Assembly (NCBI GenBank): GCA_035544875.1 | Contig: DASZZP010000083.1 | Coordinates: 384,219-448,218 of the forward strand | DNA: 64,000 nucleotides | From: Thermoanaerobaculia bacterium | GTDB taxonomy: Bacteria > Acidobacteriota > Thermoanaerobaculia > Multivoradales > UBA5704 | Direction of reading: 5' to 3' | Shown: positions 1 through 64,000 of the stretch, one piece after another | Layout: the number at the start of each line of letters is the position of its first letter | How positions within the stretch are numbered: position 1 is the first letter of the stretch | The notes under the pieces: model-generated | What the model was told of the DNA's origin: nothing | Database searches by the model: none | What the model saw: only the letters and a program-made list of their open reading frames with translations | Made by a program: the position numbers and the translations under genes

Positions 1-284
1 GCCTATGCGCTTCAACGCTGGCCTGTTCATCAGCCCATCATACGCCCGAGCCCGAGCCAGCAAATCCAAGGCCTTGAACAGGCCAGAGAGCCCAAGACCC
101 CGAACTGTACGCCGCCCTCCAGGCGGCGATGGCACGACTCCGCGAGACTCAGGACCAAGCACACCACAGGCGGATTCGACCGCCTGCATAGCTGTCCGTC
201 CTCGCTGAGGTCAAACCGACCAACTGCCACTACCTCGCCCGCCTGGCGAGCGCCGCAGCCAAGTGCTAAAATAGATGGACGACC

Positions 285-764
285 ATGAGAATCCAGCAAC
301 GCACGCTCTTGATTGGCATGGCTCTCGGCCTCGCCTTCGCCGCCGCGTCCCCGGGCGGCGCTGCGGAACTGTCCGCCCCATCGCCGGCGGCTGGCCCGGC
401 CGAGGTTCTCTTCCCTTGCGTGGCCGATGACACGACCATGTGCCTTAATCATGGCCGCTTCCGGACCACGGCCAACTTCCGCACCAACGAAGGGGTGACG
501 GGGGGAGCTCACGCGGTACCCTTGACCGACGACACGGGTTACTTCTGGTTTTTCAGCTCCAGCAACGTGGAGATCATCGTCAAGGTGCTCAACGGCTGCG
601 GCGTCAACCAGCATTACTGGGTGTTTGCCGGCGGCCTGACCAACGTCAACGTGATCATGAGAGTTGCCGATACGACGAACGAAGGGTTCACGCAGTACGA
701 CAACCGGCCGAATACGCCTTACCAGCCGGTGCAGGACACAACGGCTTTCCCCAACTGTCCCTAG
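285..764 (+). CDS. hypothetical secreted protein (159 aa) with N-terminal signal peptide
   Basis: ATG at 285. N-terminus MRIQQRTLLIGMALGLAFAAASPGGAA resembles a Sec signal peptide. Mature part is Thr/Asn-rich with 4 Cys. Composition is protein-like, unlike the overlapping antisense ORF 30..614. Confidence 0.45.
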   Translation: MRIQQRTLLIGMALGLAFAAASPGGAAELSAPSPAAGPAEVLFPCVADDTTMCLNHGRFRTTANFRTNEGVTGGAHAVPLTDDTGYFWFFSSSNVEIIVKVLNGCGVNQHYWVFAGGLTNVNVIMRVADTTNEGFTQYDNRPNTPYQPVQDTTAFPNCP

Positions 765-815
765 TGCCGTGTACCAGTTGAATCGCTAGCGATTCGGTGG
801 GATGTCGGGAAGGTC

Positions 816-1061
816 TCAGCGATTCGGCGGCGGGGCAGGCTTCGGGGCGGGGGTCGTGGCGGACGTTTCCTTGGCGAGGGCGTCCAGGCGCTGACGCATC
901 GCCTTCTCGCGCGCGCGAATAGCCGCCGTAATCGCGAGCTGCAGCTCGTTCGGCTGAGCCACCTCGGCGGGGGGTGGCGAGGCCGGCGGCAAGCCGAGCC
1001 GCTGGCGAACCCGCTGTCCGGCGGAAGGCTTCAGCGTGAGCGGCGCGAAGTAAGGAGCCAT
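816..1061 (-). CDS. small hypothetical protein (81 aa; Pro/Ala-rich ends, central helical segment)
   Basis: ATG (revcomp of cat at 1059-1061) in frame to the stop at 816. Sequence MAPYFAPLTLKPSAGQRV...LQLAITAAIRAREKAMRQRLDALAKE has ordinary composition. No recognisable family and the SD is weak. Confidence 0.2.
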   Translation of the reverse strand: MAPYFAPLTLKPSAGQRVRQRLGLPPASPPPAEVAQPNELQLAITAAIRAREKAMRQRLDALAKETSATTPAPKPAPPPNR

Positions 1062-1185
1062 CGCCCTGACACTTGGCCGGCGGCGGGTCTGGGTGGTGGA
1101 CTCGCCGCGGTTGCACTCGTTGTGCGGGCTGCCGTAACATCGCCTCAAAATTCGATCAGGCTGGCGCCGAGGAGGAGCCGCGCCG

Positions 1186-2013
1186 ATGAGCCAGGATATT
1201 TCCCGACGGGGTTTCGTGCGGCAGTCGCTCGGATGGACCGCGTCTCTGGTCTGGGGTCTCGACGCTTTCCAGGCGCTGGCCCAGAACGCGGTCGCACTCC
1301 TCAACTACCAAGGTCGCCTGACCGACGCCGCCGGTCTGCCGCGCACCGGCAGCGCCGCCATGACGTTTCGCATCGTCGACGCGGCTGGCAACCCGCTCGG
1401 CTGGGCGGAGACGCATCCGGCAGTACCGCTCGACAACGGCTTCTTCTCGGTGCAGCTCGGCAGCATCACGCCGCTGACGCCCGCGCTCTTCGCCGGCCCA
1501 CCCACCGACTCGTTCGGTCCCGTTCGCCACCTCGAGGTGACCATCGACGGGGAGACGCTGTTGCCCAACCTGCGCATCACGAGCGCCGCGTGGGCCATCG
1601 GCACCGTGGTTGGAGCCACCGGGCCAGCGGGGCCAAGTGGCACCGCCGGGGTGACGGGACCGACGGGGCCGATAGGCGCCACCGGTGCCGGACCCACCGG
1701 TGCCACGGGCCTGGGCGGAGCGACCGGACCGACAGGATCCTCGGGACCCGCCGGCGCCAGCGGACCGACCGGACCGAGCGGTTCGAGCGGCGCTCAAGGA
1801 CCCACCGGGCCCGCCGGGTCGACGGGACCCACCGGGCCGCAGGGCGCGTCGGGAGCCGCCGGAGCCTCCGGAGGTACCGGCCCCACCGGGCCGCAGGGCA
1901 CCTCCGGAACGACCGGTTCGACCGGTCCACAAGGGTCTACCGGGCCAACGGGCCCGATCGGATCGACCGGGCCGGGGTTTGGCGCCACGGGAGCCACCGG
2001 ACCGGGTCCCTAG
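1186..2013 (+). CDS. collagen-like triple-helix repeat protein with twin-arginine-type signal (275 aa)
   Basis: GGAGGAG SD at 1170-1176 and ATG at 1186. N-terminus [24 protein letters not shown] is a Tat-like RRxFV motif. The C-terminal ~150 aa are uninterrupted Gly-X-Y triplets (GPTGP, GATGP, GSTGP and similar). Confidence 0.75.
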
Positions 2014-2047
2014 CCGGGGCGACGCGGTGCTCCCCCGGATCGCCAGG

Positions 2048-2734
2048 ATGGGTGGCCTGCCAGCAGCCCTGGGTGTTTTCACCCTGATGGCAGGCTTCGG
2101 CTCTCGCGGGCTCCTCGCGCAGAACGTCGTCGTCGAGACCCCCGCACTCACCTCGGGCGGCGGCCTCGCCACCTCGGCCAGCCATCGGCTCTGGAGCTGC
2201 CTCTCCCACGACCCCTCGGGCACGGCGGCGAGCTCCTCGTTCCGCGTACGCGTGGGTTGCGGCGCGGCGCTGGCTGGCGGCGTCATCGTCACCAAGGCGC
2301 CCACCAGCCTCTCCGCCCAAGCGACCCCGTCGTCGGCCCCGGTCGGCGGGAGCATCGCCGATCAAGCCACGCTCTCGGGCGGCGATCGACCCACCGGCAC
2401 GATCACCTTCAACCTCTTCGCCCCTGGCGACACGGGCTGCGCGAGCTCGATCTTCACCTCGACGAAGTCCGTGAGCGGCGATGGCACCTACACCTCCGAC
2501 TCCTTCGCGGCTTTGACTCCAGGCACCTACCGGTGGATCGCGAGCTATAGCGGCGACGCCAACAACCTCGCGGCTGGGCCGACCGTGTGCAGCGATCCGG
2601 TGCAGGCGGCCGTCGTCACTGGGTTCACCGCGGCGATTCCGACGCTCGATCCCCGCGGCCTGGCTCTGCTCGTCCTGCTGCTGGCCGCGGCCGGGCTTCT
2701 CATCGCACGTCGCGCGCCGCTGCCGCCGCGGTGA
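2048..2734 (+). CDS. cell-surface protein with C-terminal IPTL-CTERM sorting domain (228 aa)
   Basis: ATG at 2048, in frame with ORF 1685..2734. N-terminal hydrophobic signal (MGGLPAALGVFTLMAGFGSRGLLAQ). Ser/Thr/Gly-rich body. C-terminus ...AAIPTLDPRGLALLVLLLAAAGLLIARRAPLPPR has an IPTL motif, a TM helix and a basic tail, which is the IPTL-CTERM architecture (TIGR04174-like). Confidence 0.65.
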   Translation: MGGLPAALGVFTLMAGFGSRGLLAQNVVVETPALTSGGGLATSASHRLWSCLSHDPSGTAASSSFRVRVGCGAALAGGVIVTKAPTSLSAQATPSSAPVGGSIADQATLSGGDRPTGTITFNLFAPGDTGCASSIFTSTKSVSGDGTYTSDSFAALTPGTYRWIASYSGDANNLAAGPTVCSDPVQAAVVTGFTAAIPTLDPRGLALLVLLLAAAGLLIARRAPLPPR

Positions 2735-2748
2735 GCCCCGCCGCCAGC

Positions 2749-5700
2749 ATGCCGCGAACAGCCCAGCCTGGCGACCGGCGGCCGACGATCTGCCTGTCGA
2801 TGATCGTGCGCGACGAGGCGCACATCGTCACCGAGGCGCTCGCCTGCCTGGCGCCTCATCTCGACTATTGGGTCGTGGTCGACACCGGCTCGACCGACGC
2901 CACCCGTGACGTGGTGCGCGACTTCTTCGGCGACCGCGGCATCCCCGGCGAGCTCCACGAGCGCCCCTGGCGCGACTTCGGTGCCAACCGCACCGAGGCG
3001 CTCGAGCTGGCGCGCGGCAAGGCCGACTATCTATGGGTCTTCGACGCCGACGACCTGCTGCGCGGCACGCCCGACCTCACCGAGCTCACCCACGACGCCT
3101 ACTCTCTGCGCTTCGACGGCGACCTGCGCTACTGGCGTCCCTTGCTGTTCCGCTCCGACCGCGCCTGGCGCTTCGTCGGCGAGCTGCACGAGTACGCCCA
3201 GTGCGCCGATGGGCCGGCGACCATCGCCAGGCTCGCCGGGGATCACGCGGCCGAGTCGCGCCGGCTCGGCGCGCGCAACCGGCCGGCGGACAAGTACGAT
3301 CGCGACGCCGCGGTGTTCGCCGCCGCGGTGGCGCGCGACCCCAACGACACCCGCAGCCTCTTCTACCTCGCGCAGAGCCACCAGGACGCCGGGCGGCTGC
3401 GCGAGGCGCGGGCCCTCTACGAACGACGCGCCGCCCTCGGCGGCTGGGGCGAGGAGGTCTACGTCGCCCTGCTGCGCGCCGCGCGCTGCCGGCGCGACCT
3501 CGGCCGGCCGTGGCCGCAGCTTCTGCCGGCGTTCCTCGCTGCCTGGTCGGCGCGCCCGACGCGCGCCGAGGCGCTGGTCGACCTGGCCGCCGTCGCCCGA
3601 CTCGCCGGGCGCTGGCCGGAGGCGCACCTGTTCGCCAGCCGGGCGGCGGCGATTCCGGATCCGGTCGACGACGAGCTGTTCGTCGAGCCGGCCGCCTATG
3701 CCTGGCGGGCCCTCGACGAGCTGGCGATCGCCGCGTACTACCTCGGCGACCTCGAGGAGTCGTTCCGCATCAACAGCGAGCTGCTGGCCCGCTCGCGGCT
3801 GCCCGAGCGCGAGCGCGGGCGCATCGAGAGCAACCGCGACTTCTCGGTGCCGCGGGTCAAGGACTCCAGGCTGCAGCACGACGCGGCGATCGTTAGGCGC
3901 ATCCTGGCGCGGTCGCGCGCGACCGCTCCTCGGGTCACCCTCACCATCACCAGCTGCCGGCGGCGGGACCTCTTCGAGAAGACGGTGTGCTCTTTCCTCA
4001 ACGCCTGTACCGACCTCGACCTGATCGACCGCTGGCTCTGCGTCGACGACGGCTCGAGCCCCGAAGACCGCCGCGAGATGCAGCGGCTCTTCCCCTTCTT
4101 CGAGTACGTCTGGAAGGGACCCGAGGAGCGCGGCCACGCGCGCAGCATGAACATCATCCGCGGCGCCGTGCGTACCCCCTTCCTCGTCCACCTCGAGGAC
4201 GATTGGCATTTCTTCGAGCGCCGCGACTACGTCGGGCCGGCGATCCGCATCCTCGAACGCGAGCCCGAGCTCGGCCAGGTCCTCTTCAACCGCAACTACG
4301 CCGAGGTGCTCGCGGACCGCGACATTCCCGGCGGGCAGCTGCGGGTGTCGCCGGCGGGCGATCGCTACGTCGTGCACGAGCACCACGACCCGGGCTCGGA
4401 GTTGTATCGCCGCCTGGCGGAGGTCCATCGGCGGCCCTCCAACGTCTACTGGCCCCACTACTCGCTCCGCCCCTCGCTGCTGCGCGCCACCGTCTTCGAG
4501 CGGGTGGGCCCCTTCGACGAGCAAGCCTCCCACTTCGAGCTCGACTACGCGCGCCGCTACGTCCACGCGCGCCTCTCCTCGGCCTTCTTCGACGGCGTCA
4601 ACTGCCTGCACATCGGCAGGCTCACCAGCGAGCGCGACGATACGGCAAAGCCGAATGCCTACGGGCTCAACGGCATGCCACGGTTCGACGACCGGCCGAT
4701 ACGCGTGCAGCTGCTCGCCAACTGGTGCACCAGCGAAGAGCTCTGCCGCATGTGGGAGAAGATGTCGCGCGGCGGCGGCCGCTGGGGACGGCTGGAGGTC
4801 ACGGCCGGCGGCGATGTCGACTTCCATGCGGTGATCAACGCCGCGCCGCCCGGGGCCGCGGTCGACCCGGCGCGGACGATCGTCTTCCACATGGAGCCGC
4901 GCAGCACCATCGCATCGATGCCCGCCGAGTGGCGCGATCCGGATCCGGCGCGTTTCCTCCAGGTGCGCAGCCACGCCGCCTTCCCCAACGTCTGCGAGTG
5001 GCACCTCGGTCCGACCTACGACGAGCTCTGCGCGCTGCCGATCGAGAAGACCCGGACCCTCTCCACCGTCACCTCCTCGCTCCACTTCTGTCCCGGCCAT
5101 CGGGCACGGATCGCCTTCATCAAGCACCTCGAGGCGAACGGCGTGCCGATCGACGTCTACGGCTGGAGCAACCATCACGGCTTCGCCGGTTACCGCGGAG
5201 CGTTGCCGCGGATGTGCAAGGACGCGGGCCTGTTCCCCTATCGCTACACCTTCGCAGCGGAGAACCACTGGGAAAGGAACTACTTCACCGAGAAGATCGT
5301 CGACGCGATCCTCGCCGAGTGCCTCTGCTTCTACTCGGGTTGCCCGAACCTCGCCGGCCACCTCGACCCGGCGGCCTACGTGGCCCTCGACCTCGACGAC
5401 TTCGCAGCGGCGGCCCGCACCATCGAGACGACGATCGCCAACGGCGAGTGGGAGAAGCGGCTCGACGCCATCCGGCGCGAAAAGCGGCGGATCCTCGACC
5501 AGCTCCAGTTCTTCCCCACTTTGGAGCGGATCGTCGTCGCGGCGCAGGCGGGGATGCCGTTGCCGACGTGCGACGCCGAGGATCTGGACGTCGTCCTGAT
5601 CAACCTCGATCGCCGGCCCGATCGCCTCGCCGCGTTTCGCGCGCAGGCGGAGCGCAGCGGGCTCTCCTACCGGCGGGTCGCAGCGGTCGACGGTCAGGCC

Positions 5701-6246
5701 ATCGCGCTCACCGCCGAGATCCGCCAGCTCTTCCGCGACAACGACTTCGGCTACCGCCGCAGCGTCGTCGGCTGCGCCCTCAGTCACCTCGGCGTCTGGC
5801 GAGCGGTCCGCCGGCCGACGCTGGTGCTCGAAGACGACGTCGAGCTCGCGGAGGCCTTCGTCCCGGGCCTGCGCTCGATCCTGGAGCAGGCCCGCAGCAC
5901 CGACCCTGACTGGGACCTCGTCTTCCTCGGGTACACCCCCTGGGAGGCACGCTTCGCCGAGCCGCCGCGCGAAGGGGGCGATCCGCGCCTGCAGCCCATG
6001 GGCTGGCTCGACTACATGGGCGGCTTGTTCGGCTACCTGGTGTCGCCCGCGGGAGCGCGCAAGCTGGTCGACCAGGCCACCACCGGCGGCATCCGCCACG
6101 GCATCGACCGCTTCGTCCATCACTCCGACCGCGGGCTGCGGGTCTACAGCGCCCTGCCGAGCATCGCGTTCTCGCCGTGCGCCCGGCTCGACGGCCAGGG
6201 CGACACCGACATCCAGCGCGACTTCACCCCGCTCGCGCCGGACTGA
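2749..6246 (+). CDS. multidomain glycosyltransferase (1166 aa): GT2 - TPR-like - GT2 - GT10-like (alpha-1,3-fucosyltransferase motif) - GT25-like
   Basis: ATG at 2749, in frame with ORF 2587..6246. GT2 signatures: ICLSMIVRDEAHIV...VVDTGSTD...DADD, and a second one VTLTITSCRRRDLFEKT...CVDDGSSPED. FucT-type motif YTFAAENHWERNYFTEKIVDA (FENS...Y.TEK). GT25-like C-terminus VVLINLDRRPDRLAAFRAQ...VVGCALSHLGVW...LEDD. TPR-like Ala/Leu-rich region lies between the first two modules. Confidence 0.8.
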   Translation: MPRTAQPGDRRPTICLSMIVRDEAHIVTEALACLAPHLDYWVVVDTGSTDATRDVVRDFFGDRGIPGELHERPWRDFGANRTEALELARGKADYLWVFDADDLLRGTPDLTELTHDAYSLRFDGDLRYWRPLLFRSDRAWRFVGELHEYAQCADGPATIARLAGDHAAESRRLGARNRPADKYDRDAAVFAAAVARDPNDTRSLFYLAQSHQDAGRLREARALYERRAALGGWGEEVYVALLRAARCRRDLGRPWPQLLPAFLAAWSARPTRAEALVDLAAVARLAGRWPEAHLFASRAAAIPDPVDDELFVEPAAYAWRALDELAIAAYYLGDLEESFRINSELLARSRLPERERGRIESNRDFSVPRVKDSRLQHDAAIVRRILARSRATAPRVTLTITSCRRRDLFEKTVCSFLNACTDLDLIDRWLCVDDGSSPEDRREMQRLFPFFEYVWKGPEERGHARSMNIIRGAVRTPFLVHLEDDWHFFERRDYVGPAIRILEREPELGQVLFNRNYAEVLADRDIPGGQLRVSPAGDRYVVHEHHDPGSELYRRLAEVHRRPSNVYWPHYSLRPSLLRATVFERVGPFDEQASHFELDYARRYVHARLSSAFFDGVNCLHIGRLTSERDDTAKPNAYGLNGMPRFDDRPIRVQLLANWCTSEELCRMWEKMSRGGGRWGRLEVTAGGDVDFHAVINAAPPGAAVDPARTIVFHMEPRSTIASMPAEWRDPDPARFLQVRSHAAFPNVCEWHLGPTYDELCALPIEKTRTLSTVTSSLHFCPGHRARIAFIKHLEANGVPIDVYGWSNHHGFAGYRGALPRMCKDAGLFPYRYTFAAENHWERNYFTEKIVDAILAECLCFYSGCPNLAGHLDPAAYVALDLDDFAAAARTIETTIANGEWEKRLDAIRREKRRILDQLQFFPTLERIVVAAQAGMPLPTCDAEDLDVVLINLDRRPDRLAAFRAQAERSGLSYRRVAAVDGQAIALTAEIRQLFRDNDFGYRRSVVGCALSHLGVWRAVRRPTLVLEDDVELAEAFVPGLRSILEQARSTDPDWDLVFLGYTPWEARFAEPPREGGDPRLQPMGWLDYMGGLFGYLVSPAGARKLVDQATTGGIRHGIDRFVHHSDRGLRVYSALPSIAFSPCARLDGQGDTDIQRDFTPLAPD

Positions 6247-6270
6247 TCACGGTGGGCGGCCTCCGGGCAG

Positions 6271-8802
6271 TCAGGTCGCGAAGGCCATCGCCAGCAGCGT
6301 CGCCTGCTCCAGGGCGTGGGCCTTGGCCGAGCCGGTGGCGGGGCTGCCGGCGGCGTGCCGGCGGACCGAGCGCACCGGGTGGCCGGCCAGGCGCTCGAGC
6401 CGCGGATGGACATAGAACAGGGCACCCATGTTGGCCGGCTCCTCCTGCACCCAGACGAGATCGTGGCAGGCGGGATGGCGGGCCAGCTCGGCGGCGATTT
6501 CACTCTTCGGGAACGGGTAGAGCTGGTCGATGGCGATGATTGCCGTCGTCGTCGCGGTCGCTGTCGTGGCAGCGGTCGCCGTGGTCGCCGCGCCAGCCGG
6601 GCCGCGCCGCCGCGCCCGCTCCCGGCGCAGCTCGTGGGCGATCTTGCCGCTGCAGAACAGCAGCCGCTGCGCGTTTTCCACCGCGGGGTCCGGGATGACG
6701 TTCAGGAAACGCTCGCGGCTGAGCTCTGCGAGCGGCGACGACGAATCGCGGTGGCGCAGCATGCTCTTGGGCGTCATCACCACCAGTGGCTTGCGCCAGG
6801 GGCGCAGCGCCTGCCGCCGCAGGAGGTGGAAGTACTGCGCCGCGGTCGACGGCTGGCAGACCTGGATGTTGTCCTCGGCGGCGAGCTGCAGGAAGCGCTC
6901 GAGGCGCGCGCTGGAATGCTCCGGGCCCTGGCCTTCGTAGCCGTGCGGGAGGAGCAGGACCAGCCCCGAGAGCAGGTTCCACTTGCCCTCGCTGGCGGCG
7001 ATGAACTGGTCGATGATGATCTGCGCGCCGTTGGCGAAATCGCCGAACTGCGCCTCCCAGAGGACCAGGGCGTCAGGGTAATCGCGGCTGTAGCCGTACT
7101 CGAAACCGAGCACCGCCGCCTCCGAGAGCATCGAATCGTAGATCTCGAAGCGCGCCTGGCCGGCGGCCACGTGCGCGAGCGGCGTGTGCTCGCCGCCGGT
7201 CTCGACGTCGATCAGCACGGCGTGGCGCTGGGCGAAGGTGCCGCGCCGGGTGTCCTGCCCGCTCATCCGCACCGGCACCCCCTGGCGGACCAGCGAGGCG
7301 AAGGCCAGCGCCTCGGCCATGCCATAGTCGAGCGGCCGCTTGCCGTGCCCCATCTCGGCGCGCTCCGCGAGCAGGGCCTTGATCTTCTTGTGCACCGCGA
7401 AGCTCTGCGGCCAGCTGGTCAGCGGCGCGGTCAGCTCGCCGAGCGTCTCGGCAGGCAGGCCGGTCGCGACCTCGTACTCGGGTTTGAACGGACCCCCCTT
7501 ATAGGGGTCCCAGTACGCCGGCAGGGTGCGCAGCGACGCGCGCTTCTCGAGCCCCTTGGCCTCGCCCTGGGCGGCGTCGAGCTCGGCGCGCACCACCGCC
7601 TCGCGCCGCTCGGCCTCGTCGTCGGCCAGGCCGATCCGCTGGGCGTAGATCTTCCACAGCGGCGGATGCGCCTCGATCTTCTTGTAGAGCAGCGGCTGGG
7701 TGATGGTCGGATCGTCGACTTCGCTGTGGCCGTAGCGGCGGAAGCCGATCAGATCGACGACCACGTCGGAATGAAAGGCGTAGCGGTAATCGACCGCCAT
7801 CGCCGCCACCCGCGCCACCGCCTCCGGGTCCTCGGCGTTGACGTGAAAGATGGGGATCGGCAGGCGCTTGGCGATGTCGGAGGCGAAGCGCGAGGATTGC
7901 AGGCTCGCCGGCTCGGTGGTGAAGCCGATCATGTTGTTGACGATGACGTGCACGGTGCCGCCGACCCGGTAGCCGGGGAGCTCGGCCAGGTTGAGCGTCT
8001 CGGCCAGCACCCCCTGGCCGGCGAAGGCGGCGTCGCCGTGCAGCACGATCGGCATCACCAGGGTGCGGTCGCGGTCGCCGAGCCGCACCTGCTTGGCGCG
8101 CACGCGGCCGACCGCCACCGGGTCGACGGCTTCGAGATGGCTCGGGTTCGACACCAGGTGGAGGTCGATCTCGCGGCCGTTTCGCGCCCTGAAGGTGCCG
8201 GTCGCGCCCATGTGATACTTGACGTCGCCGCCCCCCAGCACGCTGCGCGGATCGACGTCCTCGAAGCCGGCGAAGATCTGCGCCGCCGGGCGCCCGACGA
8301 CGTTGACCATCACCGCGAGCCGGCCGCGGTGGCTCATCGCCAGCACCACCTGTCTGGCCTCGTGCGCCGCGGCGCTCTCGAGCATCTCGGTGAGCAGCGG
8401 GATGAGCGCAACGACGCCCTCGATCGAGAACCGCTTGCTCCCCAGGTAACGCGTCTGGACCAGGGTCTCGAAGGTCTCGGCGCGCAGGATCTCATCGAAG
8501 ATACGCTGCCGGTCCGGCTCTCCTGGCGCCGGCGCCTCCATGCGCTCGCCGAGCCAGCGCCGCCGCTCGGCGGCCGGGATGTGCATGAACTCGACGCCGA
8601 TCGTTCCGCAGTAGACCCGGCGGGCGAAGGCCGCGGTCTCCGCGTCGGCCAGCTCGGCGAGCGCCGGCTGCGGCTCGGCGGCGAGCCGGCGCAGCGGATC
8701 GAGGTCGGCCTGCAGGAAGCCCAACCGGCGAAAGGCGTTCAGCGTCTTCTGATCGAGCTTGCCGCGGGGCTCCGCGACGGCGGTGGCGATCTCGGTGGTC
8801 AT
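6271..8802 (-). CDS. sucA: 2-oxoglutarate dehydrogenase E1 component
   Basis: Start MTTEIATAV is the revcomp of cat at 8800-8802. ORF 6271..9327 shows strong OGDH E1 similarity throughout (ThDP-binding GDAAFAGQG, transketolase-like C-terminus). The upstream in-frame extension is non-coding because it runs into the intergenic repeat. Confidence 0.9.
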   Translation of the reverse strand: MTTEIATAVAEPRGKLDQKTLNAFRRLGFLQADLDPLRRLAAEPQPALAELADAETAAFARRVYCGTIGVEFMHIPAAERRRWLGERMEAPAPGEPDRQRIFDEILRAETFETLVQTRYLGSKRFSIEGVVALIPLLTEMLESAAAHEARQVVLAMSHRGRLAVMVNVVGRPAAQIFAGFEDVDPRSVLGGGDVKYHMGATGTFRARNGREIDLHLVSNPSHLEAVDPVAVGRVRAKQVRLGDRDRTLVMPIVLHGDAAFAGQGVLAETLNLAELPGYRVGGTVHVIVNNMIGFTTEPASLQSSRFASDIAKRLPIPIFHVNAEDPEAVARVAAMAVDYRYAFHSDVVVDLIGFRRYGHSEVDDPTITQPLLYKKIEAHPPLWKIYAQRIGLADDEAERREAVVRAELDAAQGEAKGLEKRASLRTLPAYWDPYKGGPFKPEYEVATGLPAETLGELTAPLTSWPQSFAVHKKIKALLAERAEMGHGKRPLDYGMAEALAFASLVRQGVPVRMSGQDTRRGTFAQRHAVLIDVETGGEHTPLAHVAAGQARFEIYDSMLSEAAVLGFEYGYSRDYPDALVLWEAQFGDFANGAQIIIDQFIAASEGKWNLLSGLVLLLPHGYEGQGPEHSSARLERFLQLAAEDNIQVCQPSTAAQYFHLLRRQALRPWRKPLVVMTPKSMLRHRDSSSPLAELSRERFLNVIPDPAVENAQRLLFCSGKIAHELRRERARRRGPAGAATTATAATTATATTTAIIAIDQLYPFPKSEIAAELARHPACHDLVWVQEEPANMGALFYVHPRLERLAGHPVRSVRRHAAGSPATGSAKAHALEQATLLAMAFAT

Positions 8803-9039
8803 GGCGCGATCAGGATACCGCTTTCCGCTCCCCGGCCGCGACAGCGAGCGGCGCCAGACGCGGCAGATCTCTTGGACCGTCGCTGCGTATAGCAGGGTGG
8901 CCGCCGGCCGCCGCTCAAAGGGATGGGAGCCGATCCTCGCGGGCGCCGGGGAACTGGCCGATAATGCGCTGACCTCGCTGACCTCGACGACTTCGATGAC
9001 CTCCATCGGGGCCGATACCGGGGTCGAGGCGATCGCACT

Positions 9040-9175
9040 AAGGCGAAACTCCCCGAAGCAAGAGGGAGGGGGCGTCCCCTTCCCCCCCGGAGGGGTGGGA
9101 AGGGGATTGAGGGGTTGCGGGGGGCGATCCGATCGATGCTTCGAGCAGGCCTCCACCGCCGCATCGCAGCGGCGT
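9040..9175 (+). repeat. GC-rich intergenic repeat element, copy 1 (MITE/REP-like, contains CCCCTTCCCCC...GGGGAAGGGG hairpin)
   Basis: Near-identical sequence recurs at 29670-29815 (inverted), 35391-35457 (truncated) and 47940-48100. Shared core: GGGAGGGGGCGTCCCCTTCCCCCCCGG...GGGTTGCGGGGGGCGATCCGATCGATGCTTCGAG..GCCTC.ACCGCC.CATCGCAGC. Confidence 0.85.
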
Positions 9176-9272
9176 CTTATCCTTCGGGATCGTAACCGCC
9201 GGTGGGGACTAGATCGATTCAGACAGGGGAGCTGGCCGCCCCGCTCGGCCGCGCCCCGGAGGAAGCTTCGCC

Positions 9273-11984
9273 ATGACCGTGACCTCCGCCAAGTCCGCGC
9301 CCGCGCTGGCGCTCCTCGCCGCCACACTCTTGCTGGCGGCGGTGCCCGCGATCCTCGGGGGGCGCTCCGTGCTGGCTCTGCCGACGCCGGTCAACCTGGG
9401 ACCGTCGCCGTTCGAGCCGGCCTCGACGGGAGGCGCCGCGACGCTCGACCGGGCGCTCGCCAAGCTCTCGACCCACAAGCGGCTGCTGGTGATCGGCGCC
9501 CATCCCGACGACGAGGACACGTCGCTGCTGGCCCTGGTGGCGCGCGGCATGGGGGGTGAGGCCGCCTACCTTTCGCTCTCCCGCGGCGAGGGCGGGCAGG
9601 ACCTGATCGGGCCCGAGCTCGGGGTCGGGCTGGGGTTGATCCGCAGCCGCGAGTTGCTGGCCGCCCGCGCCATCGACGGCGGGCGCCAGTTCTTCAGCCG
9701 CGCCTACGACTTCGGCTTCACCATGTCGCTCGAGGAGACGCTCGGGCAGTGGCCGAAGGAGGTGCTGGTCGAGGATACGATCCGCGTCATGCGGCGCTTC
9801 AAGCCGCAGGTCGTGGTCTCGATCTTTCCGGGCGTGCCGGTCAAGACCCACGGCCAGCACCAGGCCTCCGGCATCGCGGCGTTCGCGGCCTTCCCGCTGG
9901 CCGGCGACGCCAGCGCCCTGCCGCAGCTGCGCGCCGAGGGGCTGGCGCCCTGGGCGCCGCAGGCGCTCTTCCGCAAGACCTGGTTCGACCCCCAGGCGAC
10001 GACGCTCAAGCTGCCGCTCGGCGGCATCGATCCGTGGAGCGGCAAGTCGGCCTTCCAGCTCGCCATGGCCAGCCGCGGCATGCACCGCTCGCAGGGCATG
10101 GGCTTGACGCAGGAGCTGGGGGCCAAGGACTCCGCGCTCGGCTGGGTCTCGGGCGGCGCCGGGGCGGCGGCGAAGGACCTCTTCGACGGCATCGACACCC
10201 ATCTGCGGGCGATCGCCCGGCCGCTCGCCGACCCGGTGCTGCGGTCGCGAGTAGCGGCGGAGCTCGAGGCCGTCGAGGGGCTCGCCGTGCGCGCCCGGGC
10301 GACGCTCAACCCGGAGCGGCCGGAGGCGCTGGTGCCCGACCTGGTGGAGGCCGTACGGCACCTGCGCGCCGCGGCGGCGCTGCTCGCGCCAGCGGGCGGG
10401 CGCCCCGACCAGAAGCCGGTGGCCGAGCTGATCGCCGAGAAGCTGGAGGTGGCCGAGATCGCCCTGGCCAGCGCCGCCGGCGTCGCGCTCGACGCCACGA
10501 CGCCGCGCGAGGCGCTGGTCGCCGGCGAGTCGTTCCCGGTCGCCGCGACCCTCTGGAACAGCGGCAGCCGGACGCTCGCCGCGGTCGCGGTCACCCTGGC
10601 CCCCGCGCCGGAGTGGCACGGCGAGCCGGTCGCCGGGGAGGCCAAGGAGCTGGCGCAGGGAGGGCTGCAGAAATGGGAGCTCAAGGCGGTGGTGCCGGCG
10701 GCGGCGCCGCCGACCATGCCCTATTTCCTGCGCCTGCCGCTCTCCGGCGGCCTCTACGACTGGAGTGCGGCGGCCGCCGGAGAGCGCGGCGAGCCGTTCG
10801 GGCCGCCGCCGCTGATCGCGCGCTTCAACTTCAGCCTCGACGGCGTCCCGGTCACCCTCGAGCGCGAGGTGGTGCATCTTCACCGCAACGAGGTGCTGGG
10901 GGAGGTCCGCCGGCCGCTGCGGGTGGTGCCGCTGGTCGAGGTGGCGGTCGCCGAGAGCGTGCAGATCTGGCCGCTCAGCCGGCATGAGCCGCGCGGCGTG
11001 CGAGTGGTGGTGACCTCGCACGCCAAGGCCGCTCTGCGCGGCCGCCTGGAAGTCGCCTCGGCGCCGGCCGCCGGCGGCGCGGCATGGCCCGCGGTGCCGC
11101 CCCGGTCGTTCGAGATCCCGGCTCCCGACCCCGCCGCCGACGAGGCGGAGGGCGAGCAGCTGGCGCTGCCCCTGACCCTGCAGCCGCCGGCTGCGCTGGC
11201 CCCGGGCCGCTACCCGCTGCGCCTGGCCGCGGTGCTCGAGGACGGCGCCCGTTTCGACCTCGCGGTGCCGGTCATCGACTATGCCCACATCCACCCGACC
11301 CCCAACCCGCGCCACGCGGCCGTCGAGGTCACCGCCACCGACCTCAAGCTGCCGCCGCTCGAGCGGGTCGGCTATGTGCGCGGCGTTTCCGACGAGGTGC
11401 CGGAGTTCTTGCGCCAGGCGGGAGTGCCGCTCGAGCTGCTCGGCCCGGGCGAGCTGGCGGGCGCCGATCTCACCCGCTACGACGCCATCGTGATCGGCAG
11501 CCGCGCCTACGAGAGCGAGCCGGCGCTGGCGCGCTTCAACCATCGCCTGCTCGACTACGTGCGGGGCGGCGGGCTGATGATCGTCCAGTACCAGCAGTAT
11601 GCCTTCATCGAGAGCGGCTTCGCGCCGTTCAAGCTCGAGATCGCCCGCCCGCACGACCGGGTGACCGATGAGACCGCCGCGGTCACCCTGCTCGACCTCG
11701 CCGACCCGGTGTTCAGCACGCCGAACAGGATCGCCGAAGCCGACTGGCAGGGTTGGGTGCAGGAGCGCGGCCTCTACTTCGCCCACAGCTGGGACCCGGC
11801 CTACAAGCCGCTCCTCGCCATGGCCGATCCCGGCGGGCCGCAGCAGCGCGGCGCGCTCCTGGCGGCGGCCTACGGCAAGGGCAAGTACGTCTACACCGGC
11901 CTCGCCCTCTTCCGCCAGCTCCCCGCCGGCGTGCCCGGCGCCTACCGCCTGTTCGCCAACCTGCTCGCGCTCGGGAGGAAGTAG
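9273..11984 (+). CDS. secreted PIG-L/LmbE-family N-acetylglucosaminyl deacetylase with large C-terminal extension (903 aa)
   Basis: GGAGGA SD precedes ATG 9273. Signal peptide present. PIG-L motif LLVIGAHPDDEDTSL plus downstream HGQHQASG. C-terminal ~200 aa (DAIVIGSRAYESEPAL...GGGLMIVQYQ) resemble a ThuA/class-I-glutamine-amidotransferase-like fold. Confidence 0.8.
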   Translation: MTVTSAKSAPALALLAATLLLAAVPAILGGRSVLALPTPVNLGPSPFEPASTGGAATLDRALAKLSTHKRLLVIGAHPDDEDTSLLALVARGMGGEAAYLSLSRGEGGQDLIGPELGVGLGLIRSRELLAARAIDGGRQFFSRAYDFGFTMSLEETLGQWPKEVLVEDTIRVMRRFKPQVVVSIFPGVPVKTHGQHQASGIAAFAAFPLAGDASALPQLRAEGLAPWAPQALFRKTWFDPQATTLKLPLGGIDPWSGKSAFQLAMASRGMHRSQGMGLTQELGAKDSALGWVSGGAGAAAKDLFDGIDTHLRAIARPLADPVLRSRVAAELEAVEGLAVRARATLNPERPEALVPDLVEAVRHLRAAAALLAPAGGRPDQKPVAELIAEKLEVAEIALASAAGVALDATTPREALVAGESFPVAATLWNSGSRTLAAVAVTLAPAPEWHGEPVAGEAKELAQGGLQKWELKAVVPAAAPPTMPYFLRLPLSGGLYDWSAAAAGERGEPFGPPPLIARFNFSLDGVPVTLEREVVHLHRNEVLGEVRRPLRVVPLVEVAVAESVQIWPLSRHEPRGVRVVVTSHAKAALRGRLEVASAPAAGGAAWPAVPPRSFEIPAPDPAADEAEGEQLALPLTLQPPAALAPGRYPLRLAAVLEDGARFDLAVPVIDYAHIHPTPNPRHAAVEVTATDLKLPPLERVGYVRGVSDEVPEFLRQAGVPLELLGPGELAGADLTRYDAIVIGSRAYESEPALARFNHRLLDYVRGGGLMIVQYQQYAFIESGFAPFKLEIARPHDRVTDETAAVTLLDLADPVFSTPNRIAEADWQGWVQERGLYFAHSWDPAYKPLLAMADPGGPQQRGALLAAAYGKGKYVYTGLALFRQLPAGVPGAYRLFANLLALGRK

Positions 11985-12001
11985 ATCGAGCGGAAGGACG
12001 G

Positions 12002-12031
12002 TTGACGAGCCGCCAGCCGGAGTACTACAAT
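12002..12031 (+). promoter_or_regulatory. sigma70-like promoter for vapBC (TTGACG-18 bp-TACAAT)
   Basis: TTGACG at 12002-12007, 18-bp spacer, TACAAT at 12026-12031, about 36 nt upstream of the vapB ATG at 12067. Confidence 0.5.
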
Positions 12032-12066
12032 CGGCACGAGGTATGACTTATAAAGATTGGTAGACT

Positions 12067-12342
12067 ATGGCCAATACAGTAGGAGAGAAAGGGCAAGTCG
12101 TCATCGAGAAGCCGATCCGTGACGCCCTTGGAATCCAGCCCGGCTTCATGGCCGTGCAGGACCTGAAGGAAGATCACGTGGAGATCCGCTTCTATCCTCC
12201 CGATCACAACCGTTCGCTGCGCGGCGTGCTGGCAGGCAAGATCAAGCGGTCGGTGCCGACACGGAGCTGGCAAAGGGCGCGGGAGGAAGCCTGGAACCAC
12301 GCGGTCCGCGAGAGCAACGATTCCAAGAAAACCGGACGATGA
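12067..12342 (+). CDS. vapB: AbrB/SpoVT-domain antitoxin (VapB/MazE-like)
   Basis: GQVVIEKPIRDALGIQPG swapped-hairpin AbrB motif. 91 aa. Stop overlaps the start of the PIN gene (ATGA at 12339-12342). Confidence 0.8.
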   Translation: MANTVGEKGQVVIEKPIRDALGIQPGFMAVQDLKEDHVEIRFYPPDHNRSLRGVLAGKIKRSVPTRSWQRAREEAWNHAVRESNDSKKTGR

Positions 12343-12761
12343 AGCAAAGCTCTCCCGCCTTCCTGGATACGAGCTTCGTCGTGCGGTACTTGACGAACGA
12401 TCCGGCGGAGATGGCAGCGCAGGCCGGTGCCGTCATCGACAGCGACGAGCAGCTGGTGCTGAGCGAGCTGGTTCTGCTGGAGACCGCCTACGTGCTGACC
12501 TCTGTCTACCGGGTTCCCCGTTCTGACGTCGTCGATGCCCTGCTGGATCTGATACAGCGCTCGAACCTTCGTCTGCTGAACCTGAGCAAACCCCGCGCTC
12601 TGAGCGCTTTGAGCCTCTGTCGCGACTCGAATCGCTGCTCCTTCGCCGATGCGCTGCTCTGGGCCGAAGCCCTTGAAAGTGGCGCGGAACGCCTCTACTC
12701 CTTCGACCGGAAGTTTCCTGCCCGAGGGCTCGACATCGTCGGTCAGCGCTCGAACCAATAG
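12339..12761 (+). CDS. vapC: PIN-domain ribonuclease toxin VapC
   Basis: Start is LDTSFVVRYL (conserved PIN Asp). 140 aa. Translationally coupled to the upstream antitoxin. Local GC is clearly lower than flanks. Confidence 0.8.
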   Translation: MKQSSPAFLDTSFVVRYLTNDPAEMAAQAGAVIDSDEQLVLSELVLLETAYVLTSVYRVPRSDVVDALLDLIQRSNLRLLNLSKPRALSALSLCRDSNRCSFADALLWAEALESGAERLYSFDRKFPARGLDIVGQRSNQ

Positions 12762-12828
12762 GAGCGCGCGAAGCGCACTCATCAGCTAGACTGCCGCCGG
12801 CTGGCAGCCTGAAGCGACGACCTGGCGC

Positions 12829-13932
12829 ATGATCAGATTCCGTGAACAGACGGCGGCTCCGGCGTTCCCCCGGGGCGCTGTGGCGCTGATCGCAATGGGC
12901 GCCGTCCGCGCGCTCGGCGCGACGATTGCCTTGCTGGCGCTCGCGGCGTGCGGCGGCGGGGGGGGCGGGCGGACACCGCTCACGGTCTACTCGCCGCATG
13001 GCAAGGATTTGCTGACGCTGATGCAGCGCAGCTTCGAGGCCAAGAACCCGCGGGTCGAGGTGCGCTGGCTGGACATGGGGTCGCAGGACGTCTACGACCG
13101 CATCCGCTCGGAAGCCGCCAACCCGCAGGCCGACGTCTGGTACGGCGGGCCGCGCGAGATCTTCGCGCGCGGCGCGGCCGACGGGCTGCTCGCTCCCTAC
13201 CGGCCGGCCTGGGCCGAGGCGGTGCCGCCCGCCAGCCGCGACGCGCGCAATCTCTTCTTCGGCGCCTACCGGACCGCGCCGGTGCTGGTCTTCAACTCGG
13301 CCGCGGTGGCCGCGGCGGCGGCGCCGGGCGATTGGGACGACCTGCTCGATCCGCGCTGGAAGGGCAAGATCCTGATTCGCGATCCGCTCGCTTCAGGCAC
13401 CATGCGCACTCTGTTCGGGATGATCCTGGCGCGCTCGGTGGCGGAGACCGGCAGCACCGAGCGCGGTTTCGCATGGCTGCGCCGGCTCGACGCCCAGACC
13501 AAGGAGTACCTGCAGAACCCGGCGCTGCTGATGGAGAAGCTCGATCGGCGCGAGGGGCTGGTGACGGTGTGGGAGCTGACCGACATGCTCTGGCAGAAGC
13601 AGCGCGGCGCGCCTCTCGACTACCGCTTCCCGCGCAGCGGCACGCCGGTGATTGACGACTCGATCGGTCTGGTCAAGGGGTGCAAGCACCCGGAGGAGGC
13701 GCGGCGGTTCATCGACTTCGCCGGCAGCGTCGAGGGACAGGAGCTGGCGGCGCGCGAGGCGTATCGCCTGCCGGCGCGGACCGACCTGCCGCCCGAGCGC
13801 CTGCCGGAGTGGGCGCGGCAGGTGCTCCGCGCGCTCGTGCCGGCCAAGGTCGACTGGGGCCTGATCGAACGACACGGCCAGGAGTGGATGAGCAGCTGGG
13901 ACAGATCGGTGCGCGGCCGCGGCGCGGCATGA
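12829..13932 (+). CDS. ABC transporter periplasmic substrate-binding lipoprotein, Fe(III)/thiamine (FbpA/AfuA/TbpA) family
   Basis: Signal plus lipobox LALAACGGG. Family similarity (LTVYSPHGKDL..., WYGGP..., DYRFPRSGTPVIDDSIGLVKG). First gene of an SBP-ATPase-permease operon. Confidence 0.8.
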   Translation: MIRFREQTAAPAFPRGAVALIAMGAVRALGATIALLALAACGGGGGGRTPLTVYSPHGKDLLTLMQRSFEAKNPRVEVRWLDMGSQDVYDRIRSEAANPQADVWYGGPREIFARGAADGLLAPYRPAWAEAVPPASRDARNLFFGAYRTAPVLVFNSAAVAAAAAPGDWDDLLDPRWKGKILIRDPLASGTMRTLFGMILARSVAETGSTERGFAWLRRLDAQTKEYLQNPALLMEKLDRREGLVTVWELTDMLWQKQRGAPLDYRFPRSGTPVIDDSIGLVKGCKHPEEARRFIDFAGSVEGQELAAREAYRLPARTDLPPERLPEWARQVLRALVPAKVDWGLIERHGQEWMSSWDRSVRGRGAA

Positions 13933-13990
13933 GCGGAGTCTGGCCGCCGCTCGCGCGCACTCCCCGCCGGCCGTCCCGAACCGCGCCGCA

Positions 13991-15268
13991 ATGACCCCCT
14001 TTCTGGTCCTCGAGCGACTCGAGAAGAGCTTCGGCGCGACCCGCGTGCTGCACGGTCTGTCGCTCGACCTTGGCGAGGGCGAGGTGCTGGCCCTCCTCGG
14101 TCCCAGCGGCAGCGGCAAGACGACGGCCCTGCGCCTGATCGCCGGCTTCGAGACACCCGATCCGGGAGGCGGCCGCATTCTGGTCGGCGGCGAGGACGTC
14201 ACCGGGCTGCCGCCGGCGAAGCGCCGCTTCGGCATGGTGTTCCAGCACTACGCGCTGTTTCCACATCTCTCGGTGGGCGGCAATATTTCATTCGGCCTGG
14301 AAGGCCGTAGGTCGTTCGGCCTGGAAGGCCGGGGAGCCGGCGGCGCCGGCGCCGGGCGACGGCTCGACGGTCCCGAGATCGCGGCCCGGGTTGCCGCGGC
14401 GCTCGCGCTGGTCGACCTGGCCGGGTTCGAGCGCCGGCGGGTCGGCGAGATCTCCGGCGGCCAGCAGCAGCGTGTTGCCCTGGCGCGGGCGCTGGCTCCG
14501 GAGCCGCGCGTCCTGCTGCTCGACGAGCCGCTGTCGAACCTCGATCCGGCACTGCGCGAGCGCACCCGCCGCGAGCTGCGACGGGCCATCGAGCGGGTCG
14601 GCATCACGACCCTGCTGGTCACCCACGAGCAGGAAGAGGCGTTCCAGCTCGGCGACCGGGTGGCGGTGCTGGAGGGCGGGGTCCTGCACCAGGTAGGCAA
14701 CCCGCAGGAGCTCTACGAGCGCCCGGCGACGCGCTTCGTCGCGACCTTCGTCGGGCGCGCCAGCGGTCTCCCCGGCACCTTCGAGACTGACACGCCCAAC
14801 CCCGGGTCGGGACCCGGCGAGGGGCGTGTGCGCCTGGCCTCGGCCGGCGGCTCCGCGGTCTGGGCCGGGATCCCGGCCGAGCCGATGGCGGCAGGCGAGT
14901 CAGCCGAGCTCGTCATCCGGCCCGAAGCGCTGGCCTTCGTGCCGCCGGGCACGGCCGGCGCGCTGGCCGGCCGCGTGCTCGAGCGGCGCTATGCCGGGCC
15001 GGTCACCTACTACCAGGTCGAGGTCGACCTCGCGGGAGCGCGGGCAGAGGCGACTGGCACGGCGGGAGTCGTCGAGGTGCTGGCCGGACCGCGGGCCGCC
15101 TCCCCGGGCGAACAGGTGGCCGTCGCCCCGGCGAACGGTCCCGCCGCGCGCATCTTCCGCCGCGGTGCGGCGGCCGCGCCCCCATCGGCCCCGTCGAGCC
15201 TGTCGCCCCCGTCGCGCCCGTCGCGCCCCTCTCAGTCATCGCCGCCTGCCGAGGAGCCCGGTAGTTGA
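13991..15268 (+). CDS. ABC transporter ATP-binding protein (FbpC/PotA-like) with C-terminal TOBE-like region
   Basis: Walker A GPSGSGKTT, signature LSGGQQQRVALARAL, Walker B LLLDEPLSNLD, H-loop. Carries an internal in-frame tandem duplication at 14290-14335. Confidence 0.85.
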   Translation: MTPFLVLERLEKSFGATRVLHGLSLDLGEGEVLALLGPSGSGKTTALRLIAGFETPDPGGGRILVGGEDVTGLPPAKRRFGMVFQHYALFPHLSVGGNISFGLEGRRSFGLEGRGAGGAGAGRRLDGPEIAARVAAALALVDLAGFERRRVGEISGGQQQRVALARALAPEPRVLLLDEPLSNLDPALRERTRRELRRAIERVGITTLLVTHEQEEAFQLGDRVAVLEGGVLHQVGNPQELYERPATRFVATFVGRASGLPGTFETDTPNPGSGPGEGRVRLASAGGSAVWAGIPAEPMAAGESAELVIRPEALAFVPPGTAGALAGRVLERRYAGPVTYYQVEVDLAGARAEATGTAGVVEVLAGPRAASPGEQVAVAPANGPAARIFRRGAAAAPPSAPSSLSPPSRPSRPSQSSPPAEEPGS

Positions 15269-16950
15269 GCCGCCGTCCGCCGGTCGCCGCCCTGGCGCTG
15301 GCCCTGGTGCTCGCCTGGCTGATCGGCTACCCGCTGCTGATCACCGCCGTCGATGCGTTCCGCGGCCCGGGCGGCGGCTGGACGGTGGCCTATCTGCTGC
15401 AGTTCTGCGGCCGCTCGGACGAGTGGCTGGCGCTGTGGCGCAGCCTGTGGATCTCGATCGCTTCGGTCGCTCTGGCCGGGGTGGTGGGCATTCCCCTGGC
15501 CTTCGTCTTCGAGCGCGCAGAGTTCCCGGGACGGCGCCTGCTGGGAGCGGTGGCGGCGCTGCCGGTGGCTCTGCCGCCGCTGGTTGGCGTCATCGCCTTT
15601 CTCTTTCTCTACGGCGAGAGCGGCTTCGTATCGCGCGCCGTCCAGGCGCTGCTGCGGCTCGACCACGCGCCCTGGCGCCTGGCCGGCCCGGGGGCGATCC
15701 TGCTCGTCCACACCTACTCCTTCTACGTCTACTTCTATCTCTTCACCCGCGTCGCGCTCGCCCGCATGGACGCCGCCCTGCTGGAGGCAGCCGCCTCCCT
15801 GGGCGCCGGGAGGGTGCGGGCCTTGCTGCGGGTGACGCTGCCGCTGCTGCGCCCCGCGCTGGCCGGCGCCGCGCTCCTCACCTTCATGACCGCCCTGGCC
15901 TCGTTCTCCGCGCCCTACTTGTTCGGCGGCGGCTTCCGGGTGATGCCGACCCAGATCCTGGCCTCGAAGCTCAACGGCAACCGCGAGCTCTCGGAGGTGG
16001 AAACCGTGATGCTGGCAGCCCTGGCGCTCGGCGGGCTCTGGCTGTCGCGCCGCGTCGGCGGAGCCGATCTCCCGACCGGGGTGCGCGGCGTCGCGCCGGT
16101 GCGCCACCGCGTCTCGTCGCGCCTCTGGCGCGCCGCGGCCGCCACTCTCGGCTACGGCCTGGCGCTCGTCCTGCTGCTGCCGCACCTCGTGATGATCCTC
16201 ATCTCGCTGGTGCCGGCGCGGACCTGGATCGCCGAGGCGTTCCCGCCGGTGCTCAATTTGGGCAACTACGCGCAGCTCGGCGACCGCGAGCACCTGCGGC
16301 CGATCGTCAACTCCTTGTGGATGGCTGCGGCGGCCACCGCCGGTGCCCTGGCGCTCGGCTTCGGCGCGGCGCGCTGCGTGGCGGGGGCGGCAAAGTCCCG
16401 CGGGGACGGGAGTGCGGGCAGCCGCGGCCGCCGGCGTCTGGGTGCGCTGCTCGAGACGCTGCTCGGCCTCCCCTGGGCCATCCCCGGCACCGTATTCGCC
16501 GTGGCGCTCGCCACGACCTTCAGCGTCGATGCCCCCTGGCTGGGACGCTGGGTGCTCATCGGCACACCCTGGATCCTGCCGCTCGCCTACCTGGTCCGCA
16601 GCCTGCCGCTGACCGGCCGCGCCGCCCTGGCCGGTTTGCGCGCTCTCGACCCGGCGCTGGAGGAGGCCGCCGCGGTGCTGGGCGCCGGTTGGTGGCGCAG
16701 CCTGGGGCGCGTGACTCTGCCGCTGCTGCGGCCGGCGCTGGCGGCCGGCGCCGGCCTCGCCTTCATCACCGCGCTCGGCGACTTCGTGACCTCGGTCGTG
16801 CTCTATACCTACGATACCCGGCCGATTGCCATCGAGATCCTCGCCAACGTCCAGCTCCAGGACCTCGGCATGGGCGCGGTCTACGGCGTCTTGCTGATGG
16901 CAGGAAGCGCCGCCGCCTTCGCGCTGTGGGGCCGCGAGGCGGCCGGCTAA
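15265..16950 (+). CDS. ABC transporter permease, duplicated-domain FbpB/ThiP type (561 aa)
   Basis: Overlaps the ATPase stop (GTGA). Two tandem binding-protein-dependent permease domains with EAA-like loops (EAAASLGAGRVRALLRVTLP; EEAAAVLGAGWWRSLGRVTLP). Confidence 0.85.
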   Translation: MSRRPPVAALALALVLAWLIGYPLLITAVDAFRGPGGGWTVAYLLQFCGRSDEWLALWRSLWISIASVALAGVVGIPLAFVFERAEFPGRRLLGAVAALPVALPPLVGVIAFLFLYGESGFVSRAVQALLRLDHAPWRLAGPGAILLVHTYSFYVYFYLFTRVALARMDAALLEAAASLGAGRVRALLRVTLPLLRPALAGAALLTFMTALASFSAPYLFGGGFRVMPTQILASKLNGNRELSEVETVMLAALALGGLWLSRRVGGADLPTGVRGVAPVRHRVSSRLWRAAAATLGYGLALVLLLPHLVMILISLVPARTWIAEAFPPVLNLGNYAQLGDREHLRPIVNSLWMAAAATAGALALGFGAARCVAGAAKSRGDGSAGSRGRRRLGALLETLLGLPWAIPGTVFAVALATTFSVDAPWLGRWVLIGTPWILPLAYLVRSLPLTGRAALAGLRALDPALEEAAAVLGAGWWRSLGRVTLPLLRPALAAGAGLAFITALGDFVTSVVLYTYDTRPIAIEILANVQLQDLGMGAVYGVLLMAGSAAAFALWGREAAG

Positions 16951-17043
16951 GATGATGCTCGCGGCGCGAGCCGCCGCGGCCTGTCGCGCAACTCCGGGAG
17001 CGCGCTGCCGTATGCCATTGCTGGTGAGCGAGAACGAGCCCTG

Positions 17044-18534
17044 ATGCGCGAAGTCGAACCGTCATCCGCCGCCGCCGTTGCGGCTGCCGCCCCCTCCAGT
17101 CCAGGCGATCTGCGCGATCTGAATACTGCGGCGGAACACGCCGCCGGGATGCGCCAGCTCTGGGTGCTGATGGCCACGGTGTTCGTCGACATGATCGGCG
17201 CCATGATGGTCCTGCCCCTGCTGCCGTTCTACGTCATCCGCTTCGGCGCCCGTCCCTCGCTGGTCGGGCCGCTGATCGGCACCTTCTTCATGGCGCAGCT
17301 GGCCACGTCGCCGCTCTGGGGGCGGCTGTCCGACCGCTATGGCCGGCGGCCGCTGATCCTGGTCGGGCTCTTGCTGTCGGCGGTCTCCTACGTGCTGTTC
17401 GGCCTGGCCGGCACCATCTGGATGCTCTTTCTCTCCCGCCTCGTACAGGGAATCGGCAGCGGCACCGTCGGCGTCGTGCAGGCTTACGTCAGCGACTCGA
17501 TCGCGCCCGAGGAGCGCGCCAAGGCGCTGGGCTGGGTGACCGCGGCGATCAGCGCCGGCGTGGTGATCGGCCCCCTGATCGGCTCGTCGGCGACCTACCT
17601 CGGCTCCTCGGCGCCGGGTTATCTCGCGGCCGGTCTGTGCGTCGTCAACTTCCTCTTCGCCTCCCGCTGGCTGCCCGAGTCGCGGCACCGCGATGCCGCC
17701 CCCCTCGAGAAGAACGAGCGCGGCGAGCAGCCCCCGCCGCGGCGCTCGCTCAGGAAATCGATCGCCGAGGTGGTGCGCGAGCCGACCTCGCCGGTGGCCT
17801 CGCTGATCTGGCTCTATGCGGTCGGCATGATGGCCTTCATGGCGATGAACGGCGTCCTTGCCCTCTATCTCGGCCGGGTCTATGGCGTGACCGAGAAGAC
17901 CATCGGCTTCTTCTACACCTACGTCGGCGCCATCTCGCTGGTCATGCGCGCCGTCCTGCTGGGACCGGCGGTGCGCCGCTTCGGCGAGGTCGGCGCCATG
18001 CGGCTAGGCACCGTCGCGCTGGCGCTCGGGATGGCGGCGATCCCGCTGCCCGCCTGGCTGCCCATGCCGGCGGCAGCGCGGATCGCGGGTCTGGCGCTGG
18101 TCGTCCTGATGGTGCCGGTGGGAACCGCGCTCCTCTTTCCATCGACCACCGCCCTGGTGTCGCGGCGCGCGCCGCGCGAAGAGACCGGCCAGGTCATGGG
18201 CGTGCAGCAGGCGTTCGGCGGCGTCGCCCGCCTGCTCGGACCGCTCTGGTCGACGGCGGCCTTCGGCTTCAACGTCAACCTGCCCTTCTGGCTGGCGGCC
18301 GGCTTCATGCTGGGGGGAGGCGTCCTCGCCTCGACCATCCAACCCGAAGCCCGCGACTCGCGGGCCCAGCCCCGCGCCGCGGCGCCGGCCGCCGCCGGCG
18401 GGCCGGCCGCCGCAGCCGTGCCGTGCGAGCCGGCGATGGCCCCCGTCGAGGCGGCCCTCGCCTCGATGGAGCCCGCGGTCGCGCCGGTCGAAGCCGCAGC
18501 CGCCCCCGCCTCGGCGGCCGTCGAGCCGACCTGA
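17044..18534 (+). CDS. MFS transporter (TCR/Tet-like drug:H+ antiporter family)
   Basis: MFS motifs GRLSDRYGRRPLIL and multiple TM helices. The start may instead be the internal ATG at 17149 (MRQLWVLM...). Ala/Pro-rich C-terminal tail. Confidence 0.75.
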   Translation: MREVEPSSAAAVAAAAPSSPGDLRDLNTAAEHAAGMRQLWVLMATVFVDMIGAMMVLPLLPFYVIRFGARPSLVGPLIGTFFMAQLATSPLWGRLSDRYGRRPLILVGLLLSAVSYVLFGLAGTIWMLFLSRLVQGIGSGTVGVVQAYVSDSIAPEERAKALGWVTAAISAGVVIGPLIGSSATYLGSSAPGYLAAGLCVVNFLFASRWLPESRHRDAAPLEKNERGEQPPPRRSLRKSIAEVVREPTSPVASLIWLYAVGMMAFMAMNGVLALYLGRVYGVTEKTIGFFYTYVGAISLVMRAVLLGPAVRRFGEVGAMRLGTVALALGMAAIPLPAWLPMPAAARIAGLALVVLMVPVGTALLFPSTTALVSRRAPREETGQVMGVQQAFGGVARLLGPLWSTAAFGFNVNLPFWLAAGFMLGGGVLASTIQPEARDSRAQPRAAAPAAAGGPAAAAVPCEPAMAPVEAALASMEPAVAPVEAAAAPASAAVEPT

Positions 18535-18647
18535 CCCGATCTCCCCAGGGCAACCGGCCATCCGAGCGGCCCGAGCGGCTAGTCCCATAGACATTCGACA
18601 GATCTTCCGTATAATGAGACCTGTAGATTGACAAGGGGGATACCAAG

Positions 18648-19724
18648 ATGAGCCTGAAACGGGGCAAGCGGAGATGGATGCTTGGGCTCGAGGCGGCCGC
18701 CGCCGGTCTGCTGGCCCTCATGGCCGAGCGCGTCGCCGGCCTGGGCGCGCCCGCTGGGGCAGACCGGGAGGCGAACACGAAGCCGATGGCGCCCCAGCGG
18801 CAGGTGGCGATCCTGATCTTCGAAGGGGTGCAGATCATCGATTTCACCGGGCCCTATGAAGTCTTCGGGCACGCCGGATACAGTGCCTTCACGGTGGCGG
18901 AGAAACCGGGGCCCATCACCACCTCGATGGGGATAACGGTGGTGCCGCGCTACACGTTCGATTCCAGCCCGCCGGCGGACATCCTGGTCGTCCCCGGCGG
19001 CAACGTCCCCAGCGTGACCGAGAGCGCCAAGGCGGTGGCATGGGTCAAGAGCACCGCGAGCAAGACCCCGATCGTGCTGTCGGTGTGCAATGGCGCCTTC
19101 ATCCTGGCCCGCGCCGGGCTGCTCGACGGGCTCGAGGCCACCACCTTCGCGGCGTTGATCGACGACCTCGCGAAGGAAGCCCCCAGGACCCGGGTGGTGC
19201 GCGACAAGCGGTTCGTCGACAATGGCCACATCATCACCAGCGCCGGCCTCTCCTCGGGTATCGACGGCGCGCTGCACGTGATCGAAAGACTGGACGGCAA
19301 GGGCACCGCGCAGGTGGCCGCCACCGGCATGGAGTACAACTGGGACCCGGAGTCGAGGTACGTGCGCGCCGCGCTCGCCGACCGCTACCTGAGATCCACG
19401 TACCCCTTCCTGCACACACTGCCGCGCCGCATCCTCAGCTACGAGGGAACGAGCGAGCATTGGGAAGGACGATGGCTGGTGGAGAGCGATGTTCGCGCGC
19501 GGCAGCTCCTGACCCCTCTCGAGGCCGCTCTCACCACGGAAGGCCATTGGCGGCGACAGGAGGGGAAGGCGGCTGGTCCGCAGGTGGGCGCAGGCGCGGC
19601 GAGTCACTGGCGATTCGACGACGAGCGCGGGCGGAGCTGGCGGGGGCTCGCGCGCGTGGAAGCCGCCCCCGGCGAGAAGGGCAAGCTGCTGGTCACCCTG
19701 CGAGTCGAGCTCGGCGCCGGCTGA
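18648..19724 (+). CDS. DJ-1/PfpI (ThiJ) family protein with C-terminal extension
   Basis: VAILIFEGVQIIDFTGPYEVF...LSVCNGAFILARAGLLDGLEATT (nucleophile-elbow Cys) ...ITSAGLSSGIDGALHVI. GGGGGA SD precedes ATG 18648. A/T-richer upstream region contains TATAAT at 18610. Confidence 0.75.
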   Translation: MSLKRGKRRWMLGLEAAAAGLLALMAERVAGLGAPAGADREANTKPMAPQRQVAILIFEGVQIIDFTGPYEVFGHAGYSAFTVAEKPGPITTSMGITVVPRYTFDSSPPADILVVPGGNVPSVTESAKAVAWVKSTASKTPIVLSVCNGAFILARAGLLDGLEATTFAALIDDLAKEAPRTRVVRDKRFVDNGHIITSAGLSSGIDGALHVIERLDGKGTAQVAATGMEYNWDPESRYVRAALADRYLRSTYPFLHTLPRRILSYEGTSEHWEGRWLVESDVRARQLLTPLEAALTTEGHWRRQEGKAAGPQVGAGAASHWRFDDERGRSWRGLARVEAAPGEKGKLLVTLRVELGAG

Positions 19725-19743
19725 GACCAGCCCCAGCCGGCAG

Positions 19744-20793
19744 TCAAACGCGCTGGGACGCCTCGACGATCGAAACCAATTCACCTGGAACGGCGATGAT
19801 GCGTTGGCACTCGAACGCGGCGCTGCTGAGGAGGCTCTTCCATTCGACTGCGCTGCGCTCTTTGCCTCCAGTAACGGCTAACATATTCAGGTCACTCATC
19901 AACTGGCGTTCCAGTTCCGAGTCGGCATGATCGACGACATCGGGCAGAACAATTTCAATCACCAGAACACGACCCTCGGCCGGCAGAACAGACCGGCAAT
20001 GACCGAGAATCTCGATCGCCGCCTCATCGTCGTAGCCGTGAAGCACATTTTTCAACAGGTAGACATCTGCTCCGGCGGGCACGCCTTGGCGCAGATCCGT
20101 GCCCAACATCTGGCAGCGCGCGGCGAGCCCTTCACTCTCTAAACGCGATGTCGCCTTATCGATGAATTCCGGCCGATCGACCAACATTCCGCGCAGGTTG
20201 GGAAAAGCGTTCAGGACCGCGGCAATCAGCGCGCCGCCGCCTCCGCCAAGATCGGCAACGGTATGGCAATTCGAGAAATCGCAGGCACCCGCGATGGGAC
20301 CATAATCCTCGGTGGGCGCCGTGCCCATCACTGCGCCGAAGATGGCTCTGGCGTTCGGTTCTCTTGACCAGCGCGAGGCCACGCCCTCGCGCTCCATGAT
20401 CCGCGCGGCGTTTTCGCCGGTGCGGACGCACTCGGTCAGATGCGACCAGTTGTCGGCGAGCAGGTCCGCCCAGAATACAATCGGCGCCCATTCTGAATTG
20501 GGCGCGTCCCTTCGGAGGGGCTTGCCAAACGATGTCAGGACGAAGTGCCGCGGAGTGGTTTCGGCGACGACGCCGAAGCTGGCTAGGGCACGCAACAGCC
20601 GATACAAGGAGCCCGGTTGGGCGCCACACGATACAGCAAGCTGGTCAACGGAGCGCTGGTCGTCGCCGAGAGCATCCGCCAAGCCCAAGCGGGCGGCGGC
20701 GCAGAGAATCCGGCTCCGCGAATAGCCCATCGCCATCTCGGTCAGCGCTTTGTTCTGGGCAACCCTACCAGCGTCCGCGCGAGGTCCGGCCAT
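19744..20793 (-). CDS. class I SAM-dependent O-methyltransferase (COMT/dimerisation-domain type)
   Basis: N-terminal winged-helix dimerisation region. SAM motif VADLGGGGGALIAAVLNAFPNLRGMLVDRPE. Tail VLHGYDDEAAIEILGHCRSVLPAEGRVLVIE. GC of this gene (~58%) is well below flanks. Confidence 0.8.
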   Translation of the reverse strand: MAGPRADAGRVAQNKALTEMAMGYSRSRILCAAARLGLADALGDDQRSVDQLAVSCGAQPGSLYRLLRALASFGVVAETTPRHFVLTSFGKPLRRDAPNSEWAPIVFWADLLADNWSHLTECVRTGENAARIMEREGVASRWSREPNARAIFGAVMGTAPTEDYGPIAGACDFSNCHTVADLGGGGGALIAAVLNAFPNLRGMLVDRPEFIDKATSRLESEGLAARCQMLGTDLRQGVPAGADVYLLKNVLHGYDDEAAIEILGHCRSVLPAEGRVLVIEIVLPDVVDHADSELERQLMSDLNMLAVTGGKERSAVEWKSLLSSAAFECQRIIAVPGELVSIVEASQRV

Positions 20794-21160
20794 CTCTCTT
20801 TCCTCCAGAGGTCAGCATAGACCATCATCAAACCGACGTCGAAGCCGGACTGACCTCGACCAAGCCAGGGAGTGCGACCCTCGGCGCTAGGTGAAGGTGA
20901 AGGACAATCGCGCGGGGTGCTTGGAACGCTCAGGGATCGCGAGCTGCGCGAGCGGCTAAGTCGCAGCCGACCGCGGGCAGCCGTCCGCGGCAGGTCGCTC
21001 TGCGACGTCCATCACCGGACGTGCGGCAGCCGCCTGTCCGTCACCGGACGGGCCAGTCGCCGCAGTTGCGGCAGCCTGCTGCCGCGCAGCGGCGGCTGGG
21101 CCGGCAATGATAGAAGAGGCGGCGGGCGCCTCGCGACGAACCGGCGTTGAGAAATGGGGG

Positions 21161-23212
21161 CTACACCTCCGCGCGAACGGGCAGCACCACCATCGGGACG
21201 CCCATCCACTGCAGGCGGCGCTGGATGATCATCGAAGTCTCGTTGTGCAGCAGGCGGAAGAAGAGCCGCTCGCGGCGGAACACCAGCTTGCCGGTGAAGA
21301 AGGTGGCTTTGGGGTAGATCCGCGACAGCCGCTCGCAGACCCGCGAGGCCTCGGCCACCACTTCGATCCCCAGGTGACAGACGCTGTCCGCGGGAAAGCC
21401 CAGACGGCGCGTCAGGTCGACGTACTTCGCCACGTCCTCTTCGGTGTGTTTCTGCAGCGCCTCGAGCTCTTCCTTGCCCTTGAAGCTCCCCGAATCGACG
21501 ACCGCGATCGACACGAACACGAACTGCTTGAAGAGGCCGGGGAAGAAACGCAGGATCGAAAGCAGCGTGTGCACGCCGAAGCCGTTGAAGGCGCTCACCA
21601 GCAGCACCGCGGTCGGCACCTTGCTGTCGAGCGGCTCGCGGTTGGGCTCCCCGGTGGTAGGCAGCGAGCCCAGGACCTCGTCGAGCTGGCGCAGGCCGGC
21701 CCTGGCGTTGCGGTAGTGCTGGTTGATGGCGTAGCACAGAGCGACGAAGACCGAGGTGATGAGGACGGTCAACCAGCCGCCGTGAGTGAACCGCTCGAAC
21801 ACCGTGATGACCAGGATGCTGGCGCACATCGCGAGCGCGACGCCGTGCACCACCAGGTGGCGGCGGCGCCGGCGGTCGCCGCGGTGCCCCCACCAGTGGC
21901 GACTCATGCCGAGCTGGGAGAGGGTGAAAGTCAAGAAGACGTTGATCGAGTACATGTAGACCAGGGTCTGGATGCTGCCTTGGGTGTAGAAGAGCATCGC
22001 CAGCGCCGCCGCGCCCATGAGCAGCACGCCGTTCTGCATGGTCAGCTGCTCGGAGAGCGCGGCGAAGCGGTGCGGCCAGAACGAGTCGGTTGCCATGTTG
22101 GCCATCACCCGCGGCCCATCGATGAAGCCGGTCTGGGCCGCCACCACCAGCAGCAGCCCCTCCGAGATCAGGGTGATGAGCACCAGCCAGTAGCCGAACG
22201 GCATCCCGGCGGCGTGCCAGCCGCCGAAGACCTTCTCGGCGAGGACCGCGTTCATCGTCTTGCCGGAGACGAAGCGGGCGTCGAGCAGCAGGTAGCCGAT
22301 CAGGATGCCGCCGGCGGTCAGGGCCAGTGACAGCGCCATGTAGAGCATCGTCCGTTTGCCGGTCTCGACGCGCGGCTCGCGCATGATCTGCAGGCCGTTG
22401 GAGACCGCCTCGATGCCGGTGTAGGTGCCGCCGCCGAGCGCGTAGGCGCGCAGCAGCAGCAGGGCCATGCCGCCGAGCCCCAGGGTGGTGAGCCCCGAGG
22501 AGAAGCCGCTTCTAACCTGGTGCGCCATGGCGGGGACCTGGCCGGCGTGGCCGATGATGGTGGTGGCGAGCAGCAGCGCGTGAGCGAGCAGGAAGACGAG
22601 GAAGATCGGCGTCAGCGCCTTGATCGACTCCTTGACCCCCCGGAGGTTGAGGGCGATGAGCACCCCGATGGTCAGATACTCGCAAGGCAGCTTGAGGTGG
22701 TGAACGTTCATCGGGAGGAAGCTGAAGACGGTATCTCCTCCCGAAGCGATCGAGGTGGTGATGGTGAGCACGTAGTCGACCACCAGGGCGCAGCCGGAGA
22801 CGACGCCGATCCTGGGGCCCAGCAGATGGGATGCGACGACGTAGCCGCCGCCGCCGGTCGGGAACTGCTCGATGATGCTGCTGTAGGAGGCGGAGATGAT
22901 GAAGACGGTGAGCGCGGTCGCGACGGCCAGCCCGAGCGCCAGGTAGGTGTGATGTCCGAGCGCCTTGAAGGCCTCCTCGGGGCCGTAGGCGGAGGAGGAG
23001 AGCCCATCGGCCCCCAGCCCGACCCAGGCCAGGAAGGCGATGAGCGACATCTTGTGCAGCTGCGAGGTGTCGCTGACGTCGCGGGGGGCGCCCAGCAGGG
23101 TCCGGCGCACCCGTTCCGAGAGCGTCTCGCCGGCGCGCTCGTCCTTGCTTCTTGCCGCACCTGTCGCGCCGTCGCTCGGCTCCCCGGATTGGCGCGCGCC
23201 AGGTTGTTCCAT
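21161..23212 (-). CDS. APC-family amino acid permease fused to C-terminal UspA-like domain (683 aa)
   Basis: 12-TM APC core (LGLGADGLSSSAYGPEE...). C-terminal ~150 aa (AVLLVSAFNGFGVHTL...ADSVCHLGIEVVAEASRV...) resemble a universal-stress-protein / KdpD-type domain. Confidence 0.75.
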   Translation of the reverse strand: MEQPGARQSGEPSDGATGAARSKDERAGETLSERVRRTLLGAPRDVSDTSQLHKMSLIAFLAWVGLGADGLSSSAYGPEEAFKALGHHTYLALGLAVATALTVFIISASYSSIIEQFPTGGGGYVVASHLLGPRIGVVSGCALVVDYVLTITTSIASGGDTVFSFLPMNVHHLKLPCEYLTIGVLIALNLRGVKESIKALTPIFLVFLLAHALLLATTIIGHAGQVPAMAHQVRSGFSSGLTTLGLGGMALLLLRAYALGGGTYTGIEAVSNGLQIMREPRVETGKRTMLYMALSLALTAGGILIGYLLLDARFVSGKTMNAVLAEKVFGGWHAAGMPFGYWLVLITLISEGLLLVVAAQTGFIDGPRVMANMATDSFWPHRFAALSEQLTMQNGVLLMGAAALAMLFYTQGSIQTLVYMYSINVFLTFTLSQLGMSRHWWGHRGDRRRRRHLVVHGVALAMCASILVITVFERFTHGGWLTVLITSVFVALCYAINQHYRNARAGLRQLDEVLGSLPTTGEPNREPLDSKVPTAVLLVSAFNGFGVHTLLSILRFFPGLFKQFVFVSIAVVDSGSFKGKEELEALQKHTEEDVAKYVDLTRRLGFPADSVCHLGIEVVAEASRVCERLSRIYPKATFFTGKLVFRRERLFFRLLHNETSMIIQRRLQWMGVPMVVLPVRAEV

Positions 23213-23254
23213 GCCTATTCGTCGGAGTGTCGGCGAACGGACTCGACAAGCACG

Positions 23255-23295
23255 AAAAAGGGGCAGGGCGCTGTCGCCACCCTGCCCTTTTTCTG
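23255..23295. terminator. bidirectional rho-independent terminator downstream of tRNA-fMet
   Basis: AAAAAG-GGGCAGGG-cgctgtcgcca-CCCTGCCC-TTTTTCTG. 8-bp GC stem flanked by an A-tract and a T-tract. Confidence 0.7.
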
Positions 23296-23331
23296 ACTAT
23301 CCAAAGCCGCCGTCGGAAGCGGGCAGATCTC

Positions 23332-23413
<82 letters not shown>

Positions 23414-23546
23414 CCATGTCCTGCGCACCCCTTGGGGGGTGAGGCCGAATCGTCGCACATCGCCACTACCCTGTCAATCGCCCATCAAAGCAGGCAATGC
23501 CGGCGCCTCGTCATCCGGCCAACGACCGCGACGGTCTGAACCCTCG

Positions 23547-24905
23547 TCACTCCAGGTAGCCCAGCGAGCGCAGGCGGCTCTCGGCCTCGGCGGCCTGGCG
23601 CACGCTGTCGCCGGCCGCCGAGCCCTCGCTGCTGGCAATCCAGTTGGCCATCGCCCGGCGCAGGCGCTGGGCGTCGCCGCGATGGTCGCGCAGCACGTCG
23701 CGCCGCTCGCCGGGATCGGCGGCCAGGTCGTAAAGGGCGAAGTGCCGGGTGGCGAGATCGAAGACCAGCTTGAACCGGCCATCGGCGACGCCGCGCTCGG
23801 TTCCCTGGGCGCTCCACTGGTACGAGCTCGCGAGCGCCGTGCCCTCGATGGCGGGACGCAGGCTGCGGCCGGCGAAGGCGAAGCCGGCGGCCGGGACGCC
23901 GAGGTAGTCGAGCAGTGTGGGGAGGATGTCGACGTTCTGAGCCGGGGTGGCGAGCTCGCGCCCGCGCCCGCCGCCTGGGATGCGCAGCAGCAGCGGCACC
24001 CGGACCGAGCTGTCGAAGACGGTCCGGCAGTGCTTGATCTGGCCGTGCTCCATGAATTCCTCGCCGTGGTCGGCCGCGAAGACCAGGATCGTCTCGTCGA
24101 GCAGCCCGGCGCGCCGGATCGCGCGCAGCAGCAGGTCGAGCTGGGTGTCGAAGAAGGCGATCTTATCGTCGTAGAGATCGACCAGGTAGCGCAGGTCCTC
24201 GGCGGTCAGGCCGGGGTCGGGTCCCCCCCGGTAGAGCCAGTTGGCGATCGGGTTGGGATCGCCCTGCTGCACGAATCTCTTGGCCGGGTGGCCGAACGCG
24301 AAGCGGCGGCGGTGGTAGGGCGGCGGCAGGTAGGGACCGTGCGGGTCCATGAAATGGAGGTAGAGCAGCAGCGGCCGGCCGCCACGGCGGAGCTCGCCGC
24401 GCGCCCGCTCGACCACGCAGTCGGCGGGTTTCCACAGGCACTCTTCGTCGAAGCGTTCGAAGCCCCGGTCGTAGCCGCCGCCGGGATTGAAGCGGCTCGG
24501 GCTCCTGCGCACCACCGGGCTCGCCGAGATGGCGACGGTGCGGAACCCCCGGTGCCGCAGGATCTCGGCCAGCCCGGGGATGCCCGCCGGCAGCCCCATC
24601 GCGCCGCCGGGCTGGCCGAGGAAGACCGCCGGATAGCGCGAGGTGAGGATCGAGTTGACCGATGGAAAGGTGCAGGAGGACTGCGCGCGCGCGCTGCTGA
24701 ACAGCACCGACTCGCCAGCCAGGGCGGTGAGCGCCGGGCTGGTGTTGCGCCCGTAACCGTAGAGCGGCAGATGATCGGCCCGCAGCGTGTCGACCAGGAG
24801 GAAGACCACGTTGCGCGGCGGCGGCGGCTTCTGCTGCGCGCAGGCTGCCGCGAGCAGCAGCCCGCCGGCGAGCCGGCTAATCCGCGAGGTGAATGAGAAA
24901 CTCAC
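23547..24905 (-). CDS. sulfatase-family lipoprotein (arylsulfatase/alkaline-phosphatase superfamily)
   Basis: Lipobox LLLAAACAQ. Sulfatase motifs VVFLLVDTLRADHL (LVDxxRxD) and C-T-F-P-S (CTFPSVNS, formylglycine site), plus HFMDPHGPY. Confidence 0.8.
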   Translation of the reverse strand: MSFSFTSRISRLAGGLLLAAACAQQKPPPPRNVVFLLVDTLRADHLPLYGYGRNTSPALTALAGESVLFSSARAQSSCTFPSVNSILTSRYPAVFLGQPGGAMGLPAGIPGLAEILRHRGFRTVAISASPVVRRSPSRFNPGGGYDRGFERFDEECLWKPADCVVERARGELRRGGRPLLLYLHFMDPHGPYLPPPYHRRRFAFGHPAKRFVQQGDPNPIANWLYRGGPDPGLTAEDLRYLVDLYDDKIAFFDTQLDLLLRAIRRAGLLDETILVFAADHGEEFMEHGQIKHCRTVFDSSVRVPLLLRIPGGGRGRELATPAQNVDILPTLLDYLGVPAAGFAFAGRSLRPAIEGTALASSYQWSAQGTERGVADGRFKLVFDLATRHFALYDLAADPGERRDVLRDHRGDAQRLRRAMANWIASSEGSAAGDSVRQAAEAESRLRSLGYLE

Positions 24906-25503
24906 GTTCGATCAGCGCGCGCAGCCGGGTCAGCCGCTCGGACTGCGGCTCCCCCTTGCGCGCCTCGGCGATGATCACGTGCGGCAGGTCGGCCGAGTCG
25001 CCGTAGGTCTCGTGACGCTCGATCCCCTGGAACACCGGCAGCTCGCTCTCGCCGTGGCGGCACCAGCGCAGGTCGGTGAAGCCGCTGGCGCCCAGCGCCT
25101 CGCCCAGCAGCTCCTTGTTCCAGAGGAACTGGTGGCGCCAGCCGTGGAAGGCGCGGTTGAGGATGAGGGCGCTGGCCCGCATGAGGTCGGGCGCACCGCC
25201 GAGCTGATAGTGGCTGGCCCACACCCAGTCGAGGTTGGGAGTGGAGAGGCGAATCCAGCCGCGGCGCGCCAGCACTCGCTGCGCCTCGAGCAGGAAGCCC
25301 AGGGCGTCGGCGATCTGGAGATGCTCGATGAAATGCTCGGCGAAGACCGCTTCGACACCGGAGAAGTCGAGCCCCTTGGTCACGTCGGCCACCACGTCGA
25401 CCTCGGGCAGCGGCTGCACGTCGATGTTGATCCAACCGTCGAGGCGGGCGTGGCCGCTGCCGATGTGCAGCCGCGGCGCGGTTTTCTGGAAGGGAAGGCG
25501 CAT
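24877..25503 (-). CDS. class I SAM-dependent methyltransferase (Methyltransf_11/23-like)
   Basis: LHIGSGHARLDGWINIDV...VVADV...GVEAVFAEHFIEHL. 29-bp overlap with the sulfatase gene start. Confidence 0.65.
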   Translation of the reverse strand: MRLPFQKTAPRLHIGSGHARLDGWINIDVQPLPEVDVVADVTKGLDFSGVEAVFAEHFIEHLQIADALGFLLEAQRVLARRGWIRLSTPNLDWVWASHYQLGGAPDLMRASALILNRAFHGWRHQFLWNKELLGEALGASGFTDLRWCRHGESELPVFQGIERHETYGDSADLPHVIIAEARKGEPQSERLTRLRALIEREFLIHLAD

Positions 25504-25621
25504 GCGGGACCCCGGGCTCCCTGAGCGTCCGGGCAGCGGGGGAGTCTAGCACGGAGGCGATGGCGGCTGATTATGCCCGGCGGCGGGCAAAACCCTTGAG
25601 GCAACGTGATTTTGCGGCTAA

Positions 25622-27354
<1,733 letters not shown>

Positions 27355-27362
27355 CCCGTACC

Positions 27363-28976
27363 TTGCGCCATCCGGCCAGCGCGGGACGCGGCGCCTTCCT
27401 CGCGGCCCTACTTCTCTTTACCGCCCTGGCTCTGTTCGGCCAGCGCTATCACTGGGTGGAAGAGGCCGGGACCGCCGAGCGGGACGGCTATGTCGAGCAA
27501 GCCGAGCAGCTGCTCCACGGCTCGCTGCCGCGCGATCCGTTTCGGCCCCTGCTCTATCCGATCCTCGCCGCCGGGCTCGCCAAGGTGACTGGCGATCCCT
27601 TTGCCGCGGCGCGGCTGCTGTCGAATCTGGCTGCCGCCGCCCTGGCCTGGCTGGCCTACGCGCACGGGCGGCGGCTGGCCGGACCGGCCGCGGGCGACTG
27701 GGCGATGGCGCTTGCCGCCGCCAATCCCAATCTGTGGATCATCGGCCAGCACACGACCACCGACATGTTGTTCGCGGCGTTCGCCGCCGGCGCTCTGCTC
27801 GCCGGTCTCGCCTATCTGGAAGCGGCCGATTGGCAAGCGGCGCTGGCCGCCGGTCTCGCGCTCGGCCTTGCCGCTTTCACGCGCGCCAACTCCCTTTTCC
27901 TGGTGCCCGCGCTGCTGCTCGCCTGGTGGCTGGCCCCCGGCGCCCGGCGCCGCCGCCTGGGGCATCTGGCGGCGGCGGTGATCGCGTGGGCGGCCGTGCT
28001 GCTCCCGCACTGGATGCTGCGGGCGCGGCTCTTCGGCGACCCCTTCTACGACGAGAACTGGAAGAACCTGGCGTTCAAGCTGCACGGCTTCCCCGACTGG
28101 TCCTATCTCGCGCGAGTGCCCTACCGGGGAGCGCTCGAGATCCTGGCCGAGAGTCCCGGCGCGGTCCTGCGCGGCGGCATCGCGGAGCTCTGGCGGTTCG
28201 CGATCGGGGGCGGCGCCGCGCAGCTGCTCGGCACCTGGGCGCACGTCGCGCTGTTTGCGGCCGGGGCGTTGTGGGCTTTGCACTACCGCCGCCACCCGGC
28301 CGCCTGGCTGCTGCTGGCGGGAGGCATCTTTCTCGCCGCAACCGCCTTCGCCTTCTTCGCCTGGGGCCGGTTCCTGCTGCTCCTGCTGCCGCCCGCCTAT
28401 GCCCTCGCCTTCGCGCCCATGGCCGCCGTGCCCCCTGGCTCCGCGCCCGCCGCGCCCGCCGGCAGCCCGCCGAAGGAGACGGCGCCCGAGGAGACCGCGC
28501 CCGCCAGACCGCCCGCGCTCGGCCAGCGACGCCTGCGAATGCTGATGACCGCGGTGGCGCTGGCGGCAGTCGCGGGGCTCGCGGTCAAGACCTTCGCCTT
28601 CCGCCTGCCAGCTTTCATCGCCCGCCACCCCTACGTCGAAGTCGCGACGCTGCGCCAGCTCGACCGCGCCCTGCCGCCCGGCGCCGCGCTCGGCGGCACC
28701 TCCCCCTTTCTCGGCCGCTACCTGCACGACCGCCGCTATCTAGCGCTGCCCGATGCCTTCGGACCCGAGATCGCCCAGCCCGAGCTCTACTTCGAGCACC
28801 TGCACCGCCTGCTGCAGTCCTCGCGAGTCGCCTACCTGGTGATCGGCGCCGTCGATCTGCGAGACCGCCCGCCGTCCCTCGCCGCCGCACCTCCCGCTCC
28901 TTCGCCCGCCCCCTGGCTAATCCGAGCCGCCGCCGGCCGCGGCGCCACCGTCTGGCGAGTCGCCTTGCAGCCATGA
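27363..28976 (+). CDS. integral-membrane glycosyltransferase, PMT/ArnT (GT39/GT83-like) family
   Basis: Multi-TM N-terminal half with a loop RDPFRPLLYP typical of the DxD/E loop of Dol-P/undecaprenyl-P sugar transferases. Ala-rich TM helices and a C-terminal soluble domain. TTG start at 27363. Confidence 0.65.
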   Translation: MRHPASAGRGAFLAALLLFTALALFGQRYHWVEEAGTAERDGYVEQAEQLLHGSLPRDPFRPLLYPILAAGLAKVTGDPFAAARLLSNLAAAALAWLAYAHGRRLAGPAAGDWAMALAAANPNLWIIGQHTTTDMLFAAFAAGALLAGLAYLEAADWQAALAAGLALGLAAFTRANSLFLVPALLLAWWLAPGARRRRLGHLAAAVIAWAAVLLPHWMLRARLFGDPFYDENWKNLAFKLHGFPDWSYLARVPYRGALEILAESPGAVLRGGIAELWRFAIGGGAAQLLGTWAHVALFAAGALWALHYRRHPAAWLLLAGGIFLAATAFAFFAWGRFLLLLLPPAYALAFAPMAAVPPGSAPAAPAGSPPKETAPEETAPARPPALGQRRLRMLMTAVALAAVAGLAVKTFAFRLPAFIARHPYVEVATLRQLDRALPPGAALGGTSPFLGRYLHDRRYLALPDAFGPEIAQPELYFEHLHRLLQSSRVAYLVIGAVDLRDRPPSLAAAPPAPSPAPWLIRAAAGRGATVWRVALQP

Positions 28977-29282
28977 CCGCGACGCCGTTGGTCACATCGC
29001 TCGATCCGCTCCTCACAACTCAGAAGAGTGGGAGGAGTCCCAGCCGTTCTCGGGGAGGGCGCAGAGCCCTTGCTGCCGAGAGCGCCCTCTGCAGGGCTCA
29101 CTCACTGCCCGTTCAGCCCCATGCAGACCTCAGCCCGCGACTTCTCATCAGGCTGGGGCAGTGAGTGAGACCCTGAAGAGGGCGCGGCCCGAACAGAAAT
29201 AAGGGGAAAAGGGAAAGCGCCCTCCCCCTCCCCGAGACCGGAGGGACGGAGGGCGCCCACTCATAAAGCGCGGAAGCGGCTG

Positions 29283-29486
29283 CTAGACCTTGACGACGTT
29301 CTTCGCCTGCAGGCCTTTGGGACCCTCGACCACTTCGAAGGAGACGCGGTCCCCTTCGTTCAGGGTACGGAACCCTTCGGCAATGATCGAGGCGTGGTGA
29401 ACGAACACGTCCGCGCCTCTCTCACGCACGATGAAGCCGTAACCCTTGGCGTCGTTGAACCACTTCACGGTGCCTTGCTCGGTCAT
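29283..29486 (-). CDS. cspA: cold-shock protein (CspA family, 67 aa)
   Basis: [19 protein letters not shown]...DVFVHHSAI RNP1/RNP2 motifs. Start is the revcomp of cat at 29484-29486. Confidence 0.9.
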
Positions 29487-29660
29487 ACTCTTGCTCCTTG
29501 CAACAGGTTGTTTTTGTTCGCCGCGATCAGCGCGGCAACATGCCCTCCCCTCCTTTGAAAGCGAGGGCAAATCGCGCAATTCGGTGATTCCGGAGTCAGC
29601 ACTCGCAGCACAATCCGGCCTCCGGTTGAATCAGTCTTAAGTCCCACCGGCGGTTCCGAG
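29487..29660 (-). promoter_or_regulatory. long 5' leader of the csp gene (likely cold-responsive 5'UTR)
   Basis: About 170 nt of lower-GC, structured sequence between the csp start and the intergenic repeat. CspA-family mRNAs characteristically carry long regulatory leaders. Confidence 0.4.
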
Positions 29661-29669
29661 CCCGAGGGA

Positions 29670-29815
29670 TGAAACTGCGCTGCAATGTGGCGGCCGAGGC
29701 CTACTCGAAGCATCGATCGGATCGCCCCCCGCAACCCCTCGATCCCCTTCCCACCCCTCCGGGGGGGAAGGGGACGCCCCCACCCTCTTGCTCCGGAGAG
29801 TTTCGTCTTCGATCC
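29670..29815 (-). repeat. GC-rich intergenic repeat element, copy 2 (inverted orientation)
   Basis: Revcomp is about 90% identical to 9040-9175 (same cgaaactc..gcaagagggNgggggcgtccccttcccccccggaggggtgggaaggggat.gaggggttgcggggggcgatccgatcgatgcttcgag... structure). Confidence 0.85.
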
Positions 29816-30100
29816 CACTGCGCCCGCGCTTTCCCGGTATTCCTGAAGCAATAGCTTAGTTGAAGGACCTGATTACGGACACTCTGTTGGCGGGACTTCC
29901 GTTTCCTGGCGCGGCTTTCTAGTCGGTCAAATCGGCAAGCTGCTGGGAGGCAATGAAGCGGGGAATGATTCGTGGCAGCCGCTGCTAACCCAAGTTCCAG
30001 CCATAACGCGCAGAAGGTGCCACATACTATGGCACGTCGAGGGGAGGAATGCAAGACCCCCCGACGGCCAGCGATCGCCCCGCAGGAGGTGCCTGTGTCG

Positions 30101-30859
30101 ATGCGTCTCCCTCGCCCGCTCGATCCGGTGGAAATCCGGGTCCTCGGCTCGCTGCTCGAAAAGGAGCAGACGACGCCGGAGTCCTATCCGCTGACGCTCA
30201 ATGCGCTGCTCTCGGCCTGCAACCAGAGGACCAACCGCGAGCCGGTGCTGCAGCTCGGCGAGGCAGAGGTGAGCGCCGCCCTCGAGCGCCTGCGCCAAGA
30301 CGTTCTAGTCTGGCGCACCGAGAGCGCGCGCAGCCTGCGCTGGAAGCAAAGCGTCGAGCGCCGCTGGGAGCTCGATCCCGCCGCCAAGGCAATTCTCGCC
30401 CTGCTCCTGCTGCGCGGGCCGCAGACTACCGGGGAGTTGCGCGCCCGCAGCGAGCGCCTGCATCCTTTCGCCAGCCTGCAGGAGGTCGAACAGACGCTGC
30501 GCCGTCTGGCCGCGACCGAGGAGCCGCTGGTGCGTGAGATGCCCCGCCGGCCGGGCCAGAAAGAGAGCCGCTGGACCCACCTGGTCGGCCCGCCGCGCGC
30601 TGGCGGCGAGCCGGTCCTGCCGGGACACGATGACGCCGCTGAGGGCGCGACGGACCCTCGCGCCGCTGCCCTCGCCGCGGTCGGTGCCCCCATCGGCCCC
30701 GGTGCGGTCGCTTCCGCTCCGGCGGCCGCGATGGCGACCCCCGGCGCCTCCGGCGCCTCTGGTTTTTCCGGCGCGCTCGCCACCCTCGCCACCCGCGTGG
30801 GGCGCCTCGAAACCCTGGTCGAGCGGCTCGCCGCCGAGATCGCGGAGCTGAAGGGCTAG
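30101..30859 (+). CDS. YceH/DUF480 (UPF0502) family protein
   Basis: AGGAGG at 30084-30089, then GTG 30095 / ATG 30101. LDPVEIRVLGSLLEKEQTTPESYPLTLNALLSACNQRTNREPV matches the DUF480 winged-helix repeats. Ala/Gly-rich C-terminus. Confidence 0.75.
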   Translation: MRLPRPLDPVEIRVLGSLLEKEQTTPESYPLTLNALLSACNQRTNREPVLQLGEAEVSAALERLRQDVLVWRTESARSLRWKQSVERRWELDPAAKAILALLLLRGPQTTGELRARSERLHPFASLQEVEQTLRRLAATEEPLVREMPRRPGQKESRWTHLVGPPRAGGEPVLPGHDDAAEGATDPRAAALAAVGAPIGPGAVASAPAAAMATPGASGASGFSGALATLATRVGRLETLVERLAAEIAELKG

Positions 30860-30866
30860 ACCAGGG

Positions 30867-31915
30867 CTAGACCACCTCGAGCCGCGGCGGCCCGTCGACG
30901 ACCTCTCCCACCTCGCCGGCGCGATGGCCGCTCGCCGTCAGCGCCTCGAGCAATGCGGCGGCCGCTGCCGCGGGGACCGCGAGCAGCAGCCCGCCCGAGG
31001 TTTGCGGATCGAAAAGCAGCTCGCGCTGGCGCTTGTCGAGCGCCGCATGAACGGCAAGGGCGGCCAGAACGTTGCCCTCGTTGGCGCCCGTGCAGCCGGT
31101 CGAGATGCCGGCCTCTACCAGCCGGTAGAATTGATCGTGAACGGGTAGCCGCTCGAAAACGACGCGCAAGCCGGCGCCCGAGGCACGAGCCATCCCCAGC
31201 GCATGCCCGGCCAGGCCAAAGCCGGTGATGTCAGTCGCCGCGTGCGCGCCGTGCTCGAGCGCCAGCTTGGCGGCAACGGCATTGAGCTTTTCCATCTGCT
31301 GCAGCACCGGCTCGAGGCCGGCCTCGTCGAGCTTGTCGGCCTTGAAGGCGTTGATCAGCACGCCGGTGCCGAGCGGTTTGGTGAGCAAGAGCCGATCGCC
31401 CGCACGGGCGCCGGCGTTGGTCAGCAGGCGCTGAGGATCGGCCTCGCCGACGACTGCCAGCCCGAACTTGAGCTCGGGATCGCGCACCGAATGGCCGCCG
31501 AGCAGCGCGGCGCCGGCCTCCGCCAGGGCCTCGGCCGCTCCTTGCAGGATGCTGCCGAGGACCCCCTCCGGCACGTCGGCATCGGGAAAACAGCAGAGAT
31601 TGAGCGCGAACAGCGGCCAACCGCCCATCGCATATACGTCGGACAGCGCGTTGGCGGCGGCCACCCGCCCGAAACGGCGCGGGTCGTCGCACACCGGGGT
31701 GATGAAATCGGCGGTGGCCACCAGGGCGCGGTCGCCGAGCAGATAGACTCCGGCGTCGTCGGCCGTTTCCGGTCCGACCAGCACGCTCTCGTTGCCGCCG
31801 CTCAGGCGGGCGAGAGGACGAATCAGATCCGCCAGGTCCCCCGGACCTATCTTGGCCGCTCAGCCGCCGGTGGTGGCGCAGGCGGTCAGGCGGAACTTGC
31901 GCCGCATCCAGGCCA
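30867..31915 (-). CDS. selD: selenide, water dikinase (selenophosphate synthetase), selenocysteine-containing form; in-frame TGA at 31859-31861
   Basis: ORF 30867..31784 matches SelD from LLVGNETRDDAAVYDL onward. Extending upstream in frame gives MAWMRRKFRLTACATTGG-U-AAKIGPGDLADLIRP. This aligns with the E. coli SelD GAGCGCKISP active site with Sec replacing Cys17. Start is ATG 31913-31915 (alternative ATG 31904-31906). Confidence 0.8.
31820..31861 (-). promoter_or_regulatory. putative bacterial SECIS hairpin immediately 3' of the selD UGA
   Basis: mRNA reads UGA-GCGGCCAAGAU-AGGUCC-GGG-GGACCU. A perfect 6-bp stem begins 11 nt after the UGA, the usual SECIS position. Confidence 0.5.
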
Positions 31916-32067
31916 TGGGGCGGATTCTATCCCGCGGCCCCCGGTACCGCGACGGGGACTGCGGATTAAGATACGGCGTGCCGCGCCGCTCGGCGGCGGG
32001 CGCGTTCCCGAAGTGCGGGCAGAGACCCGCGCGCCTAATCTGGCCTAATCTGAAGGAGTGAACCACC

Positions 32068-32880
32068 ATGGCAGAGCAGGGGCAGCCGCGGGGCCGCAAG
32101 ACCGCGCTCTTGACCGGAGCTTCGAGCGGGATCGGATCCGAGCTGACGAGCGTCTTCGCGGCGGGAGGCTTCGACCTCGTGCTGGTGGCGCGCAGCGCCG
32201 GCCGCCTGGAGCAGCTGGCCGGCGAGCTGCGCAGCCGCCACGGCGTCGGCGTGCGGGTGCTCGCCAAGGATCTGGCGGTCGCCGCGGCGGCGCGCGAAGT
32301 CTGGCAGGAGCTCGGGGAAGCAGGCACCCAGATCGACGTTCTGGTGAACAACGCCGGATTCGGGACCTACGGTCCATTCGCCGAGACCGACCTCAACGCC
32401 GAGCTGCAGGAGATGCAGCTCAACATGGTGACGCCGACCGAGCTGACCAAGCACTTCCTTCCAGGCATGCTCGCTCGCCGCTGGGGTCGCATCCTCAACG
32501 TCGCCTCCACCGCGGCCTTCCAGCCTGGCCCGCTGATGGCGGTGTATTACGCGACCAAGGCCTACCTGCTGTGGTTTTCCGAGGCGCTTGCCGAGGAGCT
32601 CGCCGGGACCGGAGTCACCGTCACCGCCCTCTGCCCGGGTCCGACATCTTCGGGCTTCCAGGCCCGGGCCGCGATGGAAGAGTCGAAACTGTTTGCAGGC
32701 AAGAACCTGATGACTGCCGCGGCGGTGGCGCGAGCCGGCTACGACGGCCTGCTCGCGGGCCGGCGGATCGTCATCCCGGGGTTGATGAACAGGCTGCTCG
32801 CCCAGAGCGCGCGCGTCAGCCCGCGCCGTCTGGTGACTCGCATCGTCCGCCGCATGCAGGAGCGGAAAGGCGGCCATTGA
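32068..32880 (+). CDS. SDR-family short-chain dehydrogenase/reductase
   Basis: TGASSGIGSEL cofactor motif, NNAGFG, catalytic YxxxK (YYATKAY). Confidence 0.85.
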   Translation: MAEQGQPRGRKTALLTGASSGIGSELTSVFAAGGFDLVLVARSAGRLEQLAGELRSRHGVGVRVLAKDLAVAAAAREVWQELGEAGTQIDVLVNNAGFGTYGPFAETDLNAELQEMQLNMVTPTELTKHFLPGMLARRWGRILNVASTAAFQPGPLMAVYYATKAYLLWFSEALAEELAGTGVTVTALCPGPTSSGFQARAAMEESKLFAGKNLMTAAAVARAGYDGLLAGRRIVIPGLMNRLLAQSARVSPRRLVTRIVRRMQERKGGH

Positions 32881-32908
32881 GCGCGCGAGCGTGGAAGGAG
32901 GGATCTCG

Positions 32909-33586
32909 ATGTACAGCAGACTGTCAGTCTCCCTGGTCGCCGAGCTCATCGGCACCTTCGCCCTGATTTTCATCGGCGCCGGCAGCGTGGCGCTGGCCGG
33001 AAACCTGGTGGGCATCGCCTTCGCGCATGGGCTGGTCGTGGTCGGCTTCGCCTATGCCTACGGCCACATCTCGGGAGCGCACATCAATCCGGCGGTGACG
33101 CTCGGTGTCTGGGTGGCCGGCAAGATCGAGGCGCGGCGCGCCGCCTCCTATGTCGTCGCGCAGTGCGCGGGCGGCATCCTGGGAGCGCTCGCCCTGTGCC
33201 AGGTGCTCGGCGGGTCGGAGACCGGCCTCGGGGCCACCCACCTCGCCCAGCGGCTCGAGGTGCACGGCACCGTGATCACGATCACGCCGACCGTCGGGGT
33301 GTTCCTGGAGGCGGTGCTGACCTTCTTCCTGGTCAACGCGGTTATGAACGCCGGCATCAGCGGCAAGGCGACGATCCCCGGCGGGCTGGCGATCGGCCTG
33401 ACGCTGGTCTTCTGCATCTTGATGGGGGGGCCGCTCACCGGTGCCAGCCTCAATCCGGCGCGCTCGCTGGGACCCGCCGTGGCGGCAGGCGACTACGGTG
33501 GCCTCTGGGTCTACTTCGTCGGTCCGGCGCTGGGCGGCGTGATGGCCGGGCTGCTCTACAAGGGGTTTCTGGAGGAGCGCGTCTGA
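32909..33586 (+). CDS. aqpZ: aquaporin Z / MIP-family channel
   Basis: GAAGGAGGG SD then ATG 32909. Two NPA boxes (HINPAVT, SLNPARS). AELIGTFALIF start is typical of AqpZ. Confidence 0.85.
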   Translation: MYSRLSVSLVAELIGTFALIFIGAGSVALAGNLVGIAFAHGLVVVGFAYAYGHISGAHINPAVTLGVWVAGKIEARRAASYVVAQCAGGILGALALCQVLGGSETGLGATHLAQRLEVHGTVITITPTVGVFLEAVLTFFLVNAVMNAGISGKATIPGGLAIGLTLVFCILMGGPLTGASLNPARSLGPAVAAGDYGGLWVYFVGPALGGVMAGLLYKGFLEERV

Positions 33587-33669
33587 GCGGGTCTGAAGGC
33601 TGAGCGGGGGAGTACCAGAAGAGCCCATCGTAACCGCGGGCTCGCTCGGCGACTCGCCAGCGGAGTAGA

Positions 33670-35388
33670 ATGGCGCCGATTCAGTTGCCTGAACGATCTG
33701 GGGAGCGCCCGAGCGATCGCATGATCGGCAAGATCCGCCCGAGCTGCCGCCGCGGCAGCCGCCGCAGCAGCTCCATCAGCCGCGGCAGCCGTCCCTGCTG
33801 GCCGGCGGCCGGCGCCGCGGCGCTCGCCCTGCTGCTGCTCGGCTCAATGCTCTCCGGCATGGCCGAGGCCCGCCGGCCGGGCGGCGGCCAAACCTACTCC
33901 GGGAGTCATTCCAGCCACTCCACTCATTCCGCCAGCCTGTCGCGCCCCGGCGGCGGCCACACCTTCTCCGGCAGCTCCTCGCGCCCCGGCGGCGGCCATA
34001 CCTATTCCGGCGGCTCCTCGCGCGGCGGCTCGAGCCGTGGCGGCGCGCCGGTGGTGGGCTTGCCGGGCGCCGGCCTCGCGGGCTGCGGCGGTGCCGGCTG
34101 CTTCATGCTCCTTGTGCTGCTCGTCGTCGTCATCCTCATCTTCATCTATTTCAAGCGCGGTGGGTTCGGCGGAGCGGGCGGCGCGTCGCCGCCGGCTACC
34201 CCCGACCTGCCGCCGTCGCGCGACCTCGACTCGATCCGCGATCTCGACCCGGAGTTCTCGGTGGTCCTGTTCGAAGACTTCGCCTATGCCCTTTACGCCA
34301 AGGCGCACGAGGCGCGCACCAACCGAGGCGAGCTCGAGGCGCTCGCTCCCTACCTGAGCGAGGAGGCGCGGGCCGAGCTGGCGCAGCGGCAACCGGCCGG
34401 TGCACCGGTGTCGGGCGTGGTGATCGGCGCGATGCGGGTGGCGAGCCTCCTCCTGCCGGGCGGCGCCGAGGCGCGGCCGCAGGTCGTGACGGTCCTGGAG
34501 CTCGAATCCAACATGACCCTGGGCGCCGGCACCGGCGACTTGACGCAGTACGTCCGCGAGCGCTGGCGGTTGGTGCGCGATGCCGCGGTGCGCAGCAAGC
34601 CGCCGGAGGCGGTGCGCAGCTTCCACTGCCCCAACTGCGGCGCGCCGCTTGGCCCCGCCGGCGGCGAGCGCTGCGAATATTGCGGCGAGGTGGTCTCGGG
34701 GGGCCGCTTCGACTGGAGCGTGGTCGCGATCGAGCTGCTCGAGGTCGAGTCGCGGCCGCCGGCCCTGACCGGCACCACCGCCGAGCAGAGCGGCTCCGCG
34801 CCGACGATCAGCCACCCGGCGGTCGCCGAGCGGCGCGCCGAGCTGCTGGCCGCCGATCCCGAGAGCAGCGACGAGGCGGTGGCCAAGCGCCTGCAGCTGA
34901 TCTATTCCGAGCTCAATCCCGCCTGGACCGCCCTCGACCTGACGCCGGTCCGCGGCTACGTCTCCGACGGCCTGTTCGACTACCTCCAGTACTGGATTGC
35001 CGCCTACCGCAGCCAGGGGCTGCGCAACGAGCTGCGCAACATGCGCCTGACGCGCATCCAGCTGACCAAGGTCATCCGCGACAAGCATTTCGATTCGCTG
35101 ACCTTCCGCATCTGGGCAACCGGGCGCGACACCACGGTGCGGCAGGCGAGCGGCGAGGTGGTGGGGGGCAATCCGAATGCCGACCGCGACTACTCCGAGT
35201 ACTGGACGCTGATCCGCGGCGCCGCGGTCCGCGGCGCTCCGCGAGCGGACAAGAGCTGCCCCAACTGCGGCGCCCAGCTCGACGTCAACATGGTCGGACG
35301 CTGCACCCACTGCGACGCCAGGATCACGAGCGGCGATTTCGATTGGGTGCTGAGCAAGATCGAGCAGGACGAGTCCTACACCGGCTAG
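33670..35388 (+). CDS. membrane-anchored hypothetical protein with Gly/Ser/His repeats and two tandem zinc-ribbon + GxFDW modules (572 aa)
   Basis: N-terminal RPGGGxTxSG x3 repeats and a TM helix (CFMLLVLLVVVILIFIYF). Two ~190-aa repeats each end CPNCGA...C.YCG/CTHCDA then G.FDW..IE (FDWSVVAIELLEVE; FDWVLSKIEQDE). Possible Tim44-like/NTF2-like fold. Start may be 33721. Confidence 0.55.
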   Translation: MAPIQLPERSGERPSDRMIGKIRPSCRRGSRRSSSISRGSRPCWPAAGAAALALLLLGSMLSGMAEARRPGGGQTYSGSHSSHSTHSASLSRPGGGHTFSGSSSRPGGGHTYSGGSSRGGSSRGGAPVVGLPGAGLAGCGGAGCFMLLVLLVVVILIFIYFKRGGFGGAGGASPPATPDLPPSRDLDSIRDLDPEFSVVLFEDFAYALYAKAHEARTNRGELEALAPYLSEEARAELAQRQPAGAPVSGVVIGAMRVASLLLPGGAEARPQVVTVLELESNMTLGAGTGDLTQYVRERWRLVRDAAVRSKPPEAVRSFHCPNCGAPLGPAGGERCEYCGEVVSGGRFDWSVVAIELLEVESRPPALTGTTAEQSGSAPTISHPAVAERRAELLAADPESSDEAVAKRLQLIYSELNPAWTALDLTPVRGYVSDGLFDYLQYWIAAYRSQGLRNELRNMRLTRIQLTKVIRDKHFDSLTFRIWATGRDTTVRQASGEVVGGNPNADRDYSEYWTLIRGAAVRGAPRADKSCPNCGAQLDVNMVGRCTHCDARITSGDFDWVLSKIEQDESYTG

Positions 35389-35390
35389 AA

Positions 35391-35457
35391 AGAAATTGGT
35401 CCGTGCGTCAGGGGAGGGGGCGTCCCCTTCCCCCCCGGAGGGGTGGGAAGGGGATCA
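35391..35457 (+). repeat. GC-rich intergenic repeat element, copy 3 (5' half only)
   Basis: gaaattggtccgtgcgtcaggggagggggcgtccccttcccccccggaggggtgggaaggggat matches the 5' half of copy 4 (47940-48005) almost exactly. Confidence 0.8.
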
Positions 35458-35479
35458 GGGAGGGAGGGAGGTTTATGAT

Positions 35480-36277
35480 GTGGCGGTGCGTAACACCCGC
35501 CCGCGAAGCGGGCTCTCGCGAAGGCCGCCCCTGATCCACGCCGCCGATCCCGGCCGTCCACCCCGCCGCCTGTTCGATCGCTCGGCCGGCGCGGCGACGC
35601 TGCTCCTGCTCGCCCTGGCCGGGGCGGCGGCCGCGGGCGGCGAGCCCGCTCCCGCTTCTTCCGTGCCGCCGCGCCGCCCGGCGGCGGTCTTGAGCTTCCA
35701 TGGCGCGGACTGGCTCGAGCGCGAAGGGCGTGAGGCCGAGGAAAAACCGTCTCTCGTCGTGCAGGCGATGGAGCTCAAGGACGGCGACGTCGTGGCCGAG
35801 GTCGGCTGCGGCACCGGCTACTTCAGCCGGCTGCTGGCGCGCGCGGTGGCGCCATCGGGGAAGGTCTACGCCGAAGACATCCAGCCCGAGATGCTGCGGT
35901 TGCTCGAGAAGTACGCCGCCCGCGACGGGCTGACCAACATCGTGCCGATCCTCGGCACCGACGTCGACCCCAAGCTGCCCAAGGCGAGTCTGCGCTGGGT
36001 CCTTCTGGCCGACGTCTACCACGAGTTCCAACATCCGGAGCCGATGCTGGCGCGCATCCGCGAAAGTCTGGCGCCCGGCGGGCGGGTGGCGCTCGTCGAG
36101 TACCGGCTCGAAGGGACGACGGCGGCCCACGTCAAGCCCGAGCACCGCATGTCGATCGAGCAGGTGGTCGCCGAGTGGACCCGCGCCGGCTTCACGCTGG
36201 TCAAGCGCCTGGAGATCTTGCCCGCGCAGCATCTCTTCATCTGGAGCGCCTGGCGCGGCGCACGGCCGGCCCCCTGA
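35480..36277 (+). CDS. class I SAM-dependent methyltransferase, probably exported (RRLF Tat-like signal)
   Basis: AGGGAGGGAGG SD then GTG 35480. RRLFDRSAGAATLLLLALAGAAAAGG signal. SAM motif VVAEVGCGTGYFSRLLA with ...VYAEDIQ. Start assignment is tentative. Confidence 0.6.
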   Translation: MAVRNTRPRSGLSRRPPLIHAADPGRPPRRLFDRSAGAATLLLLALAGAAAAGGEPAPASSVPPRRPAAVLSFHGADWLEREGREAEEKPSLVVQAMELKDGDVVAEVGCGTGYFSRLLARAVAPSGKVYAEDIQPEMLRLLEKYAARDGLTNIVPILGTDVDPKLPKASLRWVLLADVYHEFQHPEPMLARIRESLAPGGRVALVEYRLEGTTAAHVKPEHRMSIEQVVAEWTRAGFTLVKRLEILPAQHLFIWSAWRGARPAP

Positions 36278-36415
36278 GCGCGGGCGCTTTCGCTCGCCGG
36301 ATCGCGCCTCCATCCATGGTAAAGTCGCCGCCGCCACCATGTTCCAATCTGCCGGCCGGCGGCGCCGCCCCGATCGTCCATATTGCCTGGTAAGAAGGAG
36401 CTGTTGCGAAACGAG

Positions 36416-38335
<1,920 letters not shown>

Positions 38336-38440
38336 GCTCCGGAGCCGGACCAGGCGGCCAGTCCCGGCAGACCGCAGCGCGCGCGGGCCGCTGGCGTCCC
38401 AGACCGGCGTCCCAGACCGGCATTCCTGAAAGGACGGCTG

Positions 38441-39013
38441 ATGAAAGCTCTCGACATCGAGATCCATCCGCTGATCGAAAGGCTGCGCTGCGCGGTAAGG
38501 CTGGGCGACCCGGCGGTCATCACCAAGCGCATCAAGGACGAGCTCGAATCTTTCATCCCCGCCGACGGGCTGCTGCTGCCGGAGGCCTTCCGGCGGACCC
38601 GCCCGGATTCGTACTGCCGGCGGCTCTTCTACCGCGATCCCGAGCTCGGCTTCACGGCGCTGGTCATGACCTGGGGTCCCGGACAGGCGACGGCGCTGCA
38701 CGACCATGCCGGCATCTGGTGCGTCGAAGGGGTCGTCGAAGGCGAGATGGAGGTCACCCGCTTCGATCTCGTCGACGAGTCGGAGCGGGGGCTCTGCCGT
38801 TTCGTCGAGAAGGGCAAGGCCCACGCCCGCGCCGGCTCGGCCGGGGCCTTGATCCCGCCTTTCGACTACCACGTGCTGGCCAACGTCAATCCCGACCGGA
38901 TCGCCCTGTCTCTCCACGTCTACGGCGGCGAGATGAATCACTGCTCGGTCTTCCTTCCCGAACCGGGCGGCCTCCACCGCCGGCAGCTCAAACAGCTTTC
39001 TTACGACGCGTAG
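38441..39013 (+). CDS. cupin-fold cysteine dioxygenase type I family protein
   Basis: CDO-like cupin with metal-binding His motifs (ALHDHAGIWCV...FDYHVLANV...HVYGGEM). AAAGGACGG SD. Confidence 0.65.
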   Translation: MKALDIEIHPLIERLRCAVRLGDPAVITKRIKDELESFIPADGLLLPEAFRRTRPDSYCRRLFYRDPELGFTALVMTWGPGQATALHDHAGIWCVEGVVEGEMEVTRFDLVDESERGLCRFVEKGKAHARAGSAGALIPPFDYHVLANVNPDRIALSLHVYGGEMNHCSVFLPEPGGLHRRQLKQLSYDA

Positions 39014-39384
39014 GGCCCCCTCCGCCCCGGCCTGCTCTCTCCAAGTAAGACAGACCTAACGCCCCTTGGCGGGGGGAGCGTTGGAGGTCACGACCTGGGT
39101 CCGCGCGCTGGCCGGGGTTGGTGAGAAAGACGCTCTGGGGGGAGGGAGTGATGGCGCGCGGACCCAGGTCGCGAGGTGACCTCCGACGCCCCGGACCGGC
39201 AGCGGGGGGAATTGCCCTGCAGCCCTCGCACACCCCCTCGCCACCTCGACGAAGCTGGTGCAGTGAGCGAGGACCCTGCGGAGGGCGCGGCCGTTGGCAC
39301 CTTGGGTTCGTTCCACTCTCCTCAGGACAGTGCCAGGACGGAGGGGGCTCACCTCCGGGGCTCACCTCCGGTAATATCGCTAGC

Positions 39385-41073
39385 GTGCTGCCCGAGCTGA
39401 CCAGCGCCGAGCCGGAGGCCCAGGTGAAGTGGGCCAAGGTCATCGACAACACGCGCTGCATTGGCTGCCACGCCTGCACCACCGCCTGCAAATCGGAGAA
39501 CCAGGTGCCGCTCTCGGTGACGCGCACCTACGTCAAGTACGTGGAGGTGGGCGTCTTCCCTCAGGCCCGGCGGGTATTCCAGGTTACCCGCTGCAATCAA
39601 TGCGACTCCGCTCCCTGCACGGTCGCCTGTCCCACCAGCGCGATGTACCGGCGGCCCGACGGCATCGTCGACTTCGACAAGTCGATCTGCATCGGCTGCA
39701 AGGCCTGCATCGCAGCCTGCCCCTACGACGCCATCTTCATCAATCCCGAAGACCATTCGGCCGAGAAGTGCAACTTCTGCGCGCACCGCCTGGACGTCGG
39801 GCTCGAGCCGGCTTGCGTCGTGGTCTGCCCCACCGAGGCGATCCTGGTCGGCGACCTCAACGATCCGGCCTCGCGGGTGGCGCAGATCGTCCACCGTGAG
39901 CCGGTCGCCGTGCGCCGCCCCGAGAAGGCGACGCTGCCGAAGCTCTTCTACCGCGGCGCCCATCAGGCAACGCTCGATCCGCTGGCGGCCAGGCGGCCGG
40001 CCGGCGGTCTTTTCTCGTGGAGTCAGCAGCAGCCGTTGGGTGGAGGTGAGGTGGTCTCCGGTTACCCGGATCTCGCCGGGCGGAGCAACTCCTCCGCCGC
40101 GGCCCTCCTCGCCTATGACATTCCCCACCGGGCTCCCTGGGACTGGCGCGTGAGCCTCTACACCCTGACCAAGGGAATCGCCGCCGGCGTCTATCTGGTG
40201 GCCCTGCTGCTCATGGCGCTCGGCCGGCTGAGCGCCACGAGCCCGCTCTGGCTGTTCCAGGTGCCGGTCCTGGCCGGCCTCTTCCTGGCCGCAACCGGCG
40301 CCCTCCTGATCTGGGACCTGGAGCACCCCGCCCGCTTCTACCTCATCTTCACCCGGCCGCAGTGGCGCAGCTGGCTGGTGCGCGGAGCATTTCTCATCGG
40401 CGGCTATGCGGTCACGCTCGCCCTCCACCTGCTCTGTGCCGTTGCCGGCCGGCCGCAGCTCACCCGGCTGCTTATCTGGCTCGGCCTGCCTCTGGCGCTG
40501 CTCACGGCGGTCTACACTGCTTATCTCTTCGCCCAGGCGAAGGCCCGCGACCTCTGGCAGAACCCGTTGCTGCCGCCGCATCTCGCGGTCCAGGCCGTGC
40601 TGGCCGGGGCTGCGGCCCTCGTGCCGGCGGTCATCCTGAGCATGCCGGCCGCGCCGCGCCTGCTGCCGTCTCTGCTCGCCATCCTGGCCGCCGTCTGCCT
40701 GCTCCACCTCGGGCTGGTTCTCGGCGAGCTGACGATGACCCACGCCACGGCGCACGCGCACCTGGCCAGCCAGGAGATGCTCCGCGGCCGCTTCCGCGCC
40801 TGGTTCTGGGCAAGCATCGCGCTGGTTGGCGCGGCCGCGGCAATGTCCTGGCTCGGCGCCGCGGGTGCCACCGCGCATCTAACGGGCAGCGTTGCAGGCA
40901 CTGCCGCGGATCTGATGGGCGGTGCTGCCGCAGCCGCGGATCTAGTGGGCGGCGCGGCCTCGGCCGCGCCTTACTTCTTGATCGGCGCCGGAGCCGCCCT
41001 CTTCGCCCTCCTGGGTTTGCTAGCCTTCGAGCACGCCTACGTGCAGGCGGGCCAGGCAGTGCCGCTGGCCTAG
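39385..41073 (+). CDS. fused 4Fe-4S ferredoxin subunit + NrfD/PsrC-type membrane anchor of a molybdoenzyme complex (TtrB-TtrC-like fusion)
   Basis: Four CxxCxxCxxxCP clusters (CIGCHACTTAC, CNQCDSAPCTVACP, CIGCKACIAACP, CNFCAHR...CVVVCP), then 8+ TM helices of NrfD type. GTG 39385 chosen because upstream in-frame sequence is non-protein-like. Start is uncertain. Confidence 0.7.
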   Translation: MLPELTSAEPEAQVKWAKVIDNTRCIGCHACTTACKSENQVPLSVTRTYVKYVEVGVFPQARRVFQVTRCNQCDSAPCTVACPTSAMYRRPDGIVDFDKSICIGCKACIAACPYDAIFINPEDHSAEKCNFCAHRLDVGLEPACVVVCPTEAILVGDLNDPASRVAQIVHREPVAVRRPEKATLPKLFYRGAHQATLDPLAARRPAGGLFSWSQQQPLGGGEVVSGYPDLAGRSNSSAAALLAYDIPHRAPWDWRVSLYTLTKGIAAGVYLVALLLMALGRLSATSPLWLFQVPVLAGLFLAATGALLIWDLEHPARFYLIFTRPQWRSWLVRGAFLIGGYAVTLALHLLCAVAGRPQLTRLLIWLGLPLALLTAVYTAYLFAQAKARDLWQNPLLPPHLAVQAVLAGAAALVPAVILSMPAAPRLLPSLLAILAAVCLLHLGLVLGELTMTHATAHAHLASQEMLRGRFRAWFWASIALVGAAAAMSWLGAAGATAHLTGSVAGTAADLMGGAAAAADLVGGAASAAPYFLIGAGAALFALLGLLAFEHAYVQAGQAVPLA

Positions 41074-41167
41074 TCTGAGTCTGGTTGCCCGGAGGGGATC
41101 GTGCCATGCGAACGGGATGCGAGCTGAACGGACCGCAGACAGCGCTCTAAGGGAGAGGGAAGCGGGC

Positions 41168-44164
41168 ATGGGCATCAGAGACCTCGCACGGCGGGTGAGC
41201 GCGGCGCGGACGGCAGCCGAAGCGCGGGGCGAGACGTTCTACCCCGGCGCGAGCCGGGTCCACCTCGCCGCCTTTCCGCCCAAGGAGCGCTGGGACGACT
41301 GGGTGGAGCTCGACTCGCGCTCGTGGCCCGAGCGGGTTGAGCGCCGCTACCTGCTGGTGCCCACCACCTGCTTCAACTGCGAGTCGGCATGCGGCCTGCT
41401 CGCCTACGTCGAGCGCGAGACGCTGCAGGTGGCGAAGTTCGAGGGCAACCCAGAGCATCCGGGCTCGCGCGGGCGCAACTGCGCCAAGGGGCCTGCCACC
41501 CTGAACCAGGTCACCGACCCGGACCGCATCCTCTTTCCGCTCAAGCGTGCCGGGCGGCGCGGCGAGGGCAAATGGGAGCGGGTGGGTTGGGACGAGGTCC
41601 TCGACGAGCTTGCCCGGCGCATCCGCAGGGCGATCGTCGAGCGGCGCCAGGGCGAGATCATGTATCACGTCGGACGTCCGGGAGAGGACGGATTCACCGA
41701 GCGCGTGCTGGCCAACTGGGGCGTGGATGGGCACAACTCCCACACCAACATCTGCTCCGCCGGCGCCCGCGCCGGCTACGCGTTCTGGAGCGGCATCGAC
41801 CGGCCGAGCCCCGACCACGCGCGCGCCAAGCTGATCCTCCTGGTGAGCTCCCACCTCGAGGCTGGCCACTACTTCAACCCGCACGCGCAGCGCATCATCG
41901 AAGGCAAGCAGCAGGGCGCCAAGCTGATCGTCTTCGACACGCGGCTCTCCAACACCGCCACCCACGCCGACCTCTGGGCGGCGCCGATCCCGGGCTCCGA
42001 GGCGGCGATCTTCCTCGCGGTCGCCAACCATCTGATCCAGAACCGGCTCTACGACCGCGAGTTCGTGCGCCGGTGGTGGAACTGGCAGGAATACCTCGAA
42101 ACCGAGCACCCGGAGCTCGCGCCGTCGTTCGAGAGCTTCGAGACGGTGCTCGGGACGCTCTATGCCGGCTATTCCTTCGACTACGCCGCCGCCGAGTCGG
42201 GGCTGGAAGCCGGCGTCGTCGCGCAGATCGCCGAGCTGGTGGCGGGCGCCGGCACGCGTCTGGCGACCCACACCTGGCGCAGCGCCGCCTCCGGCAACCT
42301 CGGGGGCTGGCAGGTGGCGCGCACCCTGTTCCTGCTCAACGCCCTGCTCGGGGCGGTGGCGACCGAGGGCGGCACCTATCCCAATGCCTGGAACAAGTTC
42401 GTTCCCCGGCCCATCCATCTGCCGCGCCACCCGGAGCACTGGAACGAGCTCACCTGGCCGGTCGAGTATCCGCTGTCCATGTACGAGCTGTCGTTTCTGC
42501 TGCCGCACCTGCTCAAGGAGCGGCGCGGGCGGCTCGACGTCTATTTCACCCGGGTCTACAACCCGGTGTGGACTAACCCCGACGGCTTCAGCTGGATCGA
42601 GGTGTTGACCGACGAGCAGCTGGTGGGCCTGCACGTCGCCCTCACCCCGACCTGGAGCGAGACCGCCTACTTCGCCGACTTCGTCCTGCCCATGGGGCAC
42701 GGCTCCGAGCGCCACGACCTCCACTCGTACGAGACCCACGACGCGCAGTGGCTGGGCTTCCGCCAGCCGGTGCTGCGGGCCGCCCGCGCCCGGCTCGGCG
42801 AAGCCATTCACGACAGCCGCGAGGCAAACCCCGGCGAGGTCTGGGAGGAGAACGAGTTCTGGCTGGAGCTCACCTGGCGCATCGATCCCGACGGCAGCCT
42901 GGGCATCCGCAAGTTCGCCGAGTCGCTTGCCCGCCCCGGCACGCGCCTGAGCGTCGAGGAGTACTACGGCTATATCTTCGAGAACTCCGTTCCCGGGCTG
43001 CCGGAAAGGGCCAGGAAAGAAGGGCTCGAGCCGCTGGCCTTCATGCGCCGCTACGGCGCCTTCGAGATCGCCCGCGGGATCGGCCCGGTCCACGAGCGCG
43101 AAGTCCCGGCGGTGGAGCTGGTGGACGTGGCCGAGGACCGCTACGGGCGGGTCTACAGCCGCGCGCCGAAGCCGCCGGCGCTCAATCTGGTGCCCACCGG
43201 CCTCCCCGATCCTGACGCCTCCGGCCGGCGGCTTGCCGGCGTGCGCGTGGACGGCATGGTGCGGGCGGGGTTCCCCACCCCCAGCGGCCGGCTCGAGTTC
43301 TATTCGGGGACGCTGGCGCGCTGGGGCTGGCGCGAGCAGGCGCTGCCGGGCTACATCCGGAGCCACGTTCATCCGCAGAGCCTGGGCGAGGGGCAGATGT
43401 GCCTCATCTCGACCTTCCGGCTGCCGGTCCACATCCACACCCGCAGCGCCAACGCCAAGTGGCTGGACGAGATCGCCCACAGCAACCCGCTCTGGATCCA
43501 TCCCCGCGACGCGGCGCGCCTGGGCGTCGGGACCGGCGACCTGGTGCGGATCGAGACCGAGATCGGCCATTTCGTCGACCAGGCCTGGGTGACGGAGGGG
43601 ATTCGGCCCGGGGTGGTGGCCTGCAGCCATCACATGGGGCGCTGGAAGCTCTCCGGGCAGGGCCAGGGCCAGCGGCAGCTCATGGCCACCGTAGCGCTCG
43701 GCCACGAGGGGAGCGCCTGGACGATGCGCCGCGAGCGCGGCGTCGAGCCCTACGCCTCGGCCGATCCCGACTCGGCGCGGATCTGGTGGACCGACACGGG
43801 CGTGCACCAGAACCTGACCTTTCCGGTCCACCCCGATCCGGTCTCCGGCATGCACTGCTGGCACCAGGCGGTGCGGGTGCGGAAGGCCGAGACCGGCGAC
43901 CGCTACGGCGAGGTCGCCGTCGACACCGCGAAATCGCACCAGGTCTACAAGGAGTGGCTTGCCAGGACCCGCCCGGCCACCCGGATCTCGCCCGACGGCA
44001 CGCGCCGGCCCCACTGGTTGATCCGGCCGCTCCGGCCTTCGCGCGAGGCCTACCGCCTGCCCCAAGGTCCGCCAGGCTCATCCACCACATCAGCCCCGCC
44101 GCGGTCCGACCCGCCTGCTGCCGCCGCCGGCGGTGCCCCGGGCCAGGGCCCGGGCCAGGGCTAG
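41168..44164 (+). CDS. molybdopterin (bis-MGD) oxidoreductase catalytic subunit, TtrA/PsrA/PhsA/SrdA-like, no Tat signal detected
   Basis: GGGAGAGGGA SD then ATG 41168. N-terminal 4Fe-4S motif CFNCESACGLL...C. MopB domain (GRNCAKG, HTNICSAGARAGY Cys ligand candidate). C-terminal molydopterin-dinucleotide-binding domain. No RRxFLK or hydrophobic h-region at the N-terminus. Confidence 0.8.
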   Translation: MGIRDLARRVSAARTAAEARGETFYPGASRVHLAAFPPKERWDDWVELDSRSWPERVERRYLLVPTTCFNCESACGLLAYVERETLQVAKFEGNPEHPGSRGRNCAKGPATLNQVTDPDRILFPLKRAGRRGEGKWERVGWDEVLDELARRIRRAIVERRQGEIMYHVGRPGEDGFTERVLANWGVDGHNSHTNICSAGARAGYAFWSGIDRPSPDHARAKLILLVSSHLEAGHYFNPHAQRIIEGKQQGAKLIVFDTRLSNTATHADLWAAPIPGSEAAIFLAVANHLIQNRLYDREFVRRWWNWQEYLETEHPELAPSFESFETVLGTLYAGYSFDYAAAESGLEAGVVAQIAELVAGAGTRLATHTWRSAASGNLGGWQVARTLFLLNALLGAVATEGGTYPNAWNKFVPRPIHLPRHPEHWNELTWPVEYPLSMYELSFLLPHLLKERRGRLDVYFTRVYNPVWTNPDGFSWIEVLTDEQLVGLHVALTPTWSETAYFADFVLPMGHGSERHDLHSYETHDAQWLGFRQPVLRAARARLGEAIHDSREANPGEVWEENEFWLELTWRIDPDGSLGIRKFAESLARPGTRLSVEEYYGYIFENSVPGLPERARKEGLEPLAFMRRYGAFEIARGIGPVHEREVPAVELVDVAEDRYGRVYSRAPKPPALNLVPTGLPDPDASGRRLAGVRVDGMVRAGFPTPSGRLEFYSGTLARWGWREQALPGYIRSHVHPQSLGEGQMCLISTFRLPVHIHTRSANAKWLDEIAHSNPLWIHPRDAARLGVGTGDLVRIETEIGHFVDQAWVTEGIRPGVVACSHHMGRWKLSGQGQGQRQLMATVALGHEGSAWTMRRERGVEPYASADPDSARIWWTDTGVHQNLTFPVHPDPVSGMHCWHQAVRVRKAETGDRYGEVAVDTAKSHQVYKEWLARTRPATRISPDGTRRPHWLIRPLRPSREAYRLPQGPPGSSTTSAPPRSDPPAAAAGGAPGQGPGQG

Positions 44165-44191
44165 GCCCGAGCCCGGCGTGGCCGCCTGACC

Positions 44192-45124
44192 GTGGAGCTC
44201 TTCCGGGCCCTGGGCGCCCTCTGCGAGTCGCCGCGCCCCGAGCTGCAGGGGATCGCCGACCTCCTCGAGCTCGGAGCGCTCCCCACGCGCGCCGCCCACG
44301 GCGACCTCTTCCTCTTCCAGCTCTACCCCTACGCCTCGGTCTATCTGGGCGCCGAGGGAATGATGGGAGGAGAGGCGGGCGACCGGATCGCGGGCTTCTG
44401 GCGCGCTCTCGGGCAGACGCCGCCGCCGGAGCCCGACCATCTGGCGCTGATGCTCGGCCTGCAGGCGCGACTCAGCGAGCTCGAGGCGGCGGCGGAGGCC
44501 GCTGACGGACCGGAGCGGGAACGACCTGCCGGCAGCGCCGGCTATGGCGACGGCAACCTGGCGGCAGCGCCGGCCGCCGGCCGCTGGCGCCACGCCCGCG
44601 CGGCCTTTCTGTGGGAGCACCTGCTCTGCTGGCTGCCGCTCTTCCTCGGCAAGCTCGCCGGCCTCGCGGCGGTCGCCGCGCCGTTCTACCTGCGCTGGGG
44701 CGCCCTCCTGCGCGACGCCTTGCGCGAGGAGGCGGCCGCCCTGCGCCTGCCGGCCCGGCTGCCGCTGCACCTGCGCGCCGCGCCCGGCATCGCGAGCCCC
44801 CGGGATGAAGAGGGGGGGCCGCAAGCCTTCCTACGATCGCTGCTCAGCCCGGTGCGCAGCGGCATGATCCTCACCCGCGCCGACCTCGCCCGCGCCGCTC
44901 GCGACCTCGATCTGGCGCCGCGGGCCGGCGAGCGCCGCCTGGCCCTCGAGACCATGCTCGATCAGGACGCCGCGGCAGCCCTGGCCTGGCTCGGCGCCGA
45001 GGCCGCCGCCTGGGCGGGCCGCCACCAGCCGGAGCTCCACTTCGCCCCGCAGCTCGCCGACTTCTGGCGCGCCCGCGCCGAGGCCACCGCCCGGCTGCTC
45101 GGTGACCTGTGGGCGGACCTCTAG
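44192..45124 (+). CDS. TorD/DmsD/NarJ-family redox-enzyme maturation chaperone
   Basis: Immediately follows the catalytic subunit. Contains the TorD signature region FLFQLYPYASVYLGAEGMMGGE (cf. PYESVY). Ala/Leu-rich helical protein. Confidence 0.6.
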   Translation: MELFRALGALCESPRPELQGIADLLELGALPTRAAHGDLFLFQLYPYASVYLGAEGMMGGEAGDRIAGFWRALGQTPPPEPDHLALMLGLQARLSELEAAAEAADGPERERPAGSAGYGDGNLAAAPAAGRWRHARAAFLWEHLLCWLPLFLGKLAGLAAVAAPFYLRWGALLRDALREEAAALRLPARLPLHLRAAPGIASPRDEEGGPQAFLRSLLSPVRSGMILTRADLARAARDLDLAPRAGERRLALETMLDQDAAAALAWLGAEAAAWAGRHQPELHFAPQLADFWRARAEATARLLGDLWADL

Positions 45125-45185
45125 CGCGAGAACGTGTAGATGATCCTCATTCCCACCCGAATAGGCCGACGAGGGCAATGACACC

Positions 45186-45533
45186 TCATGGATGGGCGGC
45201 GCCCATGACCTGGATGCGCCCTCGCTCGCGGTTGCGGGGCTTCGCCTTGACCACGATCTCCACGTCCTGGCCGAGTGCGGTCAAGAGGCGCATCAGGCGC
45301 TCGCTGGAGAAGTTCGCGAGACGACCGTTGAGCAGCGCCGAGACCTTCGGCTGATCGACGCCCATGAGCGCTGCCGCGGCGGCCTGGGTCAGCCGCCGGC
45401 GCTTGATGATCTGCCGGATGTGGCTGGCAAGCTGGGCCTTGGTCAGCTCCTCTTCGGGCTCGGCGAAACCTAGATCGGCGAACACGTTGCCGCTGCTTGG
45501 CGTCACCGGGATCTCGGGTTCTTGCTTGACCAT
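45186..45533 (-). CDS. XRE-family helix-turn-helix regulator (HigA-type antitoxin-like), no adjacent toxin gene
   Basis: HTH region LTQAAAAALMGVDQPKVSALLNGRL with C-terminal SERLMRLLTALGQDVEIVVK. Low-GC gene. No RelE/HigB-like ORF on either side. Confidence 0.7.
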   Translation of the reverse strand: MVKQEPEIPVTPSSGNVFADLGFAEPEEELTKAQLASHIRQIIKRRRLTQAAAAALMGVDQPKVSALLNGRLANFSSERLMRLLTALGQDVEIVVKAKPRNRERGRIQVMGAAHP

Positions 45534-45644
45534 TGGTCATAATCCTCTCTTGCCCGCTTGAGTTGCTGCCGACCCAGCGTACCGGCTTGGGCTGGATCTG
45601 GTCTCGGGTCGCCATCTTCAGTCGATCGCTTGTTCCCCTAAAGA

Positions 45645-45664
45645 CTATGCCTGTTCAGGCATAG
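45645..45664. promoter_or_regulatory. perfect 9-bp inverted repeat CTATGCCTG-tt-CAGGCATAG (operator candidate and/or terminator stem)
   Basis: Lies 110 bp upstream of the XRE gene, overlapping a TTGACC(-35)...TAGTCT(-10) candidate on the minus strand. It also sits immediately after the ptrB stop (45672), followed by TCTTT on that strand. Confidence 0.45.
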
Positions 45665-45671
45665 GGTCAAG

Positions 45672-47858
45672 CTAACGCGCCGGCGACGCCGCGGCCTCCT
45701 TCGCCGCGTCGCGGCCGAGGCAGTCGAAGAGGAAGGCGTAGTAGAGGGCGGTCTCGTGTAGGCGCTGGAAGCGGCCCGATCTGCCGCCGTGCCCGGCCTC
45801 CATGTTGACGTGGAGGAGCAGCGGGCGGGAATCGGTTTTCCGCGCCCGGAGTTTTGCCACCCACTTCGCGGGCTCGAAATACTGGACCTGGCTGTCCCAC
45901 AGGCCGGTCGACACCATGAGCGCCGGGTAGGCCTTGCGCTCGACGTTGTCGTAGGGCGAGTAGGAAAGCATGTAGTCGTAGTAGGTCTTCTCTTTTGGAT
46001 TCCCCCACTCGTCGAATTCGTTGCTCGTGAGCGGTATGGTCGCGTCGAGCATGGTGGTCACGACGTCGACGAAGGGCACCAGCGCGACGACGCCGCGGTA
46101 GCACTCCGGGCACTGGTTGACGACCGCGCCCATGAGCAGCCCGCCAGCGCTGCCTCCGAGAGCAAAGATCCTGTCCCGCGCCGCGTAACCGGAAGCGGCG
46201 AGGAAGCGCGTCACGTCCACGAAGTCGTTGAAGGTGTTTTTCTTGTTGAGCAGCTTGCCGTTCTCGTACCAGCTCCTTCCGAGCTCCTGGCCGCCGCGGA
46301 TGTGGGCGATCGCGTAGACGAAGCCGCGGTCGAGAAGTGAAAGGAGGTTGGGCTCGAAGGAGGGGTCCGAGGCAGCGCCGTAGGAGCCGTAGCCGTACTG
46401 CAGGAGGGGCGCGCTGCCGTCGCGGGCGAAGCCCTTGCGGTAGACGATCGAGACCGGGATGCGCTGGCCGTCGCGGGCGGGCGCCCAGACGTACTCGGAC
46501 TCGTAGCGCGCCGGGTCGAAGCCGCCGAGGACCGGAGTGCGCTTGAGCAGCTTCCGGGCGCCGGTCGCGAGCTCGAGGTCGTAGGTGGTCGCCGGAATCG
46601 TGAGCGACGAATAGACGTAGCGCAGCGTGCCGGAATCCTGCTCCGGGTTCTGCCCCATCCGCATGACGTAGGCCGGATCTTCGGCGTCGATCAGCCACTC
46701 CTTGCCGTCGCTCCAGCGCTTGACGCGGATCTTGCGCAGCCCGCCCGAGCGCTCGCCGACGGCGAAGTAGTCCTTGAGCGCCGCGAAGTCGTCGTAGACG
46801 AAGGCGTCCTCGCGCGCCGGCACGACGTCTTGCCATGCCGCGCGGTCGGCGACCCGCGCCATCGGCGCGCGGACGATGCGGAAATTCTTCGCCCTCCAGT
46901 TGGTGCGCAGGACGAAATCGCCGCCCAGGTCCGTGGCGTCGTACTCGTGATCGCGCTCGCGCGGCATGAGGATGTGGAAGGCGAGCCGCGGGTCGTCGGC
47001 GCTCGCCAGCCATTCCTCGGAAGCCACCGTGCAGTAGACCTTGATCCAGAGGAAGCGGTCGCTCGGACTCTTGCTCACATGGATGTAGTACGACTGGTCC
47101 TTCTCCTCGTACACCAGGGGATCTCGTTTGGGGTCGGTGCCGAGGACGTGCTTCTTCACCCGCTGGCCAAGCAGAGTGACCGGGTCCTTCTCGATGTAGA
47201 GCACGGTGCGGTTGTCGTTGGCCCAGGCGAAATCGGGCTCGACGCCCGGGATCGCGTCCGGCAACGCCGCGCCGGATTCGAGATTGCGGAAGCGCAGGGT
47301 GTAGCGGCGGCGCCCGACGGTGTCCTCGCCGTAGGCCAGGATCCGTCCGTCCCGGGTCACGGTGGTGCCGGCAATCTGGAAGAAGGAGTGACCGGCGGCG
47401 AGCGCGTTGCCGTCCAGCATGATCAGCTCCGGCGCCTCGGGCGAGCCCTTCCGGCGGGCGTAGATCGGGTACTCCTTGCCTTCCTCGAAGCGCTGGTAGT
47501 ACCAGTAGCCGTTCTTGCGCTGCGGCACCGTCGAATCGTCCTGCTTGATCCGCCCCTGCAGCTCGCGGAAGAGGAGGTCTTGCTCTGCCTGCGTGTGCGC
47601 CGTCATCGCGTCGGTATACGCGTTCTCTGCCTTGAGATATGCGAGGACCTCGGGTTTCGACCGCGTGTCATCGCGCAGCCAGTAGTAGTCGTCGCTGCGC
47701 GCCCCGTTCGGGGAGGGGACGTCGTGGGGGTGCACCGCGGCGACCGGCGGAGCGGGAGCGGGCCGCGAATCCGGCGCCGCCACCACGCTGGCGGTCGCAT
47801 GTGCGAGCAAAGACGCGAACGCGACGGCGGGCACGAATCGGAGCAAGCGCATGCGCAT
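45672..47858 (-). CDS. ptrB: secreted oligopeptidase B / prolyl oligopeptidase (S9A family)
   Basis: Signal MRMRLLRFVPAVAFASLLAHATA. N-terminal beta-propeller then catalytic domain with GGSAGGLLMG (Ser nucleophile) ...D...H. Full-length family similarity. Confidence 0.85.
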   Translation of the reverse strand: MRMRLLRFVPAVAFASLLAHATASVVAAPDSRPAPAPPVAAVHPHDVPSPNGARSDDYYWLRDDTRSKPEVLAYLKAENAYTDAMTAHTQAEQDLLFRELQGRIKQDDSTVPQRKNGYWYYQRFEEGKEYPIYARRKGSPEAPELIMLDGNALAAGHSFFQIAGTTVTRDGRILAYGEDTVGRRRYTLRFRNLESGAALPDAIPGVEPDFAWANDNRTVLYIEKDPVTLLGQRVKKHVLGTDPKRDPLVYEEKDQSYYIHVSKSPSDRFLWIKVYCTVASEEWLASADDPRLAFHILMPRERDHEYDATDLGGDFVLRTNWRAKNFRIVRAPMARVADRAAWQDVVPAREDAFVYDDFAALKDYFAVGERSGGLRKIRVKRWSDGKEWLIDAEDPAYVMRMGQNPEQDSGTLRYVYSSLTIPATTYDLELATGARKLLKRTPVLGGFDPARYESEYVWAPARDGQRIPVSIVYRKGFARDGSAPLLQYGYGSYGAASDPSFEPNLLSLLDRGFVYAIAHIRGGQELGRSWYENGKLLNKKNTFNDFVDVTRFLAASGYAARDRIFALGGSAGGLLMGAVVNQCPECYRGVVALVPFVDVVTTMLDATIPLTSNEFDEWGNPKEKTYYDYMLSYSPYDNVERKAYPALMVSTGLWDSQVQYFEPAKWVAKLRARKTDSRPLLLHVNMEAGHGGRSGRFQRLHETALYYAFLFDCLGRDAAKEAAASPAR

Positions 47859-47939
47859 GAGGCCTCCACCGAGCAGAAGGCCGCCGGGCAGGTGCACGCC
47901 GGCGCGACCGCTCGAGCCCGGCAATCCTACTCGAAGGAA

Positions 47940-48100
47940 ATTGGTCCGCGCGCCAGGGGAGGGGGCGTCCCCTTCCCCCCCGGCGCCGCCGGGCAGGGAC
48001 CCGGCGGCTTCCGACAACCGGGAAGGGGACTCGCGGGGGTTGCGGGGGGCGATCCGATCGATGCTTCGAGTAGGCCTCGACCGCCACATCGCAGCAGCGT
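47940..48100 (+). repeat. GC-rich intergenic repeat element, copy 4
   Basis: gaaattggtccgcgcgccaggggagggggcgtccccttccccccc...gggttgcggggggcgatccgatcgatgcttcgagtaggcctcgaccgccacatcgcagcagcg. Same ends as copies 1 and 2 with a divergent middle. Confidence 0.85.
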
Positions 48101-48161
48101 TACATGCCGCGGGATCGGCACCGCCGGTGGGCGCTCGAACCTGTTCAGGGCAAAGCGGCTG

Positions 48162-49049
48162 CTAGCGGGTTGACGAGCTCGGCGGAGCCGGGGCCGCCGC
48201 CGCCACCGCGGCCGGCTGCGTCAGCTCGGCCGCGAGGACGAATCCGAGCCGGGCATAGATGCGCTGCACATAGCCGCGGGTCTCCGCGAACGGGGGCAGG
48301 CCGCCGAAGCGCTCGACCGCCCCTTCACCGGCGTTGTAAGCCGCCAGAACGCGCAGCGGATCCTCGCCGTAGCGGTCGACCAGCCAGCGCAGGTAGCGGC
48401 TGCCGGTCTCCAGGTTCTTGCGCGGGTTGAAGAGGTCCTTGCGCCGCCGCACGCCAAAGCGGCGCGCCGTGGCCGGGCGGACCTGCATCAGGCCGCAGGC
48501 GCCGCGGCGCGACACGGCGCGCGGGTTGAAACCCGACTCCACTCCGACCAGCGCCGCCACCAGCCGCGGATTCAAGGCGTGGCGGCTGGCGGTGCTGTAG
48601 ATCAGCTTGCCAAAAGGCGTGCGCGGCACGCCGAGCGCGCGATCGAACCCGAGCGGCGGCACCGGCTCGGGGCGCAACGCCAAGGGCGGCGGCGCCGTAA
48701 CCGGCGAGGGCAGCGCGCCGGCAGCCCTTGCTGCAGGCACTGAGGGCACTGTGGGCACGTCCGGCTCCGCTCGCTCCACGCCGGCGTCAGCCGCCGCCCA
48801 GGGAGAAAGCTCGGCCGCGGGCCCATCCTCCGCCGGCAGCGGACAGGTCCCAAGGGCTTGCGCGGAAGGGCTCGATCCGATCGCGCCGATCGCACCGATC
48901 GCAGTCGTGGCGGCGGGGAACTGCGAAGAGGCTGCGGCAGGTGGAACGGCCTCGGTGGCGCGCGCCGCAGCGCCGGCCGCCAGCCAGCCGAGCCCGAGCA
49001 AGCCGGCGGCCCTCATCAGACGGGAAGGGAACGACCGTTTCGAGCGCAA
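48162..49049 (-). CDS. lytic transglycosylase (SLT domain, family 1) with Ala/Pro-rich N-terminal region
   Basis: C-terminal SLT motifs ESGFNPRAVSRRGACGLMQV...AYNAG. N-terminal signal MRAAGLLGLGWLAAGAAARA (start may be 49016). Confidence 0.7.
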   Translation of the reverse strand: MRSKRSFPSRLMRAAGLLGLGWLAAGAAARATEAVPPAAASSQFPAATTAIGAIGAIGSSPSAQALGTCPLPAEDGPAAELSPWAAADAGVERAEPDVPTVPSVPAARAAGALPSPVTAPPPLALRPEPVPPLGFDRALGVPRTPFGKLIYSTASRHALNPRLVAALVGVESGFNPRAVSRRGACGLMQVRPATARRFGVRRRKDLFNPRKNLETGSRYLRWLVDRYGEDPLRVLAAYNAGEGAVERFGGLPPFAETRGYVQRIYARLGFVLAAELTQPAAVAAAAPAPPSSSTR

Positions 49050-49281
49050 GCGTCCCTCCGGTCAGGAGTTCACGACGAGCACCCGCTGCGTGCTGCCCGA
49101 CGGGTCAGTCTTCAGAGCCGAGACAAGACGGCGATACATACAAGACCGCGCTCCATCCTGTCAATCTGCCGCTCGACTTGCGCCGCGTTCTCCTTCCCGT
49201 TCCGCCTGCGGTCATGTAACGTTGTGGCGAGGGGGGGCCGCTGGCGGCGCGCGGCGCCCGGTCGTGTCGCGGGAGGTGTGC

Positions 49282-50331
49282 ATGAGGGCTCAACGGATCC
49301 ACCGCCGGCGCCAGCGTCGCGGCAGCCGCCGGCTCTGGCCGCTGCTGGGGGTCGCGGCGGTCGGAGTGCTGGCGATCGCGGTGGCGACCCGCTGGGAGCG
49401 CCGCGAACGGCGAAAGCTGCAGCCCGGACGACGCCGGACCCACCTTCCCGAAGAGCGGCAACCCTCACCGTCGGAGCCTGGTCGCGGGTTCGGCGGGATC
49501 CCGGAAGCGCCGGAGGTCCCGGGCACCGCGGAGTCGACCCAGGTCTGGATCGCCGGGCCGGCCGGCAACCTCTTCGTTCGCGATGGCGGCAGCGTGCCCG
49601 GGGCGCACGCCGGGCTGCGTCCGGTGCTCTTCGTCCACGGCCTGGCCGGCAACGGCGGGCAGTGGGCCTTGCAGCTCGACCACCTGCGCCGGCGGCGGCG
49701 GGCACTGGCGCTCGACCTGCGTGGTCACGGCGACTCGGACCCGGCCGACGACGGGTCGTACGACGTACCGGCCCTGGCCCGCGACGTCGCTGCCGTGGCC
49801 GATCATTTTGCCCTGCGCCGGCTGTTCCTGGTCGGGCACAGCCTGGGAGCCTCGGTGGCGATCGAGTATGCCGGCCTTCACCCCGAGCGGGTTGCCGGCC
49901 TGCTGCTGGTCGACCCCAATGGCGACCAGACGCGGCTGCCGCGCTCCGCGGTGGAGCCGTTCCTCGCGGCGCTCTCGGCCGACCCGCTCCACGAGCTCGC
50001 GAGCTACTACCGCCAGCTCCTGGTCGGGGGCGACCGCGACGCCGCGCAATGGGTGCTGGAGGATCTGCGGCTGACCGACGAAGAGGCCATCCTCCGGGCG
50101 GTCGAAGCCTCGGTTCGCTACTCCCCGCTGCCCGCGCTGGCGCGCTATCAGGGACCGCGGCTGGCGGTGATCAGCGACCTGAACGACCTCCCCTACAGCC
50201 TGCACAACCTGCTTCCCGCGCTGCCCGTCCAGCTCCTGCGCGGCACCGGTCACTGGCTGATGATGGACCGCCCCGAACCGTTCAACCACCTCCTCGAAGA
50301 GTTCCTTGCGGCAGCGGAAGGCGCCGGCTGA
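49282..50331 (+). CDS. alpha/beta-hydrolase fold protein with N-terminal membrane anchor
   Basis: GGGAGG SD then ATG 49282. TM segment LWPLLGVAAVGVLAIAVA. Nucleophile elbow GHSLGA, HGxxG-like LFVHGLAGNG, C-terminal His (GHWLMMDRPE). Confidence 0.75.
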   Translation: MRAQRIHRRRQRRGSRRLWPLLGVAAVGVLAIAVATRWERRERRKLQPGRRRTHLPEERQPSPSEPGRGFGGIPEAPEVPGTAESTQVWIAGPAGNLFVRDGGSVPGAHAGLRPVLFVHGLAGNGGQWALQLDHLRRRRRALALDLRGHGDSDPADDGSYDVPALARDVAAVADHFALRRLFLVGHSLGASVAIEYAGLHPERVAGLLLVDPNGDQTRLPRSAVEPFLAALSADPLHELASYYRQLLVGGDRDAAQWVLEDLRLTDEEAILRAVEASVRYSPLPALARYQGPRLAVISDLNDLPYSLHNLLPALPVQLLRGTGHWLMMDRPEPFNHLLEEFLAAAEGAG

Positions 50332-50438
50332 CCGCCGCGACCGGCGCAGGTCTGCGGAGCGCGCGCCCGCCGTGATCGCCGCCCGCCGGGTCAGGTCGTG
50401 CGGCAACGGCCGTAACATTTGCCGGGGAGCGCCGTTCC

Positions 50439-51032
50439 ATGAGTGAGGACGAAAGGAGGGTCGAGGCCGTGCAAGCAGCAGCCTACGACAGCACACCTTC
50501 GGCTAGGCCGCTCGCGGCGCTGGAGGCGGTATTCCAGAAGCACCATGCGGCGGTCTTCCGCGCCGCCTACCGGGTCACCGGCAATGCAATGGACGCCGAG
50601 GACGTGTTGCAGACCGTCTTCACCCGGCTGCTGCGCCGCGAGAGCGAGGGTGGCGAGCCGGACCTCTCCACGACCGCGGCCAGCTATCTGCACCGGGCGG
50701 CGGTCAATGCCGCCCTCGACCTGCTGCGCGCCCGCAAACGGGCGCGCGCCGTGGCGCTCGGCGAAGTCGAGGAGGCGCTGGTCGACGAGACCCATGTCGA
50801 CCCCGACCGCCGCAGCCGCAACCGCGAGCTCGCCCGGCGGCTGCGTGCCGCCCTCGCGCGGCTCTCACCCCGCCAGTCCGAAGTTTTCTCGCTGCGCTAT
50901 CTCGAAGGGCTGGGCAACCTGGAGATCGCCCGCTTGCTGGGCACTTCCCAGACCTCGATCGCCGTCATCCTGCATCGCGCGCGCCACCGGCTCCAGCGTG
51001 AGCTGGGCTCGCTTCAAGGAGAACCGTCATGA
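50439..51032 (+). CDS. ECF-type RNA polymerase sigma-70 family sigma factor
   Basis: Sigma-2 region (FRAAYRVTGNAMDAEDVLQTVFTRL) and sigma-4 HTH (LSPRQSEVFSLRYLEGLGNLEIARLLGTSQTSIAVILHRARHRL). Confidence 0.85.
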   Translation: MSEDERRVEAVQAAAYDSTPSARPLAALEAVFQKHHAAVFRAAYRVTGNAMDAEDVLQTVFTRLLRRESEGGEPDLSTTAASYLHRAAVNAALDLLRARKRARAVALGEVEEALVDETHVDPDRRSRNRELARRLRAALARLSPRQSEVFSLRYLEGLGNLEIARLLGTSQTSIAVILHRARHRLQRELGSLQGEPS

Positions 51033-53986
51033 GCCGCATCGACAACCACCACCAGAACGATCTCGCTCTCGCTGATCTTGGCCAGGCGGTCGAGGCAGTC
51101 ACCTCCGAGCCGATCGACGAGCGGAGGATCGAGGAAGCTGCGGCCCGTGTCTGGCAGCGGCTGGAGCAGGCGAGCACGAGCGGCGCGCTGGCCGGCACCC
51201 ACGGCCCCGACCCGGCCGATCTGGACACCGGCGCCGATCACGGTGCCGGCGCCCTGCAGAGCTGCGCCGATTTCCAGCGGCTCATCCCCGCCTATGTCGC
51301 GGGCGCCGCGGCGCTCGCGCCGGCGCGCGCCATGCTCCTCGAGGACCATACCCGGGGCTGCATCGCCTGCCGCCGCGCTCTGCTCGCAGCGCGGCAGAAA
51401 GTCGCCAAGGCAGCTGCCGCGGCGACCCCTGCTGCGGATGCCCCGGCTGCGATGGCTGCCGTGAACACTCCTGACGCCTTCCGCCGTTCGCCGTTCGCGC
51501 CGAGCCGCTGGCGCGGCGCTGGCCGCGCTTTCGCGGCGGCGGGACGGCCGGGCCGGGAGAGGGCGGCGCTGGCCGCCGCCGCCGTGCTGGCGATTGGACT
51601 CGGATTCGGCCTCTTCTGGCTTGCCGGCGGGACCCTGAATCAGGGGGCGACGATGGCCAGGGTCGAGCTGATCGAGGGGAATCTCTACCAGGTCTCCGCC
51701 CAGTCGAGCGTGCCGGTCGGCGCCGGCGACCTGGTGCGGGGTGACGAGGAGATCCGCACCGCCAAGAGCTCGCGCGCCGTCGTGCGCATGAATGACGGCT
51801 CGCGCATCGAGATGAGCGAGCGGGCCGGCCTGTCGCTCAGCGCCGGGCGCCGCGGCGCGACCATCCGCCTGGAGCGCGGCCGGATCATCGTGCAGGCCGC
51901 CAAGCAGCGCCTGCATCACCTCTACGTGGCGACCGCCGACTGTCTGGTTTCGGTCACCGGCACGATCTTCGCGGTCAACAACGGGACCAAGGGCTCGCGG
52001 GTGTCGGTGATCGAAGGCGAGGTGAGGGTGCGGCAGGCGCGGCTGGACAGCGTGCTGCATCCTGGCGAGCAGGTCTCGACCAGCGCCCGCGTCGCCGCCG
52101 TACCGGTCCACGACGAGGTCGCCTGGAGCCGTGACGCCGCCCGCTATGACCGGCTGCTCGGCGAGCTGACAGCCGTCTCGCGCGACATCGACCGGCAGGT
52201 CAAGGTCGCCGGGCTGCGCAACTCGACCCGTCTGCTCGATCTGGCGCCGGCCGGCTCGACCATCTACCTCGCGCTGCCCAACCTCGCCGCCAACCTCGGC
52301 GAGACCCAGCGCCTGCTCGAGCAGCGGCTGGCGGAGAGTCCGGTGCTGCGCCAGTGGTGGAGCGACTCGCTCGGCTCGTCGGCCAACGAGGCCCGCGTCC
52401 ACGAGGTCATTCAGCAGATCGGCGACCTGGGCCGCAACCTCGGCGACGAGATCGCGATCGCCGCCGGCTTCTCGACGCCTGCCGGCGAGCTCGGCTCCGC
52501 CCCATCCGAGGCCCCTGTCCTGATGGCCGAGGTCACCCAGGAGAGCTCCTTCCGCGCCACCCTCGAGCAGGAGCTGTCGCGGCTCCGCCAGCAGCCTGGA
52601 GCGATGCCGCTGCGCCTGATCGCCGACCCGGCGACCGCCGCGCCGGCCAATGGCAAGGAGATCTTGCTGTGGGTGGGTGGCGGCGTCTTCGTCGCCTCGC
52701 CGAGCCGCGAGCAGATCGCGCGCGTGGCGGCCAACCTCCAGCCCGGGGCGGTCAATCCGTTCACCGCGACTCCGTTCCACGGCCGTATCGCTCAGGAGTA
52801 CGCGGACGGCGCCGGCTGGCTGTTCTCCGCCGACCTCGCGCGCCTGGTGGCCCGTGAGCGCCTGGCGAGCGCCGGAGCCGCCGCCTCGCGCCAGGCGGGA
52901 GCTTCGCCCGAGTCGCCCGCGACGCCAACGGCAGATCGCGCGCGACGCCTGGCCGAAGCGCTCGGTGTCTTCGACGTCGAGAACTTCACCGTCGACCGCC
53001 GCGACGGTGAGAACGGCAAGACCGACACGCGCGCCGCCCTCAACTTCGACCAGCCGCGCCGCGGGCTGGCCGCCTGGCTCGCCGCGCCTGGACCGATGGG
53101 AAGCCTCGGGTTCTTCTCGCCCGACGCCAGCCTGGCCGTCTCCTTCGTCATCAAGAACCCGGTGACGTTGCTCGACGAGCTGCTCAGCCTGTCGCCGGAG
53201 TTTGCCGCCGAGCTGGCCAAGGTCGAGGCCGCGCACGGCTTCAATCTGCGCAACGACCTGGCGGTGCCGCTCGGTGGCGAGATCACGCTTGGCCTGGATG
53301 GCCCGGTGCTGCCAAACCCGTCGTGGAAGCTGGTGGCCGAGGTTTATGACCCGGTCAAGCTGCAGCAGACCTTCACCCGGGTGGTGCTGGAGGCCAACGA
53401 CTCGCTGCGCGCCGAGGGCAAGCCGCCGGTCACGCTGCAGCAGGAGCAGGAGGGCAGCCGTACCTACTACTCCCTGGTCTCCAACCAGCCGGCCTTCGAG
53501 GTCCACTATGTGTTCGCCAACGGCTATCTGGTGGCGGCACCCAGCCGGGCGCTGCTCGATACGGCGCTCGCCCAGCATGACTCCGGCGTCACCCTCGCCT
53601 CGTCGTCGAAGTTCCGCGAGCTGCTGGGTCAGGACGGCCAGATCAACGTCTCGGCCCTCTTCTATCAGAACCTGACCGGCATGGCGGCGGTGACCGGCGC
53701 CCTCGCGCCGCTGGCGGGAGCGGGGTCGATCAACGGCGGCGGCGGCGCGGCTGCCGATCGCACCAGGGCGGCACTGGCGCGGCCGTCACTGGGCAACCTG
53801 GTGCTGGGCCAGAGCCCGTCGCTGCTCTACGCCTACGCCGAGGACAATCGCATCCTCTTCGGCGGCCGCGGCAACACGGGCCCGCTGGGAGTCAACCTGG
53901 CGACCATGGCCGGGTTCGGCGGTATCCTGGGCAGCATGCACCAGGTGCACGGCGAAGCGCTGGCGCAGAAGGAGTCGGGCCGCTGA
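51029..53986 (+). CDS. membrane anti-sigma factor (zinc-finger ZAS motif + FecR-like domain) with ~700-aa periplasmic extension
   Basis: Start overlaps the sigma gene stop (ATGA). Motif [12 protein letters not shown] (H-x3-C-x2-C). Single [22 protein letters not shown]. FecR-like region ([30 protein letters not shown]...[24 protein letters not shown]). Long C-terminal domain of unknown function. Confidence 0.75.
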
Positions 53987-54005
53987 GCGGCCCGCCGCCC
54001 ATCCC

Positions 54006-55082
54006 GTGCCATCCGCTTCCCCAACGAGCGCCGCGACCCCGGCGCCCCAGGCGCTGTCGGAGCCCGGGGCGCCGGAGGCGCGGGACGCGCCGGCGTCACC
54101 CGGCGCCCGGAGCGCGCCAGCATGTCCCGCCTCTGTCGTCGAGCTCGATCAGCTTTCGGTCCGCTTCGGGCGCCGCCCGATCCTGCATCAGCTGACCGCC
54201 AAGCTGGGCGGCCGCTGCATCGGCCTGCTTGGTCCCAACGGCGCCGGCAAGACGACGCTGCTTCACACCCTGCTCGGGTTCCATCCGCCGGCCTCGGGCA
54301 CCGCCCGCATCTTCGGCCTCGATATTTGCGGTGGGCGTAGCGAAGCGCGGGCGATCCGCGCGCTGATGGGCTACATGCCGGAAACCGACTCCTTCGTCAC
54401 CGGCATGAGCGGCGTGCGCTTCGTGCGGCTGATGGCCGAGCTCTCGGGGCTGCCGGCCGAGCAGGCCATGGAGCGCGCCCACGAGGCGTTGTTCTACGTC
54501 GGGCTGGGAGAGGCGCGCTACCGGCCGATCGAGAGCTACTCGCTGGGCATGAAGCAGCTCGCCAAGCTCGCCCAGTCGCTGGTCCACGGCCCCCGGCTGC
54601 TCTTGCTCGACGAGCCGACCAACGGGCTCGATCCCCCGGCGCGCCAGCGCATGCTGGAGCTGATCCGCGATATCCGCGACGACGGCGAGGTGCACGTGAT
54701 CCTCTCCTCGCACCTGTTGCGCGACGTCGAGGAGTGCTGCGAGGAGGTGCTGGTCCTGAAGGGCGGGCAGGTGGCGGTCTACGCCAACCTGGAAGAGGAG
54801 CGGCGCGCCAACCGGCGCTTCCTCGATCTCGAGGTGCGCGGCGCCCGCGGGGCCGACGGCAGCGCCGCGTTCGCCGCCGCCGCCGCGGCGCTGGGCTGCG
54901 AATGCGCCGCCGGCACCCGGCAGCGCCTGAAGCTGGTGCTGCCTGAGGGGGTGGAGGTGCGCGACCTCTACCGCCTTGCCGCCGAGCGGCAGCTGCAGAT
55001 CCGCCGGCTCGACTTCAAGCGCGATTCACTCGAGGACATCTTCCTCAAGGCGATGGAGGGCGGCAACCATGGCGGTGTATGA
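54006..55082 (+). CDS. ABC transporter ATP-binding protein (ABC-2 exporter type), start uncertain
   Basis: Walker [12 protein letters not shown], signature [15 protein letters not shown], Walker [13 protein letters not shown]-terminal 40 aa are Ala/Pro-rich and may be non-coding. Confidence 0.75.
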
Positions 55083-55938
55083 GCACAGCTACCGGCGCTA
55101 CGAAGGTCCCCTGACGCCGCCGCGCTGGCGCTTCCTCATCCTGCCGCGCTACGCCGTCGCGGAGGTGCTGCGCGGCCGGCTGTTCATCGCCCTCTTCACA
55201 CTCTGCTTCGCCCCGCCCTTCGCGGGGCTCATCATGATCTATCTGCACCACAACCTTTCCGCCTTGAAGCTGCTCAACCTGCCGCTCGACCGGCTGCAAG
55301 AGGCGCTGCCCATCGACAGCCTCTTCTTCGAGCGCGGCCTGGCGCTCCAGGGCTTCATGGCCTTCCTGATCGCGCTCGCCGTGGGGCCGGCGCTGATCTC
55401 TCCCGATCTGCGCAACAACGGCCTGCCGCTCTACTTCTCACGCCCCTTCTCGCGCGCCGAGTACGTGCTGGGCAAGATGTCGGTGCTGGTCGTCCTGATG
55501 TCGCTGGTCACCTGGGTGCCGGGTCTGCTGCTCTTCTTCCTGGAGGCCAACCTCGAGGGCGCGGAATGGCTCGCCGCCCACTGGCGGATCGCCGGCGCGC
55601 TGATCGCCGCCAGCGCCGCCTGGATCGCCCTCCTGTCGCTGGTGGTGCTAGCGGTGTCGGCGTGGGTGAAGTGGAAGCCGGTGGCGAGGATCGTCATCCT
55701 GATCCTCTACTTCGTCCTGGCCGGTTTCGGCCTGGCCGCCGACAAAGTGCTCGGCACCTGGTGGGGTGTCATGTTCAGCATGCAGCAGGTCTGGAGCAGG
55801 CTGCGCGCGGCGCTGTTCGACGTGCCGGCCGAGAATGACCTGCCGGTTGCGGCGGCGATGGCGGCGCTGGCCGCCGGCTGCCTGATCTGCCTCTGGCTGC
55901 TGTCGCGCCGGGTGCGGGCCTATGAAGTGGTGCGGTGA
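55069..55938 (+). CDS. ABC-2 family transporter permease
   Basis: ATG overlaps the ATPase stop by 14 bp. Six predicted TM helices and no conserved catalytic motifs (call by context and topology). Confidence 0.65.
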
Positions 55939-55982
55939 TCAGTTGAACGCGGTAATCAGCGCATGAGCGCGGTGACCAGAGC

Positions 55983-56936
55983 ATGAGCGCGAACGAAGAC
56001 CGGATCGTCTTCCAGGACGTCTCCAAGTTCTACGGCGAGGTGCTCGGCGTCAACCGGGTGAACCTGTCGGTGCCGCCGGGCATCACCAGCCTGGTGGGCC
56101 CCAACGGCTCGGGCAAGACGACGCTGATGAACCTGATGGTCGGGCTGCTGCGGCCGACCCGCGGCACCGTCCGCGTGCTGGGTATCCCCCCCGAGCGCGC
56201 CGAGGAGCTCTTCCGGGTGGTCGGCTACGCCACCCAGTATGATTCCTTTCCGCGCGGCTTGACCGGCTATCAGCTCATCTACTTGCTGTTGCTGGTGCAC
56301 GGCCGCGAGCGCCGCGAAGCCGAGGCGCTCGCCTGGCGGGCGCTCGAGCGGGTCGGGTTGGTCGACGCCGCCGGACGCAAGGTCGCCGCCTACAGCAAGG
56401 GGATGCGCCAGCGGGTCAAGCTCGCCCAGGCGATCGCCCACCAGCCTTCCGTGCTGGTCCTCGACGAGCCGCTCAACGGCCTCGACCCGATGGCGCGCGC
56501 CGAGCTGATCGCGCTGCTGCGCGAGCTGGCCGGCGCCGGGCTGCACATCGTGGTGTCGAGCCACATCCTGCACGAGGTGGACCTCATCTCGGACCAGGTG
56601 GTGCTGATCAATGGCGGCTACGTGGTGGCCGAAGGCGAGATCGGCGGAGTGCGCGACGAGATGGAGGAGGAGCATCCGATCCAGGTCCTGATCCGCTGCG
56701 ACCGCCCGGGGCTGCTGGCCGCGCGGGTCTTCGAGCAGGACCACGCGGTCGAAGCGCGCCTCGCCGAGGACGGGCGCGGCCTGCTGGTGCGCACGCGCGA
56801 CGCCGACCGCTTCTATCTGCTCCTCAACCGGGTGGTGCTCGAAGACGGCCTGACCGTCGAGGCGGTGGCGCCGGCCGACGCCGATGTCCAGGCGGTCTAC
56901 GGCTACCTGATCGGCGCCCCGGGAGGCAAGTCATGA
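55983..56936 (+). CDS. ABC transporter ATP-binding protein (second ABC-2 pair)
   Basis: Walker [12 protein letters not shown], signature [15 protein letters not shown], Walker [14 protein letters not shown]-loop SSHIL. Confidence 0.85.
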
Positions 56937-57814
56937 GCGCCGCCGCGCCGCTTGCCGCCGCACGCCAGGACCCGCTGCGCCCGGAGCCCGGCAAGCTGCC
57001 ATGGCGGACCTGGCGGCGCCAGCTGCTCGCCGTCGTGCGGCTCGAGCTGCGCAAGAGCTTCCTCGGCCGGCGCGCCGTGGGCCTCTACCTGTTGGCCCTG
57101 GCGCCGCCGCTGATCCTCGCGCTGCGCGCCCTCAAGCCAGGGGGGGTCTCCGACCCCAACGACCTCGGGGAGGCGACGCAGATCTTTGCCGGTATCTTCC
57201 AGGGCTTCATCGTGCGGCTCGTCATCTTCCTCGCCTGTGTCTTCATCTTCGGCGGCCTGGTGCGCCGCGAGGTGCTCGACCGCAGCCTCCATTTCTATTT
57301 CCTCACCCCGCTGCGGCGGGAGCTGCTCGCGCTGGGCAAGTACATGACCGGTCTGCTGGTCGCGGCGGTGCTCTTCGCCGGCTCGACGCTGGCCTCCTTC
57401 GCATTCGCCTACCTGCCCTACTCCGGCGGCAGCGTCGAGCGCTACCTGCTGCACGGCCCCGGCCTGGCCCAGCTCGGCTCCTACCTCCTGGTCACTCTCC
57501 TCGCCTGCGGCGGCTACGGCGCCGTCTTCTTCGCCGCCGCCTTCTTCGTGCGCAGCCCGGCCCTGCCCGCCCTCGCCATGTTCGGCTGGGAGTCCATCCA
57601 CTTCCTCCTGCCGCCGCTGCTTAAGCAGCTGTCGGTGATCCATTACCTCCAGTCTCTCTGCCCCGTCCCCATCTCCGAGGGTCCCTTCGCCCTGCTCTCC
57701 GATGCGCCCTCGCGCTGGGTCGCCATCGGCGGCCTCCTGGCCCTCATCGTCGCCCTCCTCGTGGTGTCCGCCTTCCGCATCCGCCGGATGGAAATCGCCT
57801 ACGAAGGCGAGTAG
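56933..57814 (+). CDS. ABC-2 family transporter permease (second pair)
   Basis: ATGA overlap with the preceding ATPase. Multi-TM hydrophobic protein. Confidence 0.65.
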
Positions 57815-57854
57815 CCCGCCGGTGAGCCGATGCACAGAAGCCGGCCTGGTCGAC

Positions 57855-58010
57855 TCCTTGACCCCGGACCAGCTCGACCGCATCGGCGTCCATCCGGCCA
57901 TGGGACCGCTGCCCATCCGGCTCTGGCTCGAGTTCTTCCTGCTCCACGAAGCCCACCACCTCTACACCATCCTGCAGCGCCTCCGCATCGCCTCCGCACC
58001 GGCGTCGTAG
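57855..58010 (+). pseudogene. C-terminal remnant of a DinB/YfiT-like (DinB_2) metal-dependent hydrolase gene
   Basis: SLTPDQLDRIGVHPAMGPLPIRLWLEFFLLHEAHHLYTILQRL resembles the conserved C-terminal helix (H-E-x-H-H-x-x-Q-I) of DinB-family proteins. No intact N-terminal part, since the upstream frame runs into the permease gene. Confidence 0.3.
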
Positions 58011-58026
58011 GCGCTTCCCGGCCCCC

Positions 58027-58764
58027 CTATTCCCCGGGGCAGAGCTGGAAATGGTTGGCGAAGTCGGCGATGGCCTTGGGGTCGGCCGGGGTGCCGGTCA
58101 GGTCCACCTGGTCGAGCGGCTGCGCGGGCGCCGGGTCGGGCACGAACCAGATGCCGAAGCGCAGGTGGCGATCGGGGCATTCGCAGAGCAGGAAGGCCGA
58201 GATGGCCTGGTGGCGCCGGCTGTCGACGTTGAAGTCGCCGCGGCTGGCGGTGTAGCCGATGTGGGCGCCGCCGGCGTCGAGGTTGCCGTCGCGGATGTGC
58301 TCGCCGCGTCCCTGGCGCCAACCGGAGTAGCGCATCCAGGGGACCTCGGAGTCGGTCCCTTCGAGGATGCGGCGCTTGCGCTCCTCGGAGGTGGGGATGC
58401 GCCCCAGGCGCATGCTCATGAAGAGGAAGCCGCGCTCGCGGAACTTGCCGAAGCGGCCGGCGGCCGGCTCCTCGTCGGAGAGCATCGCCATGTCCATGAT
58501 GAAGGGGATCGACAGCGAGCCGAGCGGATGGTACCCGGCGGGGAGCTCGCGATAGGGGAGGATCTCGCGGGTCCTTTGCTCGCGCACCCGCGGCTCGGTG
58601 AATCCCTGCTTGAAGCTCTTCCTCGTCTGCTGGCGCAACATCCAGATGAAGCCGATCCCGGCGAGGATCGCCAGGACCAGCAGGATGGCGCAACCGCAGC
58701 CGACGTACATCCAGGGAGAGGTCTTGCGTTTGCTGGCAGGAGGTGCTCCGGCGTTGGGATCCAT
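58027..58764 (-). CDS. hypothetical membrane-anchored protein (245 aa), translationally coupled to argS
   Basis: ATG 58762-58764 lies 1 nt after the argS stop. N-terminal TM helix (WMYVGCGCAILLVLAILAGIGFIWML) then a soluble domain. No family recognised. Confidence 0.55.
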   Translation of the reverse strand: MDPNAGAPPASKRKTSPWMYVGCGCAILLVLAILAGIGFIWMLRQQTRKSFKQGFTEPRVREQRTREILPYRELPAGYHPLGSLSIPFIMDMAMLSDEEPAAGRFGKFRERGFLFMSMRLGRIPTSEERKRRILEGTDSEVPWMRYSGWRQGRGEHIRDGNLDAGGAHIGYTASRGDFNVDSRRHQAISAFLLCECPDRHLRFGIWFVPDPAPAQPLDQVDLTGTPADPKAIADFANHFQLCPGE

Positions 58765-58765
58765 T

Positions 58766-60799
58766 TCACATCCTTTCCGGCCAGGAGATGCCCAGCAGCT
58801 CGCCCAGGCTCTCCAGGCCGCGGCGGAAGACTTGCATCGTGGCCAGCCGCGCGGCGCGAACGCGCGGGTCCTTCTCTTGCAGGATCGGGTGGCGGTGATA
58901 GAAGGCATTGAACCGCTGCGCGATCTCGAGCGCATGGCGCGCGACCAGCGACAGCTCGAGCGACTCGGTGGCTTTCTCCACCAGCTCGCCAATCTGGGCC
59001 ACCGCCAGGATCAGGTCCCAAGAGTCGTCGCCGAAGCGCTCGTGCTCCAGGGCCTCGATCTCGGCCGGGCCGACACTAGGCGCCAACCCCTCTTCCGCCA
59101 GGCGGCGGCCGATGTTCTTGGCCCGCACCAGCGAGTACTGCAGATAGGGTCCGGACTCGCCCTCGAAGTTGAGCGCCTCGTCGAAATCGAAGGCGATGAT
59201 CCGGTGGGTGGTGGCCTTGACCATGAAGAAGCGGAGAGCCGCCGCCGCGATCTCGTGGGCCAGCGCCTCGAGCTCTCCGTCCGGGAGCGCGCGGTTGCGT
59301 CTGGCGACCTCCTCGCGGCTCTTGGCCTCGAGCTGGTCCAGGAGGTCGTCCGCCTTGACGCCGATCCCCTTGCGGCCTGACATTTCGAGAGTCTTGGCCG
59401 GCCGGCCGCCGGCGCCACCAGGCAGATCGCCCGCGCTCTCGCTGTCCGCGGCGGCGCCGTCGCTGTCGTCGCTGTTGGCGCTGTCTGCGTTGTCTGCGTC
59501 GGGGGCGGGCAGGTAGCCGAGCAGCCGGGCGGTCGCCGGCGAGAGCGCGACCATCTCGTAGGCGAAGTGGATGGAGCGCTCCGCCTCGGCCGTGTGGCCG
59601 AGCGCTTCGAGGCCGGCGCGCACGATCTTCTGCAGGTAGCTCTGGCGGGCGTCGATGACGTTGATCACCCGATGGGCGCCGCCAAACCGCGGGTGCTCGC
59701 CGGCGCCGTTCTGACAGGTCTCCCAGACCTTCTCCTGCGGCCAGAAGCAATAGCCGAAGTCACGCCCCAGCAGGCCGAACTTCCAGAGCTGGTAAGCGAT
59801 GTCCTTGCCGACGTAGGTGACCGTGCCATCCGAGCGGACGATCACCTTGTCAGGGTCCTCGAGACCCGCGAACTCCTCGCTGCGGGAGAGCGGCATGACC
59901 CAGCAGCCGGCGTTCTTGCCCTCCTTCTCGAGGTGAATGGCGCCGCTCTCTTTTAGCCGCGCGAAGGCGCTGGCGAAGAAGTCCAGGTGCAGGATGTCGC
60001 ACTCGTGGGTCAGCAGGTCGTAGGCGATGCCGAGGCGGCGCATCGTCGCCAGGTGCCGCGCCACCACCCGGCGGGCGACCACCCGGCCCATCTCGGCGCG
60101 CTCGCCGCGCCCGGTCTCGAGCTGGTGCAGGGTCTCGCGGCGGAGCCGCTGGCGCTCCGGATCGTCCTGGTACCAGCGCCCGACCTGGCTGTAGAGGTCC
60201 CAGCACAGAAAATCGAACGGCTCCGGGCTCGCCTCCACCTCGGCCAGGGTCGCCCCGCGCAGGTCGATGAAGCCGACCACCACGTCGGCGAGCTGCACGC
60301 CGGTGTCGTCGATGTAGTTCTGCACCTCGACCGCCAGGCCCAGGCTGCGGGCGCAGCGCGCCAGGACGTCGCCGAGCACCGCGTTGCGCAGGTGGCCGAT
60401 GTGCGCCGCCTTGTTGGGGTTGATGTTGGTGTGCTCGATGACCAGCTTGCCGGGGCGCGCGGGGCGGGTCTCCCCCCCAGCCGGTGCCGCGAGCAGGGCC
60501 GCGGCCAGGGCCCGCCGGTCGAGAAACAGGTTGAGGTAGCCGGCCCCCTGCACCTCGACCGCGCGCACCGCCGCCGGCAGCTCCCGCCGCAGGGCGTCGC
60601 GTAGCTCGTCCGCAATGGCCCGCGGGCTGCGTCGCAGCAGGCGGGCGAGCTGCATGGCGGCGGGCGACGCGAGATCTCCCAGCTCGCGGCGCGGCGGCAC
60701 TTCGAGCACCGGCCGGTGCTCGATCCCGAAGCGCACGCCGATCAGCCTCGCGATCTCGCCGGCGAGCCCATTCTTGAGCCGCGTCCAATCGGTCGACAT
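58766..60799 (-). CDS. argS: arginine--tRNA ligase
   Basis: HIGH motif PNKAAHIGHLRN, class-I Rossmann core, anticodon-binding DALR-like C-terminus. Contains an acidic ~45-aa low-complexity insertion (DSANSDDSDGAAADSESAGDLPGGAGGRPA). Confidence 0.9.
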   Translation of the reverse strand: MSTDWTRLKNGLAGEIARLIGVRFGIEHRPVLEVPPRRELGDLASPAAMQLARLLRRSPRAIADELRDALRRELPAAVRAVEVQGAGYLNLFLDRRALAAALLAAPAGGETRPARPGKLVIEHTNINPNKAAHIGHLRNAVLGDVLARCARSLGLAVEVQNYIDDTGVQLADVVVGFIDLRGATLAEVEASPEPFDFLCWDLYSQVGRWYQDDPERQRLRRETLHQLETGRGERAEMGRVVARRVVARHLATMRRLGIAYDLLTHECDILHLDFFASAFARLKESGAIHLEKEGKNAGCWVMPLSRSEEFAGLEDPDKVIVRSDGTVTYVGKDIAYQLWKFGLLGRDFGYCFWPQEKVWETCQNGAGEHPRFGGAHRVINVIDARQSYLQKIVRAGLEALGHTAEAERSIHFAYEMVALSPATARLLGYLPAPDADNADSANSDDSDGAAADSESAGDLPGGAGGRPAKTLEMSGRKGIGVKADDLLDQLEAKSREEVARRNRALPDGELEALAHEIAAAALRFFMVKATTHRIIAFDFDEALNFEGESGPYLQYSLVRAKNIGRRLAEEGLAPSVGPAEIEALEHERFGDDSWDLILAVAQIGELVEKATESLELSLVARHALEIAQRFNAFYHRHPILQEKDPRVRAARLATMQVFRRGLESLGELLGISWPERM

Positions 60800-60915
60800 G
60801 GCGGCGAGGAGTCTACACGAGCCCGGCCGGGCTGGCGGTCTCGGCTGGCTCTGGCCGCGGCGCGAGAAAAGCTGCCCGGGGCTTGCTAAAATCGGGCCGG
60901 GAGCAGTGGGATGAG

Positions 60916-61488
60916 ATGACCGAGAACAAGCTGACCGAGAAGCCGCTGTCCGACAACCGGATAACCTTGACGCTCGACAGCACCCAGCTGGAGCTGGTCG
61001 AAGGTGACATCACCAGCCTGGAGGTGGATGCCATCGTCAACCCGGCCAACGAGCGCCTGGAGCTCGGCGCTGGGGTGGCCGGGGCGATTCGCGAGCGCGG
61101 GGGGCCGTCGATCCAGGAGGAGTGCCGGCGGATCGGACGCACCCCGGTCGGCACCGCGGTGATGACCGGGGCAGGCAACCTTCCCGCCCGCCAGGTCATC
61201 CACGCGGTGGGACCCCGTTTCGGCGAGGGAGACGAGGACAAGAAGCTCGCCTCGGCGGTGCGCGCCGCGCTCGCGCTGGCCGACCGGCGCGGACTCAAGT
61301 CGATCGCCATCCCGGCCATCTCGACCGGCGTCTACGGCTTCCCCATCGACCGCGCCGCCCGCGTCATGCTGACCGAGATCCACCGTTACCTGCAGGGCGG
61401 CACCAAGCTCGACCGGGTGGTCATCTGCCTGCGCGGCGAAGAAGCCTTCTCGACCTTCCGCCGCGAGCTGCGCCGCGGCTTCCGCTAG
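60916..61488 (+). CDS. macro-domain protein (O-acetyl-ADP-ribose deacetylase, YmdB/MacroD-like)
   Basis: LVEGDITSLEVDAIVNPAN...GAGVAGAI...HAVGP...IAIPAISTGVYGFP. In-frame ATGs at 60916; alternative TTG 60883. Confidence 0.8.
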   Translation: MTENKLTEKPLSDNRITLTLDSTQLELVEGDITSLEVDAIVNPANERLELGAGVAGAIRERGGPSIQEECRRIGRTPVGTAVMTGAGNLPARQVIHAVGPRFGEGDEDKKLASAVRAALALADRRGLKSIAIPAISTGVYGFPIDRAARVMLTEIHRYLQGGTKLDRVVICLRGEEAFSTFRRELRRGFR

Positions 61489-61788
61489 CGTCCGGCGCCG
61501 GCCGGCGGCTGGCGCTTGAGCCGCTGGTGACCGGAGCTCCGCGTCATCTATAGGTGTTCAACGAGAATCTCAAGCGCTTGGCGCTCACACCGAGCTGGCA
61601 CGCGCCGAATCATCAGCACGTTTCGTACTATGAAGGCAACCCGTTTCTCAGCCCAGATGCCACCGAGTTGATCTTGTTTTGCCAGGGGCCTTGACCTCCC
61701 CTTTCACGGGAGACCGTAACGCATCTCAGGCCGGCGGGCGCCGGCTATCCTCTAATACCCGACTACCGCTCTGGCAACTCGGTCGCTG

Positions 61789-63033
61789 CTAAGCGCCGTA
61801 TTTGGCGAGGCGGCCGGCATTGGCGAGCAGGAGGCCCATCAGCTGGAACGCGGGGAAGGTGCCGAGCTCGCCGCGCGCCGCCGCCCGCTCGCTGAATTCG
61901 GTGCTGCCGTCGATCGAGCAGTGGGCGGAGTGCAGCAGCAACGGCACCGGATGCCAACCGTGAGCCTTGAGCGGCACCGGCGTCGCGTGGTCGCCGGTGA
62001 TCGCGAGCACCGCCGGACGCAGGGCGAGCAGCTGCGGCAGCTCCGCGTCGACTTCCTCGATCACCCGCACCTTGGCGGCGAAGTTGCCGTCCTCGCCGGC
62101 CGCGTCGGTCGCCTTGACGTGAACGAAGAAATAGTCGAAGCGCTCCCAGGCGCCGCGCACCACCGGCAGCGCCTCGGCGAGCTTCTTGCCGCACCTCACG
62201 ACCTCCATCCCGCATGCGGCAGCGGCGCCGAGGTACAGCGGATAGCCGGCGAAAGCGCCGCAGCGCAGGTGATAGAGCTCCCGCATCGGCGGCAGGTGCG
62301 GCAGCAGCGAGAATCCGCGCAGCAGGGCGCGGTTGGCGCGCGGCTCGCCGGCCAGGGTCTTCTCGATCGTGCGCAGCGCCCGGCGCACCGCGGCGGCGGT
62401 CTTCTCCGCCTCCTGGGTGCGGGCCTTGACCGGCAGCGGCGGCACGCCCAGCAGCTGCGGATCGGTGTCCTCGATCTCGGGCGAGAGACCCGGGCCGCGC
62501 AGCACCATCACGAAGCGGTGTCCTTCGCCCGGCTCGACCTCGACCTCGATGTCTGCCGCGGCGGTCGCCGGACGCTCGGCCGCCAGCGCCGCCTGGATGG
62601 CGGCGCACAGCCGGTGGCACTCGGCGGTCGGAATGCGCCCCGCCCGCCGGTCGGTCAGGTTGCCGGCGGCATCGGCGGTCGCGAAGTTGCCGCGCGCCGC
62701 GACGTCTCCCGGCGCGATGCGGATGCCCTCGCCGAGCGCCTCGAGGACGCCCCTGCCGATATCGGCCTCCGGCCTGGTGGGGTCGTGGCCGAAGAGGGCG
62801 AGATGACCCGGTCCGCTGCCCGGGGTCACGCCGGGCGCGACCGGCACCAGGCGCCCGAGCGCCGAGCGCCGGGCGAGGGCGTCGAGGTTGGGGAGCGCCG
62901 CACGCTCGAGCGGAGTGGCGGGCTGGTCGGCCGTCCGGATGTCGCCCAGCCCGTCGAGGACCAGCAGCACGATCTTGCCCTCGCCCTCGGGCAGCGGCCG
63001 CGCCAGGCGGCCGAGCAGCTCGAGATGGTTCAT
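61789..63033 (-). CDS. apgM: 2,3-bisphosphoglycerate-independent phosphoglycerate mutase, archaeal/ApgM type
   Basis: Full-length similarity to cofactor-independent PGM of the ApgM family (KIVLLVLDGLGD, metal-binding Asp/His residues, C-terminal ...ITGDHATP...). Confidence 0.85.
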   Translation of the reverse strand: MNHLELLGRLARPLPEGEGKIVLLVLDGLGDIRTADQPATPLERAALPNLDALARRSALGRLVPVAPGVTPGSGPGHLALFGHDPTRPEADIGRGVLEALGEGIRIAPGDVAARGNFATADAAGNLTDRRAGRIPTAECHRLCAAIQAALAAERPATAAADIEVEVEPGEGHRFVMVLRGPGLSPEIEDTDPQLLGVPPLPVKARTQEAEKTAAAVRRALRTIEKTLAGEPRANRALLRGFSLLPHLPPMRELYHLRCGAFAGYPLYLGAAAACGMEVVRCGKKLAEALPVVRGAWERFDYFFVHVKATDAAGEDGNFAAKVRVIEEVDAELPQLLALRPAVLAITGDHATPVPLKAHGWHPVPLLLHSAHCSIDGSTEFSERAAARGELGTFPAFQLMGLLLANAGRLAKYGA

Positions 63034-63060
63034 GGCGCGGGGTCTCCGCAGCAGGCCGGA

Positions 63061-63489
63061 TCAGGCCACGAAATAGGCGCTGGCGCGGATCTGCAGGCGG
63101 GCTCGCGGCTCGAAGCCGCTGCCGACCAGGACGAAGGCGGTCGAGCCGCCCAGGATCGGCAGCACGATCCAGCCGTCGAAGCTCTCGCCGCCGGCGTAAG
63201 GGGGCACCACCGGTTCGATCTCGGCGATCTTCGTCCAGTGGTCTTCCTCCGGATCGAACGAGGCGCGCAACTCGACGTAGGCGCGGTCGAGATCGATCGT
63301 GCGCTGCCCCGAAGGGTGCCAGATCGAGAAGACGAAGCGCACCTCGTCGTAGGTCCCGGTGGCCAGGAATGCCTTGCCGGCCACCACCAGCGGATAGCTG
63401 AACGCGCCCGCGGTATCGGTGGCGAAGATCTCGGGAGTCGAATCGAAGGCCACCTGCCGGGCGGGCGTGGGCGGTGTCGGGGAGTTCAC
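63061..63489 (-). CDS. hypothetical protein (142 aa)
   Basis: GTG start overlapping the eda stop (GTGA). Ordinary composition. No family recognised. Confidence 0.45.
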   Translation of the reverse strand: MNSPTPPTPARQVAFDSTPEIFATDTAGAFSYPLVVAGKAFLATGTYDEVRFVFSIWHPSGQRTIDLDRAYVELRASFDPEEDHWTKIAEIEPVVPPYAGGESFDGWIVLPILGGSTAFVLVGSGFEPRARLQIRASAYFVA

Positions 63490-64000
63490 CGCGCCTCCTC
63501 GCTTTTGGAGCCAAGGTCGCCAGGGTCGCCAAGGGAGCCAGGGTTGCCAAGGTCGCCATGGGAGCCAGGGCCATGGGAGCCAGGGAAGCCAAGAGCGCTG
63601 GCGACGGCAGGGGCAGCGGCGGCGGCAACGGTGTGAGCGGCCTCGGGATTGCCGGTCGCCAGCGCGACGGCGTGCGCGATGCGGCGCCGGCTCTCCGCGC
63701 CGCCGCCTTCCCGCGCTCCGCCGAGAAGCAGTGAATACGCCAGCCCGAACGCCACCGCGCCCGCCTGGCGGTAGGCCGGGATCTCCTCGACGCCGAAGCC
63801 GCCGGCGGCCAGCATCGGGACGTCGCCGAGCGGTCCCCGAATGGTCGCCAGGTAGGCCGGGCCCGAGACCGGCGGCAGCGGGTAGACCTTGACCAGGTCT
63901 GCACCCATCTCCCGCGCCGCCACGATCTCGGATGGGGTGAGGGCACCCATGATCAGGAAGATCTCCGCCCGCCGGGCCTCTCGCGCCACCTCGGGCTCGA
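63486..64000 (-). CDS. eda: KDPG/KHG aldolase (Eda), 3' part; gene continues beyond window end; unusual Gly-X-Y-like C-terminal tail
   Basis: EIFLIMGALTPSEIVAAREMGADLVKVYP...AGGF matches the Eda family. N-terminal ~100 aa must lie beyond 64000. Last ~35 aa (GFPGSHGPGSHGDLGNPGSLGDPGDLGS) are encoded by short DNA tandem repeats at 63495-63600. Confidence 0.65.
   Translation of the reverse strand, partial: EPEVAREARRAEIFLIMGALTPSEIVAAREMGADLVKVYPLPPVSGPAYLATIRGPLGDVPMLAAGGFGVEEIPAYRQAGAVAFGLAYSLLLGGAREGGGAESRRRIAHAVALATGNPEAAHTVAAAAAPAVASALGFPGSHGPGSHGDLGNPGSLGDPGDLGSKSEEAR

Follow-up and report, generated by a model that had tools for sequence, protein, structure and literature searches.

A putative glycoprotein-fibre operon in Thermoanaerobaculia and the conserved pairing of collagen-like proteins with glycosyltransferases

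Collagen-like genes lie beside genes of one glycosyltransferase (GT) family far more often than chance allows. In a 64,000-nucleotide stretch of DNA from a Thermoanaerobaculia bacterium (the window), one such pair belongs to a tight operon of three genes: g2 (collagen-like protein), g3 (IPTL-CTERM protein) and g4 (four-module GT). Judging from gene association and homology, we consider it probable that this is a dedicated glycoprotein-fibre operon, in which g4 would glycosylate g2 before export. The GT-collagen system is widespread, and its principle has a precedent in SgtA-BclA3. Because the same pairing occurs in many bacterial phyla, bacterial collagen glycosylation is probably far commoner than textbooks say.

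Genes of the locus

The first-pass annotation described four co-directional, tightly spaced genes. All four ORFs are indeed on the forward strand (Table 1), and the gaps inside the operon are short (34 bp for g2-g3, 14 bp for g3-g4), but g1 and g2 are 421 bp apart with a putative opposite-strand ORF between them. An independent gene caller, applied to Logan contig L078, which is identical, predicted this ORF as well, and GC3 in its frame is about 0.78. Because of the gap, the intervening ORF and the lack of any g1 homolog among ~80 related loci, we place g1 outside the unit; the hydrophobic N-terminus of the supposed signal-peptide member is real, but its membership is not. No Pfam or NCBIfam family was found for g1, and its GC content is 0.62, against 0.71-0.73. 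No sorting enzyme is encoded in the locus, so the earlier label 'sorting locus' is unsupported.

Table 1. Features of the locus (positions in the window unless given as aa, i.e., residues of the protein).
Feature	Position	Strand	Description
g1	285-764	+	Secreted protein outside the unit; 159 aa, hydrophobic N-terminus
Putative ORF	816-1061	-	81 aa; between g1 and operon, outside the unit
g2	1186-2013	+	Collagen-like protein, 275 aa; candidate glycosylation substrate
g2 twin-arginine signal	aa 1-33		SRRGFV...ALA/QN
g2 N-domain	aa ~36-133		Beta-sandwich
g2 stalk	aa 143-275		(Gly-X-Y)~43, ends at stop codon
g3	2048-2734	+	Small exported protein, 228 aa; Sec-type signal (not Tat)
g3 N-domain	~2123-2290		Conserved, ~55 aa, Cys-containing; repeated SSxS[YFH]x[LV]
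g3 Big_3_5 Ig-like domain	aa 92-175		32.1 bits, sub-threshold
g3 IPTL-CTERM anchor	aa 195-222		IPTL + TM + RR
g4	2749-6246	+	Soluble four-module GT (GT2-TPR-GT-A-GT10-GT25), 1165 aa
g4 module 1	2788-3909	+	GT2 GT-A aa 14-170 (D99-A-D-D102); TPR/helical aa 182-387
g4 module 2	3934-4668	+	Second GT-A-like domain, aa 396-640; invariant E483-D-D485
g4 module 3	4696-5553	+	GT10-like, fucosyltransferase-type, aa ~650-935
g4 module 4	5581-6228	+	GT25, aa ~945-1160; invariant E1028-D-D1030

Profile-HMM searches bore out the IPTL-CTERM, Collagen and GT assignments of the first-pass annotation, and its collagen-like protein does carry a Tat-type signal. g2 matches Collagen (PF01391, E 8.7e-14) and has about 39-43 Gly-X-Y triplets, with 44% Thr, 21% Ser and no Lys at the Y position. 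The g2 family has the invariant motif [ST]RRxF[LVI], its RR being present in 28/28 members and F10 being nearly invariant. The model of the g2 N-domain reaches a pLDDT of about 90 and matches no specific fold. g2 has no anchor of its own.

The IPTL-CTERM assignment of g3 rests on TIGR04174 (25.2 bits, cut-off 20.5), and PF18203 falls slightly short of its cut-off (19.8 vs 20.8). NCBI's name for the identical protein agrees: 'IPTL-CTERM sorting domain-containing protein [Thermoanaerobaculia bacterium]'. The protein is rich in Ser/Thr. In one related locus (L082), the g3-like protein has a short GPT run of its own.

The four-module glycosyltransferase

g4 is one residue shorter than the 1166 aa first reported. 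We prefer its start at 2749 over 2800 because the latter would lose strand beta1 (ICLSMIV) together with upstream residues that are conserved. No signal peptide or transmembrane segment was found in g4 (19-residue hydropathy peaks at 1.36), and the AF2 model of the whole protein has a pLDDT of 90. It has >700 homologs, and its core family comprises 3,665 cluster representatives at E<=1e-30. The domain order first proposed, GT2-TPR-GT2-GT10-GT25, stands except that the second GT2 is sub-threshold and is called GT-A from the model and alignments.

Module 1 matches GT2 (51.6 bits) and TPR in Pfam. Its profile finds SunS (1e-12), ThuS (2.7e-8) and GmaR (3.8e-11) in the PDB, SunS and ThuS also being its best Foldseek matches. 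By BLASTP it is 29% identical (E 9e-16) to a 359-aa SgtA-like GT of B. cereus, which begins TISLCMIVKDE; a 'collagen-like repeat preface' gene lies close by. A 407-aa GT of C. metallidurans is closer (42% identity, E 2e-82). We propose from these similarities that module 1 is an initiating protein O-glycosyltransferase of the SgtA/SunS/GmaR kind.

For module 2, PF00535 gives sub-threshold matches in 10/12 members (best E 6.3e-5) and the PDB gave no sequence match; the GT-A call relies on the beta-alpha-beta topology of the pLDDT-90 model and on the E-D-D motif, which is invariant in alignments. Modules 1 and 2 make up a ~640-aa core that stands alone in Acidovorax, Ottowia and Azoarcus. Module 3 passes the PF00852 cut-off (25.3 vs 23.9 bits), with PDB profile matches to FucTA (1.3e-10) and H. 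pylori FucT (8.6e-10). Module 4 matches PF01755 (46.5 bits), and its closest solved structures are Mimivirus R655 (profile 1.6e-35; Foldseek rmsd 2.5 A over 231 columns) and the human collagen galactosyltransferase COLGALT1 (1.5e-24), ahead of a bacterial GT25 (8xlz, 1.9e-6).

Conservation of the pairing

To count pairings, we took GT homologs with at least 2.5 kb of flank on each side (41 loci) and defined a collagen-like ORF as one with at least 12 triplets. A (Gly-X-Thr)n collagen-like ORF lies within 2.5 kb of the GT in 39 of these, against just 3 further collagen-like ORFs in a total of 498 kb of more remote flank. Gene orientation varies among the paired loci, and the remaining neighbours are unrelated. 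According to record titles, these loci come from Burkholderiales, Rhodocyclaceae, Acidimicrobiia, Thermoleophilia, Thermoanaerobaculia, Binatia, Myxococcota and Alphaproteobacteria. The reverse search agrees: each of the four g2 N-domain homologs found on long contigs has large GTs at its flanks and a g3-like gene after it. In L083, each GT module has its own gene, and these surround the collagen-g3 pair.

The synteny of collagen-like, IPTL-CTERM and multi-GT genes that the first-pass annotation suggested looking for exists in full in one subfamily, that of the window. There, a g3-like gene identified by the N-domain HMM directly follows the collagen gene (3') in 14/15 loci, counted over two sets (10/11 and 4/4), and such genes are confined to this g2N subfamily. 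The conserved core is therefore the collagen-like protein plus the GT, with the IPTL-CTERM protein as a third member in that subfamily only. For example, the unit consists of the core alone in the cultured strains Acidovorax SDU_ACID1 and C. metallidurans CH34.

Pooled partner proteins have 53% Thr at Y, 43% Pro at X and about 0 Lys; for bacterial collagens overall, Thr at Y is 31.6% (PMC8968730). When K-R is also accepted, about 42/58 partner ORFs, actinobacterial ones included, have a twin-arginine-like motif with a hydrophobic stretch after it. The partners of short two-module GTs (Comamonadaceae, Azoarcus, Cupriavidus) have Sec or lipoprotein signals instead of Tat, so Tat export is no general requirement.

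Proposed mechanism and alternatives

Soluble, cytoplasmic g4 would recognise newly made g2, probably via the TPR domain, and module 1 would place the first sugar on Thr/Ser at the Y position of Gly-X-Thr triplets. Modules 2-4 could then lengthen it into a short oligosaccharide, these glycans standing in for hydroxyproline by hydrating and stabilising the triple helix. The modified rod, probably trimerised beforehand, would leave by the Tat pathway, a carrier of folded proteins, although we know of no precedent for Tat transport of a ~35-40 nm rod. g3 would leave by Sec, and its IPTL-CTERM tail would keep it in the envelope; its position suggests a possible role as anchor or adaptor for the anchorless g2.

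Thr is the likely acceptor in the collagen-like partners. GT25 would imply the hydroxylysine route of animals, but this is excluded because the partners have essentially no Lys. The characterised GT25 collagen enzymes use hydroxylysine, which the partners cannot have, so similarity to them transfers no acceptor specificity.

The alternative that g4 makes a free glycan (LPS core, capsule or EPS oligosaccharide), with the collagen-like protein as a co-expressed surface component and not a substrate, is unlikely. Labels favour it, since Pfam titles PF01755 'LPS biosynthesis protein' and JGI calls g4 relatives 'GR25 family glycosyltransferase involved in LPS biosynthesis', and the fold matches of g4 include multi-GT-A fusions (the chondroitin polymerase K4CP and an Actinobacillus capsule multienzyme). 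However, g4 has no membrane segment, and the operon and annotated related loci contain no gene for an initiating phosphoglycosyl transferase, undecaprenyl-phosphate transferase, flippase, ABC exporter or polymerase. Furthermore, the collagen-like gene is the sole neighbour conserved across phyla, and the closest characterised relatives of module 1 are all protein or peptide GTs.

Quite unlikely is a protein GT that acts mainly on g3 or on other exported Ser/Thr-rich proteins. The composition of g3, its close coupling to g4 and the GPT run in L082 fit such a role, and the module-1 homologs on enterobacterial plasmids adjoin an autotransporter and not a collagen, so acceptor choice is flexible in the wider family. 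Against this, the GT-collagen pairing is general and persists without g3 in actinobacterial loci, Acidovorax and Cupriavidus, and the g3 signal is Sec-type, not Tat. A phage or mobile-element remnant or cargo (tail-fibre-like collagen with a fibre-modifying GT) is very improbable: phage fibres often contain collagen repeats, jumbo phage Tunturi_5 has a module-1 homolog (36% identity) near tail-fibre genes, more occur in >600-kb metagenomic phages, and the g2 N-domain weakly resembles that of a Bdellovibrio fibre, but the neighbourhood of the operon has no phage or mobility genes, sucA-type housekeeping genes flank it (related loci likewise), its GC content is that of host genes, and the partners' export signals are unneeded by virion proteins.

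Comparison with known systems

The core idea, a dedicated module that glycosylates an exported collagen-like protein, has strong support from comparative genomics, once g1 is removed. The combination had been thought undescribed, but its principle has a precedent: in C. difficile, the gene just upstream of bclA3 encodes SgtA (358 aa, GT-A+TPR, starting MITISLCMI), which in vitro attaches beta-O-GlcNAc to Thr in the GPT repeats of BclA3 (PMC7157674). As here, the gene of a GT-A + TPR enzyme adjoins a collagen-like gene with Gly-Pro-Thr repeats; SgtA is a soluble enzyme that depends on Mn and has a DxD motif, and repeat Thr is the acceptor (PMC7157674). The comparison with SgtA is by description, through the Bacillus GT homologous to module 1 that shares its size, architecture and N-terminal sequence. 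The Thermoanaerobaculia system differs in that the SgtA-like unit is fused to GT-A, GT10-like and GT25 modules, g2 has a Tat signal and no C-terminal domain, the IPTL-CTERM partner gene is conserved, and the organism is a non-sporulating diderm.

BclA of B. anthracis/cereus also has a GXT-rich collagen-like stalk, whose O-linked oligosaccharides are thought to help hydration and stability. However, it has a C1q-like C-terminal trimerisation domain that g2 lacks, assembles onto the spore from the mother-cell cytoplasm with no export step, and has dispersed glycosylation genes. In HMW1C-HMW1, GtfAB-SRR adhesins and BAHT-autotransporters, a soluble GT encoded beside the adhesin or fibre gene modifies the product of that gene in the cytoplasm before secretion. 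The proposal for g2-g4 shares this logic, but those systems use Sec or accessory Sec and enzymes from unrelated families (GT41, GT4 or BAHT), unlike the Tat-type signal of g2. SunS/ThuS (glycocin S-glycosyltransferases) and Listeria GmaR (flagellin O-GlcNAc transferase) also have an N-terminal GT2 followed by a helical/TPR substrate-recognition domain and modify polypeptides in the cytoplasm ahead of export, but they are single-module enzymes, and their substrates are flagellin or small peptides that contain Cys rather than collagen repeats.

COLGALT1/GLT25D1 and Mimivirus R655 (whose activity is putative), L230 and R699 share the GT25 catalytic domain, its E/D-D-D motif (PMC9546862, PMC12987934) and an association with collagen substrates. 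These enzymes work in the ER lumen or viral factory and use hydroxylysine, whereas lysyl hydroxylase is absent here and the bacterial partners are essentially without Lys. Finally, Bdellovibrio MAT (mosaic adhesive trimer) fibres share with the proposed g2 fibre a trimeric architecture and a conserved N-terminal domain, to which the g2 N-domain is weakly similar (NCBIfam NF053851, Bdello_MAT_N; 32 bits, cut-off 60), but MAT stalks do not consist of collagen and have no described GT partner.

A glycosyltransferase family beside collagen-like genes

The glycosyltransferase (GT) encoded by g4 belongs to a large, unnamed family whose genes almost always lie beside a Thr-rich collagen-like gene. 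In the first three neighbourhoods examined, the only common gene was a GPT-rich collagen-like one directly beside the GT. A scan of GTDB, with a single genome for each species, gave 66 loci. In 39 of the 41 that have 2.5 kb or more of flank on either side, an ORF of 12 or more Gly-X-Y triplets lies no further than 2.5 kb from the GT; for these two genes, the synteny that the first-pass note had proposed as a check is present. Of the two exceptions, L061 has a run of just 9 triplets, and L070 is a weak match in Streptomyces that falls outside the family. The far flanks (498 kb) held only three more collagen-like ORFs, all extra copies in two loci, and the rest of the 64-kb window has no collagen-like ORF of comparable length. 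Relative to the GT, the collagen gene can be upstream, downstream, divergent or convergent, so the coupling is functional, not a matter of inherited operon structure.

This adjacency spans phyla: the family occurs in Proteobacteria, Acidobacteriota, Actinomycetota, Binatia, Myxococcota and others. By record title, the loci come from Burkholderiales, Rhodocyclaceae, Comamonadaceae, Acidimicrobiia, Thermoleophilia/Solirubrobacterales, Thermoanaerobaculia, Binatia, Myxococcota, an Alphaproteobacterium and a Nitrosopumilaceae MAG (MAG lineage labels follow the deposited records, and not all of them are reliable). More distant homologs of module 1, the N-terminal part of the enzyme (30-42% identity), follow this pattern in annotated replicons. 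On the megaplasmid of C. metallidurans CH34 (NC_007974.2, about 2,374,800-2,377,450), a collagen-like lipoprotein gene is followed directly by one for a 407-aa GT2-TPR protein; on a Mesorhizobium plasmid, a "GT25 family protein" adjoins an ORF with GAT/GST repeats; and a B. cereus plasmid GT lies close to a "collagen-like repeat preface domain" protein. The unit in the cultured Acidovorax sp. SDU_ACID1 consists of a Collagen protein (382 aa) and a 639-aa GT core amid unrelated genes.

Limits of the operon

The locus had initially been described as a four-gene unit. We reduce it to a three-gene operon, g2-g3-g4, because g1 lies 421 bp away beyond an opposite-strand ORF, has a GC content of 0.62 (vs 0.71-0.73 for the operon genes) and has no homolog in approximately 80 related loci. 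We therefore rejected g1 as a member; it is unrelated to the operon and matches neither a Pfam nor an NCBIfam family. The window as a whole is GC-rich (about 0.70). The operon genes are tightly packed, with gaps of 34 bp (g2-g3) and 14 bp (g3-g4), and g2 is 735 bp upstream of g4 with g3 as the sole gene between them. A promoter and terminator scan of positions 1-6600 found nothing above shuffle expectation.

Features of the window, in order of position
Feature	Position	Strand	Description
g1	285-764	+	159 aa; secreted, hydrophobic N-terminus, four Cys
ORF MAPYFAPLTLKPSAG...	816-1061	-	81 aa; between g1 and g2; also predicted by gene calling on a 6.9-kb Logan contig of identical sequence
g2	1186-2013	+	275 aa; Pfam Collagen PF01391, E 8.7e-14
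g3	2048-2734	+	228 aa; TIGR04174 IPTL_CTERM
g4	2749-6246	+	1165 aa; GT2, TPR, GT10 and GT25 Pfam domains
sucA-like ORF	6271-9327	-	3' neighbour of g4, convergent
tRNA gene	23340-23413	-	single tRNA gene; sole Rfam match in the window
Tandem repeat array	63507-63585		short 9/18/27-bp repeats close to the window end; two frames read as a run of 7 Gly-X-Y-like triplets

Modules of the glycosyltransferase

The first-pass annotation had read g4 as a four-module enzyme with two GT2 domains. Pfam finds GT2, TPR, GT10 and GT25 domains in it, but the second GT2 is only sub-threshold. An AlphaFold model built with 41 homologs (pLDDT 90) shows the expected succession of domains. The protein has no signal peptide and no hydrophobic or transmembrane (TM) segment, so we take this soluble enzyme to be cytoplasmic.

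Module 1 consists of a GT-A domain (PF00535, 51.6 bits at aa 23-105) followed by TPR repeats (TPR models at aa 186-227, within a helical domain that spans aa 182-387 in the model). It is homologous to protein GTs: a family profile matched the PDB sequences of SunS (1e-12), ThuS and GmaR (3.8e-11), and Foldseek with the g4 model gave the same ranking, with SunS and ThuS at the top, then OGT/SPY, GalNAc-T2 and K4CP. SunS, ThuS and GmaR are GT2+TPR enzymes that glycosylate polypeptides. Module 2 (aa 396-640) has an invariant E-D-D, and its GT2 match is sub-threshold in 10 of 12 family members. Its profile had no meaningful match in the PDB, and we assign it to GT-A only from the sub-threshold PF00535 match, the topology and the EDD motif.

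The third, GT10-like module is marginal by Pfam (PF00852, 25.3 bits vs a cut-off of 23.9), and its profile matched plant FucTA (1.3e-10) and H. pylori FucT (8.6e-10) in the PDB. The GT25 module scores 46.5 bits for PF01755 (cut-off 24), and its E1028-D-D1030 is invariant in 41 sequences. Against PDB sequences, it is closest to R655 (1.6e-35) and human COLGALT1 (1.5e-24), with the sole bacterial GT25 structure far behind at 1.9e-6, and Foldseek with the g4 model ranks them alike.

Public metagenomes contain more than 700 g4 homologs, many with the same architecture of approximately 1150-1200 aa, and others with additional modules at the N-terminus or with a GT4, acetyltransferase or NTP_transf_5 domain fused on. 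The two-module core (aa 1-650) alone has 3,665 cluster representatives at 50% identity (E<=1e-30). In one related locus (L083, 3859-9855), modules occur as separate genes around a collagen-g3 pair: one gene encodes GT32+TPR, another a module 1 of 378 aa, and a third a 613-aa protein in which two domains are module-2-like. Modules are therefore separable units.

Database names for g4 relatives are generic or LPS-related. Synthesis of a free glycan (LPS, EPS or capsule) by the GT is nonetheless disfavoured: the operon and the annotated related loci have no genes for a lipid-carrier initiating transferase, flippase, ABC exporter, polymerase or chain-length control, and g4 has neither a TM segment nor membrane association.

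The candidate substrate

That g2 encodes a collagen-like protein with a Tat signal, as first proposed, holds on both counts. PF01391 scores 51.5 bits vs a cut-off of 27.2, with uninterrupted Gly-X-Y runs of 9, 19 and 11 triplets. The Tat-type signal has an RR motif of the [ST]-R-R-x-F-L-K type, an h-region of moderate hydrophobicity and an AxA site, with predicted cleavage before QN. Across the g2 family (28 sequences), the RR is invariant and the F nearly so, and many members read RRDFLKR, the textbook Tat consensus. All share one layout, i.e., the signal, a beta-sandwich domain of approximately 100 aa and the collagen stalk, with no C-terminal domain and no anchor. The g2 N-domain has a confident AF2 model, for which Foldseek found generic beta-sandwich matches in the PDB (best E 0.008) and no specific or significant fold match. 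We also considered and rejected the Bdellovibrio MAT fibre (NF053851) as an identity for this domain, since it scores 32 bits vs a cut-off of 60.

The collagen-like partners of GT homologs are Thr-rich and nearly Lys-free. When their ORFs are pooled, Pro makes up 43% of X positions and Thr 53% of Y positions, and Lys is essentially absent (0-3% of triplets in nearly all ORFs and none in g2 triplets; the exception is locus L030, where it reaches 13% in three ORFs). This composition is BclA-like, and the Thr content of bacterial collagens overall is lower, at 31.6% (review PMC8968730). About 42 of 58 partner ORFs have a twin-arginine-like motif and hydrophobic stretch, a count which is approximate because the screen also accepted K-R and some of the ORFs were spurious or truncated. 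Where the GT is of the short, core-only kind (Comamonadaceae, Azoarcus, Cupriavidus), its partner has a Sec or lipoprotein signal instead.

Two groups of partners carry features of their own. The actinobacterial ones (L003, L004, L012, L013, L015, L017, L020, L027, L028, L031, L032, L037, L039 and L066) all share the last residues ...[KNTE]-F-T-G (variants YTG and FAG) with no TM segment after them, and this motif may be a sorting or ligation signal. Some Thermoanaerobaculia-type partners (L001, 8703-9866; L025) have a weak PqqD/RRE-like N-domain before the RR motif (PF05402, 19.1 bits, under threshold). They adjoin NTP_transf_5 and ScmC-like genes (in L001, at 6729-8671), and NTP_transf_5 is fused to the GT in the related proteins P0033 and P0040. 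The RRE-like domain and its neighbours hint at RiPP-like substrate recognition or further modification.

The IPTL-CTERM protein

The assignment of g3 as an IPTL-CTERM protein was confirmed: TIGR04174 scores 25.2 vs a curated cut-off of 20.5 at the extreme C-terminus (aa 197-222), and an identical NCBI protein is named [quoted passage not shown]. PF18203 scores 19.8, slightly under its cut-off of 20.8. The tail, IPTLDPRGLALLVLLLAAAGLLIARR, comprises the motif, a TM helix and a basic cluster, and it is the only IPTL-CTERM tail in the 64-kb window. The operon contains no candidate sorting enzyme, and we know of no enzyme assigned to this signal.

Searching for homologs of whole g3 was uninformative about the operon, as Big_3_5 and IPTL-CTERM domains dominated the results, so g3-like genes were sought with tblastn and a local HMM of the approximately 55-aa, Cys-containing N-domain. 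Of 11 loci whose collagen has a g2-type N-domain, 10 have a g3-like gene directly downstream of the collagen gene, and the eleventh is cut by a contig end. In a reverse search that began with homologs of the g2 N-domain, the four that lie on long contigs all have large GTs at their flanks and a g3-like gene after them. A g3-type gene is therefore a conserved third member in only one subfamily, and the first-pass combination of collagen-like, IPTL-CTERM and multi-module GT genes holds there but not elsewhere. Because the GT-collagen pair is widespread without g3, the alternative that g3 is the main GT substrate is disfavoured.

Most g3-like proteins end in [IVL]P[TVA][LP]... followed by a TM segment and RR (one reads the canonical VPTLSNWGLVLL), and their middle region is variable. 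Three Acidobacteria-type members (L057, 5833-7122; L069, 10771-11325; L083, 7600-8007) end in ...V[SE]L[QMT]xF[TV][AI]E with no TM anchor, which may be a different C-terminal signal.

Proposed mechanism

We consider it somewhat probable that the collagen-like protein is the substrate of the GT. In the mechanism we propose, g4 would bind nascent g2, likely via its TPR domain, module 1 would start O-glycosylation on Thr or Ser at the Y position, and modules 2-4 would lengthen the glycan; the variable module sets among homologs would imply lineage-specific glycans. Glycosylation could promote or stabilise the triple helix without hydroxyproline. Thr(Gal) does so in Riftia cuticle collagen and in model peptides. 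The folded product would then exit by Tat, and g3 would tether the exported g2 in the envelope, two steps which are less certain than the substrate claim. Phage homologs of the GT exist, but the housekeeping context and the export signals disfavour a phage origin for the unit.

Likeness to known systems

The closest functional precedent for the g4 system is SgtA (CD3350) of C. difficile, a 358-aa protein with a GT-A domain (aa 1-260) and TPR repeats (aa 262-358), whose gene is directly upstream of bclA3 (PMC7157674). In vitro, with Mn2+ and UDP-GlcNAc, SgtA adds beta-O-GlcNAc to Thr in the GPT repeats of BclA3 (PMC7157674). Both SgtA and g4 begin with a GT-A (GT2) domain followed by TPR repeats, and both systems place the GT gene near a Gly-X-Thr collagen-like gene. 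As a proxy for SgtA, we compared module 1 with the 359-aa B. cereus plasmid GT (29% identity, E 9e-16); the proxy starts TISLCMIVKDE, and SgtA, judging by its cloning primer, starts MITISLCMI (PMC7157674). By analogy, g2-g3-g4 would work like SgtA-BclA3, within the same broad enzyme group. However, the window lacks a Firmicutes spore/exosporium context, being from a Thermoanaerobaculia MAG with sucA-type housekeeping neighbours, and the system further differs in its fused multi-module enzyme, Tat-signal substrate, IPTL-CTERM partner and breadth across diderms and actinobacteria.

COLGALT1 and R655, the latter a putative collagen GT of Mimivirus (PMC9546862), share with g4 a GT25 catalytic domain with an acidic DxD-type motif. 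Their acceptor is hydroxylysine (Gly-X-Hyl), which is not possible for the near Lys-free partners of g4, so we rejected hydroxylysine-type collagen glycosylation. The operon also has no 2OG-dioxygenase that could provide a lysyl hydroxylase route. We found no description in the literature of the system as such.

Wider meaning

According to a recent review, bacterial collagen-like proteins are mostly unglycosylated, the exceptions being a few Firmicute spore proteins (PMC8968730). If the substrate link is true, glycosylation would be a common prokaryotic means of stabilising or functionalising collagen helices without hydroxyproline, with relevance to recombinant "designer collagen" production. 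It would also assign a role to thousands of proteins annotated as "LPS GT25-like", provide a bacterial context for the collagen-glycosylating GT25 enzymes of animals and giant viruses, and open the unusual prospect that a glycosylated rod leaves the cytoplasm by Tat. The minimal pair occurs in the cultured Cupriavidus metallidurans CH34, Acidovorax sp. SDU_ACID1, Ottowia thiooxydans and Azoarcus sp. L1K30, making the link directly testable.

A bolder reading, which we put forward jointly and tentatively as rather unlikely to hold in full, is a dedicated and so far unrecognised collagen-maturation pathway found in many phyla. Modular megaenzymes that combine an SgtA-like initiator with exchangeable extenders would O-glycosylate the Thr of Gly-X-Thr in the cytoplasm, one extender being a GT25 relative of the animal and giant-virus collagen GTs, and glycosylation would replace hydroxyproline as the triple-helix stabiliser. 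The folded, glycosylated trimer would be exported by Tat, making it the first Tat-exported glycoprotein fibre, and in one lineage an IPTL-CTERM adaptor would tether it. The association of GT25 with collagen would then be older than animals.

Other observations

In the Nitrosopumilaceae MAG locus (L068), a GT homolog with 37% identity to modules 1-2 adjoins a Collagen + C1q-domain protein (ORFs at 7029-7901 and 8001-10979), whose collagen is Pro/Arg-rich rather than Thr-rich; this archaeal case could be a binning artefact or real. In a Deltaproteobacteria MAG (L071, 5403-8068), genes for a TauD-type Fe/2OG dioxygenase and a GT32-like (Gly_transf_sug) protein flank the collagen-g3-GT operon, and a further GT2 gene lies downstream; all three could encode additional modification enzymes.

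A module-1 homolog of approximately 400 aa (32% identity) lies directly 3' of an autotransporter gene on a Citrobacter plasmid (L074; NZ_CP056187.1, 48218-52494), an arrangement repeated on Enterobacter and E. coli plasmids. This homolog, which has no relation to the known BAHT family, is a candidate for a glycosyltransferase dedicated to the autotransporter. In the Tunturiibacter jumbo phage Tunturi_5 (L075; PP885688.1, gp29-gp36), gp35 is a module-1 homolog (36% identity) that adjoins a nucleotidyltransferase, with a tail-fibre gene carrying short GAT repeats a few kb away, and similar GTs occur in metagenomic phages of more than 600 kb. Within the window itself, the tandem repeat array is too short and too near the edge to interpret.

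Follow-up and report, generated by a model that had tools for sequence, protein, structure and literature searches.

Does the small, probably secreted protein encoded near the start of this stretch of Thermoanaerobaculia DNA carry a genuine protein-sorting signal at its C-terminus, and if so, which enzyme would process it? The stretch, here called the window, is 64 kb long and was analyzed over its whole length. Its first-pass annotation had quoted the C-terminus ...TGFTAAIPTLDPRGLALLVLLLAAAGLLIARRAPLPPR as a tripartite sorting signal of the IPTL-CTERM type. The quotation is exact, and the segment is indeed a tripartite IPTL-CTERM-type signal whose match to the family model TIGR04174 is above the cutoff.

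The protein is 228 aa long and is encoded by the ORF at 2048..2734 on the + strand, which runs from ATG to TGA and has a GC fraction of 0.64/0.64/0.86 at the three codon positions. It is identical to GenBank HVT60217.1, a MAG protein from "Thermoanaerobaculia bacterium" that lies on a 503,154-bp contig and already bears the name "IPTL-CTERM sorting domain-containing protein". An identical copy is present on a 6.9-kb contig in the Logan assembly of run SRR12277194. The gene lies 2 kb from the window edge, and the Logan contig extends the upstream sequence by 479 nt, in which no further gene was found. The features of the gene are as follows.

2048..2734, + strand: IPTL-CTERM protein gene (ORF and translation; exact NCBI protein match HVT60217.1)
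2048..2122, + strand: probable Sec signal peptide, residues 1–25, MGGLPAALGVFTLMAGFGSRGLLAQ (sequence reading)
2123..2296, + strand: low-confidence Ser/Gly/Ala-rich segment, residues 26–83 (pLDDT; no family match)
2297..2620, + strand: single Ig-like beta-sandwich domain of the Big_3_5 type, residues 84–191 (PF16640, AlphaFold2, homologues)
2636..2659, + strand: signature motif IPTLDPRG, residues 197–204 (TIGR04174 match starts at 197; alignment with canonical tails)
2660..2707, + strand: hydrophobic membrane-spanning segment LALLVLLLAAAGLLIA, residues 205–220 (Kyte-Doolittle; AlphaFold2 helix)
2708..2734, + strand: basic cytoplasmic tail RRAPLPPR, residues 221–228, and TGA stop (sequence)

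The architecture is thus probably a signal peptide, a low-confidence segment of about 58 residues, one Ig domain and the IPTL-CTERM tag. The N-terminus is hydrophobic and, read by eye, ends in AQ-N. Counted from the annotated ATG, its n-region has no basic residue (again a reading of the sequence); an in-frame GTG at 2027 (2027–2029), 21 nt upstream, would prepend MLPRIAR (MLPRIARMGG...) and with it two Arg residues that would give the signal peptide a basic n-region, and the gene as annotated from the ATG may be too short. AlphaFold2, run with 33 homologues, gives the N-terminal region (1–68) pLDDT values below 50 at residues 1–54 and 56–68. Residues 26–83 have no Pfam or NCBIfam match and are not shared by the homologues. 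The Ig-like domain (84–191), in contrast to the less confident linker that bears the motif, is modeled as eight strands with pLDDT 94–98. It matches Pfam PF16640 (Big_3_5) over residues 92–175 with 32.1 bits, below the gathering score of 35.5, and this domain is common to the homologues of the protein. Foldseek comparison with the PDB returned only generic Ig, CARDB and CLIPPER adhesin-type folds.

The IPTL gene lies between two genes of the same orientation.

1186..2013, + strand: 275-aa collagen-like protein with a Tat-like N-terminus (Pfam Collagen 51.5 bits); ends 34 nt before the IPTL gene
2749/2800..6246, + strand: multi-domain glycosyltransferase of about 1150 aa with GT2, TPR, GT10 and GT25 (PF00535, PF00852, PF01755; Logan gene call)

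The collagen-like protein has about 45 Gly-X-Y triplets rich in GPT/GST behind the Tat-type N-terminus SRRGFVR, matches NCBIfam SclB, Lcl and Bdello_MAT_N (the last an N-terminal domain) weakly, and stops inside the repeat without a C-terminal domain or anchor. We considered and rejected the idea that it and the IPTL ORF are one frameshifted gene; the two occupy separate reading frames, the IPTL ORF begins with a start codon and a hydrophobic N-terminus of its own, and the same sequence is found in two independent assemblies. The glycosyltransferase may start at the ATG at 2749 or at 2800, 14–65 nt downstream of the IPTL gene, and its GT25 domain belongs to a family that includes collagen galactosyltransferases. 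No terminator-like site was found between the three genes, a scan that says little at 70% GC. The first-pass annotation had proposed these neighbours as possible linked cargo or modifiers, an idea that draws on their close same-strand spacing. The common strand, the short gaps, the missing anchor of the collagen-like protein and the GT25 domain would all suit a single module for a surface fibre, collagen-like and glycosylated, that the IPTL protein anchors or caps, and such a module would be compatible with processing by exosortase H as discussed below. On the other hand, the trio is seen in one genome only (the Logan contig repeats that sequence), the JGI metagenomes yielded no close homologue with context, and the terminator scan carries little weight, so we consider the module unlikely.

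What distinguishes the protein is its tag, the last 32 residues, which consist of IPTLDPRG, a hydrophobic helix and RRAPLPPR. The NCBIfam model TIGR04174 (IPTL_CTERM) matches residues 197–222 of the 228, at the extreme C-terminus, with 25.2 bits (cutoff 20.5; E = 1.5e-5). It is the best of the curated tag models for this tail and midcut-by-XrtH is the second; Pfam PF18203 gives 19.8 bits, just below its gathering score of 20.8. Strongly hydrophobic 19-residue windows (Kyte-Doolittle 1.6–2.2) occur only at residues 199–226 of the protein, AlphaFold2 predicts a helix at residues 202–221, and the basic residues of the tail are the RR at 221–222 and R228. A six-frame scan found this one IPTL tail in the whole window.

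The motif itself is divergent. The canonical form is IPTLSEW[AG], or IPTLxxWG; IPTLDPRG retains IPTL and the Gly at position 8 but has Arg rather than Trp at position 7, which is the sole oddity of the protein. Outside the window IPTLDPR was seen in only one other protein, P0002, which is encoded on a 1.2-kb contig (BLASTP, 66% identity over 58% of the query). One could therefore imagine that the tail is a mere C-terminal membrane anchor that resembles IPTL-CTERM, that the protein stays tethered unprocessed in the inner membrane, and that XrtH does not recognize the W-to-R variant. In keeping with this, the Trp of "IPTLxxWG" is absent, TIGR04174 gives 25 bits here against 38–44 for canonical tails, PF18203 is below threshold, the window contains only one such tail and only two proteins share the variant.

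The chance test speaks against a mere anchor. A tail HMM built without the query sequence and its two closest variants scores the IPTLDPRG tail at 19.6 bits, a value reached by 0 of 2000 full shuffles and, when the helix and basic tail were kept and only the motif region was shuffled, by 1 of 2000. The motif adds about 9 bits beyond what a generic helix-plus-basic tail earns with this HMM. Among 19,229 ORF C-termini from unrelated loci the tail ranks 45th, and all those above it are unmistakable IPTL tails. The Trp is also missing from other tails that the HMM matches (IPTLHTFA, IPTLSWNA and IPTLSFYA). In addition, many homologues have a canonical IPTLSEW tail at the corresponding position behind the same Ig domain, which marks the tag as inherited and not a chance resemblance. 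Given that the lineage, and probably this MAG, has exosortase H (below), we regard the plain anchor as quite unlikely, and we conclude that the tail is an IPTL-CTERM-type sorting signal, divergent but recognizable.

The first-pass annotation had also stated that the enzyme for IPTL-CTERM is unassigned in general. This is wrong; the family TIGR04177 is "exosortase H", and its matches carry the JGI product name "exosortase H (IPTLxxWG-CTERM-specific)". NCBIfam also contains families named "exosortase H-associated membrane protein" and "midcut-by-XrtH". We examined the genomic context of five homologues of the IPTL protein, three of which (on loci L002–L004) have canonical IPTL tails. In two of these three (homologues P0073 and P0062) xrtH is directly beside the IPTL-tail gene. 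The exosortase-family genes on L002 and L003 encode proteins of 169–173 aa that score 204.5 and 89.9 bits with TIGR04177 (cutoff 86), one of them is followed by a weak match to the XrtH-associated membrane protein, and the two enzymes have thousands of relatives.

A wider survey gave a quantitative confirmation of this pairing from public genomes. We scanned GTDB species-representative genomes with XrtH alignments and inspected ±10 kb around the best 80 of at least 432 xrtH loci. All of these best 80 are in Beta- or Gammaproteobacteria, and no Thermoanaerobaculia genome is among them. Exactly one IPTL-tail ORF lies beside xrtH in 30 of the 80; it mostly ends just upstream of xrtH on the same strand, the distance between the two is 13–975 bp in the 19 loci found by a strict pattern, and no IPTL tail was found elsewhere within ±10 kb of xrtH in those loci. 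The strong adjacency of xrtH and IPTL-tail genes thus backs the curated assignment of XrtH. The literature that we searched mentions IPTL-CTERM in a single paper and exosortase H (XrtH) just briefly in one preprint, and it contains no report of cleavage of any IPTL-CTERM protein by XrtH.

We also note that L002 has, in addition to an intact xrtH at 10539–11048, an XrtH-like fragment at 8854–9153 on the + strand (phmmer E = 4e-20) between tandem IPTL-CTERM/ice-binding-like genes; it is probably a pseudogene remnant or a duplication.

The window itself encodes no such enzyme, and here the first-pass annotation was right. Pfam scans of about 40 window ORFs found no exosortase, sortase, rhomboid or CPBP protease, and six-frame phmmer and hmmsearch searches of the window with XrtH sequences and profiles and with XrtH_assoc returned only noise (E ≥ 3.5). 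Every window ORF with at least three hydrophobic segments falls into some other family: there are transporters of the ABC and MFS types, an amino-acid permease, an aquaporin, NrfD, a Tim44-like protein and a PMT-type glycosyltransferase, and none is an exosortase. Enzymes of the PEP-CTERM/exosortase type each serve many substrates dispersed around the genome (bioRxiv 10.1101/2023.06.07.544157; PMC12188702), so absence from 64 kb is uninformative.

Exosortase H is present in the lineage. A search seeded with high-GC XrtH representatives, themselves above the TIGR04177 cutoff, found three proteins from Thermoanaerobaculia MAGs and three from other Acidobacteriota that GenBank names exosortase H. 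The Thermoanaerobaculia enzymes score 112–133 bits with TIGR04177 and are far below the cutoffs of the XrtX, XrtM, XrtA and XrtB models. One of them, HVT61013.1 (P0423; 193 aa; 133.4 bits against the cutoff of 86), retains Cys102 (CNG), Arg143 (NLVR) and His162 (SH) in motifs that are invariant in XrtH alignments. The accession numbers of this enzyme and of the IPTL protein HVT60217.1 differ by 796, both proteins have the label "MAG TPA: Thermoanaerobaculia bacterium", and an identical HVT61013.1 is present in the Logan assembly of run SRR12277194, which also contains the IPTL protein. These accessions, the label and the run lead us to conclude that the cognate XrtH is very probably HVT61013.1, encoded on a different, 32-kb contig of the MAG that contains the IPTL gene. 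Base composition is compatible with this and is not diagnostic (GC 66.6% for that contig and 70.3% for the window; tetranucleotide r = 0.94), since unrelated high-GC loci correlate equally well.

A 202-aa membrane ORF comes after the gene for HVT61013.1 and overlaps it; this ORF is homologous to ORFs that follow xrtH in other Thermoanaerobaculia and Acidobacteriota loci; among these homologues one matches XrtH_assoc weakly and another has a Pfam XrtH_assoc match. No IPTL tail adjoins xrtH in any of the seven Acidobacteriota-type loci inspected (L087, L089, L090, L092 and L173–L175), and the pairing of enzyme and substrate in this lineage consequently rests on homology, not context. A metagenome scan with the IPTL protein found only Big_3_5 relatives, with 35–58% identity over the Ig domain; nine of these have IPTL-type tails, and none of the relatives has IPTLDPR or a nearby xrtH.

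Other features of the Acidobacteriota-type loci are worth recording. In all seven, a membrane ORF of 181–231 aa (the XrtH-associated protein) comes after xrtH and either overlaps it or lies close by. In L087 (5371–11175) and L090 (2032–11030), rpmE (L31) and prfA (RF-1) precede xrtH by a few kb. The ORF after xrtH in L173 (10001–11210 on a 7.66-Mb contig, ENA ERZ25039594) is very near that of L089 (phmmer E = 1e-72), and this near-complete genome may be that of a close relative of the window's organism.

Taken with the tag, these findings make it likely that the product of 2048..2734 is a small cell-surface Ig-like protein and a substrate of an XrtH encoded elsewhere in the genome. It would be exported by Sec through its N-terminal signal peptide, and the C-terminal helix (205–220), whose anatomy is plain, would then hold it in the inner membrane, in a predicted topology with IPTLDPRG facing the periplasm and RRAPLPPR inside the cell. 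The enzyme XrtH, which is small and polytopic and has the conserved Cys, Arg and His of exosortases and archaeosortases, would recognize the motif, remove the helix and tail, and hand the mature protein to some acceptor so that it is displayed on the envelope. We infer these steps of recognition, cleavage and transfer from the homologous systems exosortase/PEP-CTERM and archaeosortase A/PGF-CTERM, and an enzyme that serves dispersed substrates would be expected to lie outside the window.

Processing by another enzyme of this organism, either an exosortase-family paralogue other than XrtH or an intramembrane protease of some other kind, with IPTLDPRG as a separate substrate class, would fit the great diversity of small exosortases (the XrtH profile at E ≤ 1e-3 finds 4840 clusters among 1.84 billion representatives and overlaps the XrtX, XrtM and ArtB models), the three of four positions after IPTL at which the motif differs and the lack of an adjacent enzyme-substrate pair in the Acidobacteriota loci, but the two top tag models for the tail are both tied to XrtH and the Thermoanaerobaculia enzymes clear the XrtH cutoff while staying far below those of XrtX, XrtM and the others, which makes such an enzyme improbable.

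Several known systems are close to that of the XrtH substrate proposed here. Like the members of the IPTL-CTERM/XrtH system (TIGR04174, TIGR04177, PF18203, NF041730/PF28117), it has the IPTL motif, a helix and an Arg cluster at the extreme C-terminus, its type of passenger, Big_3_5, is joined to canonical IPTL tails in other organisms, and its lineage, probably including its own MAG, has XrtH and the associated membrane protein. Unlike them, its motif is IPTLDPRG and not IPTLSEW[AG], its host belongs to the Acidobacteriota and not, as in the best 80 of at least 432 xrtH loci, to the Beta- or Gammaproteobacteria, and its gene is not adjacent to xrtH, whereas in 30 of the 80 proteobacterial loci xrtH is beside one substrate gene. 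The PEP-CTERM systems of XrtA, XrtB and the cyanoexosortases use enzymes of the same superfamily and, likewise in diderms, a C-terminal tag made up of a signature, a helix and a basic tail; they differ in having a PEP rather than an IPTL motif and larger enzymes (the XrtA and XrtB models have 261–268 positions, that of XrtH 158). PGF-CTERM/ArtA provides the mechanistic template, a homologous Cys/Arg/His membrane enzyme, although it is archaeal and has another motif and another acceptor chemistry. ArtA is the one member of the family that is known from experiment to cleave its tag (PGF-CTERM).

In the literature searched, the only experimentally studied IPTL-CTERM protein is mela_00855, the S-layer protein of Methylomirabilis lanthanidiphila, which has a signal peptide and a C-terminal IPTL-CTERM domain and is found at the cell surface (PMC8671808). 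Surface display of IPTL-CTERM proteins is consistent with this S-layer location. Like the window protein, which is probably secreted too, mela_00855 is a secreted IPTL-CTERM protein of a non-proteobacterial diderm; it forms an S-layer, whereas the window protein is a single Ig domain.

IPTL-CTERM is not an orphan signal, and the IPTL protein is an ordinary, small, probably secreted protein that belongs, as already annotated, to the known system of IPTL-CTERM and exosortase H. Curated entries exist for the tag, for its family model and for the enzyme family, and GenBank already names both the protein and its probable partner enzyme, so the overall importance of the locus is small. What it adds is that the system reaches the Acidobacteriota, there with a Trp-less variant of the motif. 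Any IPTL-CTERM protein is a candidate test substrate for the biochemistry of the XrtH pathway (cleavage site, acceptor and final location), and the window protein offers no special advantage over the others.

A more elaborate reading joins the tag to its neighbourhood. IPTLDPR[GS] would be a Trp-less IPTL subclass specific to the Thermoanaerobaculia, read by their divergent XrtH, and would tether a small Ig protein that is co-expressed with a Tat-exported collagen-like fibre lacking its own anchor and with a GT2/GT10/GT25 glycosyltransferase. We hold this to be improbable; if true, exosortase H would serve to anchor a surface module built on a collagen-like, glycosylated fibre.

Lastly, we note two features of the DNA on either side of these genes. 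The same-strand run begins with a gene at 285–764 (+ strand) for a 159-aa secreted-looking, Cys-containing protein that matches no Pfam or NCBIfam family. Beyond the glycosyltransferase, the – strand gene at 6271–9327, which encodes a homologue of 2-oxoglutarate dehydrogenase E1, contains at 6530–6640 an Ala/Thr low-complexity run, AATTATAATTATATTTAIIA, near its C-terminal domain.

Follow-up and report, generated by a model that had tools for sequence, protein, structure and literature searches.

A four-module glycosyltransferase encoded near a collagen-like gene in Thermoanaerobaculia, with a proposed role in protein glycosylation

Results

A locus of three closely spaced genes

Three genes follow each other on the plus strand of the window (the whole 64-kb stretch of DNA that was analyzed), separated by gaps of 34 and 14 nt. 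The first (positions 1186 to 2013), recognized from its ORF and its Gly-X-Y runs, is preceded by the ribosome-binding site GAGGAGGAG upstream of its ATG and encodes a collagen-like protein of 275 amino acids, the proposed acceptor. In this protein, a twin-arginine signal (SRRGFV) and an N-terminal domain of some 110 residues precede about 44 Gly-X-Y triplets. The triplets contain 24 Thr and 14 Ser and are devoid of Lys, which leaves only Thr and Ser as hydroxyl acceptors in the collagen region. NCBIfam models of collagen-like adhesins match the protein with scores under their cut-offs, and its N-terminal domain has homologs in the collagen-like proteins of two related loci, L019 (1.9e-34) and L008 (2.5e-22).

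The second gene (2048 to 2734, plus strand), lying between the other two, encodes a secreted protein of the Ig-like (Big_3_5) type that bears an IPTL-CTERM sorting signal, as identified by Pfam and TIGR04174 (25.2 bits for the latter, with a cut-off of 20.5). It has a high content of Ser and Thr and may partner or anchor the collagen-like fiber. The same three-gene order is found in L008 and L019, whose middle genes encode analogous proteins, likewise secreted and bearing an anchor at the C terminus, with weak sequence similarity (E = 0.001). Other neighbors in the window include sucA, a PIG-L deacetylase, and transporters. There are no genes for nucleotide-sugar biosynthesis within the 64 kb, which leaves the sugar donors unconstrained.

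The third gene (2749 to 6246, plus strand) encodes the glycosyltransferase, of 1165 amino acids, delimited by ORF translation, Pfam, and an AlphaFold2 (AF2) model. The reading frame runs uninterrupted from the ATG at 2749 to the TGA at 6244 to 6246, and its third-position GC (0.91) is like that of real genes in a window of 70% GC. Long ORFs in other frames and strands, e.g., 3031 to 6123 on the minus strand, were rejected as high-GC artifacts. Alignments with homologs begin at around residue 11, which makes the ATG at 2749 the sole workable start. The sequence and a hydropathy scan revealed neither a signal peptide nor a membrane segment, the peak 19-residue hydropathy (1.36) being too low for the latter. 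The AF2 model of the whole protein has a pLDDT of 89.4.

Four glycosyltransferase modules in one polypeptide

The first-pass annotation proposed that this protein fuses four glycosyltransferase modules and a TPR-like spacer. Pfam, the AF2 model, and the intact ORF confirm this architecture, and all the motifs that it had quoted are present. Module 1 (residues 14 to 175; 2788 to 3273, plus strand) is a GT-A domain of family GT2, as indicated by Pfam, invariant motifs, and Foldseek. Glycos_transf_2 scores 51.6 bits on the glycosyltransferase (curated cut-off, 23.3), and the segment by itself gives 40 bits with PF00535. The quoted motifs VVDTGSTD (residues 43 to 50) and DADD (99 to 102) include invariant positions of the homolog alignment (DTGS.D at 45 to 50, DADD at 99 to 102, and H147-E148). 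Sequence matches are to the N-terminal domain of GmaR (2.4e-5) and to SunS (0.014), and the Foldseek match is SunS/ThuS (8e-14). We propose that module 1 is an initiating protein O-glycosyltransferase. It is followed by an all-helical TPR-like domain (residues 182 to 387; 3292 to 3909, plus strand), with 11 helices in the predicted model and matches to several TPR Pfam families at residues 186 to 227 (e.g., TPR_17, 29.3 bits). Foldseek shows that module 1 and this domain together have the layout of SunS/ThuS, a GT-A domain plus a helical domain, which is also that of GmaR (PMC9638930) and SgtA (PMC7157674). The TPR-like domain probably serves to recognize the protein substrate.

Module 2 (residues 396 to 640; 3934 to 4668, plus strand), delimited by the model, Foldseek, and invariant residues, is a divergent GT-A domain. 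It had been described as a second GT2. The GT-A fold is borne out by the model of the module alone (pLDDT, 92.6), but membership in GT2 at the level of Pfam is not, as PF00535 scores 16.3 bits, under the cut-off of 23.3. Its Foldseek matches are ppGalNAc-T2 (1.8e-10), SpsA (6.7e-10), and K4CP, with a TM score of about 0.6. The invariant residues are D433, S436, H481, and E483-D484-D485, the quoted motif CVDDGSSPED lying at residues 431 to 440.

Module 3 (residues 651 to 935; 4699 to 5553, plus strand) comprises two Rossmann-like halves and is GT10-like, of the alpha-1,3-fucosyltransferase type, by Pfam and profile searches. Glyco_transf_10 (PF00852) scores 25.3 bits on the whole protein and 28.7 bits on the segment (cut-off, 23.9), and the profile matches are Helicobacter pylori FucT (1.9e-11), plant FucTA (6.9e-11), and FUT9 (3.5e-4). 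The fucosyltransferase-type motif, FAAENHWERNYFTEKIVDA (residues 835 to 853), contains the invariant E838 and the nearly invariant Y845, T847, E848, and K849. Y845, E848, and K849 align with Y246, E249, and K250 of FucT, and R787 aligns with a conserved Arg.

Module 4 (residues 947 to 1165; 5587 to 6243, plus strand) had been called GT25/LicD-like. Pfam, sequence matches, and Foldseek assign it to GT25 and not to LicD, its nearest relatives being Mimivirus R655 (9crz; 1.8e-19, with a Foldseek rmsd of 2.5 Å) and human COLGALT1 (about 1e-12). PF01755 scores 52.7 bits on the module, and Glyco_transf_25 scores 46.5 bits on the glycosyltransferase (curated cut-off, 24). The motifs LINLDRRPDRL (residues 949 to 959) and LEDD (1027 to 1030) include the invariant N952, R955, R956, R959, and E1028-D1029-D1030; H1013 is also invariant. 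LVLEDD of module 4 aligns with LVFEDD of COLGALT1, which contains the Mn2+-binding Glu435-Asp436-Asp437 (PMC12003778).

None of the modules looks degenerate, because their candidate catalytic motifs, including the DxD/EDD and donor-binding motifs of the middle and C-terminal modules, are invariant or nearly so in 42 homologs (41 to 57% identity). Together with the Pfam scores and the GT-A fold of module 2, this conservation indicates four intact modules maintained by selection, although conserved motifs by themselves do not guarantee catalysis.

A large family of bacteria and giant viruses

One search returned 717 homologs, and 4177 clusters (at 50% identity) were found at E ≤ 1e-30, which places the architecture far beyond chance. 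The family is large, common to bacteria and giant viruses, and previously unstudied. The first-pass annotation described bacterial GT10 modules as uncommon outside Helicobacter and Bacteroides, a view at odds with the presence of this GT10-like module in hundreds of environmental bacterial and giant-virus proteins. About 540 relatives are in IMG/VR, mostly in giant-virus bins, and have the same four modules in one ORF. Their order is M1-TPR-M2-M4-M3, versus M1-TPR-M2-M3-M4 in bacteria. The only part present in every architecture is M1-TPR. The others have been variously gained, lost, split into separate genes, and permuted: some variants lack module 3 (L015, L018, L019, L022) or both modules 3 and 4, while module 3 (L016, L017, L020) and module 2 (L008, L019) are also found as genes of their own. 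Relatives that consist of M1-TPR alone, about 370 residues long and similar in size to SgtA, adjoin collagen-like genes in Streptomyces and others.

The collagen-like neighbor is itself conserved. Requiring at least 12 Gly-X-Y triplets (mostly with 40 to 90% Thr at Y), we found that 17 of 22 multi-module loci, the window included, have a collagen-like gene no more than 2.5 kb from the glycosyltransferase. The remaining five are cut contigs, so that all 17 informative loci have one. They come from Actinomycetota, Binatia, a deltaproteobacterial MAG, and others, and their other flanking genes vary from locus to locus. The distal flanks (248 kb) contain a single collagen-like run. In three actinobacterial loci (L003, L004, L005), the collagen-like gene directly adjoins the glycosyltransferase, with no IPTL-type gene between them. 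The mycobacterial M1-TPR-M2 clade is mostly without classical collagen-like neighbors, and in giant viruses the collagen-like gene is usually not adjacent (within 10 kb in 11 of 80 loci).

Almost all the collagen-like proteins beside multi-module enzymes (16/17) have the motif [ST]RRx[FILMVAW] ahead of a hydrophobic stretch; none of the eight beside one- or two-module enzymes does. The NCBIfam Tat-signal model scored one of these proteins under its cut-off (15.3 versus 16.7 bits) and did not match the others, so the assignment to the Tat pathway rests on the motif search.

Discussion

Proposed function and alternative explanations

We propose, with a probability of roughly 0.6 for the explanation as a whole, that the gene product is a modular glycosyltransferase of proteins, soluble and cytoplasmic, that modifies the collagen-like protein encoded two genes upstream, before its export by the Tat pathway. 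Module 1 and the TPR-like domain would recognize the Gly-X-Thr/Ser repeats and put the first sugar on Thr or Ser. On the model of SgtA and GmaR, this sugar would probably be a beta-linked HexNAc from a UDP-sugar. Modules 2, 3, and 4 would then lengthen it to an oligosaccharide of at most four sugars. Module 3 is probably an inverting transferase of a 6-deoxy-L-hexose, e.g., fucose or rhamnose, and module 4 would depend on Mn2+ and a UDP-sugar. The glycosylated, folded, and probably trimeric fiber would leave by the Tat pathway and may be displayed together with the IPTL-CTERM protein.

Gene adjacency by itself does not prove an enzyme-substrate relationship, and other functions must be weighed. 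The enzyme could serve the synthesis of polysaccharide, LPS, or capsule by building or polymerizing a glycan on a primer, either a lipid or a sugar, with the collagen-like gene as a chance neighbor. Bacterial members of the CAZy family GT25 are known as LOS/LPS galactosyltransferases, which favors this possibility, as do the annotations of relatives at the source ([quoted passage not shown]) and the Foldseek matches to K4CP, a chondroitin polymerase with two GT-A domains (8e-10), and to a capsule multi-enzyme (8qoy, 1e-8). Yet the best structural matches of M1-TPR are peptide and protein glycosyltransferases, the enzyme has no signal for membrane association, and no genes for polysaccharide export, flippases, polymerases, or lipid carriers lie near it. 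Chance neighborhood is also at odds with a collagen-like gene in every informative locus, across phyla, amid otherwise different flanks. We thus consider this explanation unlikely. It is similarly improbable that the main acceptor is the IPTL-CTERM Ig-like protein, or several surface proteins. The gene directly upstream of the enzyme does encode a Ser/Thr-rich protein and has analogs in L008 and L019, but IPTL-type genes, only weakly similar, occur in just three loci, while the collagen-like gene is universal, including where nothing intervenes. Hence, of the two acceptors suggested by the first-pass annotation, the collagen-like protein is strongly supported by the conserved neighborhood, and the IPTL protein, with an equivalent in a subset of loci, is the weaker candidate.

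A different question is how many modules are catalytic. Some could be structural, donor-binding, or lectin-like, giving a product smaller than a tetrasaccharide, and this is compatible with glycosylation of the collagen-like protein. In COLGALT1, two GT-A domains bind metal and UDP-Gal and only the GT25 domain is catalytic (PMC12003778); module 2 falls under the Pfam threshold for GT2, and natural variants dispense with module 3 or with modules 3 and 4. Against this, each of the four modules keeps its metal- and donor-binding motifs without variation, and the modules occur as stand-alone genes and, in giant viruses, in permuted order, the pattern expected of autonomous enzymes and not of scaffold domains. 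We regard such partial catalysis as possible but doubtful. That the four modules are all catalytic and make a tetrasaccharide, as originally suggested, is thus something that we infer, since COLGALT1 shows that a conserved donor-binding GT-A domain can be non-catalytic.

Comparison with known systems

The glycocin S-glycosyltransferases SunS/ThuS and Listeria GmaR share with the enzyme an N-terminal GT-A domain of about 180 residues plus a helical or TPR domain, and act directly on polypeptides, flagellin receiving GlcNAc in the case of GmaR (PMC9638930). They differ in lacking modules 2 to 4. We rejected orthology with SunS, as the NCBIfam SunS equivalog scores 16.8 bits with a cut-off of 350, and found neither a glycocin precursor nor a flagellin gene near the glycosyltransferase. 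Module 3 keeps the FEN-type Glu/Asn, the YxTEK, and the upstream Arg of the GT10 alpha-1,3/4-fucosyltransferases (H. pylori FucT, plant FucTA, human FUT9), but its Pfam score is marginal and the match spans only the nucleotide-binding half, with no detectable GT10 signature in the N-terminal acceptor half. Since the L-rhamnosyltransferase A064R-D2 of PBCV-1 is reported to have a Pithovirus homolog annotated as a GT10 fucosyltransferase (PMC9614988), the donor of module 3 may not be GDP-fucose.

The full length of module 4 can be aligned with R655 and with the catalytic GT25 domain of COLGALT1 (GLT25D1), including INLxRRxDR, GCxLSH, and the Mn2+-binding EDD, and all three enzymes have a link to a collagen-like protein, R655 being a collagen glycosyltransferase by proposal only (PMC9546862). 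In COLGALT1, the GT1 domain has a structural role despite its binding of UDP-Gal and metal (PMC12003778). COLGALT1 galactosylates hydroxylysine, whereas Lys is missing from the collagen-like protein here and there is no gene for a lysyl hydroxylase nearby, which makes a sugar or Thr/Ser the more likely acceptor of module 4. Several autonomous glycosyltransferase domains per polypeptide, thought to build one glycan stepwise, are also known in giant viruses: A111/114R of PBCV-1 has three activities, A064R is multi-domain, and Tupanvirus R496 is predicted to have four domains (PMC9614988). The comparison made here is of organization, and the characterized chlorovirus enzymes make N-glycans on the capsid protein.

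The closest parallel is SgtA of Clostridioides difficile, a 358-residue protein with a GT-A domain followed by TPRs, encoded beside bclA3, which glycosylates BclA3 with beta-O-GlcNAc at the Thr of its GPT collagen repeats (PMC7157674). Compared by published description and not by sequence, the two have the same order of domains, adjoin collagen-like genes with repeats rich in Gly-Pro-Thr, are cytoplasmic, and use nucleotide-sugar donors, a likeness that extends to the glycosylation of BclA-type collagen-like exosporium proteins in Bacillus. The host here is an uncultivated, non-sporulating member of the Thermoanaerobaculia (Acidobacteriota), and its collagen-like protein, which is no exosporium protein, carries a Tat-type signal. 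In C. difficile, the sugars beyond the GlcNAc of SgtA are added by enzymes so far not identified (PMC7157674); here, the SgtA-like unit carries three more transferase modules in the same polypeptide.

One intact gene for four glycosyltransferase modules

The enzyme is encoded by a single uninterrupted ORF on the forward strand (2749-6246; ATG at 2749, TGA at 6244-6246) of 1165 residues, as the first-pass annotation, made from the sequence alone, had proposed. Since the alignments of homologues begin at about residue 11, the ATG at 2749 is taken as the start. The third-position GC of the ORF (0.91) is like that of other real genes of this window of about 70% GC, and the long ORFs found in other frames at the locus were discarded as the usual high-GC artefacts. 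Pfam searches of the whole protein identified Glycos_transf_2 (51.6 bits) and Glyco_transf_25 (46.5 bits), both above their curated cut-offs, and TPR families at aa 186-227. We took the domain boundaries from an AlphaFold2 model built on 42 homologues, which is confident (mean pLDDT of 89.4). It comprises a GT-A domain (module 1, aa 14-175), a TPR-like all-helical domain (aa 182-387), a second GT-A domain (module 2, aa 396-640), a pair of Rossmann-like halves (module 3, aa 651-935), a linker of low confidence (aa 936-944), and a last GT-A domain (module 4, aa 947-1165). The idea of four glycosyltransferase modules with a TPR-like spacer is essentially upheld by these data, with the corrections described below, and the motifs quoted in its favor are all present at the expected places. 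We scored the conservation of the key motif residues listed below across 42 full-length homologues (41-57% identity): they are invariant or near-invariant, and no module is degenerate. A scan of positions 700-6600 for promoters and terminators found none and does not inform on operon structure.

Identity of the modules

Module 1 is a member of the GT2 family, with a PF00535 score of 51.6 bits in the whole protein and 40 bits in the segment alone (cut-off of 23.3). Its blocks over aa 11-170 are modeled with a pLDDT of 85-97. The motifs DTGS.D (45-50), DADD (99-102, the DxD metal/donor motif), and H147-E148 are invariant or near-invariant in the 42 homologues, DADD being invariant. When the whole model was compared by Foldseek, SunS and ThuS, both GT-A enzymes, gave the best structural matches (8e-14), in alignments spanning 387-398 columns. 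In these glycocin S-glycosyltransferases a helical domain follows the GT-A domain, the same layout as module 1 with its TPR-like domain (hereafter M1-TPR). The enzyme is not an orthologue of SunS, since it scores 16.8 bits with the SunS equivalog model (NCBIfam TIGR04195) against a cut-off of 350; the likeness is at the level of fold and architecture. [quoted passage not shown]

The second module had also been read as a GT2, and here the family and the fold give different answers. The segment alone scores 16.3 bits with PF00535, below the gathering threshold of 23.3, and the only match of its profile among PDB sequences is the GT-A N-domain of TagF (E value of 0.007). However, its own structural model (pLDDT of 92.6) has a clear GT-A fold, with Foldseek matches to ppGalNAc-T2, SpsA, and K4CP (E values of about 1e-10 to 1e-9, TM scores of about 0.6). 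The acidic metal-binding-type motif is present after beta-4 of the fold, and both DDGS (433-436, with D433 and S436) and H481-x-EDD (483-485) are invariant in the 42 homologues.

Module 3 resembles GT10 fucosyltransferases. The C-terminal, nucleotide-binding half matches PF00852 by a small margin (25.3 bits in the whole protein and 28.7 in the segment, against 23.9), and the module profile matches the Helicobacter pylori alpha-1,3-fucosyltransferase (1.9e-11), plant FucTA (6.9e-11), and FUT9 (3.5e-4). Residues Y845, E848, and K849 line up with Y246, E249, and K250 in the YVTEK motif of the fucosyltransferase, E838-N839 with FEN, and R787 with the conserved arginine of FucTA and FUT9. In the H. 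pylori enzyme, R195, Y246, E249, and K250 are reportedly the donor-binding residues. Among the homologues, E838 is invariant, Y845, T847, E848, and K849 are near-invariant, and R787 and N839 are invariant or near-invariant. The N-terminal half (aa 651-760) is beta/alpha in the model, the N-terminal (acceptor) family of GT10 gave no Pfam match in this module at E values up to 10, and all PDB alignments are confined to the C-terminal half. Recognizable GT10 character is limited to the nucleotide-binding half. By analogy, the donor sugar may be L-fucose or L-rhamnose. The latter is considered because a Pithovirus protein annotated as a GT10 fucosyltransferase was reported as a homologue of PBCV-1 A064R-D2, an L-rhamnosyltransferase (PMC9614988). 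Most of the ORFs in the window were scanned, which revealed neither GDP-fucose pathway genes nor other nucleotide-sugar genes that could indicate the donor. The supposed rarity of GT10 modules in bacteria did not survive the searches, as the same module occurs in hundreds of environmental bacterial and giant-virus proteins.

The C-terminal module had been described as GT25/LicD-like. The first label stands and the second was dropped, since the searches gave no LicD match and the matches are to GT25 (PF01755, 46.5 to 52.7 bits against a gathering threshold of 24), to Mimivirus R655 (1.8e-19; Foldseek rmsd of 2.5 Å), and to human COLGALT1 (about 1e-12). The LVLEDD motif (1025-1030) aligns with LVFEDD of COLGALT1, in which Glu435-Asp436-Asp437 bind Mn2+ and form the catalytic site identified by mutagenesis (PMC12003778). 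Conserved positions in the 42 homologues include N952, R955, R956, R959, H1013, and E1028-D1029-D1030, the EDD being invariant. Enzymes of the COLGALT type act on hydroxylysine in Gly-X-Lys triplets and have a partner lysyl hydroxylase, whereas neither is found at this locus: the collagen repeats of the neighboring protein contain no lysine, which led us to reject hydroxylysine as the acceptor, and no lysyl hydroxylase was found among the window genes scanned.

Genomic neighborhood

The enzyme gene is the last of three closely spaced genes on the same strand, with gaps of 34 and 14 nt. The first (1186-2013, +), preceded by the ribosome-binding site GAGGAGGAG ahead of its ATG, encodes a collagen-like protein of 275 aa with a twin-arginine motif (SRRGFV), an N-terminal domain of about 110 aa, and about 44 Gly-X-Y triplets. 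Its collagen-like region contains 24 threonines and 14 serines. Part of the N-terminal domain (window 1267-1482, aa 28-99) has a weak match to the model for the N-terminal domain of "mosaic adhesive trimer" fiber proteins of Bdellovibrio (NCBIfam NF053851; 9e-8, with 32 bits against a cut-off of 60), which fits a trimeric surface fiber. The product of the second gene (2048-2734, +) is a secreted protein that has a Big_3_5 domain and bears an IPTL-CTERM sorting signal (Pfam/NCBIfam). We considered that these two ORFs could be a single frameshifted gene and rejected this, since a separate start codon and a separate signal peptide were identified for each of them, and since two related loci, L008 and L019, are arranged in the same way.

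Downstream, sucA converges on the enzyme gene, and the remainder of the window is housekeeping. A viral origin of the window was rejected given its GC content of 70%, its housekeeping genes, and an enolase that shares 100% identity with its counterpart in a Thermoanaerobaculia (Acidobacteriota) MAG. Other genes deserve mention. Upstream of the collagen-like gene, a 159-aa ORF (285-764, +) has a clear signal peptide and several cysteines, with no family match and no counterpart in the related loci. Just past sucA and diverging from it, a gene (9213-11984, +) encodes a 923-aa protein with a PIG-L domain (GlcNAc-PI de-N-acetylase type) together with a weakly matched NPCBM-associated domain; a sugar deacetylase of this kind might conceivably have a HexNAc glycan as its substrate. 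Further away (26886-28976, +), a membrane protein of about 697 aa with a PMT_2 domain (GT-C, ArnT/PMT-like) is a second, unrelated glycosyltransferase.

Conserved pairing with collagen-like genes

The association with collagen-like genes extends beyond this genome. It was present in each of the first four metagenome relatives that we examined, and a scan of one genome per species revealed at least 547 relatives. Collagen-like runs, defined as at least 12 triplets and mostly having 40-90% threonine at the Y position, lie within 2.5 kb of the multi-module enzyme in 17 of 22 loci, the window included. In the remaining five, the contig is cut within 1 kb of the gene on one or both sides, so that the count is 17 of 17 where the flanks are usable. 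More distant flanks, totaling 248 kb, contain one such run. The paired loci span Actinomycetota, Binatia, a deltaproteobacterial MAG, and Solirubrobacterales, and their other neighbors vary. The N-terminal domain of the collagen-like protein is homologous to those encoded in L019 (1.9e-34) and L008 (2.5e-22), where a secreted, C-terminally anchored protein is encoded between the collagen-like and enzyme genes.

The enzyme has no hydrophobic segment (19-aa hydropathy peaks at 1.36), from which we infer that it must act in the cytoplasm, the site of nucleotide-sugar synthesis. Among the collagen-like proteins beside multi-module enzymes, 16 of 17 contain [ST]RRx[FILMVAW] and, after it, a hydrophobic stretch, and the seventeenth is without its N terminus; the motif is found in none of the 8 beside one- or two-module enzymes. 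This suggests that the collagen-like protein leaves through the Tat pathway already folded and glycosylated. As one protein scores 15.3 bits with the curated Tat model (TIGR01409; cut-off of 16.7) and the protein of the window is not matched by it, we infer Tat export from the motif count.

Gain and loss of modules

An exhaustive search identified 4177 clusters at 50% identity (E values up to 1e-30). Module-specific HMMs, derived from the alignment of the 42 sequences and applied to every locus that was fetched, revealed a diversity of architectures. Besides the order found in the window (M1-TPR-M2-M3-M4), there are M1-TPR-M2-M4 with module 3 encoded by a separate downstream gene, M1-TPR-M2-M4, M1-TPR-M2-TPR-M4, M1-TPR-M2 (mycobacteria, Acidovorax, and Ottowia), and M1-TPR alone (about 370 aa, in Streptomyces and others, often adjoining collagen-like genes). 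Longer forms (e.g., P0002, 1689 aa) contain one more GT10-like copy along with another domain. The sole constant part across the architectures found is M1-TPR, which fits an initiating enzyme gaining extension modules.

Some relatives have additional features. In the longer ones (about 1400-2030 aa), the extra GT10-like copy is N-terminal and accompanied by a domain listed as PF27674 (residues 1-520 of P0002); judging from these matches, a single protein of this kind would contain as many as six modules. The loci of Mycobacterium and Mycolicibacterium (L029-L067) encode M1-TPR-M2 proteins of about 560-620 aa, in some cases in tandem. In one of them (L030, enzyme gene at 9995-11686), the converging neighbor (12644-15133, -) encodes a PGRS-like protein of 829 aa that is rich in glycine and contains GGT and GAT/GAQ triplets, which hints at a related class of substrates. 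A nucleotidyltransferase-like NTP_transf_5 domain (PF14907) is fused to, or encoded beside, some relatives (L001, 6729-8671, -; P0033 and P0040), and L001 also has a faint ScmC match.

Relatives in giant viruses

The best match among predicted viral structures is a Harvfovirus protein (E value of 7e-68, 34% identity over 656 columns). In IMG/VR there are 538 relatives, most of them from giant-virus bins with a GC content of 19-50%. These have all four modules in one ORF, in the permuted order M1-TPR-M2-M4-M3 and sometimes with module 4 doubled (e.g., L087, 1899-7289; L092, 9995-15352). Of the 80 IMG/VR loci analyzed (L086-L165), only 11 have a collagen-like gene within 10 kb. Genes with Gly-X-Thr repeats (GYT, GFT, or GAT) are found at that distance in several of these loci.

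Proposed function and its implications

We propose, with a probability of roughly 60%, that the enzyme O-glycosylates the neighboring collagen-like protein. M1-TPR would start the glycan on threonine or serine, modules 2 to 4 would lengthen it, and the glycosylated protein would then be exported by Tat. The same polypeptide could instead be a multi-enzyme for polysaccharide or LPS synthesis; this is improbable, because export or lipid-carrier genes are absent nearby and the collagen-like neighbor is invariant. Equally, the acceptor could be the IPTL-CTERM protein, or other proteins, but the IPTL-CTERM gene is not conserved, which makes its product a weaker candidate and this option also improbable. 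That some of the four modules are non-catalytic is a different matter, as it is compatible with glycosylation of the collagen-like protein and has a precedent in COLGALT1; we see it as possible, if on balance doubtful.

More speculatively, the observations could be parts of a single picture, which we put forward tentatively and as a whole. A dedicated collagen-glycosylation toolkit might be common to environmental bacteria of several phyla and many giant viruses, with a single cytoplasmic protein that would initiate and also finish a defined oligosaccharide on the threonine of Gly-X-Thr. Glyco-threonine might there replace hydroxyproline in stabilizing the triple helix, the finished, folded glycoprotein fiber might exit via Tat, and the presence of the GT25 module might make the toolkit anciently related to the galactosylation of collagen in animals.

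Collagen-like proteins are widespread in bacteria and giant viruses, and their glycosylation route is known for very few. This family is a candidate for the entire pathway, with initiation and extension both encoded by one gene adjoining that of its likely substrate, so that the question can be tested by co-expressing two genes. If our proposal is correct, it would give a function to a large unannotated family (more than 4000 clusters at 50% identity), whose members, where named in databases, are given the generic label "glycosyltransferase" or called [quoted passage not shown] It would also tie GT25 enzymes to collagen-like substrates beyond animals and Mimivirus, provide a compact route to defined glycosylated collagen-mimetic materials, and raise the question of whether Tat can carry a glycosylated triple helix. 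The value of the family lies in its conserved pairing with collagen-like proteins bearing putative Tat signals, in its link to giant viruses, and in its testability with two genes.

We found no description of this family, of its architecture, or of collagen-linked multi-domain glycosyltransferases, in the full-text literature. The closest precedent for its first part is SgtA of Clostridioides difficile, compared here by its published description: a protein of 358 aa with a GT-A domain (aa 1-260) and four TPRs, whose gene adjoins bclA3 and which puts beta-O-GlcNAc on threonine in the GPT collagen repeats of BclA3 (PMC7157674). The layout and the adjacent collagen-like gene are both found for the enzyme described here, and by analogy M1-TPR resembles the direct protein or peptide glycosyltransferases SgtA, GmaR, and SunS. 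SgtA supplies the first GlcNAc only, and the enzymes extending the BclA3 glycan were not identified in that work (PMC7157674). The presence of several glycosyltransferase domains in one polypeptide has precedents in giant viruses, where A111/114R and A064R of PBCV-1 were characterized and R496 of Tupanvirus was predicted to have four such domains (PMC9614988). The enzyme joins these two known kinds, the SgtA-type glycosylation of collagen-like proteins and the multi-domain glycosyltransferases.

Follow-up and report, generated by a model that had tools for sequence, protein, structure and literature searches.

Introduction

REP/BIME elements are the closest described systems to the repeat family analyzed in this study, with a similar placement near genes. 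According to the account of their genomic location in Di Nocera et al. 2013 (PMC3733652), REPs reside mainly between convergent or unidirectional ORFs, at most 20 bp from ORF 3' ends, and, in the part of that paper dealing with the GTAG REPs, the flanking ORF often takes its TAG stop codon from the REP terminus. The CGTC REPs appear in the same part as families without a known transposase (PMC3733652).

The present comparison extends to several other types of small repeats and mobile DNA. The Correia/NEMIS, ERIC and RUP elements are characterized by terminal inverted repeats (TIRs), by duplication of TA or of another short target, and by derivation from identifiable IS families. IS5- or IS481-like transposons target CTAG or YTAR, the paired LE/RE hairpins of IS608 are bound by one TnpA, and the 3' ends of Helitrons read CTRR. 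MIRUs are 40–100-bp tandem units with short ORFs coupling stop and start codons, and integron attC sites carry RYYYAAC ... GTTRRRY core sites at their ends around a variable centre and occur in cassette arrays.

Here we analyze a repeat found in a stretch of 64,000 nt of Thermoanaerobaculia DNA (G+C content 70%), further referred to as the window. An earlier note on this DNA had described four near-identical intergenic elements and suggested that they represent either an active MITE/REP-like element or a structured small-RNA/terminator module. The papers searched contain no description of repeats in Thermoanaerobaculia.

Results

Four copies in the window

The proposed four-copy family was borne out by several searches. 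The 23-nt hairpin arm GGGGGCGTCCCCTTCCCCCCCGG has four mismatch-free matches in the window, at 9068 (+), 29759 (−), 35416 (+) and 47961 (+), vs. 0.02 expected from shuffled sequences, and the 35-nt tail segment GGGGTTGCGGGGGGCGATCCGATCGATGCTTCGAG has three, at 9111 (+), 29704 (−) and 48036 (+), vs. an expectation of 0. A 171-position nhmmer profile made from 26 full copies returned exactly the same four places and none further at E ≤ 10 with all filters off. The near-identity of the copies was likewise upheld, with copies 1 and 2 matching at 90% across 167 nt (repeat finder) and copy 4 sharing a further stretch of 96–103 nt of tail (repeat finder and alignment), but the length of 130–160 bp ascribed to them was too short: the complete unit spans ~170–175 nt, or ~205 nt (up to 208) with a nested insert, and the limits of all four copies were corrected accordingly to those given below. 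Homology ends at the unit limits, the flanks of the copies are unrelated, and the flanking genes are functionally unrelated. The intergenic location of all four copies was confirmed by GC3-based ORF selection combined with Pfam; as the gene calls come from a home-made GC3 filter, the counts of gene contexts given throughout are only approximate.

Copy 1 is a full unit of 175 nt at 9038–9212 (+), matching profile positions 2–170 with 130.6 bits and consisting of a CTAA head, the G/C core, a B-type tail and a terminal CTAG; its neighbours are a minus-strand sucA-like E1 gene, which faces it with its start, and a PIG-L family gene (ATG at 9273). Its head (9038–9066, +) reads CTAA-GGCGAAAC followed by a variable segment, the CTAA occupying the position that is used as the stop codon of the upstream gene in other copies. 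The G/C-rich core (9064–9137, +; GGGAGGGGGCGTCCCCTTCCCCCCCGGAGGGGTGGGAAGGGGATTGAGGGGTTGCGGGGGGCGATCCGATCGA) is near-invariant, with an identity of no less than 90% in ~90 copies representing all species, and includes the central hairpin (9075–9106, +) with arms of 14 nt at 9075–9088 and 9093–9106 that are 93% complementary with one bulged base. The variable tail (9138–9212, +) contains the region of a weak 3' hairpin and ends with the terminal CTAG at 9209–9212.

Copy 2, another full unit (29637–29811, −; 137.3 bits), has the head CGAA-GACGAAAC and the 3' end TTAA, and has a PMT_2 gene and a DUF480 gene (29972–30859, +) as its neighbours, with the head toward the start of the latter. Copy 3 (35385–35457, +; profile positions 2–73) represents only the 5' part, approximately the first 40% of the unit, with head and central hairpin, and separates a Tim44-like gene from a methyltransferase gene; its first bases include the TAG at 35386–35388 with which the Tim44-like gene (33670–35388) ends. 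Copy 4 (47930–48137, +) is a full unit of 208 nt with CTCG at each end, flanked by the start of a minus-strand prolyl oligopeptidase gene and by the stop (48162) of an SLT transglycosylase gene that is likewise on the minus strand, and its position coincides with a synteny breakpoint relative to locus L068 (discussed below). A hairpin with a GGAG loop, reported for every copy, is present in all but copy 4, where the loop of the central hairpin is replaced by a 36-nt REP-like hairpin repeat, CGCCGCCGGGCAGGGACCCGGCGGCTTCCGACAACC (47984–48019, +). This insert is a separate dispersed repeat, which the collected loci contain 25 times in nested and 13 times in free-standing form. The two variants of the 5' end distinguished in the earlier note are real, and so is the inflation of ORF calls by the repeat, as exemplified by the minus-strand ORFs 6271–9327 and 45672–48089, which run through copies 1 and 4, respectively.

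Architecture and conservation

The unit has a common plan across the family. The head consists of CTAG or CTAA, then RACGAAAC (R-A-C-G-A-A-A-Y), then ~13 variable bases of several types; the G/C-rich core of ~75 nt reads GGGG-n-GGGGGCGTCCCCTTCCCCCCCGG-AGGGGWGGGAAGGGGATCGAGGGGTTGCGGGGGGCGATCCGATAGA; the tail of ~60 nt is variable and falls into at least two subfamilies. Beyond the tail there is a small 3' hairpin with stems that differ among copies (GCCGCC/GGCGGC, GCCACC/GGTGGC, TCGGC/GCCGG, CACCG/CGGTG), followed by 6–8 bases and a terminal CTAG or CTAA. Conservation is concentrated in the centre: per-position identity, both within the metagenome-assembled genome (MAG) SMAG_U6236 and across species, is at least 90% in the core vs. 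40–70% in head and tail, and flanking coding DNA of the same genomes is 70–90% identical.

The central hairpin has 13–14 bp with one bulged base and a folding energy of −29.8 kcal/mol as RNA. Its C-run has an alternative partner in the upstream G-run, and this pairing is the minimum-energy fold in copy 4, while the downstream G-runs of the core fit a G-quadruplex motif (4 of the 15 such motifs of the window are inside elements). The sole informative change in the hairpin is a replacement of T-A by C-G in one locus (L081), which keeps the pair.

TIRs are lacking in full copies, where inverted repeats are limited to the two hairpins (central and 3') and to weak internal pairs; the two ends share only the palindromic CTAG. 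An end-to-end junction of the unit would read …GGCAA-CTAG-AACGAAAC…. No coding capacity was found; reading frames are not conserved, and the copies are outside GC3-supported genes. Copies truncated at either end and internal deletion derivatives are present, and some copies are interrupted by two other small repeats, both of which also occur alone. Head and tail are almost never found without the core, and the idea that the core is a younger insert in an older repeat made of head and tail was therefore rejected.

Occurrence across genomes and at orthologous sites

An exact 23-mer scan of a species-representative genome collection gave at least 73 loci, of which ~60 among those listed come from a single Thermoanaerobaculia MAG, SMAG_U6236, and the other listed ones from SMAG_U6588, U11420, U14523, U9774, SHSU.bins.256 and one Acidobacteriota MAG. 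A different, non-overlapping core 23-mer added 10 further contigs from JGI metagenomes, most matches being at most ~200 nt from a contig end. With the profile, 99 copies or fragments were found in the first 73 listed loci plus the window, and 110 once the metagenome loci were added. In total there are about 110 copies in at least 83 loci, representing at least seven Thermoanaerobaculia/Acidobacteriota MAGs as well as soil metagenomes, so the four copies of the window are by no means the only ones. The plasmid collection and the viral contigs that were searched contained no match to the repeat. As far as sampled, the family is restricted to one clade of Thermoanaerobaculia (Acidobacteriota).

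Six cases of orthologous sites, two of them reciprocal, differ in the presence of the element between related species, all of these comparisons being at 75–92% identity and too coarse for exact junctions or a short duplication. Two involve SMAG_U6236 loci syntenic with the window. In one (L044, copy at 841–999), the corresponding site of the window is an empty 58-nt spacer (13933–13990) between the genes 12829–13932 and 13991–15268. In the other (L068, copy at 4760–4945), located downstream of the orthologue of the gene 48607–50331, the empty site is 50332–50438. A pair of loci from SMAG_U6588 and U11420 (L012 and L017, ~90% nucleotide identity over 3.5 kb) has two adjacent reciprocal sites with a copy in one species and 33 or 62 nt in the other. 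A filled site in L008 is empty in L016, where it reads TAG-AGGGCAA-ATG, and a metagenome contig (L077, 79–85% identical to 39430–44423 of the window) has a decayed copy vs. unrelated sequence at 39014–39423. One orthologous site has a copy in common between two loci (L029 and L049). An exact look-up of two flanking proteins, intended for strain-level empty sites, returned no record. In addition, four loci (L070, L066, L048, L026) carry head-to-tail tandem copies with one CTAR (CTAG/CTAA) in common.

The differences in presence at orthologous sites imply that the element is or was mobile. Taken together with the tandems, the truncated and deleted derivatives and the nesting, these sequence comparisons indicate a mobile non-autonomous element. 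The full-length parent transposon suggested as a search target, an autonomous partner with the same ends, did not turn up in ~580 kb of loci: no multi-copy ORF emerged from an all-against-all blastp of 1328 ORFs, a regular-expression search of the sampled loci for ORFs with an HUH...Y pattern (a crude test) was negative, and no linked transposase was found in them. Nor do the loci contain a head and tail parted by a coding insert, heads without a core being deletion derivatives only. A gene between inverted copies in one locus (L067) was considered as a mobiliser and rejected as MarR-like by sequence.

Gene context and the ends of the unit

The 5' end of the unit often coincides with a stop codon. 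In ~19–20 of 58 head-complete copies, the TAG, TAA or TGA of the head is the stop codon of a co-oriented, GC3-supported upstream gene; TGA heads occur only where they end a gene, and among the 38 heads that do not, 26 retain TAG or TAA and the remainder are decayed. The 3' CTAG reads TAG on the other strand as well, but it is never the stop of a convergent gene; the stops of convergent genes are found 4–19 nt beyond the unit 3' end. Stop-codon use is thus ~19–20:0 for the 5' vs. the 3' end, with a binomial probability of ~2e-6 under random orientation (by our own arithmetic). Upstream genes point the same way as the element in 46 copies and the opposite way in 21. By strand of the upstream and downstream gene relative to the element, there are 19 (+,+), 15 (+,−), 6 (−,−) and 6 (−,+) contexts, so that in tandem-gene contexts sense copies outnumber antisense ones 19 to 6. 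A third of the copies, including three of the four in the window, are in the opposite orientation or in divergent promoter regions.

In the bases 3' of the terminal CTAR, the head motif is over-represented (R 92%, A 55%, C 44%, G 58%, A 48%, vs. an A background of 15%), and empty sites also resemble it (TGAGGCGG, TGAGAAGGG). The likeness of the 3' flank to the head is weak. The head motif was also considered as a general stop-codon context of the genome, which was rejected; the motif is absent from the window outside the elements. Terminal repeats are no more similar within copies than between them (2.78 own vs. 2.65 cross, out of 4; p = 0.17), and neither are the flanks (p = 0.72). TCGA is found at the 5' end of each of the two copies that end in CTCG, as a short duplication would give (chance ~0.01 by our own estimate). 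Orientation is not associated with local GC skew (54:44, p = 0.36; a weak test), and a lagging-strand single-stranded DNA mechanism is therefore not favoured.

Folding of the unit

The suggestion of a structured small RNA or terminator module found no support. Rfam searches, run with gathering as well as permissive cut-offs, gave no family for the element: in the window only tRNA-Met matches, and the best element matches score 12–21 bits vs. thresholds of 40–100. RNAalifold applied to 29 full copies gave the invariant central hairpin alone with 0 covarying pairs, and the covariation analysis called for earlier thus comes down to the one compensating pair in one copy described above. Compared with shuffles, folding of the whole unit is not significant for the plus strand (z = −1.35); the minus strand shows a modest advantage (z = −2.18). 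Own partners do no better than permuted ones when the head is paired with either the distal or the proximal tail (p = 0.43 and p = 0.90, respectively). A CGAAGCR/YGCTTCG complementarity that seemed compensatory between the window and SMAG_U6588 copies proved not to be general.

The 3' hairpin is weak but real: its mean energy of −11.1 kcal/mol compares with −8.6 in shuffles and −9.6 on the opposite strand (n = 44; p ~1e-4 and ~1e-5, respectively). The difference between strands is due to substitutions of the G-U type, which makes the plus strand, as drawn, the folding strand. The sequence after the hairpin is ATCGAGGGG on one strand and CGCCCCC on the other; since there is no T-run after any hairpin, the element is not a canonical Rho-independent terminator.

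Discussion

The observations assembled here are quite likely best explained by a non-autonomous REP/BIME-like repeat without TIRs that a trans-acting enzyme inserts, in a single orientation, into purine-rich sites resembling stop codons. We infer that such an enzyme would recognise the invariant hairpin core in cis and spread the element. The core would most simply be its cis site, preserved by the master copies of all subfamilies despite drift of head and tail. Oriented insertion would occur at a short asymmetric purine-rich site that is like the junction of the element's own ends, Y-T-R-R | R-A-C-G-A (…CTAR|RACGA…). The target would share or supply the 5' stop triplet, and the element itself would bring the 3' CTAR. 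Where the G+C content is 70%, such A-rich purine strings would be expected mostly where a stop codon is joined to a Shine-Dalgarno-like stretch, which would account for both the location and the strand of the element, and an insertion would leave the upstream stop and the purine-rich stretch before the downstream gene intact. A target that is asymmetric and looks like a junction, together with the lack of inverted repeats, speaks against a DDE transposase and in favor of a site-specific recombinase or an HUH-type enzyme, so that conservative site-specific or single-strand (HUH-type) integration may be presumed rather than DDE cut-and-paste. Upon sense insertion, the stable hairpin would become part of the 3' UTR of the upstream gene, probably as a REP-like barrier to exonuclease or read-through, although this would be a side effect and not the element's reason to exist. 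Based on this analysis, a passive REP-like role as a 3'-UTR hairpin is possible.

Several other readings of the same data have to be weighed against this repeat moved by a trans-acting enzyme. A classical MITE, i.e., a deletion derivative of a DDE transposon moving by cut-and-paste with a 4-bp CTAG/CTAA target-site duplication, would have the expected size, intergenic location and multi-copy non-coding nature, and would leave CTAG or CTAA at each end of most full copies, tandems with a single common CTAR, and the same rare variant (TCGA/CTCG) at both ends of two copies, all of which is observed. It is nevertheless very unlikely, given that there are no TIRs beyond the palindromic CTAG, that the centre is conserved rather than the ends, that terminal repeats are no more alike within than between copies (2.78 vs. 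2.65, p = 0.17), and that no transposase was found in ~580 kb of loci. Moreover, a palindromic CTAG accepted in either orientation should give equal numbers of stops at the two ends instead of ~19–20:0 for the 5' end. Of the MITE/REP-like element in the earlier note, the high copy number of a REP-like repeat and its present or past mobility are thus retained, whereas a MITE in the strict sense is not (no TIR, no demonstrable target-site duplication, no parent transposon in the sampled loci). Another, still unlikely possibility is a REP/REPIN or IS200/IS605 (PATE) element moved as single-stranded DNA by a single-copy Y1 HUH transposase (RAYT/TnpA) to the 3' side of a TAG-type tetranucleotide without duplication. 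The insertion edge directly 3' of a stop triplet agrees with this, as do the lack of TIRs, the hairpins as conserved or covarying features, the G-U-tolerant variation of the 3' hairpin on one strand, and the other nested REP-like hairpin families in the same genomes; the element's 3' end carries CTAG, which would regenerate the target and so account for the tandems. GTAG REPs, too, are found near ORF 3' ends with termini giving TAG stops, at least in the part of the REP literature cited above (PMC3733652). However, the unit has 170 nt and is not a 20–40-nt palindrome or an inverted REP doublet, its two hairpins, in contrast to the LE/RE pair of IS608, are unrelated in sequence with the 3' one freely variable, and the CGTC of the core lies within a stem rather than forming an unpaired tag. 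The likeness of the 3' flank to the head is unpredicted by a rule on the 5' target alone, orientation has no bias against GC skew, and the crude test of the sampled loci gave no HUH-Y ORF.

A host cis-acting element (a 3'-UTR hairpin, a terminator without U-tract, a G-quadruplex switch or a protein-binding site) kept by selection, with multiplicity being secondary, conflicts with the third of the copies (three of four in the window) that are reversed or in divergent promoter regions, with the often empty orthologous sites, with the many copies truncated at either end, with the functionally unrelated flanking genes, and with the lack of a T-run, an Rfam match or covariation. We consider it highly improbable, even though the core is near-invariant across species next to coding DNA of 70–90% identity, sense copies behind genes are in a 2:1 excess with many flush with stop codons, the hairpin is stable (−29.8 kcal/mol), the core combines a G-quadruplex motif with alternative pairing of its C-run, and the copy common to L029 and L049 occupies the same orthologous site. 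Extreme conservation of the core could still reflect a host function instead of a requirement of mobility. It is also rather doubtful that a novel site-specific or single-strand recombinase reads the G/C hairpin and picks junction-like targets, its sense landing at stop/Shine-Dalgarno junctions leaving the stop and RBS-like sequence intact and the G-rich core being co-opted as a 3'-UTR switch. The switch in that case would consist of the alternative hairpins and the G-quadruplex motif, and the enzyme may be an unexpectedly recruited one. Finally, segmental duplication or gene conversion of a few intergenic regions, to which the mere four copies in the window would conform, has next to no probability: homology stops at the unit limits, and duplication is ruled out by the ~110 copies in several species, the unrelated flanks and the presence/absence differences at orthologous sites.

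Recognition of this non-autonomous, presumably enzyme-dependent repeat is of practical relevance for annotation, as in these MAGs of 70% G+C it makes spurious ORFs longer, obscures where genes start and stop, and fragments assemblies; a family model would improve gene calling and binning. It also provides a clean case of a small repeat without TIRs that combines central conservation with oriented insertion flush with stop codons. The copies, together with the two nested mini-repeats, could be used as strain-typing markers for an uncultured soil lineage. Finding the enzyme would add one more case among the poorly understood REP-like elements without a known transposase, a gap pointed out in the pertinent part of Di Nocera et al. 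2013 (PMC3733652).

Relation to known repeat systems

The likeness to REP/BIME elements, as far as these are characterized in the relevant parts of Di Nocera et al. 2013 (PMC3733652), comprises high copy number, non-coding and intergenic nature, a G+C-rich hairpin, proximity to ORF 3' ends, termini serving as a TAG stop, and a mosaic or nested arrangement with other small repeats. In agreement with the placement of REPs, the element is found mostly between convergent or unidirectional ORFs and near ORF 3' ends. It differs in having 170–205 nt with a defined head and tail, where a REP is a 20–40-nt palindrome, and in forming no head-to-head dimers, with CTAR direct repeats at its two ends instead. 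A CGTC does precede the core hairpin, but it is paired in the consensus structure and is not an unpaired REP tag. Compared with the CGTC-1 to CGTC-4 families, to the extent that their features are given in the same paper (PMC3733652), the stem here is a bulged one of 13 bp without A/T first pairs, 4–5-nt loops and CCA tail.

With the REPIN-RAYT system (Bertels & Rainey 2011, PMC3116915; PMC3337134; PMC5581495), the element shares the character of non-autonomous miniature mobile DNA persisting in a lineage, a hairpin conserved beyond neutral decay and a presumed dependence on a single trans-acting enzyme; a REPIN, however, is an inverted REP doublet forming one long hairpin, and the RAYT gene is flanked by REPs. 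The sampled loci contain neither a REP doublet nor a RAYT. The Correia/NEMIS, ERIC and RUP elements are similar in size (100–200 nt), in their non-coding, intergenic nature, in hundreds of copies with full and truncated forms and in possible co-transcription with neighbours; the element described here differs by the absence of TIRs and by its central conserved part. Elements associated with IS200/IS605 palindromes and the ends of Helitron/IS91 offer a lead only, through the absence of TIRs and of a clear duplication and through oriented insertion next to a short specific sequence; a further likeness is the small hairpin placed shortly before a fixed tetranucleotide at the 3' end (here CTAG/CTAA). 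The end hairpins are unmatched with the 3' one variable, and neither an HUH gene nearby nor a replication-strand bias was found, all of which departs from these systems. Mycobacterial MIRUs are likewise small and intergenic, reside in a high-G+C genome in sense orientation within operons and overlap the upstream stop with their ends, whereas the present element is dispersed, single-unit and hairpin-centred. An assignment as an integron attC site was rejected, the ends being CTAR-RACGAAAC and ...CTAR, the centre conserved and the flanking genes ordinary chromosomal ones.

Overall, the element fails the structural definitions of a REP, a REPIN, a MITE, an IS200/IS605 derivative, an attC site and an intrinsic terminator. 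Neither a gene nor an RNA family nor a duplication, it represents a new family of small bacterial repeats of a known kind, with a new variant of their architecture, and is unusual among them in combining an ultraconserved central core with the lack of inverted repeats at its ends, oriented placement at stop codons and nesting with two other mini-repeats.

Small repeats associated with the main element

A REP-like hairpin repeat (core CGCCGGGCAGGGACCCGGCG), distinct from the main element, is observed in three settings: alone, as tandem arrays whose units recur every 33-36 nt, and inside the loop of the main-element hairpin, with 25 nested and 13 free-standing occurrences counted within the loci. 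It is present in the window at 47984-48019 and, among the main-element loci collected from other genomes (L-numbered), at L032 3857-3909, L062 949-1037, L066 6309-6361 and L005 387, 5837 and 6436.

A third mini-repeat, of 38-45 nt, splits the main element at several distinct positions (L011 441-478, L026 5026-5063 and L033 3962-3999) and is also found outside it, at times in tandem (sites outside the main element at L007 4236, L010 409, L027 4961, L032 5360, L045 6503, L063 963 and L067 2284). Its form in the MAG SMAG_U6236 is GCCGCCGCTCCCGCCATTGGCGGCACTCCCGGCAGGTC, and that in the MAG SMAG_U6588, GCCGCGGCTCCGCCTGTCGCCAGTCGCGGCACTCGTTGCTCGTCG, is the variant found in L050, L060, L061, L012 and L019. 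The flanks are always G on one side and G or C on the other (G-repeat-G/C). This mini-repeat has the appearance of a very small mobile insertion in its own right.

Core-deleted mini-derivatives of the main element, with the head fused directly to the 3' end, are observed at L072 4897-4945 and L005 5130-5234, the latter followed by a second head that is also core-less.

Genomic context and other window features

A synteny breakpoint falls at copy 4 of the main element (window 47930-48232 vs. 2131-2248 of L068, a SMAG_U6236 locus syntenic with the window). In SMAG_U6236, the SLT gene adjoins the inverted orthologue of window 39389-41648, and no repeat is present at this junction (L068 2131-2248).

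A long imperfect inverted repeat (window 39075-39192; 21-nt arms with 95% complementarity, themselves flanked by 17-nt arms with 88%) lies within a 410-nt intergenic region upstream of a gene starting near 39424; at the orthologous position, the metagenome contig L077 carries a decayed main-element copy in its place. Two tandem 39-nt units (33928-34005, 82% identical) inside the Tim44-like gene encode a repeated Ser/Arg/Pro/Gly-rich stretch. Rfam and ARAGORN analysis across the window yielded a tRNA-Met (CAT) at 23337-23413 on the minus strand and no other match.

Seven of the ten metagenome matches (JGI contigs, L074-L083) lie within ~230 nt of a contig end, which suggests that the main element breaks short-read assemblies of its host organisms.
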